Assembly (NCBI GenBank): GCA_010015585.1
Contig: ML975153.1
Reading direction: 5' to 3' (one strand)
DNA length: 64,000 nt
Source: Eremomyces bilateralis CBS 781.70
Lineage: Eukaryota
Made by a program: the position numbers and the translations under genes. The notes beneath the pieces are model-generated. The model was given only the letters and a program-made list of their open reading frames with translations. It was not told where the DNA came from and made no database searches. Of this stretch, positions 1-64,000 are shown piece by piece (the stretch's first letter is position 1; every line of letters starts with the position of its first letter).

Positions 1-16
1 GCCTCTGCTGCAGCGC

Positions 17-550
17 TCATAGGGCGCTCTCTGGGCACATCCTCAGACAAAAAAGAGCATTTTGAGCATCGACTTGGGCAAATCTTTCAGCGTAGAAAGC
101 TTCCATATCTCCAAAGTGATAATTCCATGCCATTGTTAGAGTATAGGAAGCATACACTCCGCTTATGGCGAGAGCCATAAGCTGTGCTTCGATCAGTTCT
201 GTCGGCTGCGATAGACATTTATGCGCACTGGGATTAAGTGATCGGGGGTGATTATGATGCTTGTGTAGAGCCTCCAGCTTCCACTGGTCGTCGTTTTCGT
301 TCTTAAATATGACAAGCCTAAAAGTACACCCTATTAAGCGCGTGCTTGTGCTCATAATCCTTACCCTTTTCTACGAGTTTCCGGATCGATCCCAGTAGTA
401 GTAATATCATATCTTAACATTAGAATGGTGAGGTCTGCCCCAGTTGAGTAGGAAACCGTAGCCATGCTACATGCCATGGCTCCTAAGAGCATTGTAGGCT
501 TCTTCATAGGACGCGTAAAAACAATTTAGAGGAGGGGCAATATTCTCTAT
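17..550 (-). pseudogene. Degenerate Mutator-like (MULE) transposase N-terminal FAR1/WRKY-like fragment
   Basis: The minus frame reads IENIAPPLNCFYASYEEAYNALRSHGM*HGYGFLL...KI*YYYYWDRSGNS*KRVRIMSTSTRLIGCTFRL...WKLEALHKHHNHPRSLNPSAH. It stays in frame through three stops (TAG, TGA, TAG), each one C>T away from CAG/CGA. HGYGF...STR..GC.F...W.L....HNHP is the pattern of fungal MULE FAR1-type domains. Confidence 0.7.
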
Positions 551-1666
551 GTTGAGGTCTGTGAGAGAAGAAACAGATTGAACAATGAAGTTGTCCTTAG
601 GCGAAGACTAAGGGAAATGCGCGCTAGGCCTAGTTGAACGATTATTAATTTCTACCATTACTAGCGGGGAGGAGAAATTTCAAAAACGGGAGGAGAAATC
701 TCACCAGCTTTTCCCCACCGGGGTTTTTCATCCTCCATAGTTGCGATACGATCTGCATGGTCACTAGATAGGACCGTATCAGACGTTAAATAATAATAAT
801 AAGAAGAATCAATTTAACGTACTATCTGGATCCCTTTCGGGTCAACGAATCCGGCGTTGCGGAGAGACTAAATTCCCAGGCGTACTACCAAGGGGTTGGA
901 CCAAGATGAAGCCAATGTGCAGCCAGGTCTCCTCTAGGAACGGAATACCCTGCGGGGCTTAAGACCAAGGCTTTGCCTGCTATTTAACGCTGAGATACTC
1001 CTCGGAGGATGACATTTCATTCGGACAAATCATCACAAGTTCTACCTTTAGTCTGCGATGCAACATGGGCTGGTTCACCCTCAGAGGCGCAAAAGCTTCC
1101 CCCTCCAAGTGAAGCTTGAGAGCAGCCAAAACACAAGCAATTCGATTCGCGGCAAAGATGGAGGAGCTGAAGGGCCAAACGGAAGTCCTCCAAGATAAGG
1201 CGGATAAGCATCTGGAGAGGGAGACCCGATTCAAGGAGCTGCACTGACAACAGTGTCAATTGGGAGAGGTCTGCTTCTTCGACTCCGCGTATTTGATTTC
1301 TAGAAGGACGGGGATACCGGGGAACCGATGTTAAGGGGGCTAGTAGATGACGCGGCAAGTATTAGAACTGTGAATAGTATTAGTAGTTTATGTAGTGTGT
1401 GGTCAGGCCAACGTATCATCTTTACTCAAATCAACACTTAGTGACACGCTCCATTAAAGGTGCACAATAGACCAGACTCCTTCAACCCATCCAGTGCTGA
1501 GTATCCAGATGCGCCATATGCCTCCGAATTTTACATGGAGCTCTTGTTCCTGGCCGAAATGTGTGCAGTAAAATACGAACCATCCCGATCCAGCCATCCA
1601 AGTCGTCCAAATCATAATCTTATGTTCACGTTATGTTACCAATCGCTCAACCGAAAGCTGGAGGCT

Positions 1667-3794
1667 CTATCGTCTCCAGGAATCATACAGTGCCATCAAC
1701 TTTTGTCTCGCCGCCTTCCCCCCTTTCTGGATCCTCGGCACCATATCCTCCGCACTGATCAGCTCGCTCACGTCCCGCCCTCCCATCACGCTCCTCTCCA
1801 CCCAACCGCAACGCGCCTTCATAGTCTTATTCGCCCCCGCCTCCAACAGCAACCTCACCGCCTCCACATGCCCCCCCGCCGTCGCTGCATGCAGCGGCGT
1901 CCCAAACGGCCCACCCGGTCTCTCTGGGCTCGGGTCAGCCCCCGCCTCGAGCAGCTTCTGAATCGACGGAAGATGCGCGGCGCGCGAGGCGGCTTGCAGC
2001 GGCGTGTAGAAGTAGCCGAGCGGGATGTTCGGGTCGGCACCAGCTTTGAGGAGGAGGTTCAGGCACACGAAGCCGCGCTCGCCCTTCGCGGCGGAGGCCT
2101 GGGTTGCGGTGCCGTAGAAGCCGCTGGAGGTGTTGATGGCGGCGCCGGCGGCGAGGAGGTGGTCGAGTGCGGAGGAGTCGCAACGGGCGGCGGCAGCTTG
2201 GAGGGGGAATCCGAAGGATTCGATGGAGAGGGGAAGGAAGGTGGTGTTGGGGGGCATGGCATTGGAACCTTTGGAGTGGAGGTTGGGGTTAGCGCCGTAC
2301 GAGAGGAGGAGTCGGAGGATGTCGGTGCGGGAGTGGAGGACGGCTTCGTAGACGGCGAAGGTTTGGGATGGCGTGCAGGCGTCGATGGTGGAGTTGGGGT
2401 CCGCACCTTCGGCTAACATGGAGTGGACTTTGGAAAGGGGCATGTCTTTTGTGAGCTTTTTAAGCTTCTGGTCGAGTTTGGTTTGGTCGGAGGGGGTGAG
2501 TTCTTCCCGGGCACGCCGTGCGGAAGAAATGGCAGCGGGATCGATGATTTTGTTTTTGGAGCGTTTGTGGTCGAGTGGTTCGTCAGGGTCAACCGGTATA
2601 GGGTACACGCTATCGTATGAACCCTGGTTCCATGCGTCGACATTTATCGCATCGGGATCGGATTGCGTAGTTGAAAAGGGGAATTGAAAACCGGTTGGCC
2701 CGCTTCTGTTCAGATCGTCGTGCGTATATCTTTGATGGGGTGTCCCGCTCATTCGGGACGATTCCTCTGCTCGTTCCATATCCCAGGATGGCAGAATCGA
2801 CGACTCCGGGCGCGGAGGTCTCCAACCATTGAGCGTTGCCAAACTTATGGTTTGAGTCGGGCCCGAGCTTGATAGCCATGAGGATGTCGGTGACTGATCG
2901 GATTCTCGTCGGGGGCGGACTGGAGTCCCAGGATCGGCTGGAGACGGCAATACCACGGTCGAGATCGAAGACAGACTGACTAGCTCCGCTTCAATTGGAC
3001 CAGGTAATCGGCGTTCTCTGGCCTTCGGTTTGATTTGAGGGGTGGTTGGCAGTCGGGGGTTGATATCTCCGTAACCTTGTGTTGGCAGGAAGAGGGCTTC
3101 GCTGTCATACATTGATGCCTCATATGCGGTCTCAGCATATGTCGATGAATCATCCAGGAACCTTTCCAGTCGCTCCAGTGCTAGCGCATTGGGTAGACAC
3201 CTGTGGTCTAACTGCCCTTTGAGCTCGGCAATCTCGACAAGAATCCGAGAGGCATCGCTTTGAACGGCATCCATGCCAATCTGGATCCCATCCGTGTCGT
3301 TTATTAATTCCCTTGCTATCGACCTAATACTAGTCAGCCGAATTATGTTCTCGTCCCACAATGCAATTGACAACGTCATCGACAACGTACAAGTTTACTA
3401 TGTCGAGCGCTATATCCAGTGCAAACCTATGCATCCCCAGACATCTCTGGAGCTTCGCCGCCTCTTTCCTGCCCAGGACCAGCCAATCCATCCTGAAGGC
3501 GCCACGATAGTCGGCAAGAAAGTCCGGGATCTGCTTGATAACCAAGTTGCATCCCTCGAGAATGCCAGCTATCCGACGTCCCAGCATGTCCGAGCTCCCG
3601 AACCACCCCTCGTCTTTGGCATCCTTTGACAGCAATTCCAAATCCTCCTTAATCAAGTTCAGCTCACGATCGAGGGTCCGGACGTCATTGCGAGCGTCTC
3701 GATACTGGCGAACAAACTCGGCGGTGGTCGACGTCACTTTGCCGATGGTGGCTACTAGAGCAAGGCAGCTCACCGTGAGAGGTACTGGATCCAT
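1667..3794 (-). CDS. HeLo-like/SesA-type fungal STAND N-terminal domain fused to C-terminal ankyrin repeats (~686 aa, 2 exons: 3794-3391, 3323-1667)
   Basis: The N-terminus MDPVPLTVSCLALVATIGKVT...FVRQYRDARNDV..LDREL matches the Helo_like_N pattern. A GTACGT...GCTGAC..TATTAG intron (3390-3324) joins the two ORFs in frame. The C-terminus has ankyrin motifs (LLLSYGANPN, TPLQAAS, GTPLHAATAGGHVEAVRLLLEAGA). Confidence 0.8.
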
Positions 3795-4839
3795 TATCGA
3801 TTTCGGTTTCGAAAACAGGCGGGGGTAGAATCCAGGGAGTGGCGAAGCCACCAGTATTCCCGAGGGATACTTAAGGAATGTTCCTCATAGGTTTAGGGGG
3901 TGGACCGATGGCCCTGGGATGGTTGAAGCAGAATTGAAGAACCATACTTGAGAGGGTGGTGCACTATATATCGAACGGGCGATGGCCTAGCACCATCACA
4001 AGGCGCGCTCTACTACCTTGGAGAATCGGCTCTTCGCGCTTAAGGCTGTGTCTAGTGTGTGGCACCACGAAACTCCAACAGAAGAGCAGCTTGGCGACGA
4101 ACCGGACGAGGAAATGCAGCATTCGGACGCCATCAAACGAGATAAAATCATCGCTAAGTATGATGTGATAGGTAGATGGAATTAGATGGACTAGGGGGCG
4201 TGGGGGGGGGTTAGCAGCGTATGAACGCGTGGAGCAACGCCGTTCGGGGATTGGTTGTAAATTTGCATAGAGTTCGGATGCTCCATATGCCCAGCCCCTC
4301 CCTATTCACCCTCATCCTCGAACCCGGAAGATTCTCTATTGCTCGGTCACGATTGATATTCGCTCGGCGCCTCGTTGTGCATCTGAGCCATTCGATGTTC
4401 GTCGTTGGTTTCAGCGTGGAGAATCGAGACGATGCCACGGCCGCCACGACTTTGCATACTTCGTGACATCTACTTTGTCTGACGGTGGTCCGGAACTCAT
4501 GTGATTTGATATGTCAGTAGTAATATCACATTCCGGAAGGACTGGTAATCGGTCGATCTCTTCCAACCACAGCCGAGAGGTGGCGTCTGGTATCATCTAT
4601 CGGCGATTCGGCGGTAGACCTGCAGTGGGTCCAAAGCGAACATGAGCAGAGGATTGTGGCTTGACTACCACTGTGCCAAATGTAGAATCCGAGTCCATAA
4701 CGAATTCTTGGCGGTTAAGCAATAGTGAGAATGAATAATAATCATTGTCTCGCAACATCGTCATCGCTGTGTCCTCCATTGTACCAGCTTCGGCGGGGTT
4801 TGCCGTCTTGGCGAGCGCAACTCTAATTTCACTCCTGTA

Positions 4840-5117
4840 CGGAGGTCCATTTCAAAAGTTATTGCTCGCCAAGAAAGGGCTTGATTATATAAGCCGTTCG
4901 ACAGCCGATAGCACAGGCAGTAGGGTGTCTAGCCAACGGGCGGGTACTACGCGCGGTAAATCGAATGCCCGGCGCCCTTGCCTCGAATTAGGCTCTATAA
5001 GACCTGATTAAATGCCCAGTTGATAGGCAGTCCAGTGCCCGTGGCATAGGCTCTCGAGACTGCTTATATAATCACGCCACTTCCTTGGCGAGCAATAACT
5101 TTTGAAATGGACCTCCG
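4840..5117. mobile_element. 278-bp MITE, Tc1/mariner-like (TA target duplication)
   Basis: The left end CGGAGGTCCATTTCAAAAGTTATTGCTCGCCAAG... is the reverse complement of the right end ...CTTGGCGAGCAATAACTTTTGAAATGGACCTCCG (34 bp perfect, ~55 bp with mismatches). TA lies immediately outside both ends (4838-39, 5118-19). No transposase inside. Confidence 0.88.
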
Positions 5118-5889
5118 TAGCGGATAAGCCGATTTATATTGCTGGCAAGGTCGATCCTGAAAGATCGGATTTGGTTCTTACGTGATATAAAGGTATAGAA
5201 CGAGTGGGTCGTACCGTCCTGGGCGTACCTCGCGAGTCACGACGTATGCAGAACACGATGAACCAATGTGGGACGACGGAGCACTGCGAGGACCTTCTAC
5301 ATCGATCCTATGGACGGATGATCAACATGATTCACAATAAACGTCGTTTGTGGTCGCAGGATGCATTTGTAAGGCGACCGTAATATCATCAATTCATGAG
5401 TTGGATATCATTGACTTGACTATGCAAGGTTGCAGTCGCAGCTACTTCACAGCTCACACTGTTTGACTGCATCTTCCGATCCGCCACCGCTCTGGTGGAT
5501 GCTCTTCAATTGCCATAGCGAAATTCCGTTCATGCCGATTTTTTTGATCATAGGGGAAAGCAGTTTGGTGATAAGGAAAACAGGAACCCCGTCATGCTGT
5601 ATCATGGTGAAGCGAATGGTATCGGACGTCTCCCCGCAAAGCAAGTTTGGGGGATGCGCACCGGGACCGTGGAGAGGTCCATCGCCAGTAAAAACCGGCG
5701 AAGGAAGTGAAGGATAGAAGTACTGTACAAAATGCATGACGGGGCTTTGGACGTCCTCGATGGGATTCGTCTCCTTACTCCAACGCAACTTCCGCTATGT
5801 CCCGACCTCGAACGTCCTCCGGGTATCGCCTTGCACTTCACTGCAGGCATTGTAGGTCGCCGTGTGGGAGTAAGGAAATGTTCGACCGC

Positions 5890-6660
5890 CTAGTTGGGGC
5901 AGCTAGACTGAACGTGGCCCGGCTGCTTGCATCGGTAGCAGAGACGCTCTTGACCAGCGTCAGACGGGCAATCTCTGGAAAGATGACCGACCTCGCCACC
6001 TAGAAAAAGTCAGCGTCAAGCCCTTCACAACGCGTGTCGGTGCACCTACAGTTGTAGCACTTCTGTCCTTGGGTGCAATCCCGGGACATATGTCCGTAGC
6101 CACCGCACGAATAGCAGGTGGTGCCGCGCGACGGACCACCGAACCCACCACCGCCCTGGTAGCCACCGGGGCCACCGGGGGCGCCGCCCTCACGGCAGTT
6201 TCGGGCAATGTGGCCGACCTTGCCGCACTTGTAGCACTCTTGCGAGCTGCCGCCGGGGGGTCCGCCCGCACCGGTCGAGTCGTTCGGGCACTCGCGAGCG
6301 ATGTGGCCGGGCTGGCCGCAGCGGTAGCACGCACGACCTTCGGGGGCACCGCCACCGCCTGAGCGGGGCTGAGGGCACTCACGGGACAGATGTCCCTTGC
6401 CGTTGCAGTTGTAGCATGTTGGGTTGTCGCGGTCGGGGCAGTCGCGAGCCTGGTGCTCAGTAGCGCCACCTATGAGGAATCGTTAGCAAAGGAATTCTCG
6501 TGACAAGGCCGTCGCCATGAATATGTCGGAATCGATCGAATGAACTGATTCTACATTCCTGAGACGGGTTGAAAGGCCTGATCTCATCGCCTGATCAAGA
6601 AAACGCGAGGAACTTACAGTTGTAGCAGGCCTTGCCAGTGTTTCCAGTAGAAGCGTCCAT
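5890..6660 (-). CDS. GIS2: CNBP/Gis2/Byr3-like 7x CCHC zinc-knuckle nucleic-acid-binding protein (190 aa; exons 6660-6618, 6469-6050, 5999-5890)
   Basis: The spliced frame MDASTGNTGKACYNC|GATEHQARDCP... has seven CX2CX4HX4C knuckles and a Gly-rich linker. Canonical GTAAGT/GTAGGT donors and TAG acceptors. The ORF track shows only off-frame translations of exon 2. Confidence 0.92.
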
Positions 6661-8569
6661 TTTTATGATGGAGGAATCGTCAGAGGTTGATCTGAAAGCG
6701 GTTAGAGAGGTGTACCTTGATGGCGACCTTGCGATGGACGATGTGGAAAGGAATCGGGGTGATCCAATGATACGTTCATCTAACGAGGATAGTCCCCGTT
6801 TGATGACCGTAACGGGATTCCCGAGGGGTAGTCGAAGCAATGGCATCGTAATGGATCACTCACCTTTGAATGATAATGTCTGACAAAATATTTTCGGTTT
6901 TAGGGCTGAGTTGATGATAGGTATCGAAGGAGTGAAGGATGGGATGCAAGATTGCGACGGAACAACAAGATGATCCGGGCCGGGGGCGGTGATTTACGAC
7001 TTGATCTTTTCTGCACTTGAAAACGGTGGTGAAAACCTGAAAACAAGTGAATCGATGATCCGGTGAGCTTTGTGGGGTTGGATGAAAAAACGTTGTGTTT
7101 GCCGCAGCGAAAGCAGCGAAACGGTGTGTGCTCCTGGTGGCAACCGAGGGTCCGATGGAGCTAACCAGCTTTTCCAGTGTTTTCCTCCAATTTCTCGTCC
7201 CTAACACACGCTACGCTAGCCTTACTCAACCTTGCCCCGAAGCTTGGGTGATCGATTTTAGTGATTAGCCACGAGTTTGATCTTTAAGCGAGTCAGTGGC
7301 CGTTGCCGTTGATGTTCAAGATTCAGGATCCTGTTGGTTCTTGTCAGATTGTGGCGCTGACGTGTGTAGGAACAGTTCAAGAGCCGCAACAGATGAACAG
7401 ATTACAGAACTATATCGTGGAAGAACTACAAATCTCAGCACGTTGGAGTTCGGCATCAGTTTTATAGAATCTCCATCATCTCTCTCCTCCATCGCTCATC
7501 CCTCTATCTCTCTTTTCCTTTCTCTTGGGACCCTCGCATTGTTGACCATGTAAGGGTGCTGTCTCGTTGAGATTGGTCCTATTCCGCCTTACATGAATCA
7601 GGCTGATCATCAGAGATCGGGAGACCGCGGCAAGGTGGCTTCAGATCTCCAACTCTACCATTTGCAAGGGTTTTAACTCATATGCAAGTCACTTTGGGTT
7701 GAGTACACCTAATACGTGTCAAATATACCTCCACTTCCTCAGGACCATATGTGATCTTAGAAGTCCCCAGGAACTGAAACATAATCTCCTTCCCTTGATC
7801 AGCATCATTTCCAGAGGCGGGAAGTCAATCAAACCACTTCGAGAAATTGAACCGAATAGTTACGCGAGATCAAGCTGACCCGAGCATTTGTGGGGATACC
7901 TATATCTTTCTTCAGTTTAGTGGTCGGACAATGATCGCTTGGAGAGGAAACTGGGAAGCTGGCCCTAAAATATTAGATATTAAGGTACACGTGTATACAT
8001 CTCATATATCTACGTCTAGCAACTGTTGTGTTTACATGTGATACGAGGCCAGCACGGAGGACACCAGGCCATTATTGAGGCTCGGCAAGTTAACATCAAA
8101 GAGTGGACTCCTGGGTATCATAAGGTACATATATGATACATCGAAGGCAGAGGACCTTGAATTGATGGCACTATGCACCTGATACAGGGCGCCTAGCTTG
8201 CATTAAGGTGGAAACTAGAACTGGAATATCCACGACAGCTAAGGGAAGAATGGTATCAAGGCCATTATTTCTAGAGCCGGGGATGTAGGAGTTAATATCG
8301 ATGACCATCAAGCCTCGAAGCCTTGGGGTAGGTACTATATGATATAATGCTACTTGCATCGACCTAACGCGAACTCTGGATATGCCTAAGAGCCATCAAT
8401 TTCGTCCACCCTAGACGGTACTCTATTTTCTCTACTCCATCTTTTCTACGAGAGTGCCTCTGAAGTCTGATGCTGTTGTCGATTCCCCGGTCCGGTGTTC
8501 TTCGGTCTTCCATTCAGATCGGTTCAATCGTATATGGAATTCGGGTTCAACCTGAAATTGATCCCCCGG

Positions 8570-8695
8570 ACGCGTTAATACTGTAGGTAACGTACATGCA
8601 CCTTTTCCAGTTGCCGAATGGCATCAATGTTCAAGATGTGATATTTCATTTCGAGATCACGTGCAGGACGCGTCGCGGTGCCCCACTCAACGCGT
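8570..8695 (+). promoter_or_regulatory. Three MCB (ACGCGT) boxes plus a CACGTG upstream of RNase H2A
   Basis: ACGCGT at 8570, 8668 and 8690, and CACGTG at 8658, 140-270 bp upstream of the ATG. This is consistent with MBF-type G1/S control of a replication/repair gene (inference). Confidence 0.5.
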
Positions 8696-8835
8696 CTTCT
8701 TCATTCAACGTCAGTTCAAGAACATCGACGTAAATTGTAACTCTGTCGATGTAACAAGCAATCAGCGTTTCTAGAAATTGAACACTATTCGTTTGATCTC
8801 CCATCCATAGCAACCTAGTTTTCTATCATATAACA

Positions 8836-9921
8836 ATGAACGAGGTTCCAGTATCCCAAGATGCTCCACAAGATCTCGAGCAAGATGTTACCCCTTCCAA
8901 TATCTTCATCCCCCCTACAGTCGATACCCCAAAGCTCCTCTCCGGAAATACATACTCATATTTCTCTCCCATACCTTCCGCAATCGCCTCCGACTTATCG
9001 ACGGAGTGCGTGATTGGGATTGACGAGGCCGGCAGAGGACCGGTTTTAGGACCCATGGTCTACTCCCTCTTTTACGTTCCACAATCGCTCCATTACAGCC
9101 TCCTCCGTGATACCCATGCTTTTACAGACTCCAAGGCCCTTACGGCCGAAGTGCGGTCGAATCTGATGCGAACTCTGTGTACACCGCCAGCAACATCAGC
9201 CGGTGCAGAATCGAACGACGCCGATGATGCGGCCGATGCAGGGGAGGCTGAGAGCGCCTCACTTCAGACCCATTGCGGCTTTTCAGCAACCCTCCTTTCG
9301 GCGACCTCAATATCCTCGTACATGCTTCCATCACCACGAACCGCCCCATACAATCTCAACGCCCAAGCGATGGATGCGACGATCGATCTGATTCAACGGA
9401 CATACGACATGGGGCTGAACATCACGGACATCTTTGTCGACACCATCGGAAAGCCGGAAGTGTATCAAAAGAATCTCGAGAGGATCTTCCCGGCCGCGAG
9501 GATATCGGTCGAAAAGAAGGCCGATGTCACATATCCGGTCGTGGGCGCGGCCAGTGTCGTCGCAAAGGTGACGCGAGACGTGGCGTTGGAAGTGCTCTGG
9601 GACGAGTATGTGAAGCATACTTCCATGACGGATCCGGGAGATCATTGGGGTTCCGGATATCCATCGGACGGCCGGGCCACCAACTGGCTCAAAGCGTCCA
9701 TGGATCCTATTTTTGGATGGGGCTCCGAGTGTCGATTCTCATGGGGCACCGCAAAAGACTTGTTAGAGGGCAAGTCTGCCGCGGCGATTGTGGATTATGA
9801 GGAAGAGGATTCCAAAACGGTGAAGATGACCGACTTTTTCAGCTCCAACGGGGAGGACGACGGCGCAGAAGATGAGCTGGGGAGATGGTACGGCAGGAAT
9901 TTATCTGAGGAAGTGTTTTAG
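8836..9921 (+). CDS. RNH201: Ribonuclease H2 catalytic subunit A
   Basis: Motifs GIDEAGRGPVLGPMVY, DSKAL, FVDTIG, KKAD.TYPVVGAASVVAKVTRD, WGSGYPSD, RFSWGT. Confidence 0.96.
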   Translation: MNEVPVSQDAPQDLEQDVTPSNIFIPPTVDTPKLLSGNTYSYFSPIPSAIASDLSTECVIGIDEAGRGPVLGPMVYSLFYVPQSLHYSLLRDTHAFTDSKALTAEVRSNLMRTLCTPPATSAGAESNDADDAADAGEAESASLQTHCGFSATLLSATSISSYMLPSPRTAPYNLNAQAMDATIDLIQRTYDMGLNITDIFVDTIGKPEVYQKNLERIFPAARISVEKKADVTYPVVGAASVVAKVTRDVALEVLWDEYVKHTSMTDPGDHWGSGYPSDGRATNWLKASMDPIFGWGSECRFSWGTAKDLLEGKSAAAIVDYEEEDSKTVKMTDFFSSNGEDDGAEDELGRWYGRNLSEEVF

Positions 9922-10428
9922 GATTCGTTAAGAATGAAGATGCTGCTGAAGGAGCTGGCGAGTGACGATAGGACATGATCTTGTTTACCGGCCTAGCGGC
10001 ATGGTGAGTGATGGAAGATTGATTTGTCTCCCTTGATTGCACACCCTACACTGTCAGCTTGCGTTTGTCCGGGGGATTGACTGTTACTGCAGACCCTCGG
10101 CGAACAGAATCGGAGTTGTTTTCCTGTTCAAGCAGAAGTGTATTCCCATGGTTATGGGGAATCACCTCGACTGATTGTTGTGAATGAGACGAAGCCTTCA
10201 CTGAAGCACATCCTGCGAAGCATTGTAATCTGTTGTTTGTGTTTACTCCTCACATTTTGCAATCTTTCTCACTCACTCACCCACTCGCCTGCTGCCGTCT
10301 TTCATCCATCATTGAGATCGGTTGAAGGTTCGATTTTAAGAACCAGCGCGGCATCATCTCGTTGGAAGGCCGCGTCATAGTAAGTGGTTCTATTCCCAAG
10401 ACACATAATATTCTATTGAGCCTCCAAG

Positions 10429-13400
10429 ATGTTGCTCAAGCCAGGACGTTTCGATCGAGGGTCGGTCTTCTATCCATGGTCAACATCTCCCCCGGCCTGC
10501 TTCACTCGAGGAACACCGTACGATGACGACGCCGACATCCTGATCCTCGAACACGGTGACATTCGAGACTTCCTTTTCACCGCCTACACTGGTCCTGGGT
10601 CTAAAACACGAAAATTAGATTTTACCTGTTGCGAGGCCCGGATTTGCGCCGTTGCAAGATCTATCGTCCTGCTCACTATGATCATCGATGACGACGGCTC
10701 GAATCAAGAGACGATATGGCGCCTCCACTCCGATATGCTCATCGATCACAGCACGCTGTGCTTCCTCCATAAGCATATGAAAAAGCTCCTGCCTCAAATC
10801 GCAACCCTCGGCGTATGGGACTCCGGAAAGTACGGGCGGACCCTCCGGTTCAGCGATGCTCGGACGTGGGCGAAAGTCAAAGACTTTTTCGAGTTCTACG
10901 CCGTGACTCCGAAGAAGGCGGCAGCTTTTCAATACCAACAGAAGCACCTGAAAGACCTCTGGGACAGGTACAGACGCGTCCATGATGCGGCGCCTTCGAG
11001 CCAACATGAGCTCATGGCGCAAGCCAAGAATGCTGCGAAACCGGCCATGAAACCAGGTTGGGCCCATCATTGTCTTGCCTTTGGCCGGTATCGTGAGACG
11101 GGCACCTGTTACGACTGCCCTAAAATCGCGGCGCGAGCAAACCGGGTTAATCCATTGCTCGCCACTCTCGACCGTGCGGAGCTCTGCTACGCTTCCGAGC
11201 CGTTCTCTGGATCGCATCTTGCCCCCGCCTTCACGAAAGTGGTATTTCCCAGGGACCGCCTACCGAACCCTCCAGAAGCTATTGACGGGTATGCTAGGCA
11301 TGCATATGGTCAATTCGAGCTATATTGCTATTCATTTCGGGATGTTGCTGCCACCGGACGTTGGAAGATTCGGTACGTCGTGGCGGACCCTATCGCCTTA
11401 TGCCATGTCCTGCAGCACCATCGAGTCCACGGAGAGACTGAAACGGCCAACTGGTACGGTACCTCCCAGAGCTTCGAACCACTGCTTCTGGATTCGCTCG
11501 ATTATACCGCCGAAAACAGGGCTACCAAAGCACCGACCATCTTCGATATCATCGCGTGTGGCGATATGGGAGATATAGCTGGAATCCTCAATGTCCTTAC
11601 GGCTTGCAGTCCGCTCTTGAAACTGAGGCTGACCAGTACCATCTTCACGCGTACATACTTTTGGAACACTCAAAGTCTCAAGATTGGATCTCAAGGCCCA
11701 TTGTGTGCGGACATTGCCACGGTGGCGCTACTCCTCGGCTTGACTCCGATGGAATACTGGTACACGGGCACATCAACGTCTAGCCATGACAGTATCCAGC
11801 TTGCTTTTATGGACATGAGCCACGGACATCCCCCTCACAACATCACGTGGAAGAGCACCATGCTACCGGAATGGAGAGCGAAGAAGGGCGAAGGCCTCTA
11901 CAGTCTCTACTCCAAGGCCCACCTCTCGTTCGACGCTCGCGAGTTAGCGTCGTTCATGTGGCGGCTATACACCTCAATGTTCGCCAGTGACAACTATGAA
12001 GCCCTTAAACGCACAGCCTACGATTGGGTCCAATGTCGGCTGATGCCCTCGTACACGCGCGGAGGATTCGCGGCGCTCCTGAAACTGGTCCTCGCCAACG
12101 TTGAAGTGGACTACGACGAGTTCGTGGATACTTTTGGAGACATGATGGCGGAAAGTCGGGAGGATCCATGGCTCGGGCCGTATCTCGAGGCCTTGCCGAT
12201 GTACCTCACTTCTGCCGGTCTCTTTGGCTGGGAGGACTTCCTTCTCACTGAAGGCTATGAGGACTTTCTCTCAGAGTCATGCCTAAGAGGCTGGGAGAAC
12301 CTCCCTACTCAGCTTTGTGTCACATTCTACATACCACCAAAACATATGATGGACTTTACAAAACCACCATGGGACGACGATATCGGACGTCCGGTTGTCC
12401 AAGTCAACTTCCAAACTCCCGATCTGTGGTTCGCCATGTACGATGTACACTGGTCTTGGGGTGAGATATCGTCCCAGGGCCGGGAGCGAACCAATAAACA
12501 CCGGCTTTTCTTTAAAGAGGACAAGAAAGGATGTGCCGGGCAGTCGCCTATGGTAGTCACCGTTATGGTGCCCACCTGGATCCTATTGCGGACGAAGGAC
12601 CTATCCGGAGAAGTCGAACTGGCGCTGCGGCATGACTACAATGTCGCAAAAAGATTCGGAGAGAGACTCTCCATGCAGGGTTGTTTGCCACTTTATACGA
12701 CCATGCTCAGCAGCAAAAACGTGTTCATCACCCAGGCTCCTCCTAACCTCGTCGGAAATGCCTCGCTCAGCGCGATCCCAGGACAGGAATTTCAGGATTC
12801 GCCGCTCACTCAGGAAAGTCGAGTCCACGATGCCAATATACTCATCCACGCCCACTTCAATAAGACCCAGTCTCGGGTGTCGCGAATGACCTTGCGGGTC
12901 ACCTGTAACACCGAAGAGCTGAAACAGCATCTACTAGAGCCAGCAGATGCTCTCAAAGCAGCGTGCATCGAACCGTTCACCGTCCAAGTGTTGATCGGCC
13001 TTTTTCTGTTCTCCATCACCCCTCCGATGCCGTTGAAACCCTTCGCGGGTGTGACACGAGTCAAACGAAAAGCAGGATACATCGAATACACGGGTCCGGT
13101 CATGTCCCGCAAATCGCTCGATAGATCCGTTGCCAATGTTTGGGCAATCGCCATGTATCCTTCCAGTCCTACCACGGGAAACCTGCACCACATTGAGTTG
13201 GATCGGATGCCGACGATTGACATCGATGATGCCTGCAGGCGCGGTTGGATATTCGACTACATCGGCTGCGTTCTCAATAATAAGGACAAAGAGGCGGTGA
13301 CAGCCCCCGTCCCCTACGACTACAATTTTCCAGTCCCATACTCGCCATTCAAACTGCGCATTGCGCAGATGATCCTAGGGTATGGATGTCCGATCAAGTC

Positions 13401-14235
13401 ACGAAAGACTGTCTTCATGATCGCAGAACGGGAAAATGAATCATCAGAGGACGTCAAACCCCATTTTATTATCTTGCTCTCTTCGATCAAGCTGGACCAG
13501 ATCGTCCAAGGCGTCGTTCTCGATTGCGCGGTCATTCCTCTCAGCGACGGGCTCCGAGCACTGCTGGCGCCGTTCATGCAAACCTTGGTCTCGAGCAAAG
13601 GCGCGTACCAAGTGTTTCACGGGACGCGCAAGGAGATCGCGCTTTGGCGGCGGGCACTGATGTCCTTTGCCGATCGAGCCCGCACCTGGCCACACAAAGC
13701 GACGTGCCGATACCAGTCCTGTACGCCCCGCTACCACGGCAAGGACGGTCCGATCTGCGCGTGTGGCACGGGCATCTTCCCGTCTGACTATCCGGTGGAG
13801 GCCGAGTTCGAGAAATTCATCCACGACCCGAAATTCAACGACTTCGCGGTGCGCGTCGCGATCCCGGTGTGCTTCCCCAACCCGCTGTTCGAAAAGACCT
13901 GGAAGTGCTACCACTTGAGCAACCAGGCGCAGGTCACGGAAACGGCGCAGATGATGACGCAGACCTTCGATATCATGATCCGAGGGGACCTCTGCCTAGC
14001 GTGTAGGGAGAAACCGGGTGGGAGGCCGTTGTTGAGATGTTCGGGGTGCCACGTCGCGCAGTATTGCTCGAAGGAGTGTCAGAGTAAGGATTGGAAGAAG
14101 GTTCATAAGAGGATTTGTAAGGAGTTCGCCGAGGACCCTCCTTTTCAGAGGGCGGTTACCAGGACACGAAGGCGTTCTTCTCCTACCAACACGTCCGTTC
14201 CGGACCATGTGAGGGTGGCGAAGTGGGGGGAGTAG
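10429..14235 (+). CDS. DUF4470-type N-terminal domain + C-terminal MYND zinc finger protein (1268 aa)
   Basis: N-terminal ADILILEHGDIRDFLFTAY...LDFTCCE...ARSIVLLTMIID; a W.HK..C.Y...PICACGTG.FP block; MYND CLAC...LLRCSGCHVAQYCSKECQSKDWK.HKRIC. Confidence 0.85.
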   Translation: MLLKPGRFDRGSVFYPWSTSPPACFTRGTPYDDDADILILEHGDIRDFLFTAYTGPGSKTRKLDFTCCEARICAVARSIVLLTMIIDDDGSNQETIWRLHSDMLIDHSTLCFLHKHMKKLLPQIATLGVWDSGKYGRTLRFSDARTWAKVKDFFEFYAVTPKKAAAFQYQQKHLKDLWDRYRRVHDAAPSSQHELMAQAKNAAKPAMKPGWAHHCLAFGRYRETGTCYDCPKIAARANRVNPLLATLDRAELCYASEPFSGSHLAPAFTKVVFPRDRLPNPPEAIDGYARHAYGQFELYCYSFRDVAATGRWKIRYVVADPIALCHVLQHHRVHGETETANWYGTSQSFEPLLLDSLDYTAENRATKAPTIFDIIACGDMGDIAGILNVLTACSPLLKLRLTSTIFTRTYFWNTQSLKIGSQGPLCADIATVALLLGLTPMEYWYTGTSTSSHDSIQLAFMDMSHGHPPHNITWKSTMLPEWRAKKGEGLYSLYSKAHLSFDARELASFMWRLYTSMFASDNYEALKRTAYDWVQCRLMPSYTRGGFAALLKLVLANVEVDYDEFVDTFGDMMAESREDPWLGPYLEALPMYLTSAGLFGWEDFLLTEGYEDFLSESCLRGWENLPTQLCVTFYIPPKHMMDFTKPPWDDDIGRPVVQVNFQTPDLWFAMYDVHWSWGEISSQGRERTNKHRLFFKEDKKGCAGQSPMVVTVMVPTWILLRTKDLSGEVELALRHDYNVAKRFGERLSMQGCLPLYTTMLSSKNVFITQAPPNLVGNASLSAIPGQEFQDSPLTQESRVHDANILIHAHFNKTQSRVSRMTLRVTCNTEELKQHLLEPADALKAACIEPFTVQVLIGLFLFSITPPMPLKPFAGVTRVKRKAGYIEYTGPVMSRKSLDRSVANVWAIAMYPSSPTTGNLHHIELDRMPTIDIDDACRRGWIFDYIGCVLNNKDKEAVTAPVPYDYNFPVPYSPFKLRIAQMILGYGCPIKSRKTVFMIAERENESSEDVKPHFIILLSSIKLDQIVQGVVLDCAVIPLSDGLRALLAPFMQTLVSSKGAYQVFHGTRKEIALWRRALMSFADRARTWPHKATCRYQSCTPRYHGKDGPICACGTGIFPSDYPVEAEFEKFIHDPKFNDFAVRVAIPVCFPNPLFEKTWKCYHLSNQAQVTETAQMMTQTFDIMIRGDLCLACREKPGGRPLLRCSGCHVAQYCSKECQSKDWKKVHKRICKEFAEDPPFQRAVTRTRRRSSPTNTSVPDHVRVAKWGE

Positions 14236-14421
14236 GAAGGACTGGGAAATCAATGGATGCTACGGAGCGAATACAAATGTGTACAATAATTTCATAGTTG
14301 AAGAATGCTATTGGAGAACGTCATGACACGTTCCCCGTAACTCTATATACTTGATGCCCAGCGTGCCGTAAAGACGCCATACTATCCATCGCCGTCTCGC
14401 CGATCCCAAAACCCAACCCGA

Positions 14422-15211
14422 TCATCGCCCGTCCCACTTGAGATTGAATCGACCCTCCGCATTTTGGTAGTCTCTTAGACACCGCACCACGTCGTCTGCC
14501 TCCTTTGCCTCGACGATGATGCCCGCGTTATTCCCCGCAATGAACCCAGAGTCGACCGCCTTGTTCACCCACATGATCAACCCATCCCAATAGCCATCCA
14601 CATTCAACACCACGATCCCCTTATCGTGAATCCCCAACTGATTCCACGTCGTCACCTCCATCAGCTCCTCCAGGGTGCCATACCCCCCACTCAACGCCAC
14701 GAACCCCCCTCCTTCTCCCCCCTCCATCACCTCCCGCGCCATCAACGCCTTCCGAGTATGCATATCCTTCACCACCGTCGTCCGTCCGTACACGGTCTCG
14801 TCGATTGTGCTCTGCCCCGCCTGCTCGCGCCGCATCAGCGCCTCCGGGATCACCCCGTGCACGGCGGCCGGCCCGCTAAGCGCGACCAATGTGCGCGCCA
14901 CCTCGCCCATAATGCCGACCGTGCCGCCGCCGTAGACGAGGTGGATGCCGTGCTTGTGGAACGCGTGGGCGAGGGCGCGGGCGGCTTCAAGGTGGGCGGG
15001 GGAGGTTCCGGGGTGGGCGCCGCAGCTGGGGTGGGGTTAGCATAGTGGTCGACGGTCAATTGAAACAATGGCGGGGGAAAACATACAAGACGCAGACCAC
15101 GGGAGGTTTCCCGTCTATTATTGACGCCCCGTTCGCTTCGGCGGGAATGGCCATGACTTCTTGATTGAGGGCCGTTGGTTCGAGTGATGAGGTGGAGCTT
15201 TCGACAGCCAT
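14422..15211 (-). CDS. LOG family nucleotide phosphoribohydrolase (lysine-decarboxylase-like), 2 exons
   Basis: Spliced VVCVFCGA...LVYGGGTVGIMG...MHTRKALM...GGYGTLEELMEVTTWNQLGIHDK. Intron GTATGT...GCTAAC..CAG at about 15086-15026. Confidence 0.9.
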
Positions 15212-16429
15212 GGTGAAGGGGGATGTATCTATATATAAGAAAATAATCGAGGTACACAACTTAAACCTAATGCAATGTACATGCTAGTATTGTACTCTGG
15301 GAAAGCGGCAAAGAGACTCGAGTTAGACTATAAGAGCGATTTGGAGGAAACAGAACTTCGGAACCGAAACCAGGATGATTATTATGATGGCGACCATGAC
15401 TCCTCCGCCATTCACTCAGAAACGATGGATCCATCAATTTCGCCCCCTATGATTGGTAATTCCGATTAACACCGCTGATATTGCCCACCGAAAAAGTTCC
15501 GCATCCCTTCAAAGTTCACACATCACGCTCGGATGCTCCCAACTTGAGAATTCCCAATGTCGCTTGTGAGAGGATTGATGGGCGGTTCCAGCGTAGCCTG
15601 CAGCATCCTGCTTCTTATCGCCGGGTTGCCCCTGGGACGCGGTGCTTTTGCAGCACGAGGGGGACCAATAGGGATATGCATGGCTTCCGGAGATGTGGGC
15701 GGGGTGGTCGATTGCGGCACAGGAATTCAATATACGTAGAATTAGGAGAAGCGAAAGGGATGCGCGGTGGTTGTATCCCCAGCATGGTCTTCAAGGGTGC
15801 GATATAGGTGGACGTCCGGACTATATTGAAAGAAGTTCGAAAATCGGGATTGGGCTACGAAGCTCGGTGGAAGGAGAGATGAGGGATTGGTAGCGGTGTT
15901 CATATTCGATAGGGAATGGCAATGGGACGATTTGAGGGTTTCGGAAGTGAAAACTAGTATCATCTGTAGGAGACATGTTCATGTCGACTTCATCCTGAAT
16001 GGAATGAGAGTTGCGGCACCACGGCCCGGACTTCTCACCGCTGCACCTGCATTCTGCAACGTGATATTAAGATCGCCTTTTAGACCTGCCGGAAAGCTAA
16101 AGCTTAATGGATTCAATCTTCAGAAAAGCCCGTCCGGACTCGATATACTAGTATACAATTCGAAAACTAAGAAATGCTGTGAAGCGACGCGTGCCACCCA
16201 AGTTGCTCATTACGGCGACGTGGTATCGTTTCCGGCAAAAGCTTCAAGAGAACCTCACGAAAGGACAGTTTGCGGCGCGTGCGTCACCATCGACCTTGGA
16301 AACCGGACTCCATGCGACCGCCCCATCGTTGTGGTAGCTCGAACGGGTCCACTACATTCCCCCAAAGCGAGTCTCAGACTAACATTTCCACTCGCTATAC
16401 CCTCCAATGATCTGAAACATCGATGCGGC

Positions 16430-18847
16430 TCATCTGAACCCTGGCATCTGGAAACCGAACTGCGGAATCTGCGGAGGCACCCCAACCGTGTTCGCTTCCG
16501 GACGCGGTGCAGGGCTAGCCCGACGAGGCGGCGTGGGTCGGCTCGGACGATCACCGTATCTCGGTCTCGGTCCCGGTCCCTGGTCTCGTGGTCCCTGGTC
16601 TCGCGGCGGAGGACCTCGTCGCGGGGCGCCCGGGTCGGCGACGACACGGCGAGAAATGGCTAAGGAAAGGTCAGGACTGCGGGAGAGGATTGGCAATTGA
16701 GGGAAGTAGGGGACCGTACCTTTGGAGGAGACGCCGGCGCCGATTTCAATGTCGGGCTCTTCGACCACCATGCCTGACTCGATCGGTCGGCCACCCGAGC
16801 CGCCGAATTCGGCGGTCAGCATCCATTTGCGGTCGGCATCGGTGAGTGCATCGAGGGGGATGATGCTGACGCCGGAGTTGTAATCGTTGCATTCGCGAGG
16901 GCCGAAACCTACGCCCCATCGGGTCTGTATTGTTTGTTAGCACTGGAAATGCACTGGATGATGGCTGTAGCTTACCGATCTAGCTTTGTGCAAAACCTCC
17001 GGATCTGTTTCCCTATCCATGCCACTCTTCGCGTTGAGCGCGTCCTGTCGATTCGCCATCTTGACAAACGCATGGCGTCGTTCAGAATTGACGATGACAC
17101 TCTGCACGGTGCCGAAGCGGGAGAAGATGCGATGGATCTCACCTTCGTTGCCGGTCACGCCGCCTACAAAGAGGGTCCTACTCAATACTACCATGTTTGT
17201 CAGTCACTGCGTTTGCTATACTCGAACAATCATGCATACCCTTGATGTGGTTCCGGGGAATTGATCGATCCCAGTCCATGAACTTCTGCCCGGGAGCACG
17301 CGGCGGTGCGGCTTGCGGGGTGGGCTGTCTATCGCGTCCGGATCCCATGGGACTACGCTGCCGGTAATCACCACCGCCTCGCCTCGGAGGGCCGCGGTCC
17401 CTACGATCATAGCCATGGCCCGGGCCTTCTCGACCCACCGTGTTTGGGTCATACACGCCGTATGTCGGACTGTCCCGGCGAGCGAGAGGGGAGCGACGTT
17501 GATAATCCGGAGACCTACTCCGTCCCCGCGGTTCACGATAGTCCGGACGGTCCGGTGCCCTAGGATCGCGAGGATATTGGCTACCGTTGGTATCTGGTCT
17601 GCTGTAATCTGCGGGACCTTGCGGTGCAGATGGAGGATACTGCGCAGCTGGAGTAGGGGGAGCGAGGTTTGGAAGCTGGGTTACACCCATGGAACTCAGA
17701 ATCTGCGCGATCTGCTCCGGAGGGAGATTGGCGGCAGCAAGCCCTTGAAGAAGCTTCAAGAGCTGTGCTGGATCCGGATGCGCATTGCCGTTGGGTGGAG
17801 CTGCGCCGGCAGTTGATTGCGCGGCTGGTTGAGCGGGTGCTGGTCCTGAATACGATATTCCTTGCGAAGGCGGAGCGAAACCATTGGATCCGTTTACTGC
17901 TCCTGGATACGATGGCTGTGGTTGTTGACGGCCGTAGTTGGACGCCTGGGGAACAGGTGGTTGCGTGGGTTGTGGTGCTTGCGGTATACTTTGCTGAGAC
18001 TGCGGAACCAATGCCGCGAGAAGTTCTACCGCACTTAGCTGCTTAGCCGGCTGAGCGGCAGGAGTTTGCTGAGGCGCCGCTGCGGGAGCCGTCTGCTGGT
18101 ATCCTACAGGATTGTTTGCCGGAACGGGGGTGGAAGTTTGCGGAAGGACTGTTGGACTTTCGTTAGGAACGGACATCGAGTCGACTCGTTTCAAGAATCT
18201 CTTACGGCTGGATGAGCTTGCGAGTTTCTCTTTGAACCCGGCCAGCATCGGTCGTGGGAACGTGCTGCCACGCTCCCAGATATCTATCAGTTTGCTGATT
18301 TTCTCCTACACGAGACGAATATGTAAGTATTGGACTTTTGGACCGCGACGTTCATTATGGCAGGGGTGGTGGATCTAGCAGTTGGGATGTCGTGCATACT
18401 GAGTGCCAACACACAGTTCATGTCGTACCTTTTGGTTGTCCGGGGCTACTTGAAGAAGCTCATTCATCAATACGGGTAACAGCTCGGTCATCTTATGGAC
18501 GCCAGAAGCAAAGGTTCCCTCGGGAGCGGCTGCGCCGAGCGCTTGTCCCGATAGCCTTGCTTTCTCGATCCATTGTCGAGTTACTGAGTCTACGACATAC
18601 AGCACGCCAAGTTTATGCGTTGGGAGAGTGCGCTGGAAGTGAGAGGCGATTTTATGCACGAGCGCAGACTCGGACTAAACACAGGCATCATTAGTGTGCG
18701 TTACAGTGCCTAGCCGACCGAGTGTCATACCTTGATGTTTGCGATACAGAGCGCGGTGATCGCCTCGATCTTAGTCTTCGTGACCCCAGGAGCCTTCAAC
18801 GTCTGGAGCGACTGGAGGAGATTGGCAACCTCATCTGGAGCCGACAT
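16430..18847 (-). CDS. seb1: Seb1/Nrd1 CID + RRM RNA-binding termination factor, multi-exon
   Basis: N-terminal CID (KAPGVTKTKI..IT..C; THKLGVLYVVDSVTRQW; KLIDIWERG.TFP), an RS-rich segment, RRM VLSRTLFVGGV...RHAFVKM, then WGVGFGPREC.DY..GVSIIP and MVVEEPDIEIGAGVSSKAISRR. Confidence 0.92.
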
Positions 18848-19442
18848 GTTGTATACGATGCCCTAAGGCGCGATCAATGTAATGTGTGAAGTTTACGTGA
18901 TTCCTAGTCCTGGTCAAGGAATCAAATATCGAGCAAGTAGTATCCGCAAGGAATGAGGATTGTACTCCGTGTTATCGTTACGAGTACGCCGAGTGAGTGG
19001 CAACAGAGAGAGTACGGTAGACAGATCGCGTTGATAGGAAATTGTTATCGCGGGATCCGGCTACAGAAGGCGCGCGACAGACGGGTTCCTTCGAGTCCTT
19101 CGAGTCCGACTACCGTAATCAGTGTGGATGCGACTACGTGTGCTCAACCGAAATGAGGAAACCGTCCCTCGAAAGGAGATATGTGCCTTCACAGCACGCG
19201 TCAGTTACGAAGTAATGGTGAAGTCTGGTTGAGCTGGATGGAAAGCTTCTTCAGATTTGGCTGAGATTTAGAATACGTAAGGGTTTACGCCTGAAGAGAG
19301 AAAAGAAGATGAGAGATGAAAAACGAAGGTTACAGCAAAACTTTTCATGGATCCAGATAATTGTTGGTTTCGTTTTGAGATTTGCGATGTGATGGCGACG
19401 GCGGAATTTTGGCCACAGAATGTCAGCATCCGCATTCCCCGA

Positions 19443-19487
19443 TCACGTGGTTATCACGTGGTTATTACATGTCAAACTCCACGTGAC
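19443..19487. promoter_or_regulatory. Cluster of three CACGTG E-boxes upstream of seb1
   Basis: ATCACGTGGTT twice in tandem plus CCACGTGAC, about 600 bp upstream of the seb1 ATG. Confidence 0.35.
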
Positions 19488-19812
19488 TATCCTGGTCATC
19501 ACCACATGTCTATGCACGCGGCGGAAGGAAATATTCGCATCCCTACCACCACAACTACTAATACAGGGATCTCCGTGTGCCATGACCCAATATCAAAGCC
19601 ACAAGTGAGAGTTGTAGCTGGTTAACCATGTGCTACACAATTCATATCTAATACAGAGAGCTAATTATGATGGTTACTGTCAATACAAATGATCTACTGA
19701 CAGTGATTTAGTGGTTTCACTGATTACATTAACAGGTTGTGAACGTCTAAATGAGACCGACTGAGCCTCACAACAGTATGCTTAGGGGTATCTAGATCAC
19801 AGCCCTCCTAAT

Positions 19813-22800
19813 TCATCGAGCATGTATCCTACACGGACTATTCGCATGCCAAATCCTCTTCCCCTCCTCTTTCACCCGATCCAACTCATTCATCCCCCCC
19901 TTCCTCTCCCTCCTTTCCCCCACCCCCACCTCCTCCACACACGCCCCCACCTCAAACTCTCCCCGACACAACGCCGCCACCCCAATCGTCACCGTCCGCG
20001 CCTCCCCCGGCCGCAGCGGCTCTAACACCTGCTGTAATAACCCACTCCACGCAAAGCGCTTGCCCAGATCCAATGCGGTGCTGATCGGCTGCCCCGCCAT
20101 CCGGGGCTGTAGCCGCAAGATGCCGTGGACCGCGCGCGCCGATCGGTTGCGGATCGTCGTGCGCAGGGTAAGCAGATCGTCCACCTCGACGGAGAAGGTA
20201 TGCTGTCCGGTTTGTCGGACATCCGCTGAATCCTCCTCGTCGTCTTCGTCTTCGTCCTCGCTCTGCTCGGCGCCGATGATCTGCATCTCAATGGAGACGT
20301 CTCCCAAGCTGAGGTTGTCCACCATGCCCCGCGAGAGTCGGATCCCCCGAAGGTCAACGTCGCCTTTCCGACCAGTGCCGCCTTCCTGCCATTCGCCTCG
20401 GATCATCTTAAGCAGCTCTTCCCGGAACCAGAACGCCTCCCTGATCGACCGCTCGGCGTCGGGGCCGATCGCGTTCTGGGAGACGATGAACTGCTTCTCG
20501 TTCTTCGGGTTTAGCGCCGTGATGCGGTCGAATCGGTGGGCGAGGTAGGATTTCGGGAGGACAAGAAGGACGCGGTTCAGGTGGCCGGGTTGGATGGTTT
20601 GGTGGACGGAATAGGTGCAGATATCGTCCTTTGCGCTCGTGTCGTCGGGGTTATGGAGTACGTGCAGCGAGACAGTGAGAGGCGTCGGCCATGTGTTTCG
20701 TAGATCGAGGAGTAGGAGGCAATATTCATCGGCGGTTAATTTCACACCCACGCGATTGAGGAGGGTCTTGAAACGGGTGCCATGGGCCTCGGCGGACTTC
20801 AGCAGGCTCTTTGGTTCCTTCTCGCATGCTCCCGCATTTTGACTCGCCCAGGCAAAATCCGAACTAAATGGGAGAATATCGGCGCGGTGCACATGCACGC
20901 TGGCGTTCACAGTGATCGCGATCGGAACCGCGACGAGGCGCGTATACACCTTATCCTGTGCCTGCGCATCGTCTTTACCGACGTTCGCATAAGCGAAGCG
21001 GACCATGACTTCAGTCAACCCTGGCTTCCCCAAAACCTCAAAGCAGAACGTAACCGACGATCGCGGCGCGATTTCCGTCGGGGGCGTCCCCTTCTCGGAG
21101 CTGAGCTTGACGGCAGGATTGATGAGCAGTTGGTGCTCCAGTTCGTAGACCTCGGCCATGGGCAGGCTGCGATTGGTCAGCGCTTCTTGGAACGCGGCCT
21201 GCGTCGAGTCGAGGAAGGAGACATGGACGAAGTTGACGGGGATGCGGTCGGAGACGTTCTTCAGGGTAATGGAGAACCTGGCCCGCTCGCCTTCCAGGAC
21301 CATAAGCGCGGACTGCTGCAGGGAGACCGCCGTCATCGTGACGACCGGCTGCTCGGGGATGATATTCAGCGGCACGGTGGCGAACTTCGGGCCGGATTCC
21401 GTGCCAGCGCCGTCTTTCGACACGGTCGACGAGTCGGACACGAGCCTCGATTCCAAGGTGAGCGCGGCATGGATCCCAATGTTCTTCACACGATGGTCCG
21501 GCTCCGGTCGCCATGGCTCCACGACGATCGGGAACGTCTGCTCTCGACATCCGCGAACCTTCACCGTGCATCCGATGATCTTGGCCTGCCCTGCTTCCTC
21601 TGGGATGGCGACGATGGTGAAACGCTGCGACCGGAACGGTCCGAGAACGGCTCCGCTTCGCGACGACCGGAACGCGGCGCCTTCTGTAGCGATGCTCAGG
21701 GACTCAATATCCAGTTCAAAATCGAAGGGGTTTTGTAGTGTCGCGATAAAGTCTCGCTCCTCGCCGACCACGAGCATTGTTTCGGGCACTCGATTCTCCT
21801 GAATCTTTTGGAACGGGTTATGCAGGAACGGCCCCGTCGATTCCTTAGACTTCTGGTCGAAGCCGCCCGCAAGCTCCGAACGAGACAGCGGACTAAGCGA
21901 CAAGTGCTCGAAACTCGCCGCGACCGCCAATCCGCGCACCAGGAAGAAATCCCAATAGCCGGTAGCAATATCCGTGATGCCCAGCCCGCGCGCCGAGGCC
22001 ACCGTCCGCGCGACGTTGTTCGCCATGCGTAGCTGCTCCTCTCGCGAAAGTGACAGGAAGTAGTTGGTGTTGTTTAGCTTCATGGCTTGGCCCGGCCCCA
22101 CGATGCTGAGAAGCACCGAGGTGAAATCCAAGACGCCCTGGAAGTCGGGCAACGCTTCGCAGAAATTGATGCACGTGCGCAGAACGTCCAGCTTCATGTT
22201 GAGGTTTCCGAAGCTGCGTAGCCGGGATTCCAGCAAGATGCGCTCGATGGCAGCGAACTGCGCGGAGGCGAAGCCATCTCCTTTGCTAGCTTGGTCGTCT
22301 CCGTTAGTATGGCTAGTGGACGATTCCATTCTACCTTGAGCCCTCGTTTTCGAAGGGATCCCATACACGGATCCCATCCATATTAAGAACTGATCCACCC
22401 CGCTCTCGATCTCGCTGGCGGGGATCTCAAGCGCACTGGCCCCCGGCGCGGCCCCGTTCGCCAGATTCAGCGCGGCCAGCCCCGCCGCCGGATGCAAGCC
22501 CATCTCCGCCGCGCCAACCTTCCGCGCCTGGATGAGTCCGGGGATGAGGGCCGCAAGCAGCTCCTTCAAAATGATTGCCCGCTTGCGATGCATGCCGATC
22601 AGGGAGAACACCGAGGCGATGCCTGCGAGGATCATGACGTAGTCCATGGACGAGACACGGGAGGGTTGGAACTCGTCGGGGACGGCGCGGAATAGGAGTT
22701 TGGAGATTTCATTCCGTGTGGGTGTGATTGTGAGTCGTGAGACGCCCAGGTTCGCTTTCGAATTGAGCGGCGTGCCGAGCACGATGAATTCTAACGCCGC

Positions 22801-24293
22801 CGTGTTCAGCTTTCCGCCGACGAGGTTGATGATGGCGAAGAGTTTGGCCTTTCGAATTATGTATTCGGACGCGGCTAAGGGGGGTTGCGATTCGCCCGAG
22901 AAGGTCGACGATCGCGAATATATGCTCAGGATCATTCGGGCGAAATCCGGGAGGAAGGCCGCGAATTTGTTCAGGGATGCCTGCTTCCGACTCGGGTCGG
23001 TGGAATGGAGCACGCTCACATCGACGCTCGTATTGACCGGAGTAGCGGGCTTGTTGGAAGGTTTTTCGGTGGTGGGGTAACAGATCTGAGGAATTTGGAA
23101 CTCGGCGCCGGACCAAGAGAGTAGGATAAGACAAATCATGATGCTCTCCAGGCCTCTCGCATGCCATAGCTGATCACCAAGATGTCGCGCCCGTGCGGTA
23201 TTCTCGGTGAGTTCAACGAGCGCCTCGCCCCAGCAACCCGTTTGCAGATACATCGTCGCGATCACCAGACCAACGCGTGCTCGTCCCTTATCTCTCGCCT
23301 TCTCGGTGATACTCCCCGGCCCGAAACCGTGGACCGACACACGGTCTTGCGGGCGGTCGCGGGGACTCGCCGATGTATTTGAGCGATTGAGCTGTGGTTT
23401 TGGAGATGCCCCGATGCCCATTTCTTCGAATGTCTTGGCTTGTCGAGACGGAGGTTCGATCGGAGAGCCCGTTCGGGAGTTGCCGGCGCTCACGGAGTGG
23501 CTGAGGCCCGAGGAAGGTAGGACAGGCATGGACATGCGGTGGGATGCGTTGTCGGTTGCCGGAGATGCTGAACGTGCTCTTGCTCCCATGTTCCCCTGGT
23601 TTAGGGGCCCTTCCGGGACGCTGTTCCCTTTGGTTATATCGATGGTGGGTAATGCTTGTATGGATTTCGCCAGGGCGGTCATCTCGGCCAGGACCTGAGA
23701 GGTGAGGTCGCACATTATCGTCTTTAGGGTTGTTGCCTTCGACTTCTCCACGGGCGGAACGCAGAACGTATCGTTCTCGAGCTCCTCGGGGAGCGACTCG
23801 AGTTCGGAATCGAATAGGAACAGCCGATGTATGATTCCGCGCGGAAAGGACTGTTGTAATCCCTCCATCGCATTTGAAAGGTCCGTTCCTAGACGCTCCA
23901 TATCTACATCTCCTGGTCCCTCGGAGGTAGCATATTCCTGCGCATCGGCAATCCCAATGATCACAATCGGTTCTCGAAACAGTTCGTATGGAGACAGGGC
24001 TAAATGCGAAGGCGACGGCATCGACGTGACAAGATCATATAACACCCTCCCTTCCGTGAAGGACAGCGGCGAGAACATGCCTGCATTCCCATTAGCATCC
24101 TCCGTACCGCACCATGTCATTCCATTAACCAACCTCGATCCTGCCGCCGATCCGGCGTCACATCACCTAACCGTACAGCGCATTCTGGTATCAGACGGCC
24201 GACGAACTCCACCAGCCTCGTGCGCTTGATGGTGCCCACGGGCAATGCCAGCGCTCGCAATCGCGCGGGCGAGATGGGGGAGAGGTGATCCAT
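19813..24293 (-). CDS. TRS120: TRAPP II subunit Trs120/TRAPPC9 (HypA-like)
   Basis: Start MDHLSPISPARLRALALPVG.IKR; a short intron before MFSPLSF.EGRVLYD; LSPYELFREP, TLKTIMCDLTS, GLIQARKVGAAEMGLHPAAGL, LQNPFDFEL.IE, REAFWFREELLK. Confidence 0.92.
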
Positions 24294-25098
24294 CGGAGCA
24301 ACATGGGGATGATGGGGAGGACATCAGGGGCATGGCATGGTCGAGGAGGGAAATGAGGCGCTAATGCTAAAGGTTGGATATGGGTATATTGTGCGTATGA
24401 GCTTTCGCCATTTACCTGAATAGTTCGTGAACTTTCTCAATACGAATCGGTGACAATTGTGTATTGTGTGGGCGTGAATCGGTGAAGTGCCTATTGGTAG
24501 GGATCTTTCACTAGCAACGCGCCACGAATAGGAGTGTGGGGTGGGAAGCACTGTGGATATTCGACATCAAGAATAATTAATAAGTGAATCTGTTTGAATT
24601 CCTTCTTCAATTTCTTCATCAATTTCTTCATATATCATTTTACTTCGCCAGCAGCTCTATACAACTGGAGGCCACCGCGATGGAGATGGCTTTGTCTAAT
24701 AAGCAGAGAAGACGACAGCTTACAGTGCCGATCGTACTCTATCAAAGTCCTTTATGATTCTCCTCAAAGTCCTCTACGAAATGATCACCATCCGTTGCTA
24801 GTATCGGGATGTAATGTTAGACATTTGGATATCTATAACCATCAATCGTACACGATACCCCCAGTAGGAGGATTCATTGCTGCATCGCAGAAAGCAACCA
24901 AGCACCTCCCAACGGCTGGTCGAAGTGACTTCACATTCCAATATCAGTATACCTATCATCGCCGATCATGATGACGTAGGGTCACGGCTGGAGATAGATT
25001 CAACTAAAAGTAGCATCAAATGCGTCCTTCGTTCAATTACTTCTCTGAAATTAACCGTTCACGGACTTACCATCAAACAAACAAACAGGATAGGAAAC

Positions 25099-26468
25099 AT
25101 GTCGCAGCACGTGGTTGATGCCGTCAAGGCTGCGGCTCAGACACTCCCGCCGATCGATACTCCTGAGTTCGGCCAATTGTTCGATTCCTTCGGCAAAGCG
25201 AGAGTCGTGCTCATCGGTGATGCAAGGTAAGCCAACCAAACGATCTCAAGGAATCCACCTCACTTCCATCCAGCCACGGCACCTCGGAATTCTACCGCGC
25301 CCGCGCGGCCATCACGAAGCGCCTCATCGAAAAACACGGCTTCACCACCGTCGCCATCGAAGCCGACTGGCCTGACGCCCGCTCCATCGACCGCTTCGTC
25401 CGCCGCCAACCCACCCCCGCGGCCCTTAAAGACGAGAAGATCTTCGACCACTTCCCGCGCTGGATGTGGCGCAACGTCGAGGTGCAGGATTTCATCGACT
25501 GGCTGCGCGTGCACAACGAGCGCCTCGACCCCCCCAACCGCACTGGCTTCTACGGGCTGGACCTGTACAGCATGGGCGCCTCTATCCGCGCCGTCATCGA
25601 CTACCTGGACCGCGCGGATCCCGACACCGCGGCCATCGCGCGGGAGCGCTATGGATGCCTGCTGCCCTGGGTCGAGGAACCCGCGCACTACGGCCGCGCG
25701 GCCCTCAACAAAGGCTACGCGCCCTGCGAAGCCGGCGTCGTCCAAATGCTCCGCGACCTCCTCGCACAGCGCATGGACCTCGCCGCCACTGACCCCTCCG
25801 CCTTCACCGACGCTGAATTCAATGCCCGCGTGGTCCGCGACGCCGAGAAATACTACCGGTCCATGTACTACGGCGGCGCGGAGTCCTGGAACCTGCGCGA
25901 CGGGCACATGTTCGCGACGCTCGCGCGGCTGCTGAAGTTGAACCCGGGGAGCAAGGCGGTGGTGTGGGCGCACAATAGCCATGTTGGCGACGCGCGCCAC
26001 ACGGAGATGGGGCGTAAGGGGGAGCATAACATCGGGCAGCTGGTTCGGGAGCATTTCGCGGACCCGACGCAGGTGGCGATCATCGGGTGCGGGACGCACG
26101 CGGGGACGGTGGCGGCGGCGGACGATTGGGGGATGCCGATGCGGATCAAGACCGTAAAAGAGTCGCGGGAGGATTCATACGAGCGCGTGATGCACGCGAC
26201 CGGCGTCCCGGCATTTCTATTGGATCTGCGCGACACGCCGGAGAACGCGGCGGTGCGGCAGGCGTTGGGGCAACAGCGGCGGGAGCGATTCATCGGGGTG
26301 ATTTATCGGCCGCAGACGGAGCTGGGGAGTCACTATGCGAAGGCGATCTTACCGAAGCAGATGGATGCGTTGGTGTGGTTTGATCGGACGAAGGCGGTGG
26401 AGGCATTCGAGACGGCGCAGCCGAGGGGGGATTTGAGCATGGAGGAGACATATCCGTTTGGGTTGTAG
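25099..26468 (+). CDS. Erythromycin esterase (EreA/B-like) family hydrolase, intron 25227-25273
   Basis: Spliced VVLIGDASHGTSEFYRARA...VAIEADWPDA, FPRWMWRN, FYGLDLYS, SWNLRD.HM, VVWAHNSHVGDAR, ERFIGVIYRP.TE..SHY; ends ETYPFGL. Confidence 0.9.
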
Positions 26469-27017
26469 ATTATGAATGCTTGGAGTCGGGTCGTTCCGTT
26501 CGGGTTGCCGATGATCACAGATGGCTACAGGTAACGTCCCGTCCACATGGTTCATGGGACAGGCGCATCTGTTCTGGTTAGGCCATCTATCACTGACAAT
26601 CATGATCTTAATATAATGTACAACTGGTATGCCAGATGCGGTTTATTTTTAATTTTCTTGCTGTTCGACGATGTCAGCTAACGTGATGATGGTCATTCAT
26701 CTGAAGTCACTGATGAAGTCTGACAACTGCATGATTGGATTGCATCCAATCCACCAACCCAATTGCCGATCCAGCGATCTATTTGCCTTTCTCATCTGAT
26801 TTCAGGACGTTGCCTCTGATTTAAAGGGAACACGCAATACGCTTCGTACACAGTACATAGCATGACGTGAAGAATTTAGGATATTAAGCTTGATCACACC
26901 TCCTTCTCCGACCTCAGACCTGTCAAGCCTACGCACTGGAGAGAGAAATTGAAAGGTTTGTATATGCTCCCACCTCTAAATGGGTATATCTTGCCGAATC
27001 ACTGTCAATAATTCATT

Positions 27018-27590
27018 TCACAACCTTGCCCACAAATCTCTTCGCAAGCGCCCGAATTCCTTTCTTTGCATCCCGCTCAAGTACCTTTTCGGGTGCTTCT
27101 GCTTCCACCGTCCGACTTGAGCTGACGATTCTCCTCTATAAGTTCGGCCATCAGCGTTTCGTTCTTCCAGTCGATCGCAGCAAGGGCGTTTTGGAGGGCT
27201 CGGGTGATGCCAACATCGCACGCTTCCGGACTTCTCTCTTGGCTTCTCGCGGTCTCGCGCTGAAATAGTTCGTCCGGCCTATCTGTCTCAGCGGCCCTGA
27301 CCTTGGCTCTCGCGGACATCCTGAGCGGCCGTCCAGCCCTCAAGTGGTGATGGCTGGCGGGTCAGGGGCGGGTCTGGTCGCGTCCCCCAGGATTCTCCTG
27401 AGAGGAGAAGGCGGCATTTTCGAGCTTGCCTATGCCTGGATACTACACGCTAGCGGAAATAATAAGACAAATACTAAATGAATGAAAAGGATTTGTGGTC
27501 CGGAAAAGGTTCGAAAATCCTTCTAGTTATAGTTAGTTAGGCCTATGTAGTTTCCCTCGTAGGCCTCGGGCTCCGGAGAGAGGCCTGATG
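27018..27590 (-). mobile_element. Possible 5' relic of a retroelement ORF1/gag-like coiled-coil frame
   Basis: Broken minus frame MPPSPLRRILGDATRP...(stop/shift) RAGRPLRMSARAKVRAAE...ALQNALAAIDWKNETLMAELIEENRQLK. It is preceded by a TCAGGCCTCTCT motif that recurs at 33041 and 33177. The family assignment is by resemblance only. Confidence 0.25.
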
Positions 27591-27809
27591 GTGTCTGAAT
27601 CTCTCTCCACGAGACTCCTGACGTCAGGCCCCACCAGCAATTAGGACGCTCACCACTATCTGGTACTTTAGTGGGCTAGGTCATCATGCCGTTAATCTTT
27701 CTTTGCCCTTTGGACCTTTTCTTTTTGTTTCCTTTTATATCTCGTATCAAAGCCAAATATATCGCAATCTCTTTCGACGCGGCTTTTGGAATCGAAACCA
27801 ATTATCACC

Positions 27810-28913
27810 ATGAGTAAAATTATTGCGGTCACGGGTGCTACTGGCGCCCAGGGACGTGGTGTTGTTAATATTATGAAGGGGACGGCGGGATGGACAGTTA
27901 GGGCTATCACGAGAAATCCTGAAAGCGACAAGGCCAAGAAGCTGGCTTCAGAAGGCATCGAGGTTGTACAGGCTAGCTTCGACGACGAAGCCTCCCTTGT
28001 CACCGCGTTCCAGGTTCGTTGATAGAGATGCCCAATGCCCATGGCCTCTCAACTTGAAGGGGTTAGAAAATTTACAAAGATTTACAGGGAGTTCATGCCG
28101 TCTTCGCTGTGACAAACTGGTGGGAGCACCTATTCATGGGTAAATCGCAGGACGAGGCGGGAGCTCTGGAGGAGGAGCAGGGCATGACGATTGCTCGCGG
28201 CGCTGCTCAAACGCCGACCCTGGAGCATTACATCTGGTCCACCCTACCTAGCGGCAAGGCTGACTTCCCTGGCAAGCTTGTCACTCCGCACATGGACTAC
28301 AAGGCTGCTGTGGATGCCCGGATCAAGTCTGAGCTGCCCAAGCTGGCGAGCAAGACGACGTATCTGTACCTCGGTTTCTATCCGCAGAACTTCTTCACTT
28401 ACCCCTCCATCAAGCCTGTCCAATATGTAAGCATTGCTTCCGTCTCTGTGATAGACGAGGGTCGATCAGTTCCCTGTTAACATGCGCACACAGCCCCCTG
28501 GATCTGGAACATACGTGCAGATTCAACCCAGCAGGCCGGATGCCAAAGTGCTTTTGGCCGGTGACCTGGACGTGAACCCAGGCATCTGGGTTCGTCAAAT
28601 TCTTGCCAAGGGCCCCATCACATTCGGCAAGTACACCAACGTGGCTCTGGAAAAGTGGTCCTTAGAGCACATGCTGGAAGTATGGTCAGAGGTGACAGGC
28701 AAGAAGGGCATCTTCATCCCCTGCACACTCGAGATCTTTGCCGCACTACATGGCACTGCCGGCTACGAGTTGGGCTTACAACTCAAATACGGCGAGCTGT
28801 GTGACCCTTGGGCAGTGAAAGATAACTTCATAGATGCGAAGGAGCTCGATATAGACCCCAGCGAGGTGGTTGGCTTCAGAGGTGTCATGGAGAAGCTCAA
28901 GCACTTGGCTTAG
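27810..28913 (+). CDS. NmrA-like/HSCARG atypical SDR, 3 exons
   Basis: MSKIIAVTGATGAQGRGVV...VRAITRNPES.KAKKL, then |GVHAVFAVTNWWE, LEHYIWSTL, PHMDYKA. Introns at about 28014-28087 and 28427-28493. Confidence 0.9.
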
Positions 28914-28951
28914 ACGGAAAATTGAATAGAAGCATGTGCTTAGATTATAAT

Positions 28952-31772
28952 TGCGCAGCGTAGCGAAGCAGTTTAAAATCCAACTGGGGCTCCTTTTCCA
29001 AAAAAAAAAGATACACGCTCATTGGTCAGTAGAAAACCCTCTGTGATTGGTCCCAAAATTTACTTGGCAAAATGATTGGCTGACAAAAACGTCCGGAAAG
29101 TTCCGTGTCCCTCTGATCCTTGGCAAAATGATTGGCTGAAAAGTTATTTCATCTCGGAACTCTGTGGACTTCGTCGTTGCCGCCGTCGCTGGGACCTGCG
29201 ATCTCGTTAACTACATGAGCACCTTTTCACTAGTCTCACGGCATCAGACATATCCTACATCCGATTTCAATAGGAAAACAGCAGATTAGAATGTATATAG
29301 GCTTCTGCATATAGGCTTCTACATTCTAGGGGGTTGTTAGGGGAAGTGGGACATAGCATTGTAAGGTATAGACAATTCGACACTATAGAGCAGTCGAGTC
29401 TCACGGACAACGTCAATAGAAAAAAGTAAAGAAAAGGAAAGCAAGATCCTCAAGACATCTCCAGGCATCGTCTATGTTCTTATACCGGCCGACAGTCCTG
29501 AAATCATCTACACAGACACTCGTTGCCTTCATCGTGTACGAAACCACTCAATTCCGAGGAGGAGGACATTCTTGCTTCCTGACAAGAGCTTGCACAAGTT
29601 TGCCCCGGTCGAGATGGTGCGCAGGTCGAGGACCCTGATCGTATTGGCGATCGAGAAATTGACCGTGCATATATCCTTGATGGCATGATCGGTAACTATC
29701 TCGACCTCGACCTCGAGTTCTGGAAGCGGATGAAGGCGGACTTTCCGGCCAACTTAGTAGCCGTTGCTGCTGGTACATATGCTAGCCTAAATGGCAAACA
29801 GAAACTCTGCCAGGACCTCGTCATGCGTCACTTTCACGCCTACCAGGAGCACCGGCCTCCGCCTCAGCTCCTGCTAAGCATCGATGGTAAGGGTGGGACA
29901 GGGAAGACGTACCTTATTATGATCCTTTCCGAGGCGCTTGAGACTGTCGCGAGTGCGATAGGCCATACTACCTCCCCAATCATTCGAGCTGCTCCTACCG
30001 GTGTGGCCGCGCACAATATTTCGGGTAGGACCCTTCATTCTCTATTCCGCCTCACTCCAAAGGCCAGGCAGTACGAAAAGTTGTCAAAGCAAGCCGCTCA
30101 GGCTATTCAGGCTGCATTCAAAGGTGTTCAATATATCGTCATTGACGAGAAGTCAATGGTTGGTTTGAAACTCCTTGCTTGGATTGACCGTCGATGCAAG
30201 GAGATTTGGCCTGATCGTAGTGACCTTCCATTTGGTGGCCTCAACGTTATCCTAGCTGGCGACTTCTTCCAGCTGCCGCCTGTTGGCGAGAAGCCTCTCT
30301 TTACCGGCCAGAACAACATTTCAAAGAACATCGATGAAAGTCATGGCCATAGACTCTACCAAGGCTTCTTCCGAACGATTGAGCTAGACGTTGTTGTCCG
30401 TCAGCAGGGACCTGAGGAGGCAATGTTTCGAAATGCACTCGAAGACTTACGAACCGGGAATGTCACGGTTGATAACTGGCGCCTTCTTGCCACGCGAGTT
30501 GCTTCTACCCTCTCGCCCAGTGACGTCCAAAGCTTCCAAGGTACCCTTCACGTCTACGCCAAAAAGGCAGACGTCATTCAATTCAACCATACACAGATGC
30601 GCGAAAGTGGCCGACCAGTTGTCCTGATGATTGCAACTAATGAGGGGAAAGATGCAGCGAGCGCCACTACCGAACAAGCTGGTAACCTGCAGAACATCCT
30701 CCCTATATCTATTGGTTGCCGTGTCATGCTTACCGAGAATATCTGGACCGAACGAGGATTGGTAAACGGTACTATGGGTAATGTACGCGACATGGCCTGG
30801 GAAGCGGACGTTGAAGATCCCCGGAAGTCGCCTCCTACGGCATTATTGGTTGCGTTCGATAGCTATAATGGTCCATCCTTTCGGGAGGTTAACGGCGAAA
30901 AGCTCGTGCCTATATTCCGGTCCCGCCGAGACTTCGTTCACGGTTCTGTCGCCTGCCTGCGTACCCAGTTTCCATTGGTTCTAGCGTATGCTATCACCAT
31001 CCACAAGAGCCAGGGAATGACACTTGAAAAGGCAGTGTTAAACATCGCTGATAAGCGGGACTTTGCGCCGGGATTAACTTATGTAGCTGTCTCGCGTGTT
31101 AAGTCGCTGAAAGGGGTGTTATTCGAAGAATCGTTTGACCTACCGCGATTGCGCATGCAGAAAACTGCTACAACTCAAGCCAGGAACGATGATGTCGCTC
31201 GGCGGGCATTCTATCACGTCGCGTCCTCCGTACATACTACATACCGTCTACTCCTTGCGCAGCATGGCTAATGTGTCTATACAGGATCCTCAGCAATTCG
31301 CGGTCGGTTTCATGCCACCGCCTCTACGACGTGTTTAACTTCCTGTCCGATCATCCTCTCCACCTCGGAGGTCGTCCCTGCTACTTGCGAGTGAGATCGA
31401 TATACCTACAACAGGGTCTAACCCGTCCGGCACTCAAGGTTCCTGAATGGAGTCTGCGTAGATAGATCAAAATCAACTAGTTATAGTATATCATCTGCTG
31501 TTTATTTCATTATAAGTGGTTTAGCTACCGATGAAACCAGTACTAATAAGCGCGTGTGCTTGACTCTGTTCGCCCAAGGGCAATGATGATACAAGATACA
31601 CAGATGAATGAATCAAGCACACGGTCAGATCAAAAGTCGCTGTGATTGGCCGCAAAGGTTCAGGACTTCATCAGCAAACTGTGACTGGGTAATTATGCTA
31701 TTAAAACTTGGGAGGTTCTGCTCCCTACGCTGCGCACCCCTTGGGTCCATTTATGACCCTCGGCCGTATTTT
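28952..31772 (+). mobile_element. Non-canonical Helitron-like element (Helitron2/Helentron, HLE2 type), Rep-less derivative
   Basis: The 5' end TGCGCAGCGTAGCGAAGCAG (28952) is inverted to a subterminal CTGCTCCCTACGCTGCGCA (31718-31736). This is followed by the hairpin GGGTC-CATTTAT-GACCC (31743-31759) and ATTTT (31768-31772). It encloses a Pif1 helicase ORF. Confidence 0.75.
29685..31271 (+). CDS. Pif1-family SF1B DNA helicase of Helitron type
   Basis: All core motifs present: GKGGTGKT, APTGVAA, TLHSLF, IDEKSM, GDFFQLPPV, VVRQ, GLVNGTMG, TQFPL.LAYAITIHKSQGMT, YVAVSRV. The in-frame upstream extension is broken by a TGA at about 29580. Confidence 0.9.
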   Translation: MIGNYLDLDLEFWKRMKADFPANLVAVAAGTYASLNGKQKLCQDLVMRHFHAYQEHRPPPQLLLSIDGKGGTGKTYLIMILSEALETVASAIGHTTSPIIRAAPTGVAAHNISGRTLHSLFRLTPKARQYEKLSKQAAQAIQAAFKGVQYIVIDEKSMVGLKLLAWIDRRCKEIWPDRSDLPFGGLNVILAGDFFQLPPVGEKPLFTGQNNISKNIDESHGHRLYQGFFRTIELDVVVRQQGPEEAMFRNALEDLRTGNVTVDNWRLLATRVASTLSPSDVQSFQGTLHVYAKKADVIQFNHTQMRESGRPVVLMIATNEGKDAASATTEQAGNLQNILPISIGCRVMLTENIWTERGLVNGTMGNVRDMAWEADVEDPRKSPPTALLVAFDSYNGPSFREVNGEKLVPIFRSRRDFVHGSVACLRTQFPLVLAYAITIHKSQGMTLEKAVLNIADKRDFAPGLTYVAVSRVKSLKGVLFEESFDLPRLRMQKTATTQARNDDVARRAFYHVASSVHTTYRLLLAQHG

Positions 31773-33092
31773 ACCAATGAAAGACAGCTACAGGGAGCTT
31801 AGATGATTCTAAGGGTAAGAATCCTCCTGTTCGGGAATTTTCCCTTGCTCATGATCATCATGCTTGACCCTCTGCCAGAAAAAGAGGAACTGGTGATTCT
31901 AGACAAGATATTTTTATGGTTCTTGGGAGTGCCCTTACACCATATACCTCCAACTTTGACATCTTCTCCAACTGTGCTTTCGAGAGCAGCGTTAAGCTTA
32001 GAGACGACAAGAGCCATAGTCAGAGCCAGTTTTTTATCCGCCGTATCTTCCGTAGGGATATCTCCGCCCTCTAAACCAGTCTAGGGCTATCCGTGCCCAG
32101 ATGGAGATAGCGGAATATGGTCGCCAATATCTCGTTGACAAGTTGAGCAAAAGCTTTAACAACATCTCTATTCCACTGCTCACCTTTCTTGACGGGTTCG
32201 GCTTGTTTCGGAGCATGTACTGTACGATTATGGGTTTCTATCTCTTATTGGCACCTCCCCGCAGCTCAGGCCGTAATTAGAGGCAGAATGTCTTCCCTCT
32301 TGCACTCGGTCCACATGACAGCAATTTCACAGAGTTATTGATGACCCGGCAGATGGCATAACACAGCTTGAACGAGGCATCAATATGCTTATCACCGGCA
32401 AGCAGTTTACGGTCTGCGTCTCTATCATGGCATATATTGGTAATATGCCCCAGCAGCAGACCAGTTCAGGCTTCTGAGCTGTCGCCGCCGAATCTACTTG
32501 CAGGATGCGACTTGTCGAGACCGCCCAACGTGGCCTCCTTGATTTATATCGGAGCCCGCAGCCGGTATCACTATAAAGTTATACGTCAGAGGGCTTCTAT
32601 CCGAAGCAGACCAAACAAGACCCAGAGGAAGTTTACGGCCGGTAAGCTAAGTATAGAAGCAGAGGAACCAGCATTGATGAAACTAAGTCCTGCTCTTGAT
32701 CTCGTCCTCTCCCGACCTCCCGATCCTGTCCACTCTGAACTTAATGGCATCACGAAGCTAACGCACCTCCTGTAGATCGGAGACCTCTTGACAAAAAAGG
32801 CCGCAGCCGAATATGGTCGGTTGCTCCGCTCTTTTCCGTTCCCTTCCGGATAGGGTCGTCTCCAAGCCCCTGAGCACTACATCGGAAGCTACTCCCTTCA
32901 AGAGTACGCCCGATGGAGCGTCATTGGCCCCTGCATGGCTCGAGTCTAGTTACGCGAAGAGTATATCCAGGATGCGTAGTTCGAGGGTGTCCATATTGCG
33001 TTCAAAGTTATTGAGAGAGAGAGAGAGATTCATACGCCCGTCAGGCCTCTCTGCGAGGCCCATGTGGGAAGCCCCTACCCAGCAGACAGCTC

Positions 33093-33170
33093 ATTATTCG
33101 TACGAATATTAGTAAGCGGAAATTCTAAATTTTATTCGTATTCGACTACGAATATTCGTGTCCAGCCCTA
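33093..33170 (-). mobile_element. Solitary hAT-like terminus with CGAATA subterminal repeats
   Basis: The minus strand reads TAGGGCTGGACACGAATATTCGTAGTCGAATACGAATA... with several CGAATA/TATTCG units. A TAGGG start is typical of hAT TIRs. No partner end is seen in the window. Confidence 0.4.
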
Positions 33171-34553
33171 CGTCCCTCAGGCCTCTCTGCGAGGGCCTTG
33201 AGAAGTAATAATAGAGTGATCAGTAATAGTGGTAGATCAGAATGGTGGTGGAGAGGAACTGAGGAAGTCATCATGGTCATGTACACCTAAAGTCACGTGG
33301 TTTAAGTTAGCGAAGGGCAAATATGGACACTGATTCGACCACTCGTGAGTCGCGACTGTCGTGACTCGTGAGTTGTGACAAAGTCGTACCTTACTAATCC
33401 ATCACTCAGAATTGACCACATGTGACTCTATTCCCTGTAAATCGACTCCTGATCTCTCGATCCATACAAACCCTGCAAAAGGCACACGTGTAGGTTTGTT
33501 TCGACGACATGTCCCCTTCCTCCTAAAATTCTCCTCACTTTCGTCCTCCACTCCTCCAATATATTCACCAAATGATGCATGGCCAAGAGGCTAACCTGCC
33601 AAGCAACCGAAGCTTTGTTCCTTCCTCATGCCGTCCCGGAAATGGGGGAATTCGGACCACCACGGAAGCTTCGCGTTGCTTGTAGCTTGTTAGGTGGCCG
33701 GTGCGACGGCGGCGGGTGGGAGTCGTAGCCAAGAAGGGAAGTTGCGCACGCGACACCAGATCTCGTACTCCCATCTATATTACACACGATATAGCAAAAT
33801 GATACTGAAAGGACGAGATGAATTTGGGAGGGCTCTTCGGGGATAGGATCGATTCAGGTACTCCGACTAATCTACTGGAGTATTGCCACTCCCTGGTACA
33901 GGCAAGGTGGTTACTGCTCAACCGATATGCCGTACAAATATCAATAATGATATCCCTATCCCACGTCTCCGGACCCCGGTATATCCCGCCAGAGATCTAG
34001 CTACCGTACAGTAGTGTTCATACCATAGTATGTCTACCGGCATCACGAAAATTCATCCTTAATCTGGTTCGTCAATGCCTCAGCTCTCAACGATCCATCC
34101 ATGGCCCATCTATGGTCCATCATTCGATCTCGAAGGGTCCAACCTGTCGCCGATCCGCCGCCGACCCGCCGCCGATCCACTAATTAAAGAGGAACTAAGC
34201 TCCATCCTAATCGCGCACAGAATCAGGACTTTTTTCTTTGAATACCCCCCCCCAAACTTTTAGGTAAACATGCATCCATCGAGTGCCTCCCTCGAGCATT
34301 CTCGTCTCTTCCCGCACGCTGGTGCCGGATCTCCGTCCGGACTCTTTTCGGGGGTTCTGCTGTGGTTCTATCTTTCCTGTCGCATGGTCCCGCAGTTGGC
34401 CGCTGACTTGCATGGGCCTTACCATTAAAAAAGGTCGTGACCTCCCCCTCCATCGAGTAGGTTGCTACTTGGGATTTTTTCGACCTCCCTGGTCAGACAG
34501 ACCAGTGTATCAACACAGTCCTCAGTCTTCTACTGTCACTTCCTACTGTCATC

Positions 34554-36765
34554 ATGGCTGATGACGAATCGGTTCGTGACTACGGTACGCACTTTGAACC
34601 TTGATATCCATCGCCTCTAATAATTCATAGGGCCGGCCGCCCCTCATGGACCGAATATGGACCATATCGCGACCCGGGATGTCTTCGAAATGAACAACCT
34701 CGAAGAATCCGCCTTCAAACGCCTCCTCCGCCCCGACGACAGCTACGACACCGACGGTACCTACTGGGGCGACATGAGCATGCTCCGCCGCCTCAAGTTC
34801 GTCTCGAAAGTCGACGCCGAAGAATTCCGCCGCGAGATCCGTGACCTCGGCCGCATGTTCAAGAAAGACCCCCTCAGCCCCTTCGGCATGTACCTCCGCA
34901 ACGCCGTCATCCCTGGCGCCGGCCTCGGCCTCGAAGGCTACGTCCTCTTCTCCATCGGCAATGTGCGCCCGCTGCTGCAGGCCGCCTTCCCCGCCTGTTG
35001 GAAGACCCACGAGGTCTGCGACAAGACCTGGGTCGAGGCCCTAGAGAATCTGGAGATTGTCGGGATTATCTTGGGACAGATCTTGGTGGGGTTCCAGGGC
35101 GATTGGATCGGTCGACGGTTTGGGTTGTTGCAGGACGCGTGGATCATGCTCATCGGCCTGATCATGCTGACCGCCGCGTGGGGCGTCACCCAGAACGGAT
35201 GGGTCATCTGCTACGTCTGGAGTCTGTTCATCTACTCCATCGGCGTGGGCGGCGAGTATCCCATGACCGCCACCTCCGGGATGGAGAACGCCATCGGCGC
35301 CGGCAAGATTTCCACCCGCGAAGACCGTCTGCATCGCGGCCGTAAGGTCACCAGCGCGTTCCTGATGCAGGGCTGGGGCCAATTGTTCAATCTCATCATC
35401 CTCATGCTCTGCCTCCTGGCCTTCCACAGCGGCAGCAACCCGCCCTACGGAAAGACCTCCGCGCAGTGGACCTACCGCGTCTCATTCGGCATCCCTGCCG
35501 TCGGCACCCTCTGGCTGTTGTACTACCGCACATACAAGATGAAAGGCGCCTCCACCCAACTCAAGCTGGCGAAGAAGAAAACATCGGTCACCGGATACGA
35601 CGTTCAGTCGCTGAAGCTCACGCTGTGGTATTTCGGACCGCGATTGTTCGCCACGGCGATGGGGTGGTTCCTCAATGATTTTCTGTTCTATGGCAGCAAG
35701 TTGTTTCAGAGCCAGTTCATTGCGGTGCTGCTGCCGGGGAACAAGTCGGTGATGGTTGGATGGCTGTACAGCTTGATCAACACTGGCGTGAGCTTGGTTG
35801 GTTATTATCTGGCGTCGTTCCTCATCGACAATAAGATCTACGGAAGGTATGTGATTTCTCTCTTTCCACTCAATACACAACTAACCGAATATTTAGAAAA
35901 CACATGCAATCCGTCGGTTTCATCTGCGACTTCATCCTCTTCGCCGTCCCCGCCTTCAACTTTGATTACTACACCTCAACCGCGCACGTCCACGAATTTC
36001 AAGCTATGTACTTCCTCGCCTCCTTCTTCCAACAGTTCGGCCCCAACGCCGTCACCGTAAGCATCCCCCCCATCCATCCACCCCCTCATCATCCGCTAAC
36101 CCCCCACAGTTCCTCGTCGCCGCCGAAGTCTTCCCCACCCCCATCCGCGCCACCGCCCACGGCTTCTCCGCCGCCTGCGGCAAACTCGGCGCCCTCGCCC
36201 CCGCCGTCCTCTACAACTACATCGACGACCGTACCAAATTCAAAGTCGTCCCCTGGTTCGGTCTCGCCGGCGGTATGTCCCCTCTCTTTTACTCCCCCTT
36301 TATCAAACCCACTCACTAAACCCCTCCCCAGTCCTCGTCACTGTCCTTTTCCTCCCTGACACTACCGGTCTCGACCTCAAAGAGCAAGAACGCCGCTGGC
36401 GCTTCATCCGTGCGGGCCGCGAGCACGAGTACCACGGCACCGCGATCCACTGGCGGCACATCTCGTGGTGGGAGCGGTTCCGCGGCGTGCATAAGCCGTA
36501 CGACGCGGCGCTCGACTTCGCGCAGAAGCTTGAAGAGATGCGCGCCGACTGGGAGGTGTGGCGTGCGCATCAGGGCGCGGAGGATGCGGTGGTGGGGGGG
36601 CTGTTGCCGTTGGAGCATTTGGAGCATTTGGAGGCATTGCAGGGAGAGGGTGGAGGACATGTGCATGGGTATTTTGGGAGGACGGGGGTGAAAGAGGGGG
36701 TGGAAGTGGAGAAGGAGAAGGAAAAGGAGAAGGGGGCGAGGGGCGAGGGGGAAGAGGAGTCATGA
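34554..36765 (+). CDS. MFS transporter of the phosphate/metabolite:H+ symporter (Pho84/Git1-related) group, multi-exon
   Basis: Short exon MADDESVRDY + GTACGC intron; PGAGLGLEGYVLFSIGN, GDWIGRRFG, GVGGEYP, AFLMQGWGQ, WFLNDFLFYG, QQFGPNAVT|FLVAAEVFPT.IRATAHG.SAA.GKLG, LPDTTGLDL. Confidence 0.88.
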
Positions 36766-38094
36766 CAAAGACTGAAAAGGCTATGAGACATGAGGGTAAT
36801 TTTGTGGATATTTAGCGGTTTTTCGGCATAAACGCGCTGTGGAATTGCATAGCGTGAATAAATTCGGATTTATTCTGTGTGCTATGCATCATTGGTTCGG
36901 TGAAATACGTCGACAACGTCGGCCATAGTGACCCCTTTCCTACGAGGGAATAGCCATGCTGATGCTCGTTCCAAAGCGATCTCGGCCACGCCAAACAATC
37001 ACCAGAACCACCGCGTCATATTGTCTTTGCTATTGTCCCTCCGATCCAACACAATACCGGTCAACCTCCATCAAAACCCGCAACGGCTCAGTCTCAGTTC
37101 CTGTATCCCGATGCAGCGATCCGGCTTGGCTTACCTCTCGGATACCTTTGTACCTAGGTTCCGGTCGGGTCGGGTGGCTTCAGGATCGCGCTGCGGATAG
37201 AGACTAGAGAGACGTGGTAGATCATCGTCATTCCACGGCATGAGGCTTGGGAAAGGGCAGGAATGTGGTGTTACGCCTGTCACGAATGCGAATGGGTAAT
37301 GAGTTGGAAGGAACGATGGCGTGGTGGGCTTAGGAGCAAATGGTAATTATTATCAGGATGTCGATAGGGCTATGTACTCGTGGAGCGCGAGTTGACGGAG
37401 GACGGAAGAGTTTGTCTGGCATCCTGTCTCTTCTAGCATTCATCATGCTGTAATTTGCTATCTGGAGAAGTACTCCATGTCCTCTGAAGTAAGGTTGTAT
37501 TTGATCCACCAGCACAAGACTGTCGTCAACATAACGTTTATGATGGTCCTACAGGTGTGCGGCTCGGAGGTTTAGTAATCAGTTCGGTATAACCATCCGA
37601 CCAATCGAACACCGATGATATAGAACTTAGAAGTATACGCACGTCACGGAAACTCACTCGCCTGGGGGATACGGGCGTAATGCCTGTGTCGTGCATCACC
37701 ACAGACCGAATATCGTTCTTCGGCTAGGGAGAGTTCCAATTATGGATATAAGTTGAAACCTCTCGTTCCCAACCTTCAGTTCCACGGATGAAGTCATGGA
37801 CCTCGGGCGCCGAATGCACTGATAACGCGTAACTATAAAAATTGATGATAAATCAAAGTTCTTCGAGGGTTTTCGATTCGTGATATTTAGACCGGAACCT
37901 GAAGATCGAGAAAAGTTTTTGCTGCGTTCTACGGATACCTCTCGGAGACTCGGACACTTCTTTCGCCCCGCACTTGGCGTCATTGCCGTTTATATAAGAA
38001 CCCCCGCTTGAGATACCCGTACTATACATACATAAACGCCATTGACCCCTCCCTCAGATTGCGATATCTCCCATTGCCATTCCCTATTCCAACC

Positions 38095-39147
38095 ATGTCT
38101 CCCCCCACTACCGCAAGGCAATGGATCGTCGCCAAAAAGCCCACCGGCCAAGTCCACCTCTCCGGCCCTGACGCCACCTTCGCCCTCGAACCCACCCCCC
38201 TCCCCGCCCTCTCTCCCAACCAACTCCTCCTCCAACCCCTTTACCTCTCCAACGACCCCGCCCAACGCCCATGGATCCAAGCCGGCACGGACCCCGAGCG
38301 CGCCTACACCCCGCCCGCCAAGCAAGGCCAGCCCATGCGCGCCTTCGGCGTCATTGCCAAGGTCGTCACCTCCACCAGCGGGAACTTCGCCGAGGGGGAT
38401 CTCGTCTCCGGGATGTTAGAATGGACGGAATACACCGTCGTCGACGCGACGTCCGTCCAGAAACTGCCTGAGGTCGCCGGCATCCCCACCACCGCGTTCC
38501 TCGGCGCCCTCGGCGGCACCGGGTTGACCGCCTACTTCGGCCTCTTGGAAGTCGGGCACTGCAAGGCCTCCGACGTGGTCGTGGTCAGCGGCGCTGCGGG
38601 CGCCACGGGGCAGATGGTCGTGCAGATCGCGAAGAAGATGATTGGGTGCAAGAAGGTGGTCGGCATCGCCGGGTCGGCTGAGAAGTGCAAGACGGTGGAG
38701 AGCCTCGGCGCGGACGTTTGTGTGAATTATAAAGACGCGGACTTCGACAGCCAGCTGAAGAAAGCGACGGACGAGTTCGCGGACCTATATTTCGATAACG
38801 TGGGCGGGAAGATCTTGGACGCGATGTTGACGCGAGTGAAGCGCGAGGGACGCATCGTCGCGTGCGGCGCCATCTCGGCGTACAACGACCAGAGCGCGGG
38901 CGCGATTCACAACTGGTTCGAGATCATCTCGAACCGGATCGCGGTGAAGGGGTTCATCGTCACGGATCATCTGGCGCGGGCGGCGATCGCGCGGGAGGAG
39001 CTGGTGGCCGCGTTCAAGGCGGGGAAGATTCAGATCTCGGGGGATCAGGAAACCGTGGTAGACACCAAGTTTGAGGATATTCCGAAGACGTGGGTGATGC
39101 TCTTCGCGGGTGGGAATACGGGGAAGCTCGTAACGAAGATTGTTTGA
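38095..39147 (+). CDS. NADPH-dependent MDR alkenal/one reductase (PTGR1/LTB4DH-like)
   Basis: YLSNDPAQR.W, LGALGGTGLTAYFGL, VVVSGAAGATGQMV.QIAK, YFDNVGGKILD, GRIVACGAISAYN, NTGKLV. Confidence 0.93.
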   Translation: MSPPTTARQWIVAKKPTGQVHLSGPDATFALEPTPLPALSPNQLLLQPLYLSNDPAQRPWIQAGTDPERAYTPPAKQGQPMRAFGVIAKVVTSTSGNFAEGDLVSGMLEWTEYTVVDATSVQKLPEVAGIPTTAFLGALGGTGLTAYFGLLEVGHCKASDVVVVSGAAGATGQMVVQIAKKMIGCKKVVGIAGSAEKCKTVESLGADVCVNYKDADFDSQLKKATDEFADLYFDNVGGKILDAMLTRVKREGRIVACGAISAYNDQSAGAIHNWFEIISNRIAVKGFIVTDHLARAAIAREELVAAFKAGKIQISGDQETVVDTKFEDIPKTWVMLFAGGNTGKLVTKIV

Positions 39148-39685
39148 GCGCTTGGTTGCTCCTCGGGCATGCGTAGATGAACATGGTCTCGAGATACCAA
39201 TGACGAGTTTTCGGCGACCGAGGAAGCATATATACCTATAAAAGCAATGACACCCATACGATGACACACTCTGCAATGAACTGAGCAAAGTGAGCTGAGT
39301 GTCAAGACATTATTCAATAAAGCCATCGGATTGGTCCACAACAGCGGCTGAGTATCCCTTGGATGGTAGTATTTACAGGTAAACATGAAGGGTACCTGTG
39401 CCCATAATTTGAGTGCTGGTTCGTATTTGACAGCAAATATATTGGAAATAGTCCCCAGAGTGACTGAAAAATAATAAATCGCTTGAATAAAGTCAAACGC
39501 GGAGAGTTCGACGGCCAATATTGCAGAATAAATAAAAAACCTTCATCCGGGTATATCAACCGACGACGACAAGCTCGCTAATATAGATTACATCCGCTGA
39601 AGGTCCCACTGTCTCATATATAAAACGTATATAGATCGGCTGGGATAACCAGCAAAACCGGAATGTGTACAGGAAATCAGGAATT

Positions 39686-42600
39686 TTAGTCCTCCGTCCA
39701 CTGCGGAACCCATTCCATGCCGGGATAGCTCACCCCCCTCATAACCGGCTCATCGTCCTCGCTGTCTTCACGCAGAGGCTGCGAATCAGCCGCAGACGCG
39801 CCCGTCACGGCCGCCGCACCTCCGACGGCGACAGCACCAGCAGCGCTGACACCTGCTGTGGTGCTTAGTGCAGCACTGTTTCCTTTGGCAGGATCTTGGA
39901 AAACATGTGGCGGGCCTGGCGGAAAGTCTTTCGGTGGCGGAGGCGGCGGGGACATGGAGATGGCGAGGGGGTTGATAGGCGACATTGAGGTTGCTGTGCT
40001 GGGCGACATTGGGAGGGGAATGCGATGAGGTTTAACGTTCGTGTTGAGACTCGGTGGCTGGGGTGGGGTCCTTTCCGGCTCCGGGGGAGATGAGTACTGC
40101 TGTGGCGCTGGAGGGGGTTGCGGTGAGTAGGATGAATGGGGTGGTTGCGTGGTGTGCGGGGAAGAATGTGCGTGAGATAGAGAGCGGGGGAGGTTATGCT
40201 GCGCGGGTTGCTGGGGAAGAACGAAGCCATGAGGTTGTTGTGGTAGGGACTGAGTACGTTGAAGGATTTGCTGAGGTTGTGGTGGAGCTTGCGATGGAGG
40301 CGAGGGGGTTTGCTGGAAGCTCATAGGAGGTGGAGGCTGTGATGAAGCTTGCGATTGAGGCGAAGGGGGTTGCTGGTAGCTCGCAGCAGGTGGAGGCTGC
40401 CCATATGAACGCTGCTGTACCTGTTGCTGTTGCTGCTGCATCAGGCGTTGTTGCTGAATGAAGACCTGCTGCTGTTGATATTGCTGGTATTGTTGATACT
40501 GCTGATGCTGCTGCATCTGCGTCAACTGAGCCAACTGCGCCGGCGTATACGTCTGAGGAGGGAAATGCCCCTGATCGCTAACGCGGCGGTACCGCATCGC
40601 CGCCATTCGTGCAGCAATCATTTCCTGACTGGGTCGACGGTTATGCGACATTTCGTCTTCCGACTCTTCAACGCTGGAGGGGAGGCTGATGTTCCACGGT
40701 CGCTCCTGGTGCTGCCCTGGAGTCTCGTTGATGCTTCCCATGCGGATATATGGAGGCATTGCAGCATTCGACCAGCGTTGATTTCCAGGCGCTGGGCCTT
40801 GTCGGGGATCCATGGGTGGCATACCCCCTTGTGCAGGCGATCCGTTAGCGTTATAGAAGAAAGGCCCACCGGACGGCGTTCTTGGGCCAAGGCTAGCGCG
40901 TGAGTCGGGAGAGATGGATGACACCGATTGTGGACCGTACGGCACAGCACCAGGCCCATATCCAGGCGGAACAGGAGGACTATTGCGAATTGGTGCAGGA
41001 CCTGCATATGGAAGGTGCTGCTGGGTGTTTGACGTCAAGGACTGGGTCCTTTCTGCAACCGGTTGCTGTTGACCAGTCGGATCAACCCTACCTAAACCTT
41101 GATCTGGACTCCACGTTGGTGGAGCGTAGTACCCCCCTAGAGGGGGAGGCATTCCCGGATCCTCGAGAATCGGTGGAGGCATCGAATGTGGAAGAGACAT
41201 TGTTCGATTCGAACTTGAAGATTGGCCCCGTTGAGGATTGGATTGGTAGCTTCGCATGTCTTGATATGCAGGACCCGGGCCTATGATGGCCGGACCACCT
41301 TTCTTGGTCATCTTTGACTCTGACCTGCCAAAGAAACTTCCCAGGGCAGAGAACCTTTTCTTCTTCGGAGGATCGGGCCCCAGGCTACTAGAAGATCTCT
41401 GCAGCTTCTTGCCAGACTTGGCATCGGTCGGCTTGGGCTTTTCAACGGGCGGTGGAATCCCTCCTATGATCTGTTGACTGATCGTACGAGTCGGAGAATC
41501 ACCGGCCTGTCCTTGCGTGCTATCCGCCTTGCTGAGCACAGAATCTGCATCAACGCTCAAGGGTCGATTATTGAACGGATTGATTATTCCCGACTTCCGG
41601 AGCTTCTTCTGCGCTTCCTCCTCCTGTCCATCGTCACTCGTAATAGTTGACTGATATGAAGGCTGCCGATTTGATGGTGGAGATACCAGTTCTGGATTGA
41701 TGCGCTGTGGAGTTACCGGCTGTGGTGGAGCAGCAGGTGGTGTCTTGAGTGCGCTCTTAGACTTGAAAAGTTGACCACCGAAACGGGATTTCTGGACTAG
41801 AGGCTCGGATTTCGAGGGCGCTGGCGGACCGACGCCAGGAAGCCGATACTCAGAGGAGTGCTGTCTCGGATCAATAGTCGGCGGAGAGAACGTTTGTCGA
41901 CGAATGTCTTCCGGCGATCTCTGAGCAGGCAGTTGTAGGTTAGGCGGATTGACACCGTGATTCGGTCGCCCTTGCACCGGTTTTCCATGTGCTTGACCAG
42001 CTGGCGGTATGGTTTCTCCCATGTCTCGACCAGCAGGCGGCGTTAAAATTGGAATGGTGCTGATCTGAGGCCCTTGTGGTGATTGATGCTGCTTTGGCGG
42101 CGATGTAGCCAAATTGGGCCCATGCTGGCTTGATCGCTTGGGAGAAGTAAACGATGGTTTTGGCGGCTCATGCTTCGGAGGTGAATGTTCAGAGACCGAG
42201 TCTGATATGGCTTGAAGACCATGCCGTGGAGACACCGTAATCACGTCTTGCGGGACGCCTCCTGTCCTAGGCAGATGTACGAATGACATTGGCCGTTCTC
42301 GACTCGGTGCAGGAGGATGGTAGTCCCTTTCCATGAAACTTGTGCGCACAGGGCTGACAGGGGGTTCAGAGCCCGACACGTCGCGTGGATGGTCGTCATC
42401 TGGATGAATCGTCGAAACATTTGGCGTCGGCTTCATACCGGAACCATCCAGTTCACCAGCACCAGATATGTTGACAGCAGGATCGAGTCTTGGGATCTGC
42501 GCGTCGCCGGCCGCTGCTGTTGGAGTGGGCTCTGATGGAATGGACGGACCTGCAGCTCCTGTTCTAACCTGCTTACTGAAAACCGAAGGAGACCCTTTGA

Positions 42601-44653
42601 CTTCTTGCCATTTCTGCTCGGAACGCGGCTCAGAACTTGCTCCAACCGTCGGCGCAGGCTCGTTATGTCGGCTTCCCTGATACTGCTCCGTTTTCTCGAT
42701 TTCTATAGTCTTCTCGATATCAGAATCCTCTGCACCAGTAGACTCATTGTCCGAAGGTTGCAATTCCCGGTGCTTCTCGATGGAAGGCCACGAGATAGCG
42801 TCACTCGAGGTATCCTTCTCCCAGCTTGCGGCAGTTGATGCTCGCGAAATTCTGCGACGATCGGGCGAATCATCTTTCGTTGCCCCTCCCGCGCTTTGCA
42901 CCTGAGACTCATATAATATAGTTGCCCGTGGAGTCACCAGGTCATCTTCCAACATCGGAGAAGCCGAGGCGACGACGATTTGCTCTACCGGGCCTCCGTC
43001 TGGTTGTGAGCTACTGACAGCTTGCGCTTCCTTGCTTGGGAATGATGGACCTGTAGGAGTAACGGTATCCGACCCGTCGATCGGTACCGCCGCTTCCACG
43101 TTGGTTCCAGAGCCATCAGTGGTTATCTCATTTAGCAATTTCTGTTGCTTCTTGTCTTCTTCCAATTTCTCTTGTTCCCTCTCTTCGTCTGCTTCTCGCT
43201 GCACCTTTCGTAACTGCTCAACATCAATGCCCTCGAAAATGTACCCTTGAGAATGCCTCACAACACTCTCAAGTAGTAGTTTTTGTCTCACATTATCCAG
43301 ACTCCCCGCCTCCTGGTCCGGTGCCTCGCTTGCGCTATCACCAGTCGTATCCCTCATCCGCGAAGGTGACATATCGCCATCGTTGGTTGGCATATCTGCT
43401 CCATGACTCTCTCGCTTGAACGTTGATCGTGCTGGGCTTGGCAGGACTCCCAATTGATGAATTCCCTCAACTTCCGTTATCTTCGGAGGTGGCATTAACG
43501 TGTCGAAGCCATGGTCACCCTGACCTCCAAATGGAGCAACAGTGTGTGGATTTCCCGTGGGAGTCTTCGGCGGCTCATCCCATAATGCGACGTCTGACAC
43601 CTTTGGTGCCGCCGCGCCGGAAACTGTCATGGCCATGGTGGACTGTCGACGAGATGGCGGAACCGCTTCTGATGTTGAGGATGACTGCTGAGGTGGCTGG
43701 CCACTGTGATTATTAGGATATGCCACTTGAGGGCCTTGCTTCGTCGGATCCAGGGCAGGTTGATGGTGCATTAAGCTTCCTTGTTGCCACTGTGGGATCT
43801 GAAATTGCACTGCGGTGCCAAAGGCTTGAGTGTCTTGCTGTTGGGGAATAGCAGGACCATGTAACTGCTGAGGGCCGGGAGGACCCGATGTCGTAGGGAA
43901 CGGCATAGGCTGTTGGCTGGCGAGGTTGAAGTTCTGCGACAGCGGTTGCGTGCCTTGAATATGAGGTAGCTGGGGAGCATCTGTCGACTCTAAAGCCATG
44001 CTGCTCGGTCTGCTGGATCTGCTCCCGATGCTTATGATACTGGAAGCTGTGGACCGGCCTCGACGGAACATGTTCCCTATATCCCATTTACCGCTCCGTC
44101 TCTTAATCTCTTTACTATCAGCTAGCGAGCGAGACTGGGACTGCGGTCGAGAACCGGATTCGGAGGGTTGGATCGATGATCGACGGCGGTTTCTGATAGA
44201 GCCTAAGACGTTGGACTGGGACGATGAGGCGGATTCAGTGGGGATAGTGGGGAGTGGGGGTGGAGGCATGGTATAGGGCTGGGTAGAAACACGATGGTAA
44301 GCTGCGGGGATAGGCTGCGGAGGGTATTGGAATGGTGGAGGAGATGGAGGGCGTTGTTGGGGTGCGCTCGGTTGGCTGTGAGACAGTTGGGAAGAAGCAG
44401 ATTGAGCGTGGGGCGCTGGCGTCTGGGGTGCAGGGGAAGTTGGGCTAGGGTCCAACCGTTGAGGCAACTTGTTGGACTGGTCCGCGGGATTGGCAATGGA
44501 AGTACCATTCCCCAATGCTGGGGGGGCTGGAGACGCATTAGCGAGGGGAGAATGGCCGGGTGCCTGGCCACTTTGCCCGCTATGGAGCGACCATGTGGAT
44601 GGCGTGCCTAAATAAGAGGCATCTCCGGCAACAGAAGAACGAGGGGAAGAGGT
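39686..44653 (-). CDS. Large Pro/Ser/Gln-rich disordered coding exon, probably the 3' exon of the upstream gene
   Basis: The frame is open from the acceptor GTTAAC..TGCTTAG|ACC (44653) to the stop at 39686. It contains a poly-Q tract (~40420-40520), KKKRFSALGSFFGR and the terminus DDEPVMRGVSYPGMEWVPQW. Confidence 0.75.
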   Translation of the reverse strand, partial: TSSPRSSVAGDASYLGTPSTWSLHSGQSGQAPGHSPLANASPAPPALGNGTSIANPADQSNKLPQRLDPSPTSPAPQTPAPHAQSASSQLSHSQPSAPQQRPPSPPPFQYPPQPIPAAYHRVSTQPYTMPPPPLPTIPTESASSSQSNVLGSIRNRRRSSIQPSESGSRPQSQSRSLADSKEIKRRSGKWDIGNMFRRGRSTASSIISIGSRSSRPSSMALESTDAPQLPHIQGTQPLSQNFNLASQQPMPFPTTSGPPGPQQLHGPAIPQQQDTQAFGTAVQFQIPQWQQGSLMHHQPALDPTKQGPQVAYPNNHSGQPPQQSSSTSEAVPPSRRQSTMAMTVSGAAAPKVSDVALWDEPPKTPTGNPHTVAPFGGQGDHGFDTLMPPPKITEVEGIHQLGVLPSPARSTFKRESHGADMPTNDGDMSPSRMRDTTGDSASEAPDQEAGSLDNVRQKLLLESVVRHSQGYIFEGIDVEQLRKVQREADEEREQEKLEEDKKQQKLLNEITTDGSGTNVEAAVPIDGSDTVTPTGPSFPSKEAQAVSSSQPDGGPVEQIVVASASPMLEDDLVTPRATILYESQVQSAGGATKDDSPDRRRISRASTAASWEKDTSSDAISWPSIEKHRELQPSDNESTGAEDSDIEKTIEIEKTEQYQGSRHNEPAPTVGASSEPRSEQKWQEVKGSPSVFSKQVRTGAAGPSIPSEPTPTAAAGDAQIPRLDPAVNISGAGELDGSGMKPTPNVSTIHPDDDHPRDVSGSEPPVSPVRTSFMERDYHPPAPSRERPMSFVHLPRTGGVPQDVITVSPRHGLQAISDSVSEHSPPKHEPPKPSFTSPKRSSQHGPNLATSPPKQHQSPQGPQISTIPILTPPAGRDMGETIPPAGQAHGKPVQGRPNHGVNPPNLQLPAQRSPEDIRRQTFSPPTIDPRQHSSEYRLPGVGPPAPSKSEPLVQKSRFGGQLFKSKSALKTPPAAPPQPVTPQRINPELVSPPSNRQPSYQSTITSDDGQEEEAQKKLRKSGIINPFNNRPLSVDADSVLSKADSTQGQAGDSPTRTISQQIIGGIPPPVEKPKPTDAKSGKKLQRSSSSLGPDPPKKKRFSALGSFFGRSESKMTKKGGPAIIGPGPAYQDMRSYQSNPQRGQSSSSNRTMSLPHSMPPPILEDPGMPPPLGGYYAPPTWSPDQGLGRVDPTGQQQPVAERTQSLTSNTQQHLPYAGPAPIRNSPPVPPGYGPGAVPYGPQSVSSISPDSRASLGPRTPSGGPFFYNANGSPAQGGMPPMDPRQGPAPGNQRWSNAAMPPYIRMGSINETPGQHQERPWNISLPSSVEESEDEMSHNRRPSQEMIAARMAAMRYRRVSDQGHFPPQTYTPAQLAQLTQMQQHQQYQQYQQYQQQQVFIQQQRLMQQQQQQVQQRSYGQPPPAASYQQPPSPQSQASSQPPPPMSFQQTPSPPSQAPPQPQQILQRTQSLPQQPHGFVLPQQPAQHNLPRSLSHAHSSPHTTQPPHSSYSPQPPPAPQQYSSPPEPERTPPQPPSLNTNVKPHRIPLPMSPSTATSMSPINPLAISMSPPPPPPKDFPPGPPHVFQDPAKGNSAALSTTAGVSAAGAVAVGGAAAVTGASAADSQPLREDSEDDEPVMRGVSYPGMEWVPQWTED

Positions 44654-45133
44654 CTAAGCATATATGGTTAACGATACCCTGGTCCGATTGAGACTCACTG
44701 GTCACAGTTTGTCGAGAATAAGTAGGCAACGAGACAGAGAAATTAGCTGGGAGAATATTGGAATACAATAAGCGAAAGATGTAATATTAGACGGTATCTG
44801 CACACCGCCGTTAAGAAACTGTACCCCCACATTCATATCCGCCTTCGAATACTCTGAGACATGACCTTGCCCGAAAGCATCGTGAAAACATCTTCTGCGC
44901 TACAATCCATAAGAGACTCGGAGAAGAAGAGAGGTTGTGTATGTTTCAGCATCCACCTTTTCGACTCGACTGTATGAGCAGCAAACCGGTTGCTGCTGTC
45001 GAGGTATCGTTCATCACCTCACTAAGAACGAATCAGAACCCCCTATAGATAGAAGAAAGGGAGAATCCATGAGAGATAGAGAGCTCAAGTGAAATGTAAA
45101 AGCAGTTGCATGGGTAGTCGGATGATAAAATGG

Positions 45134-48100
45134 TTAACCGACCTTGTCTCCGCCATGTTTGAACCGGTTCTTCGACTTCGCGAGCAAGCCCTTTGCTCCC
45201 GTGGTAGCCTTCCCGCCCAAAATTCCAGCCTTGCCACCCAAAATGCCAGCACTGTGCAACAGGTCTTTCCCAATCTGTTGCCCCTTGCCTTCCGATTGTC
45301 CAGCCCCATCCCCGCCCGTCGGGGACGAGGAGGCGAGATTGCTGGATACTCGGCGGCTGGCGGAAAAGCTAGGACCTGGCGTCTGACCGCTTGTACTACC
45401 CCCGCCTGTCAGGGCGCCGAGACCGAATCTTGACAATGAAGGACTGCTCTTATGACCTCGTTCTACGCCAGGCGGGGTAGGGAGTGTATGCCCGGCCATC
45501 GGCCCTGACTGATTAGCCTGGGATTGCCAGACTGAGCTGGCCAAACTTTGATGCTCCGGATAAGTTGCGACGGTCTCGTCAAGCCAGGACCCGATTCCCG
45601 TGTCGGTAGACGCGAATTGCTCGCGAGTATTGCTGTACGCCTGGATTCGGTCTGGCGTGGACTTGATTGCCAAGATTTCACGGAACGTTGGGGGCGCCTT
45701 CGCAGGTGCACTGTCGCGGTTCGCGGATGGTTGAGGTAGCGCACCTCCCACGGAGGTTGGCGTTGGGATATCATCCGCGTTCTTCTCAGAGGGATGCGGG
45801 GTAGAACCATGAGGCGCAGGCAAGATTTCTTTGTCGTTGTCGCTGTCCTTTTCGATGTTTGACTGGACACTAACGAGATGTAGGCCATCATCGCTCTTCA
45901 TCGGAGAGACAGTGCGACTTGGATCGCCAGCTTCCTTGCCCAGGCTGGTGTCGCTTGCCGACAAGTTGCTGGGGTGAGATCCACTCATAGCGCTCAAGGG
46001 GCTTAGGGGCTCGCGTTCGTGTACGGGAGTCTGTGAAGCTCCTGGCGGAAGGCTGACTTCCACGGATGGGGGCTCGCGGTCAGACGGTGCAATGAATGCG
46101 CTCTTCGGCGTAGGTTGAATCGAGTCTAGGCTATCAAATGGAGTGGAAGCGCCTATTTGAACAGGCGTCTCTCCAGTCCGTTCTTGGAGTATACCCGATG
46201 CTTGAGCTTGTGGCATGGTAGGTTGGCTGGGCGCTGACGATACCGTTTGCGTAGGTTTCGAATCCGTATCAGGCGAGAAAGGTGGTGGGGTGAGCCCAAG
46301 GTCAGCAACGTTATCAAATGACTGCTCCCAGCTAAATCGTTTTTTCAGAAGCGGGGGGTTGGACACTGCAGGCTCGTCCTTCACAGGAACTGCTGGAGGC
46401 AGTGCCTCCTGACTTGGAACATTGACACCAAGGCCATGAGGCTCAGGCGGCTTTGACTCAATGCTCGGACCAGTTGCCCAGTAGCTGTCATACTCGCTAG
46501 GAAGCACGGAACTGTCCCTGTTGGTGTCATGAGCTGGACCTGCTGCAGAAGGATCGAGATGCGTCGGAACGGCAGCAGGCTGGCCAGGAGAATAGTGAGA
46601 CTCTGCATGGGAATCAAAAGAACTGAGCCGCCGCTCAATCTCATCGGTCAACTGGTCACTCATGTTTCGGACATCCTTCGGTGAGCCTGTATCTTTCTCC
46701 GGAACAGATGGCGGCTTCTCATCGTCGCCATTGTTCGAATGTTTGCTGAGACCAAGTGCGCCTACGACGCCAGCCCCAAGGGCAGATCCGGCCGTGGCAA
46801 GAGTTGAAACCGGATCTTCAGTGAGCTTGATCTTTTTCCGCTCTTTCTCTTCCTCCTGAATGAATTTGTAGGCATCATCCGAGAGACTTAAACCGCCGGT
46901 TGATGTAGTATGCTCTTCCACTGGACCCTCCCTGACAACTGCGTCAATGGCCGAAGGGTCTGAGCTTAGGTTATCCCGACTTCCAGTCCTGCTGCTGGAC
47001 TGGTTCGTTGTATAGCTCATCCAGGCCCCTGGAACGCGTGGACGTGCAGTTTCTTCGGATGCTTGTTGCACTTCCGGTTGAGTTTGAGTAGGCTCAGGTC
47101 TGCTTGGTGGTCGACTCGGTGGCCTACTGTCTGGCCGCTCCCATGAATCGATGCTGCTGACTGATCCCCGTTTCTCGTACTGCACGGCAAGATCTCTCAC
47201 GCGACTCTTCGTTGGACTTCCAGCTCGACTGCTCGACTGGGAGTCCTTGACCGGACTGACCGATCTGCTACGAGGACCTGAACCGAGAGGTAGGATAGAT
47301 GGAACTGGTGCAGGAAGTGGTTTGTCGAGATCAGTTGCGCGGTGTGGTTGTTTGGAAACATCTTGGGGTTCCACGGGCGACGTGGTATCCAATTCAGCCT
47401 CACTTGGCTTAAAAAGCTCTTTCTGTGGTGCTAACGCGGGAGAACGGGCAGGTGAATTGTTTGGACTTGGGGTATTCAAATCTCTTCTATAGCCCGGAAC
47501 AAATTCAGCACTGGCGTGCCTTGAGTGACTCGGGGTATTGACCGGACTCGGTTTTCTGGGTAGAGTGAATTGGGCAGCTTTGGGAGTCTCTAGGCTTTCA
47601 TGGCGTTGATGTAGAGGCAACACTTGTGGCTCTTCCCGTCCGTCCTCTGGAATTGTCGGGTGCTTGGAAGTAGGATGGTAAGTATCCAGGGATGCAGGGA
47701 GCTTGCTAGTGATCGGAGAAATCTCAGACGTGCTGACAGTATTGCTTCGAGACACGTCGGTATCAGTATCAACGGCGGATTGAGGTTCTGCGGCAGTGAA
47801 CGCAGTGTCAACTGCTGATCGGAACCCTAGGGAAGGCGTGTGCTCGAGCGGCTTCGCTGCCTGATTAGAGATAGGCTGGTCAGATTGTGGGTTTGGAGGC
47901 AAGGCAGACTGCGCTGATCGAGAATCAACTGGTGACCCTTCTTTCCATCCACTGTTGGACCAAAATTCATCACTGAAATTCGACTGCGGTTGCTCCCATT
48001 GAGGGAGTGCATATGGGTCCGGATTTGATGAGGTAGTCCCGGATGTAGGGGGAATAGTGGCCGAGATCTGGATTCCGGTAGGCTGTTCACGTAGGGTATT

Positions 48101-49300
48101 GGCGTCATACTCTGGGAGATATTCGCTCTTACGCTCCTCGACCCTTTCCAACGCTGGAGTTCCACGGCGGTTCTGGCTTTCGCTTCTGTCCCTTGGCCTT
48201 GGCTCCACTTTCATAGTTTCGCTGACCGTTCCTAGACTGGGTCGCCTTCCGGGACTTCGACCAAGGCTCTCGAAACTCGTCCGTTCCTTTGGACCCTTTC
48301 CGCTGGGTGCAGGTGACGCAGCGTCTTCGCCAGATCTACCACCAACGGAATCAATACTTGGACGCTCTGAATCCATACTGGCCCGCTCCTTTGCTCGTTC
48401 TTCTTCCATCCGCTTGTAGATGTCGGATGGACGGATAAATGGAAGAGGTTTTGCAGGATTACTCGGCGATGTAGCCTGTTGACTTGAATGAGTAGGTGGC
48501 GCCTGTGACGAGCCTTGCTCGCTCTGTGGTGCAGGAAACGGCCCAGGAGCTTGTGGTGCCGGGGAGTCCTGTTGGCTTTTGCTCACGCTACTCCTCCTTG
48601 GAGGGAAACGCGCCTGACCAGGCGAGTCGACTGCGCTCGGGGGCATTGATGGTGATGGAGAGGGGCGTAGAGGTTGAACCATAGCTGAGGGAGAGAAGTC
48701 TCTTCGATGTTCAGGGTTCACCGATGAAGGTGCATCACTGACAACTGAATGAGCAAGCGACGCTGATCGAGACTCAGCTTTAGCGCTGTTCCGCGAATCC
48801 GCAGGCCCGTATGCGGCCGGACTAGAAGTTATCGTGTCCAGTTGTAGAGGTGGTTGACCAGGTCCTAGGTGTCGCGGAGGATTCGCACCCTGGGGAAGCT
48901 GTGGAAAGCCCTGTTGATTTGGAACTGGCGCGGGATAACTACCCGTGGAGAACTTCCGCTGTTCCTCACCGGCATCAAATGAACGCTTCCGGGCAGGTCC
49001 AGGAGGCCCTTGATGACCCTCGTAAGGACCCTCTGGGTTTGTGAAACTGCGCGTTTGGCCCTGGCCTGGATTGAGACCTTGGCCTTGCTGTCTCAAACCT
49101 GTTGGAACGGCTGGTATTGCATTTTGTGCAGCCTGACTTGCGCCATATTCATCGACCTCATCATAATCACCCCAGTCATCCCCATCATATGAGTATGACT
49201 TTGCTTCCACCCATCGTTTCGTCTTCGCACGATTAACGTTGGTTTTGAATGACGGAGGTTGCCCGGAAGGGAATGGATTTGGCCGCCGTTGATCACTTTC
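45134..49300 (-). CDS. Large Pro/Ser-rich fungal protein of unknown function; start codon uncertain
   Basis: Open from the acceptor GCTAACTTTAG|GAA. Ordered blocks FKTNVNRAKTKRWVEAKSYSYDGDDW, KPLPFIRPSDIYKRMEEER, LPSEYDSYW, FREILAIKS..DRIQAY..TR.QFA..DTG...W sit among low-complexity sequence. Confidence 0.8.
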   Translation of the reverse strand, partial: ESDQRRPNPFPSGQPPSFKTNVNRAKTKRWVEAKSYSYDGDDWGDYDEVDEYGASQAAQNAIPAVPTGLRQQGQGLNPGQGQTRSFTNPEGPYEGHQGPPGPARKRSFDAGEEQRKFSTGSYPAPVPNQQGFPQLPQGANPPRHLGPGQPPLQLDTITSSPAAYGPADSRNSAKAESRSASLAHSVVSDAPSSVNPEHRRDFSPSAMVQPLRPSPSPSMPPSAVDSPGQARFPPRRSSVSKSQQDSPAPQAPGPFPAPQSEQGSSQAPPTHSSQQATSPSNPAKPLPFIRPSDIYKRMEEERAKERASMDSERPSIDSVGGRSGEDAASPAPSGKGPKERTSFESLGRSPGRRPSLGTVSETMKVEPRPRDRSESQNRRGTPALERVEERKSEYLPEYDANTLREQPTGIQISATIPPTSGTTSSNPDPYALPQWEQPQSNFSDEFWSNSGWKEGSPVDSRSAQSALPPNPQSDQPISNQAAKPLEHTPSLGFRSAVDTAFTAAEPQSAVDTDTDVSRSNTVSTSEISPITSKLPASLDTYHPTSKHPTIPEDGREEPQVLPLHQRHESLETPKAAQFTLPRKPSPVNTPSHSRHASAEFVPGYRRDLNTPSPNNSPARSPALAPQKELFKPSEAELDTTSPVEPQDVSKQPHRATDLDKPLPAPVPSILPLGSGPRSRSVSPVKDSQSSSRAGSPTKSRVRDLAVQYEKRGSVSSIDSWERPDSRPPSRPPSRPEPTQTQPEVQQASEETARPRVPGAWMSYTTNQSSSRTGSRDNLSSDPSAIDAVVREGPVEEHTTSTGGLSLSDDAYKFIQEEEKERKKIKLTEDPVSTLATAGSALGAGVVGALGLSKHSNNGDDEKPPSVPEKDTGSPKDVRNMSDQLTDEIERRLSSFDSHAESHYSPGQPAAVPTHLDPSAAGPAHDTNRDSSVLPSEYDSYWATGPSIESKPPEPHGLGVNVPSQEALPPAVPVKDEPAVSNPPLLKKRFSWEQSFDNVADLGLTPPPFSPDTDSKPTQTVSSAPSQPTMPQAQASGILQERTGETPVQIGASTPFDSLDSIQPTPKSAFIAPSDREPPSVEVSLPPGASQTPVHEREPLSPLSAMSGSHPSNLSASDTSLGKEAGDPSRTVSPMKSDDGLHLVSVQSNIEKDSDNDKEILPAPHGSTPHPSEKNADDIPTPTSVGGALPQPSANRDSAPAKAPPTFREILAIKSTPDRIQAYSNTREQFASTDTGIGSWLDETVATYPEHQSLASSVWQSQANQSGPMAGHTLPTPPGVERGHKSSPSLSRFGLGALTGGGSTSGQTPGPSFSASRRVSSNLASSSPTGGDGAGQSEGKGQQIGKDLLHSAGILGGKAGILGGKATTGAKGLLAKSKNRFKHGGDKVG

Positions 49301-49822
49301 CTAAAGTTAGCAATTCAATTCATCAGAATATCTCACAGCAGGATGCAACTCACAGTGGGGACTTGGTGGTAGATTCCTCGGCGAACTCGTATGGACGTGA
49401 CATTGTCAACTAAAGAGACGCGGAGGAGGATTCTGCACCACCTCTTCGCGAAGTGAAACGCTCCACTCGCGATGCTATAAAAGTCCGCTCGACAAATGTA
49501 ACTAAACTTGTCAAAAGTGACCTCCAAGCATTTCAGTGTACGGAAGAGCGTAGAGAGCCCGCGTCGATCAAGGAGACACTGGCTTCTGCACGACAACCCA
49601 CAAAACTCCACTGAACCCTGAACCCGATACGATGAGAAAAGGACGCAGGACAGCGCTAAGAAGGGACAGGTACAAAAAGAAGGGGATTCGGGTAATGAAC
49701 GGAGGAGCGGTTGATACGGGAAGAGATCATGTAATGTGACTTGACACGACTTGGTGTCTTGGTCCTTGGGCATTGCGAATGCCGAATCCGTGCAGTTGGT
49801 TTCTTCGACGTGGAACTGGACC

Positions 49823-49929
49823 CACGTGACGGGACCCACGTGACCCAATGAAAGGGACACGCGTTCGCCACACACATGCAAGGATGATCCCAGCAGTACA
49901 GTTGTGGCTGTGTACACTTTTCACGTGAC
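49823..49929. promoter_or_regulatory. CACGTG cluster in the divergent promoter of SED5 and the large gene
   Basis: GGACCCACGTGAC twice in tandem, plus TCACGTGAC at 49921. Confidence 0.4.
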
Positions 49930-50210
49930 ACCAGTTTGCGATCTTGAAACATCACAGGTGTCCCGGTTCATCGACAGTTCATTTCCAGTCCAACTTCACG
50001 AGCAGACAACCTTAATACCACGATTTAAATCCCAGAATCCTTCATCAGACATTACAGAGTAAAAAAATCTGTGAACCGGTTTATCCCACATCTTTCTATA
50101 TCGAACGACAGCCACTCGCCATATCCTGCGCTATCCGCGCATACACTCTCCTGATATCCCTTTCTCCTCCCTACCTATCTACCATCTAAAGCCCCCCAAA
50201 CACACCGATC

Positions 50211-51286
50211 ATGGCCGTCTCAATACAAGATCGCACCACTGAATTCCAGTCGATCGTCCAGCAAGCCCAACGACGAACCGCATCTTCCAAAGTCTCCGCG
50301 CAACGCCAAAATCTCCTGTCCTCAACATCACCAAATGGCACCGCCCCATCTCCCCAGAAACAACGTTCCGAGTTCGCGAGACGAGCCGCGGAGATCGGTC
50401 GTGGTATCTCAGGTACTATGGCGAAACTTGAACGATTGGCGCAATTAGCCAAACGAAAGACCCTATTCGACGACCGACCCTTGGAGATCAACGAACTCAC
50501 GTTTATAATCAAACAAGATCTCGCCGGCTTAACACAACGGATAGGCGAATTACAGGCCTTATCCGTGCAACAACATCCACGCGCTAGAAACGCGCGAGAC
50601 CAGGAAGGCGAACATAACGACGCGGTAGTCCAGCTCCTGAAAGGGCGGGTGCAAGATGTCGGAAGCAATTTCAAGGAAGTCCTAGAACTGCGGACGAAGA
50701 ACATCCAAGCGTCGCGATCACGGACCGAAAACTTCATTTCGTCCGTCGGCACCCACTCGAACCCTTCAAATCTCGACCCCAGCCGAACAGACTCCCCGCT
50801 ATACCAGACCCCTGCACGGGGCCGCTCACCAGCCAAAACAGGTCGACTGGGCGGCGCGGACGTGCTTAGCATCGACCCGGACGACTCTCACAGCGCGTTG
50901 GCGAGAGGACACTCGGAGACGCAGTTGATGCTGATGGAGGAAGCGGCACCACAGAACGAATATATCCAGCAACGAGGGCAGGCCATCGACATGATTGAGC
51001 GGACGATTCAGGAGCTGGGCAGTGTGTTTGCGCAGCTCAGCCAGCTCGTATCCGAGCAAGGCGAGCAGATTGAGAGAATCGATGCCAACACAGAAGATGT
51101 TGTGGATAATGTTCAGGGCGCGCAACGAGAGCTGCTGAAGTACTGGAACCGTGTGAGCGGTAATCGGTGGTTAGTGGCGAAGATGTTTGGTATTCTGATG
51201 ATCTGTAAGTTCCTCGGATCCGTTTCGATATTAACTTCCGCTGATCATCTCTAGTTTTCCTGCTATGGGTACTGGTATCCGGCTAG
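50211..51286 (+). CDS. SED5: cis-Golgi syntaxin Sed5 (Qa-SNARE), intron 51206-51254
   Basis: MAVSIQDRTTEF, SEFARRAAEIGRGI..TMAKLERLAQLAKRKTLFDDRP.EI.ELT, SNARE motif IE.TIQELG.VF.QL...V.EQGE.I.RID.N, TM NRWLVAKMFGILMIFFLLWVLVSG. Confidence 0.96.
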
Positions 51287-53208
51287 GGTTCCCCTCAAGG
51301 GGTCTGTTATTCTTAAGTCTTTCGTCGGCCCGCCATCTGGGCCACTTGACAGCATATTGCACCGGCGTTGGATTCTTTTTCGGGTGTTCTGTCCGGTCGG
51401 ATCTGGGATCCAGCGTTTAAAGCCCAAATGGCTGGTATAGAGCGCGTTATCCGGATCTTTTTCGGAACCTAGCGTGCGTGTTTGAGTACAGTGTGAAGGG
51501 TTCTATGTCCTTTTAGATTTCCAATCTGAGCATGGCTTGTAGCCGATCCTATGTCGTTGAACGTTTTGCCCGACCTTCGTGTACAGAGTCGTCGGATCGA
51601 AACGGAGTTCCATCTATCAGGCATAAGGACTGTGGACACGAAGAGAAGTTTATGAACCATATTCGCTGGCTGACGGTGGATTCAGTGGGCTACAGTTGCA
51701 ACGACGTATTGCCTATTATTAATGCAACCCTTGCTCGAGGTTTGATATTACGAAGTATCGTATTTTGCTTAGCGTTTACCCGCGAGTCCATATGTCAATC
51801 AACTGCCTCGATCATTTTCCTTTCCCGACAAGGGAATCGCGGGTCCGCCCAAAGGACAGAAACGGGTGCAAATGACCGCTCGAAACGGACCAACGAAGGT
51901 ATACGGTATACAACCCGAGCGACGCACAGGCAAATCAAAAAAGGTCGAACGGTCTTTTGGCCCACGGACCTTCTCCCTCAAACGATACCCACTGCAGAAA
52001 TCTACACGGGGGCTACGATGCCGATATCGACAGCTTCTTCTCCGCAAGCTAGAACACTATCCATACCCACCCCAAGTACCAATTCCCCGAGTATACACTC
52101 CAGACTGCTCGACAATATCTGAGACTTAGAAAGCCCTAGATTTGCCGTTCAGGGAACAGAGCCCCAATATCGAGCCATGAAGATGCTGTTTGACAGAAAT
52201 TTCGGAGATGGACGCAGTTGGCAAATATGGATATAGACAGCTAGCGATGTTTTCGGCTGGCAGCAAATTCTCATATTTCTATTATCTCGCAGTTGGATAC
52301 TCCTTTAACTACCAAATTTGTTTATCGGCCTGTATTTAGTCGGCCACGGTCTTCTCTTTTTTTCAACTATTAAAAGTGCACATCCCCATCAGTGGCGCAG
52401 TGGTGCATGTTCTTGAATGCGTGGATGCTGCAGTGTTAATCATAACATTGAAAAATCAATGTATCGAGCTCTTAGGTACCTTTCCAAATCTTCCTGGAAT
52501 ATCCGCACTTCCACCCTTTCATCCAGTGCTATGAACAACCATTGCCATAAGTCGGTCTACAGTTCGCATCGTAGTACCTGCCTCCTTAAAACCAGCGCTT
52601 ATGACGACGTTGCTACGCACTCAGACGCGTGCTTGGAACTAATTGTATACTTAATGATGTATAACCTAATGATGGATGACTTCATAATATATGGTCTAAA
52701 GCAGAAGTGCCGGGTAGTCCCAGGTCGTAAGGTAGATTCCTTCCGGGGCAGGAGTTTGAACGATCGCAACCAAACAGTAAGACGAGGAATCATTGAACAA
52801 TTCCCATCTATACAATGGTATAGCACCAAAGCGGCTGGTATAAAAACTGCCTACTGGCGTTGGAGGTTCGACTACTTGCACCGGCTGGTTGTCCGGAATC
52901 CTCCAGCTCCGCCAGGGTCGAGATAATCAATTTCTATTTTCAAAGGAACGTTAGACTTACCTGTGTATCTGAGACAGATCAGCAAATAGATAAACTGTAT
53001 GGGATGACTGCTCAAGGAGGGGAGGTGAGAATGTTATTTCATGATTAGTCGTGCGGCCTGATTAGTGAACACTCCAACCTGCCAAATGGGACATATATGT
53101 ATCAACTCCGGCGCATCCCCATCGACCATTCGCGCCCCAAAGACCAAGAATAGCAAAAACCAAGCAATAGCTATCAACCACTACGCTCTTGCACCCCCCA
53201 ATTCAGAT

Positions 53209-53736
53209 ATGCCGTTCTGGAGAATCTACCATCCCGAAGGCACTTTCGCCACAGAGGATCACAAACGTGGCCTCTCTCAAGATATCACCAGCATCTACAG
53301 CAGCCGCGGCCTCCCTGCCTTCTATGTTGTCATCGTTTTCATCCCCATCCATGCGGGTAACTTCTGGGTTGGCGGACAGCTGCGCGACACTCCTCCAAAG
53401 TCCGACTCTTCATCAATTGCCGATGGATCCCCGACAAGCTCGAACAAGCCTTTCATCCGGATCTTCGCTAGCAACATTGCAAGACGGTTGCCGAACCCGG
53501 TGTACAGAGACAGATTCTTGAAAGCGGTGGATGAGAAACTGAAACCACACATTGCAGACTGGGGATATGACTGGGAATACCATTTGGACGAAACGGAGCG
53601 CGAGTTGTGGAAGATCAACGGAATGGTACCACCACCGACTGGGAGTGAAGATGAAAAACGCTGGTTTAGCGAGAATAAACCTCTGGAATTGGAAAGTGCA
53701 TTCAATGACGAACCAGCGCATCTGGGCAAGTTGTAA
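53209..53736 (+). CDS. Putative oxalocrotonate tautomerase / cis-CaaD-like tautomerase superfamily protein
   Basis: MPFWRIYHP.GTF (Pro-1 after Met removal), GLPAFYVVIVF, PHIADWGYDWEYHLDETERELWKINGMVPPP.GS..EKRW. Confidence 0.85.
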   Translation: MPFWRIYHPEGTFATEDHKRGLSQDITSIYSSRGLPAFYVVIVFIPIHAGNFWVGGQLRDTPPKSDSSSIADGSPTSSNKPFIRIFASNIARRLPNPVYRDRFLKAVDEKLKPHIADWGYDWEYHLDETERELWKINGMVPPPTGSEDEKRWFSENKPLELESAFNDEPAHLGKL

Positions 53737-53942
53737 ATAGGACTTGGTATCGACTGGGACAACTCAGCTCCAGAATAGTTGAGAATATTACCCTATCATG
53801 ACTCGCTTCAACTGGATAAAAGAGGCGCGCATCTTCGCAATACCTTTGCTAGCACCATCAACGATAACACGGTATACTTGAACTAGAGAGCGGAAAATGG
53901 ATAGTTTTGTTATCGGCAGCTAGAGTTGTGCAACTGATATCT

Positions 53943-54023
53943 GATGAGGTCTCCCTGGGTTGGTGGGGCGGCACACCTCGAAGTGGGATGCTCCGTATCA
54001 AAAATTTCGATCTCAAAATTTCA
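53943..54023 (+). promoter_or_regulatory. PAC- and RRPE-like motifs upstream of MPP10
   Basis: GATGAG at 53943, and AAAATTT at 54001 and 54015. These are ribosome-biogenesis regulon motifs ahead of a U3 snoRNP gene. Confidence 0.45.
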
Positions 54024-54082
54024 TCCAACCCTGAGATTTCAACATTTGATTTACATCCAATATCTGCCGCCCGAAACTCAAA

Positions 54083-56311
54083 ATGGTTGCCAATGGACTG
54101 GCTCGGCCGGATGCGCTCGGGTTAAATGAAGTTCTATCCACGTCACACCACGCCTTCCTCCAACCATCCCGAGACATATACGACACCGCACTCAACGAGG
54201 CACGAGCGTACATCGACCCACTAGCATCGGCAATAAGCGCTGCTCAGCAGGAACGAGAGAAGCAATATTACGCCGAGAAGAAGAAGAGGAAACGAGGGGA
54301 ATATGAGGATGCGGAAGCACCCCATGATGTGCTGCGTATGAAGCGCATCCATGTCGACGGCTTCGATGTCGAGCAGATATGGGGTCAAGCTCAACGAGTT
54401 TTGAAGGCTGCGGCGGATGAATGCGAAAAGGACATTGAAAAATTGGAGCAAGATGCTGAGCTGCATGGTGATATGGACGCAACTCTCGATGGCATGGGAA
54501 GCAGTGGCGAAGACGAGGAGATGTTCAGCGACAATGTTCTTGAGGATGGCGTTGAGAGCGGTTCGGATGAATTGTCCGATGACCTGCTCGAGGACGTCGA
54601 AGAAGAAGACGAGGCCGAAGAGGTGGACGATCTAGAGGACGAGGATGTCTCTGAAGATGATGAAGAGGACCGGGCAATGTATGGTATTGACGAAGACGAG
54701 GACGGTGAAGCTGGGGAGGCTGACGGTGCCGGTGGCAATGCCTACGAAGAAGACCCCAATGGATTGAATGATGGTTTCTTCTCCATCGAAGACTTTAACA
54801 GGAACTCGGCATTCCTTGAACGACAAGATGCTCGCGCAGACCCAGATGATGGTGCCGCTAGCGACGAAGAAGAGGTTGACTGGGCGGCCGACCCTCTCTC
54901 TCAGCCTCTTCCAAAGCAAATCAAAGGAGACGGGTCCGACGCAGAGGATGACGAGGATGCAGAGGGGGATGAGGGCTCCGAGGAAGGAGAAGATGATGAT
55001 TCCGAAACTGGCCCTACTTTTGGCAACGTCGACCTCTACGCACCCGAGGGCGCGAGCGAGGATGAAGATGAAGTGGAGCAAGATGAAATGGAGGGTATGG
55101 ATGATCTATCGAATACGAACAACATCATGTACAGCGACTTCTTCGCACCACCTCCGAAGAAGTCCAAGAACAAGCGTGGCCGACCGCACCCACACAACTT
55201 CCCGGCGAAAGATCCAAAGAATCAGGGTACTGCAAAAGCTAGCCTACAAGGCGAGGAGGACGATGTGAAACGCGCCATGTCTGCGGTGCATCGAGATCTC
55301 TTCTCCGATTCGGACGAAGCGTCCGATGCCTCTGATGCGGAAGCACTCGACCCTGCCGATCCGGTGTCAAGACGTAGCGTGCACGAGCGTCGCCAAGCTC
55401 AAATCCTTACAGAAATTCGCAAGCTTGAGGCTGAGAACGTGACAAAGCGGTCATGGCAGCTTTCCGGTGAGGCCAAGGCAGCTGCCCGACCCATGAACAG
55501 CTTGCTCGAGGAAGATCTGGACTTTGAGCGGGCGGGAAAACCAGTTCCTGTGATCACTGCTGAAACTACCGAGGAAATCGAGGCGCTAATCAAACGGCGT
55601 ATCCTTGCTGCAGAGTTTGACGAAGTCATTCGCCGAAGGCCCGAGGACATGATGGGTCCATCGGTGCGAAGAGGGCGGTTGGAGAACGTCGACCAAACAA
55701 AGGATAAGAAGGGTCTTGGAGAGTTGTACGAAGAGGAACACTTACGCAACACGGACCCCAACTTCGTCGACGCCAAGGATGAATCCCTCAAGAAGCAGCA
55801 TACGGAGATCCAGACCCTATGGAAAGATGTCAGCTCCAAACTTGACTCGCTCTCAAGTTGGCACTACCGCCCCAAGGCACCCGAACCCCAAATCGAAGTG
55901 CGTGTCGACGCGCCCACCATTTCCATGGAAGACGCCCGACCTTCCGGAGAAGTTGGAGCGAGTATGCTGGCACCGCAGGAGGTCTACAAGGCTGGCGAGG
56001 CGGCGAATAACGCCAAGGATTTCGAGGAGGTGGCGACACGCGGTGGTATGCCGATCGTGAAGAGTGAGATGAGCCGCGAGGAGAAGAAGCGGCGACGGAT
56101 GCGGGAGAAGGAGCGGGCGAAGAAAGCGGGCGCAAATCCTGTCGTCAACGGCAAGGTGAAGGCGCGGAAGGAAAAGGAAGGGCAGATGTTGGGGTCGTTG
56201 AAGCAGGCGGGTGTCAAGGTCATTGGCAAGAAGGGCGAGTTGAGAGATGTCTCGGGGAAAGCGGTTGCGGAAGATGCGCCGAGGCCGAATCCATCGGGGT
56301 GGAAGCTTTGA
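54083..56311 (+). CDS. MPP10: U3 snoRNP protein Mpp10
   Basis: DGFDVEQIWGQ, long acidic tract, GLNDGFFSIEDFN, YSDFFAPP, WQLSGEA.AAARP.NSLLEEDLDFE, KLDSLSSWHYRPK, LAPQEVY. Confidence 0.95.
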   Translation: MVANGLARPDALGLNEVLSTSHHAFLQPSRDIYDTALNEARAYIDPLASAISAAQQEREKQYYAEKKKRKRGEYEDAEAPHDVLRMKRIHVDGFDVEQIWGQAQRVLKAAADECEKDIEKLEQDAELHGDMDATLDGMGSSGEDEEMFSDNVLEDGVESGSDELSDDLLEDVEEEDEAEEVDDLEDEDVSEDDEEDRAMYGIDEDEDGEAGEADGAGGNAYEEDPNGLNDGFFSIEDFNRNSAFLERQDARADPDDGAASDEEEVDWAADPLSQPLPKQIKGDGSDAEDDEDAEGDEGSEEGEDDDSETGPTFGNVDLYAPEGASEDEDEVEQDEMEGMDDLSNTNNIMYSDFFAPPPKKSKNKRGRPHPHNFPAKDPKNQGTAKASLQGEEDDVKRAMSAVHRDLFSDSDEASDASDAEALDPADPVSRRSVHERRQAQILTEIRKLEAENVTKRSWQLSGEAKAAARPMNSLLEEDLDFERAGKPVPVITAETTEEIEALIKRRILAAEFDEVIRRRPEDMMGPSVRRGRLENVDQTKDKKGLGELYEEEHLRNTDPNFVDAKDESLKKQHTEIQTLWKDVSSKLDSLSSWHYRPKAPEPQIEVRVDAPTISMEDARPSGEVGASMLAPQEVYKAGEAANNAKDFEEVATRGGMPIVKSEMSREEKKRRRMREKERAKKAGANPVVNGKVKARKEKEGQMLGSLKQAGVKVIGKKGELRDVSGKAVAEDAPRPNPSGWKL

Positions 56312-56505
56312 AAATCGGCGCGTATACCCACACAGCTCTTTGTATATTCACTTGGTTGTTACCGTGCATATGGATTTTTCTTTCGGTCTCGTCCTCATTC
56401 GTGACTTCGTGTTCATACAAACAACCACGATCCATACAACGTGGGTAATTCTTTGGCTAGAATTTGGATCGCGATACGATACAGCAGACCCCAATCACCA
56501 TCTTG

Positions 56506-57029
56506 ATGTCATCTCCGAGCTCCCAATTCCTCTTGCAGCCAAGAGACTCGACTCTGATCCAGCGTCGTAAACGAGCTCGACTCCGTCGGCTACTCTCCAA
56601 GATGCCTTTCAGGGTTCGAATCGCTTTGATCGGCATAATCATCTTCGTCGGTGAGTGTTCAAGGATCTCTAGGACTCTATCGGCATAGCTAACGTCAAAT
56701 TCTACAGTGACCTTCGTAACCGGAACGAAGTTCCCTCATATCATCCACAACTACGGTCCCGTACGTTTCCCCTATTTCCGCCTCCGATATCAACGTCTGT
56801 GTGATCGTTGACGAGAGCCCAGAAAGACCCAACGGATTCCGTCACACCATACTGCCCCTTCCCGACCCTCTGGATTAGCTTTTTCAGTGGGATGTCTGCT
56901 GGCGCAATGATCACCGTCCTGTTCGTTGCGGCAGCCACTGTGAAAGCGAATCCGTCACGAAGACAAGCGGGATTGGTGGGGCTTCTGTCTTTGTTAGGAC
57001 CGAAGAGTTCCCACGCCTTTCCAGTTTGA
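56506..57029 (+). CDS. Small orphan membrane protein, 134 aa (exons 56506-56650, 56708-56760, 56823-57029)
   Basis: Two canonical introns (GTGAGT..GCTAAC..CAG; GTACGT..GTTGAC..CAG) join three pieces in phase. The product has a basic N-terminus and two hydrophobic segments. Confidence 0.55.
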
Positions 57030-57616
57030 AAAGACCGTGATCTAGTGGGTAGGGAAATCGAGGATTGGAATAGCGGCAAAAATTTACTTGTCAGGACGGT
57101 TAAAATCTCGGTCATAACGTGCCAGTCGAGGGACGGTGAAACACTGCCACCACTGAATGGAACGGTTTCTTCCATCCACCATCGTTGGGAGACCTGATCC
57201 TATCGTGGATGGGGCTGGAGGGCATTCTGGATTTACAAATGCTGCGATTGTGTTCCACTCCGCTCGAATTACTCGCAGTGTGGTTGGAATCGTGCCACAG
57301 CGATATCAAAAGATGTGGATGCATGGTTTACACATCTGTAGACTGGAGGAACAGACTGATAGTGCGTCTAAATTTAGATCGGTCGTCAAACGACAACCCT
57401 AATCCGAGCATCCTCCAGCATCACGTATGAACACAGTACCTGGGTTCTATTCGCAAGAAAATGCGAGCATTCTTCGCGTGTATAATGCCTTGCGCTTTGA
57501 TATTCGGTATCCTGCGCTTCTCCACCCCGTGAAAATACAAGGACTCTACAACGCGATCCACTGCATCTCCTAAATTTGTCACCTAACAGCTCAAACTAGA
57601 TAACGGACCAATTAGG

Positions 57617-58294
57617 ATGCCAGCCTCCCCCGAATGGAAAGATACTACTGCGGTAGGGCTCTCGACCCTGCTATTGTACTGCAAGACAACACTGACTCTC
57701 ATCAAGCACAAGAAGCCTACTGCTAGTGCTGAGACTTGCCAGTCGTCTCATCAAAGGTGGGTTGGGTTGAATGGAGCCGCTAGGCAACGATTTTTGGAGG
57801 AGGAAGATTTTTCCAAGACGAACGAGGATGGGGTCGTTCGAATTAGGCATGTAAGGCTTATAACGCCATCAGCTGCTGCTCCATCGACTGAGTGATAGAA
57901 GGGAACCAACACGGTGAACGATTTGGTGCAGGACGGCTCGGCACCGACCGGCGCCACAAGCATGCCTGGGCGCTTCAATACAACCAAGGAGTGCAAAAGT
58001 CTCGCCCTTGAGAGCACCGTTCTGCGAGACGAAGATATCCAAGCTGCCCACGTCAAGCCTAGCATTGTGGATACTCAGAATGACCGAGACTCAGACGAAG
58101 AAAGACTCCAAGCCGAAATTGATGCTGACCTAGGCGGCATCCAAAAGGCTGTTCAACGACTGAAAGAACGGGCACTCGAGATCTCAAGAGACGTCGGAGG
58201 TCCCGTGTATGATTTGGAAGGGCAGGGAAGGAAGACTGATCGAACAGATGACAAGGTGCTTAGGAACCAGGCTAAGTTGGATAGACTCCGGTGA
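57617..58294 (+). CDS. Short Sec9-like protein with a single C-terminal SNARE-like helix, ~191 aa (exons 57617-57652, 57707-57850, 57899-58294)
   Basis: The C-terminus DSDEERLQAEIDADLGGIQKAVQRLKERALEISRDV...KTDRTDDKVLRNQAKLDRLR* resembles the Sec9 Qc helix. Both introns are canonical and phase 0. Confidence 0.6.
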
Positions 58295-58775
58295 AATGAT
58301 AAACGACAGAAGACTTGACACTTCTTTTACGGTATTGGTAGCCTTAAGCCATGTTTACCGTAGATTATGTATTCCTGTACCTATCGTACACACGGTACCT
58401 CTACCATGGGTAAGGTACGAAGGGTCCTCGAAGTTCTAGGCAGTATGAGGAACTTAATCCCCAAGAAAAATAGGAAATGGTCATAGTATAGCCTCTCCAC
58501 GAGTCGAATATTGTTGAAAATAGTGAAAGGCAGCGTTTCGGAAAGTCCCACATCGGCATCTCGGGAACATTTTCTGAATCTCAACCCGGAACCGATTTCA
58601 TCAAAGACTCGTTTCCCCACTTTAATTGATATACGACCGGACTTGAATTTGAGCATCCATCTTGGCCTTTAAACTTCCCTCTCCACCGATCTTCCCGGCG
58701 ATCAGAAAGCTGCGCAGTCCGCTACTGATCCTACCATGATATTATGAGAAGACCGCTGGGTTTCCCAGCCCTACC

Positions 58776-60023
58776 ATGAGTCCCTCAATCCCCCTCCCCT
58801 CTGCACCCCGCGACATACAACCCTCTCCTCTCCCTCGCGATGACGATGATACCAAGCCATCCACCGACGCCGACCGACGCGCCCCCCGAACCTCCGCCGC
58901 AACCGGCACCTCCGCCGCCGGCATCCGCGCCCTCTCCCAGCAATTCGTCGCCTTCTACTTCCGCGCCCCCGTGAAAGCCTTCTTCCGTACCCGCGTCGAC
59001 TACCTCGCCTACGCCCGCGCTATCAACCCGCGCTTCCACGCCCCCAATGCAAAATGGAGCATCCGTACCACCACCGCGGGGCTGCTCGCCCACGCCGTCC
59101 AGGAGGAGGGCTGGGGCGTGCTGCATCGCCAGGTGCTGCCACCGCTGCTCGCGAACGTGAGCGTTGGCGCGGTGCTGTATACCTCGTATCTGCAGACGCT
59201 GGGGCTGTTACATGAGCCATCGTCGCGGACGACAAAGCGGGTGTATCCGCCGCCGACGGCGACGGACGTGTTCACAGCGGGGGCGATCGGCGGGGGGATC
59301 TCGTGTCTGTTTGCGGCGCCGTTGGACGCGATCCAGGCGCGATTTAAGACGAGCGAGATCCTGGAAGGGCGGCATCGGTCGATGTGGGCGTATTCGCGGC
59401 AGAAGCTGGTGGCGATCGGGTTCTTTGGGGTTTTTGCTGGGTTTGGGTTGTCGTTGGCACGCGATGCGTTGGGATATGGCGCGTTCTTCACGGCGTTTGA
59501 AGTCACAAAGAATCAGGCGTACTACGCATTTCTGGAGAGATTTTATGGGGGAGAGTCCGCGATAGGCGATACCCATGGCGATGAGCCGGAAAAGGTTATA
59601 CGACCGCATTATATTCTCGATCCAGCGTTCCTGTTGCTTGCAGGCGCGGCGGCAACCGCCCTGCAGCAGACAGTCGTGCATCCGATTGCTCAGATCCAGC
59701 TCGTTCATTACAATCGGCTCGAATCCATCGACTTCGGAGCGGCAGTAGACTCGAAGCATCCTGCTTCCACGATAAAGATGATGCGGCTGTATTATCACGC
59801 ATACGCCAAGACCTTCGAACAATGTTCTCGACAAGCTCAACGAGTCGGAGGATGGAGGCGGTGGCTGTATCTGAATTTCTGGGGCACCACCATCCGCCAG
59901 GTCCCCAGCTCCAGCGCCGGATTGATCATGTTCGAAATCTTCCGGCGGCGATTCGCTGACCGTGATGGGGAGGTGGAACATGTGATTTTGAGGACAGGCA
60001 ACGGATCGATTCATGTTACCTGA
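58776..60023 (+). CDS. Mitochondrial carrier family protein
   Basis: Carrier signature AAPLDAIQARF, FAGFGLSLARDALGYGAFF..FE..K, degenerate repeats RAPVKAF and HPIAQIQ, terminal RQVPSSSAGLIMFE. Confidence 0.85.
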   Translation: MSPSIPLPSAPRDIQPSPLPRDDDDTKPSTDADRRAPRTSAATGTSAAGIRALSQQFVAFYFRAPVKAFFRTRVDYLAYARAINPRFHAPNAKWSIRTTTAGLLAHAVQEEGWGVLHRQVLPPLLANVSVGAVLYTSYLQTLGLLHEPSSRTTKRVYPPPTATDVFTAGAIGGGISCLFAAPLDAIQARFKTSEILEGRHRSMWAYSRQKLVAIGFFGVFAGFGLSLARDALGYGAFFTAFEVTKNQAYYAFLERFYGGESAIGDTHGDEPEKVIRPHYILDPAFLLLAGAAATALQQTVVHPIAQIQLVHYNRLESIDFGAAVDSKHPASTIKMMRLYYHAYAKTFEQCSRQAQRVGGWRRWLYLNFWGTTIRQVPSSSAGLIMFEIFRRRFADRDGEVEHVILRTGNGSIHVT

Positions 60024-60132
60024 CTGCCAGATATGGAGACAGGATAGATATAAGATACCCCATTTCCCTTTGATAGATGATGTACATACCAACGCCGAGA
60101 AATGCCACCACACGCTGATACAGTGGACAAAA

Positions 60133-61240
60133 TTATGATACAGATTCCGCCTCCACGGCTACATCAGAGACTTCCGCCGCCGCGTCAGATGTGGCTGCTT
60201 TCTGGGCAAGTAGATGAGCTGGGATCGACGGGACGTCTGGCCAAGCTTTGCGAAGGGCATCTTTGATCTTGATCATCCCTTTCCTTGGCCCTGGTACAGC
60301 TCCTAAAGACGGGTTAGCTCTCGTCGTTGATCATAAGTTCGAGGGCAACTTACCTTTGACCAAAATGAGATCGTTCTCCGCGTCAACCTGTACTACCTTC
60401 AAGCTACAAACCGTGACTGAATGGCCACCCATTCTACCAGGCATCTTCTTCCCAGGAATGACTCTTGAACCACCACCTTGACCCGCACCGGACGAACCCA
60501 TGGCTCTGTGTGCCAACGAATTACCATGCGAAGCCGGTTGACCTTTCCAGCCGTGTCTTTTCATACCCTATTATACATCAATTAGCACGACTGTAATCAG
60601 TCGAAGTCCCGAATGTTCAACTTACACCTGCGAATCCCTTCCCCTTTGAAGTCGCCTTCACGTCCACGAATTGACCTACAATCAGCCAATCCGCCCTGAT
60701 GCATGTCCCGATTGGCACCAGCCCGTCCTTGCCCTTCACCCGGAACTCCGTAATGTCGGCCTTCGGAGGGACTTCATTCTTATGAAAGTGACCCAGCTCC
60801 GCCCGCGTCGTCTTCATCGGGTTTTTCGACCCACTCCCAACCTGCACGGCGTAGTACCCATTCGCCTTCTTCGTCTTGTGACCCACCACCTGCAACCGAT
60901 CCATCTGCAGCACCGTGCAAGGGATGCGCTCGCCCGTCTCCTTGTCGAAGATCCCCATCATGCCCTTCTTGATCGCGGTGATGCCCGTCCGATGGGGGAA
61001 CGTGAACTGTTTGCGGGATAGGGCGCCGGCCCGTGAAGATTCCAGCGGAGGGTAGCGGGGATCGTGGTTGAAACGGGAGAAGACGGGGGGATTCATGATG
61101 CTGCGCATGGTTCGGCGGGATTGGTGTTGTACGGGAGGTGGAGGGCGGAAGGAGGTGGTGCGGGTGGAGATCGGGCGGCGCGAAGGATTTGATATTCGGA
61201 TGCATCGCCATGACGGCGGCCGGAGGTGTGAGGGCGGCAT
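60133..61240 (-). CDS. MRPL9: Mitochondrial ribosomal protein uL3m, 3 exons
   Basis: Arg/Ser-rich presequence, RTG..AIKKGM, GYYAVQVG, GQFVDV...SKGKGFA|GGMKRHGWKGQPASHGNSLAHRAMGS, GKKMPGRMGG, VKG|AVPGPR. Confidence 0.95.
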
Positions 61241-61553
61241 TGCGCCGGATATAAATGAGCAATGGGTAATGCTGAGAAGATATCGCGGTGATCAAGAATC
61301 CTTCGAATAATTTCATGGCAGTTCACGAAGCTGGAGGGTTTCTCGGTAGAACTTCGGACGTTGATCTTCCCCCTGTCCTGTCCAACTCGATTCCCTGATC
61401 TCCTCCATGTCTCGCGTGCTCATCTCAACTTTTCAACCTCCACCTCCATCATTGCCGTCCCAATTGCCGTAGATATAAGGAAGATTTAAGATTGTTGTAA
61501 TTATGTTACAAATGTGAAGTCTTGATATTCACCTTCATATTTCTTTTGTTTTC

Positions 61554-62729
61554 ATGTCTTCATTGATTCCCTCTCGGATTCTCTCTCAAATTCCAGCTCA
61601 AGTCTCAGTCATGTCTTCAAAACCAGCATTAGCAATCCTAGATGACTATCTGTCAATCTCACAGAAGCATTTTGCACATATCCCTTCCGAATATATTCGG
61701 GTTGATGTCTTCGATGATGCCATTTCAGCCCAGAGTGTTCCTGGAGATCGGTCATCTCCTGTCAACCCCGAGCTTATCAAACGACTACAACCCTACACGG
61801 CAATCTTAGCAATGAGAGAGCGCACTGCTCTACCAGGAGATCTACTTCGGGCCCTTCCGAATCTCAAAGTCATCTTCACAACTGGGGCCCAGTTCCGCAG
61901 CTTTGATCTTGTGACCGCCAAAGAGCTCGGGATTCGGATGGCAACCGCCACCGGAAAAGGTCGAACAGACGGCAAAGGGATTCAAGTTCATCGAAAAATT
62001 GATCCCAAGAAAGGTGGTGTCCACCCTACTACACAACATACATGGGCACTGATCCTAGCGCTCGCCAATCGCGTCGTTCAAGATGACAATGCGGTCAAGG
62101 CTGGGAACTGGCAAGGTGGGCTGATGACTGCTCTAGCCGGAAAGACGATAGGGATCGTTGGACTTGGAAAGCTGGGAGGAGCCGTTGCACGGATCGCGGT
62201 CGTCGCTTGGGGGATGAAAGTTATCTGCTGGAGCTCTTCCCTGACCCAGGAGAAGGCCGACGAAACTGCACGATCGTTCGGGTTAGATCCAGATCAGGAT
62301 GGCGCGAAGACATTCCGCGTCGTTGAAAAACCCGAGCTTTTCCGCACCGCGGATGTCGTCAGCATCCATTACGTTCTGAGCGACCGCTCACGTGGGATTG
62401 TCGGCAAAGAGGAGCTGGACTTCATGAAGCCAACCGCCTTCCTTGTGAATACCTCAAGGGGTCCTTTGGTGAATGAAGGAGCGCTGCTGGATGTCCTCGA
62501 ACGCGGAAAGATTCAGGGTGCAGCCTTCGACGTGTTCCCCGTTGAGCCGCTTCCTGCCGATAGTCCCTGGCGATCGCAGAAATGGGGAACCGAAGGACGA
62601 AGCACGCTTTTGACGACACCGCATATGGGCTATGTTGAAGAGCAGACGCTGAACGCTTGGTATGCCGAAACTGCAGAGAATGTCGAAAGATGGCTTGATG
62701 GCCAAGAGCTGTTGAATCCGGTGCTGTAG
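61554..62729 (+). CDS. D-isomer specific 2-hydroxyacid dehydrogenase
   Basis: LAILDDY, AMRERT, GKTIGIVGLGKLG, ADVVSIHYVLSDRSRG, LVNTSRGPLV, AFDVFPVEPLP, TPHMGYV. Confidence 0.93.
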   Translation: MSSLIPSRILSQIPAQVSVMSSKPALAILDDYLSISQKHFAHIPSEYIRVDVFDDAISAQSVPGDRSSPVNPELIKRLQPYTAILAMRERTALPGDLLRALPNLKVIFTTGAQFRSFDLVTAKELGIRMATATGKGRTDGKGIQVHRKIDPKKGGVHPTTQHTWALILALANRVVQDDNAVKAGNWQGGLMTALAGKTIGIVGLGKLGGAVARIAVVAWGMKVICWSSSLTQEKADETARSFGLDPDQDGAKTFRVVEKPELFRTADVVSIHYVLSDRSRGIVGKEELDFMKPTAFLVNTSRGPLVNEGALLDVLERGKIQGAAFDVFPVEPLPADSPWRSQKWGTEGRSTLLTTPHMGYVEEQTLNAWYAETAENVERWLDGQELLNPVL

Positions 62730-63117
62730 CTAAGGAGACAACCCGAGTTCCTAAACTGTCCCTGCGCAATGCAAGTGGTGGTCGGAAGAGGGAATTTCCG
62801 TCCATCTATCGTCATTCAGTCACAGTTCCCTAGTCATGAGATGCTCAAAACTAACTATACGCAATATTCCTCACCGTGAATTGCCATATGGATGTATTCT
62901 TTTGCCACTCAAGTTTTCTTCAAAGCTAGCACAACTTCCGGTCTATCAAGTTCTTTCGCCGCGCAAGATACGACGCCAGTCAAAGCAGGACTCCGATGCG
63001 ACATTTTGAGCTCGTGTATAGGGCCGTTCGGCATACCCCTCCCCTTCACCGTTCTCACACCCAATTTCCGCTCCCCGCAGTCCCCCCAGCCCACATCCAA
63101 CCCCCCGGCCTTAATCA

Positions 63118-64000
63118 ATGGTAAAACCAATCCCCCCCTACGAACTCGCCGCCTCCTGGCCCTTCCCCTCCCCCAACCCCTCCACCCGCGGCCCCGTCCT
63201 CCTCCTCCTCCCCCTCGTCTTCACCACCCTCACCCTCCTCACCCTCTCCCTCCGCCTCTACGTCCGCCTCCGCCTCATCAAGTGCCTCTATCGCGAGGAC
63301 CACCTCATCGTGCTCGCGGGTCTCGGCGCGGTCGGCCTCGGCGCCGTGGTCGCGCACGCGCACACCGTCGGGTGGGATCGGCATCAGTGGGACCAGCGCC
63401 TGGAGTGGTTCGAGGCGAGCGAGTTGGATATGTGGTTGGTGCAGCTTTTCTTTATCGTGATCATGGCCTTCGTGAAGTTGAGTACACTGGCGCTGTATGG
63501 GCGGATGACGGTGGGAATATCCATTCCGTATTACAAGATCGTGAACCGGGGGATGATTCTGGTGATGATTGGGTGGGGCGTGGGATTCTTTACGGCGACG
63601 GTGTTTGGTTGCTGGCCGATTGAGATGTATTGGAAGAGTAGGAGTGGGGATGAGTGTACGAATGAGTATGTTCGGTTGGCGGTGGGCACGATCGTCAATA
63701 TCGTGACGGATTTTGTGGTCGTGTTGATGCCGTTGCCTATCATATGGAAACTACAAAGGCCTATGCGTGAAAAGATCATATTATGGATTTTGATGGCGGT
63801 AGGTCTTATGTAAGTCACCCATATTTTCCCCTGACCTTCGCATGGAACGAGTGTGTTCAACAGTGTCTCCAGAGCATCCGCGGTATCCATCGCACGAACA
63901 ATAGTCATGTTCGAAGCGATGTCCAACTACGATACCACCTGTTTGTCCCCCCTCCGCTCTCACCGACCTCATTACTAACCACACCAGGGCTTGGCGGCCT
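63118..64000 (+). CDS. PTH11-like/rhodopsin-domain integral membrane protein (runs off the window end)
   Basis: SWP.P.P.TRG, LRLYVR...EDHLI, G.DRH.WD, VKLS.LALY.R, C.PI..YW, NIVTDFVV.LMPLP.IWKLQ.P.REK. GTAAGT intron at 63810. Confidence 0.85.

Follow-up and report, generated by a model that had tools for sequence, protein, structure and literature searches.

The segment 28952–31772, which spans 2,821 bp of the window (the whole 64-kb stretch of DNA that was analyzed), is best explained as one solitary, non-autonomous internal-deletion copy of a Helitron2/HLE2-type fungal Helitron that resembles FoHeli1 and FoHeli2, a reading to which we assign a probability of about 0.75. It is an ordinary transposon remnant, in which the Rep half is gone and both ends are kept together with the helicase half, and it does not constitute a new type. 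The terminal sequences, the Helitron-type helicase, the absence of Rep, and the absence of RIP make this the best reading, in agreement with the first-pass annotation, which had proposed a non-autonomous deletion derivative with both ends. That annotation had also called the element undescribed, which is an overstatement, since deletion derivatives such as FoHeliNA2 and helicase-only Helitron remnants are already in print. According to the definition given with HELIANO, non-autonomous Helitrons carry terminal sequences without a complete RepHel, and in the present element the ends and Hel are present and Rep is absent; the RepHel with an HUH/Y2 Rep (PF14214) that characterizes autonomous Helitrons is not encoded. 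The host is a Dothideomycete-like ascomycete and not a Fusarium; the element occupies a TAAT^A site within a gene-rich core region of its genome, 38 bp downstream of the stop codon of an NmrA-like ORF. It is a single copy among housekeeping genes; a blastn search of the element against the 64-kb window returned no second copy or fragment, and the element contains no cargo genes.

The putative ends were assigned from this single copy together with the published pattern. The left flank reads TAAT (28948–28951), which fits the TNAT side of FoHeli1/2-type insertions as described in Chellapan et al. 2016 (PMC5148889). The adjoining 5' terminus (LTS) begins with T and consists of a 12-nt arm of an asymmetric terminal inverted repeat (28952–28963, plus strand), the first 6 nt of which are a palindrome. 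The exact reverse complement of this arm occupies a subterminal position on the 3' side (31725–31736, plus strand), such that the repeat is exact over 12/12 positions and matches at 14/15 when the 5' arm is extended to 28966, with one mismatch. From the end of the 3' arm, 36 nt (47 nt from its start) lead to the 3' terminus at 31772, which ends in ATTTT (RTS end, 31768–31772, plus strand); the next base, 31773, is A. A short hairpin (31744–31760, plus strand) with a 5-bp stem (31744–31748 and 31756–31760) and a 7-nt loop is located between the 3' arm and the terminus. The inverted 12-nt terminal sequence, the hairpin, and the ATTTT had all been noticed earlier, and each was found again at the same position.

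These features correspond to those of HLE2 elements, for which HELIANO gives an asymmetric inverted repeat of 11–18 nt; the 3' copy is subterminal and lies a few tens of nucleotides upstream of an ATTTT terminus. The target was judged against a T-rich site, TNAT^A/T (T–T for HLE2 generally), without target-site duplication; TAAT precedes the initial T, A follows ATTTT, and no direct repeat abuts the ends of the element. The FoHeli1/2-type ends described in PMC5148889 have a 12-bp inverted repeat with the 3' arm 38–51 bp from an ATATTTT terminus, and their insertions occur between TNAT and A/T. The match to these and to the published Chaetomium ends supports the earlier assignment of the termini to the Helitron2/HLE2 type, as does the rarity of the combined pattern in simulations (see below). 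An 8-bp direct repeat surrounding the element (28938–28945 and 31797–31804) was considered as a cut-and-paste target duplication and rejected; it does not abut the ends, has no inverted repeat just inside it, and a shared 8-mer in two flanks of ~60 nt is expected by arithmetic in ~4% of cases.

The coding capacity of the element resides in a 528-aa ORF with its stop codon (29685–31271, plus strand), the ATG of which is situated 733 bp after the 5' end and which encodes the complete Pif1-family helicase domain of a Helitron RepHel. The ORF matches PF05970 PIF1 (E 1e-27), retains the conserved residue at 106 of 109 positions for which conservation across 219 relatives reaches 90% or more, and has its C-terminus about where the relatives end. 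Its best longer relatives score ~500–545 bits at 46–53% identity, fungal RepHel transposases reach ~520–545 bits, and by our count PF14214 Helitron_like_N is carried by 111 of the 120 best longer relatives; solved Pif1 structures from the PDB, cellular or bacterial, score 77–128 bits, and the HLE1 element Helraiser scores 63 bits. In a tree of 220 helicase domains, built without a curated HLE1/HLE2 reference set, the ORF groups, as in its best matches, with fungal RepHel proteins and is placed beside P0121, P0122, and P0134 as well as Alternaria and Pyrenophora proteins. Chellapan et al. (2016, PMC5148889) report that the majority of fungal Helitrons group with Helitron2. On the strength of its similarities, the ORF is a Helitron-derived helicase and not a cellular Pif1, which bears out the origin proposed for it before. 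A search of 5.8 billion protein clusters, in two length classes, yielded no relative above 53% identity. The collection includes the Mpp10 of this genome, but the absence is weak evidence because the helicase ORF of the window is itself missing from the collection. The GC3 of the helicase (0.54) lies at the low end of the range of the window's ORFs (0.49–0.85) and is uninformative about residence time.

Upstream of the ATG, the remnant of a longer transposase is still recognizable. The frame that holds the helicase is open for 562 codons. RepHel homology extends 140 bp or more to the upstream side of the ATG, across an in-frame TGA (29580–29582) in a coding remnant of the RepHel linker (29523–29684, plus strand). 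A conserved Trp stands opposite this stop codon in 5/5 of the alignments that span it, out of seven inspected. Thus, the earlier description of the Pif1 as intact holds for the helicase domain, which is complete, but not for the RepHel coding sequence upstream of it, which is broken by the TGA. The first ATG of the ORF aligns with an internal, non-conserved His of the relatives, and 120 short relatives show no common start at this Met, so that there is no sign of a conserved helicase-only isoform. The preceding 5' non-coding part (28964–29522, plus strand) is full of stops in its three forward frames and shows no RepHel homology; the deletion junction must lie within it. The 3' non-coding part extends over 31272–31724 (plus strand).

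The Rep half itself was not found in the element or elsewhere in the 64-kb window by either of two approaches, tblastn and an N-terminal HMM, in keeping with the absence of Rep motifs reported in the first-pass annotation. Fifteen RepHel proteins compared with the window by tblastn gave matches only at 29466/29544–31346, and a low-stringency search of 28800–29760 with 15 RepHel proteins (E ≤ 50) gave nothing consistent upstream of ~29466 among the matches listed. An HMM of the N-terminal part (DUF6570 and Rep), built from 60 of the 81 available RepHel N-termini, detected no Rep in 2232 six-frame pieces of the window, where its sole match was the N-terminal end of the helicase ORF (E 0.0012). 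In the relative P0121, DUF6570 occupies residues 309–453 and Rep residues 578–773, and homology to the window starts from residue 1164. What survives of the RepHel transposase is its C-terminal third, with the helicase, and the absent N-terminal part with DUF6570 and the HUH Rep amounts to ~1,160 residues, or ~3.4 kb, in the closest relative.

In the Helitron cycle, Rep nicks the DNA and Hel unwinds it in the 5'→3' direction until termination occurs at the 3' signal; a single-strand circle is formed and then inserted without target duplication. The parent of the present copy would have been an autonomous Helitron of the 6-kb class, from which the Rep part was presumably lost by internal deletion. 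Lacking Rep, the copy should be unable to nick its own 5' end or to join DNA, so that rolling-circle transposition could not start, and the element would be mobile only with a cognate RepHel acting in trans. Read against the usual thresholds, the RIP indices (TpA/ApT 0.81; (CpA+TpG)/(ApC+GpT) 1.12) indicate no RIP, as had been supposed for the helicase copy. The helicase frame may still be open because the copy is young and has escaped RIP, in which case selection would not be needed to explain it; the perfect 12/12 repeat and the 106/109 conserved residues fit a young copy. Some observations count against this best reading. The ends are drawn from one instance and a literature pattern, and neither a 12-mer inverted repeat nor a 5-bp hairpin is remarkable by itself. 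If the copy is young, its parent was active recently, yet no protein of higher identity than 53% was found in the collection, and purifying selection would also produce a 562-codon frame with 106/109 conserved positions.

Several other explanations of the same segment have to be weighed. One regards the element as a fragment of a Helitron, rearranged or truncated on its 5' side, with a genuine 3' end and, at 28952, a 12-nt inverted match that arose by chance. Inverted 12-mer repeats alone are indeed common, with 84 pairs no more than 12 kb apart in the window and an average of 48 in simulations; moreover, only one copy is available, within a single 64-kb window, and the 5' end shows no notable hairpin relative to shuffled sequence (z −0.19). 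However, the 3' end dictates where the 3' arm must lie, and the complement of that arm occurs at a T after TAAT, as in published elements of this type. When the full composite was required to comprise TNAT, then T and a 12-mer, the reverse complement of that 12-mer at most 12 kb away, and, ending 15–60 nt beyond it, an ATTTT with A/T as the next base, it was encountered once in the window, exactly at 28952–31772, where it brackets the only Helitron helicase of the window; it arose in at least one place in 2/200 first-order Markov simulations of the whole window, as compared with 55/200 when TNAT was not required. In addition, RepHel homology ends ~570 bp inside 28952, leaving a plausible 5' non-coding leader. 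Hence, truncation is an unlikely explanation. Folding of the last 73 nt on the 3' side gave −7.6 kcal/mol (z −0.54), a value equalled by 56/200 shuffles, and the 5-bp stem appears in the minimum-energy fold; since both ends fold no better than shuffled sequence, the hairpin was left out of the evidence. Another explanation, that the ORF is simply a cellular Pif1/Rrm3 gene and no transposon is involved, accounts for the PF05970 match and the helicase motifs; it is regarded as refuted to within a vanishing residual probability by the 520–545 bits to RepHel proteins against 77–128 for solved Pif1 helicases, by homology that runs on into the upstream RepHel linker, by the Helitron-type ends that flank the ORF, and by the position of the ORF among RepHel proteins in the tree.

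The two remaining explanations share the idea, which is improbable from the sequence features considered here, that the Helitron helicase half is kept functional on its own, either in a two-part system with Rep elsewhere or on the way to becoming a Pif1-like host gene. The 562-codon frame, the 106/109 positions, and the intact ends are compatible with a stand-alone functional helicase, whereas it is opposed by the stop codon upstream, by a start position that is not conserved, and by the want of a close relative. In the split arrangement, the Rep-less element would still be mobile, expressing its own helicase and working with a Rep or RepHel located elsewhere in the genome. In its favor, the ends look intact, the helicase keeps 106/109 conserved positions, the copy shows no RIP, and recently transposed non-autonomous FoHeli derivatives are documented in PMC5148889. 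However, no Rep occurs in the 64 kb, no further copy occurs in the window, the protein clusters searched yield no relative above 53% identity, the upstream stop falls at a conserved Trp, the ORF starts at a non-conserved internal position, and the short relatives do not have this start in common; furthermore, in the published descriptions drawn upon here RepHel is one polypeptide, with no split system among them. Such a split arrangement is therefore considered distinctly improbable. Domestication, in which the host would have retained a Helitron-derived helicase as a Pif1-like gene with the ends as leftovers, is rated slightly lower still. It would agree with the open frame, the conserved motifs, the single copy among housekeeping genes, and the frequency of TE-derived PIF1/helicase domains in candidate fungal host–TE fusions (PMC10799480). 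However, a host gene would have no use for a perfect 12/12 repeat or an ATTTT end, and the intactness of these features points to youth and thus argues against long retention; nor is there an orthologue of similar length above 53% identity in the clusters searched, and the gene is missing from the protein set of this genome in the collection. The split system and the domestication suggested previously are consequently both unsupported, and the non-autonomous deletion copy remains the preferred reading.

Known systems place this deletion copy in context. FoHeli1 and FoHeli2 of Fusarium oxysporum and the Helitrons of Chaetomium globosum, as described in PMC5148889, likewise have a 12-nt asymmetric repeat whose 3' arm precedes the terminus by a few tens of nucleotides, a TATTTT end, an initial T, and insertion between TNAT and A; the Chaetomium groups also lack a strong 5' hairpin and carry a short palindrome overlapping the repeat. 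However, the terminal sequences of the element are not those that the text of that paper gives for the 5' ends of FoHeli1/2, its helicase is only 42–45% identical to the F. oxysporum and Chaetomium proteins, and, in contrast to FoHeli1/2, it resides in a Dothideomycete-like host and has no Rep. FoHeliNA2, a non-autonomous internal-deletion derivative of FoHeli1, also kept both ends while part of its coding sequence was deleted, and it depends on a transposase in trans; it measures 1,929 bp and is present in multiple copies in more than one genome (PMC5148889), whereas the present element measures 2,821 bp, has its entire helicase domain open, and is known from one copy. A Pif1-like helicase without detectable Rep/nuclease is described for the Botrytis cinerea Vv3 Helitron-like TE (bioRxiv 10.1101/2022.03.07.483234), and Hel domains without Rep, that is, a Helitron helicase alone in a fungal genome, are described for Rhizophagus clarus (Heringer & Kuhn 2021, PMC8788227). 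Unlike the Botrytis element, which is reported as a subtelomeric element of 15.5 kb with captured genes and 33 complete or incomplete copies, the element studied here is small and free of cargo, has clean ends of the published type, and is present once, in a core region. Cellular Pif1/Rrm3 proteins belong to the same helicase superfamily-1 fold family and share its motifs, but their bit scores are about four- to five-fold below those of RepHel, and they have neither the linker homology nor Helitron ends.

The result matters mostly for annotation, as ORFs of this kind readily receive the label "ATP-dependent DNA helicase PIF1" and are then included among the host genes, whereas the ends and the upstream RepHel remnant identify the present ORF as a transposon relic. 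The FoHeli1/2-type end pattern (TNAT, 12-nt asymmetric repeat, ATTTT) is extended to a Dothideomycete-like lineage, which lends support to the view in the literature that ends of this kind occur widely in Pezizomycotina, and the two ends could be used as seeds for finding the parent family in the source genome. If the helicase were expressed and under selection, the element would be a naturally occurring case in which to ask whether the Rep and Hel of a Helitron can function as two distinct proteins, although nothing points in that direction. As a minor observation, the 5' non-coding part contains a pair of 24-nt direct repeats (29063–29086 and 29119–29142) and three TGATTGG motifs; a fourth TGATTGG occurs in the 3' non-coding part, where a 34-nt stretch (31623–31656) is 76% identical, in direct orientation, to 29024–29057.

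A single long frame lies between the two ends of the candidate element at 28952–31772 (open at 29583–31271 on the + strand), and its first ATG, at 29685, begins a 528-aa ORF that matches the Pfam PIF1 profile (PF05970) with an E-value of 1e-27. The best 120 relatives of 925–2640 aa score ~396–544 bits at 41–53% identity; 111 of them carry the Rep domain (PF14214, Helitron_like_N), and most also contain DUF6570. The best 120 relatives of 290–924 aa reach similar scores with PF14214 in none, and many of these, which come from contigs of 2–6 kb, are likely fragments. Against the ORF, solved Pif1 helicases reach only 77–128 bits and Helraiser, the HLE1 transposase from bat, 63 bits. A FastTree phylogeny built on 220 helicase domains places the ORF, whose branch is long (0.52), beside a 10-tip clade (local support 0.44; next node up, 0.93) that holds the fused Rep–helicase transposases (RepHel) P0121, P0122, and P0134 along with Alternaria and Pyrenophora proteins. 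Since its best relatives are of the RepHel type, Pif1 scores are low, and the tree places it in this position, the ORF is a Helitron helicase and not a cellular Pif1; a grouping with cellular Pif1, which the first-pass annotation had raised as the counter-case, was examined, and the ORF groups with RepHel proteins instead.

The ends proposed in that annotation are all present on the + strand: a 5′ terminal 12-mer (28952–28963), its exact reverse complement (31725–31736), a stem–loop with a 5-bp stem and a 7-nt loop (31744–31760), and a terminal ATTTT (31768–31772). The inverted repeat can be extended to 15 nt with one mismatch; TAAT closes the left flank, and A opens the right. Each feature alone is not more than chance: 12-mer inverted repeats at most 12 kb apart number 84 pairs in the window against a mean of 48 in simulations, and neither the 3′ end (z −0.54; 56 of 200 shuffles equally good) nor the 5′ end (z −0.19) folds better than shuffled sequence. 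Combined, they are more than chance. A composite pattern (TNAT, T plus 12-mer, the complement no more than 12 kb away, then ATTTT plus A/T whose end lies 15–60 nt beyond, on either strand), modeled on the ends of FoHeli1/2 of Fusarium oxysporum and of Chaetomium Helitrons in passages of PMC5148889, matches the window once, exactly at the coordinates of the element; at least one match occurs in 2 of 200 first-order Markov windows, or in 55 of 200 if TNAT is dropped. Because the composite is unique in the window, rare in simulations, and encloses the only Helitron helicase of the window, both ends are taken as real, although a single copy is all that supports them. An identical 8-mer at 28938–28945 (7 nt before the 5′ end) and 31797–31804 (25 nt after the 3′ end) was considered as a target-site duplication and judged to be chance, as it neither abuts the ends nor encloses an inverted repeat.

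The claim of an intact Pif1 stands for the helicase domain and fails for the frame upstream. The ORF keeps the consensus at 106 of the 109 columns that are ≥90% conserved among 219 relatives, 88 of which keep fewer, and ends about where their C-termini end; the domain thus looks sound. However, tblastn alignments of RepHel proteins extend upstream of the ATG to 29523–29559, and one to 29466, across an in-frame TGA (29580–29582), which lies opposite a conserved Trp in all five spanning alignments (P0123, P0124, P0125, P0128, and P0135; seven inspected) and would be explicable by one base change. Because this homology crosses the TGA, the ORF is read as a RepHel remnant despite its sound helicase domain. 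Its ATG aligns with an internal His of relatives, and the start positions of the 120 short relatives are scattered, with no clustering at this Met.

No Rep was detected in the window; the first-pass annotation had seen no Rep motifs between the 5′ end and the helicase ATG. Matches of 15 RepHel proteins (tblastn) are confined to the helicase, and an N-terminal RepHel HMM (1124 positions, from 60 of the 81 available relatives), run with all filters off against 2232 six-frame pieces, gave a sole, marginal match (E 0.0012), to the N-terminal end of the helicase frame. Across 28952–29520, numerous stops interrupt each of the three forward frames. P0121, the nearest relative, has DUF6570 (309–453) and Rep (578–773) ahead of residue 1164, where homology to the window starts; therefore, ~1,160 residues (3.4 kb) are missing from the element, whose parent would be of the 6-kb class, like FoHeli1.

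The element is best read as a lone, clean relic of a Helitron2-type transposon that has lost Rep by deletion, in a fungal lineage with little sampling. The proposed non-autonomous deletion derivative with both ends is the favored interpretation, as the ends and a helicase remnant with its nonsense codon are directly seen and Rep is seen to be absent. In Helitron movement, Rep nicks the 5′ end, the helicase unwinds, a 3′ signal terminates, and insertion occurs at a T-rich site without duplication; the account also rests on passages on HELIANO. The autonomous parent would have moved in this manner, and an internal deletion, before or after the present insertion, would have taken out DUF6570 and Rep. 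The present copy would then no longer move without a cognate RepHel supplied in trans. A split system, in which Rep from elsewhere helps the Rep-less element, has a low probability; no report of a two-part Rep and Hel Helitron system was found in a narrow literature search, which is no proof of nonexistence. Domestication, in which the helicase is becoming a host gene, is similarly improbable: TE-derived PIF1 and other helicase domains have been surveyed in candidate fungal host–TE fusions (part of PMC10799480), but a host gene has no need of a perfect terminal repeat. The open frame of the Rep-deleted relic is best explained by the youth of the copy, to which that repeat also points.

As described in parts of Chellapan et al. 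(2016; PMC5148889), FoHeli1/2 and neighboring Chaetomium Helitrons start with T, bear a 12-bp asymmetric inverted repeat with the 3′ arm 38–51 bp from an ATATTTT terminus, and insert between TNAT and A/T; the element resembles them in its T start, 12-nt asymmetric repeat, ATTTT end, and TAAT/A flanks. The same source presents FoHeliNA1 and FoHeliNA2 as non-autonomous deletion derivatives keeping both ends, while excerpts of two others describe Rhizophagus ORFs that carry a Helitron Hel domain but no Rep (PMC8788227) and a 15.5-kb helicase-only Helitron-like element of Botrytis cinerea with 33 complete or incomplete copies (bioRxiv 10.1101/2022.03.07.483234). The element is thus not, as had been suggested, undescribed in kind: Rep-less remnants and deletion derivatives are already known, and one more such copy, in this lineage, is new.

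The window is a gene-rich core region (Trs120/TRAPPC9, Mpp10, RNase HII, dehydrogenases, and carriers) with no further copy or fragment of the element. RIP indices of the element are normal by customary thresholds, in agreement with the earlier description of its helicase as apparently unRIPed. Since the next-best Mpp10 matches in the protein collection reach only 50–54% and are from Dothideomycetes (Rhizodiscina, Lepidopterella, Glonium, and Mytilinidion), the host is an isolated Dothideomycete-like ascomycete, not Fusarium. No helicase or RepHel more than 53% identical to the ORF occurs among the best 120 per length class (290–924 and 925–2640 aa); the ORF itself (29685–31271) is also missing from this large collection, although the Mpp10 of the window (54083–56308) is present at 100% identity, so transposon ORFs in this genome may just have gone without annotation. 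The helicase ORF is apparently omitted from the source annotation.

The element begins 38 bp past the stop of an NmrA-like ORF, a gene in two adjacent + frames (28136–28480 and 28482–28913), of which only the first matches PF05368 (profile positions 82–164); the split at ~28480 may reflect an intron or a frameshift. Of the nine + strand occurrences of TGATTGG (the complement of the CCAAT box) in the window, four (29044–29135 and 31643–31649) fall within the non-coding ends of the element and share one orientation, two of them inside a 24-nt direct repeat pair (29063–29086 and 29119–29142, 96% identical); a 34-nt stretch near the 5′ end (29024–29057) recurs directly near the 3′ end (31623–31656, 76% identity). 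Such sequences may serve the element as promoter elements or as repeats that bind protein, or the pattern may be post hoc. On the 3′ side, ~2.8 kb (31773–34550) with no open frame above 137 codons on either strand may be intergenic or an intron-rich or non-coding gene. Two adjacent minus-strand frames of 1655 and 1388 codons (39689–44653 and 45137–49300), rich in Pro, Ser, and Gln (P 13–16%, S 13–15%) with no Pfam match at E 1e-5, presumably encode large disordered proteins. A full-length erythromycin-esterase-family ORF (PF05139, 434 bits, profile 1–358 of 358) lies at 25221–26465 (+) in this fungal core region.
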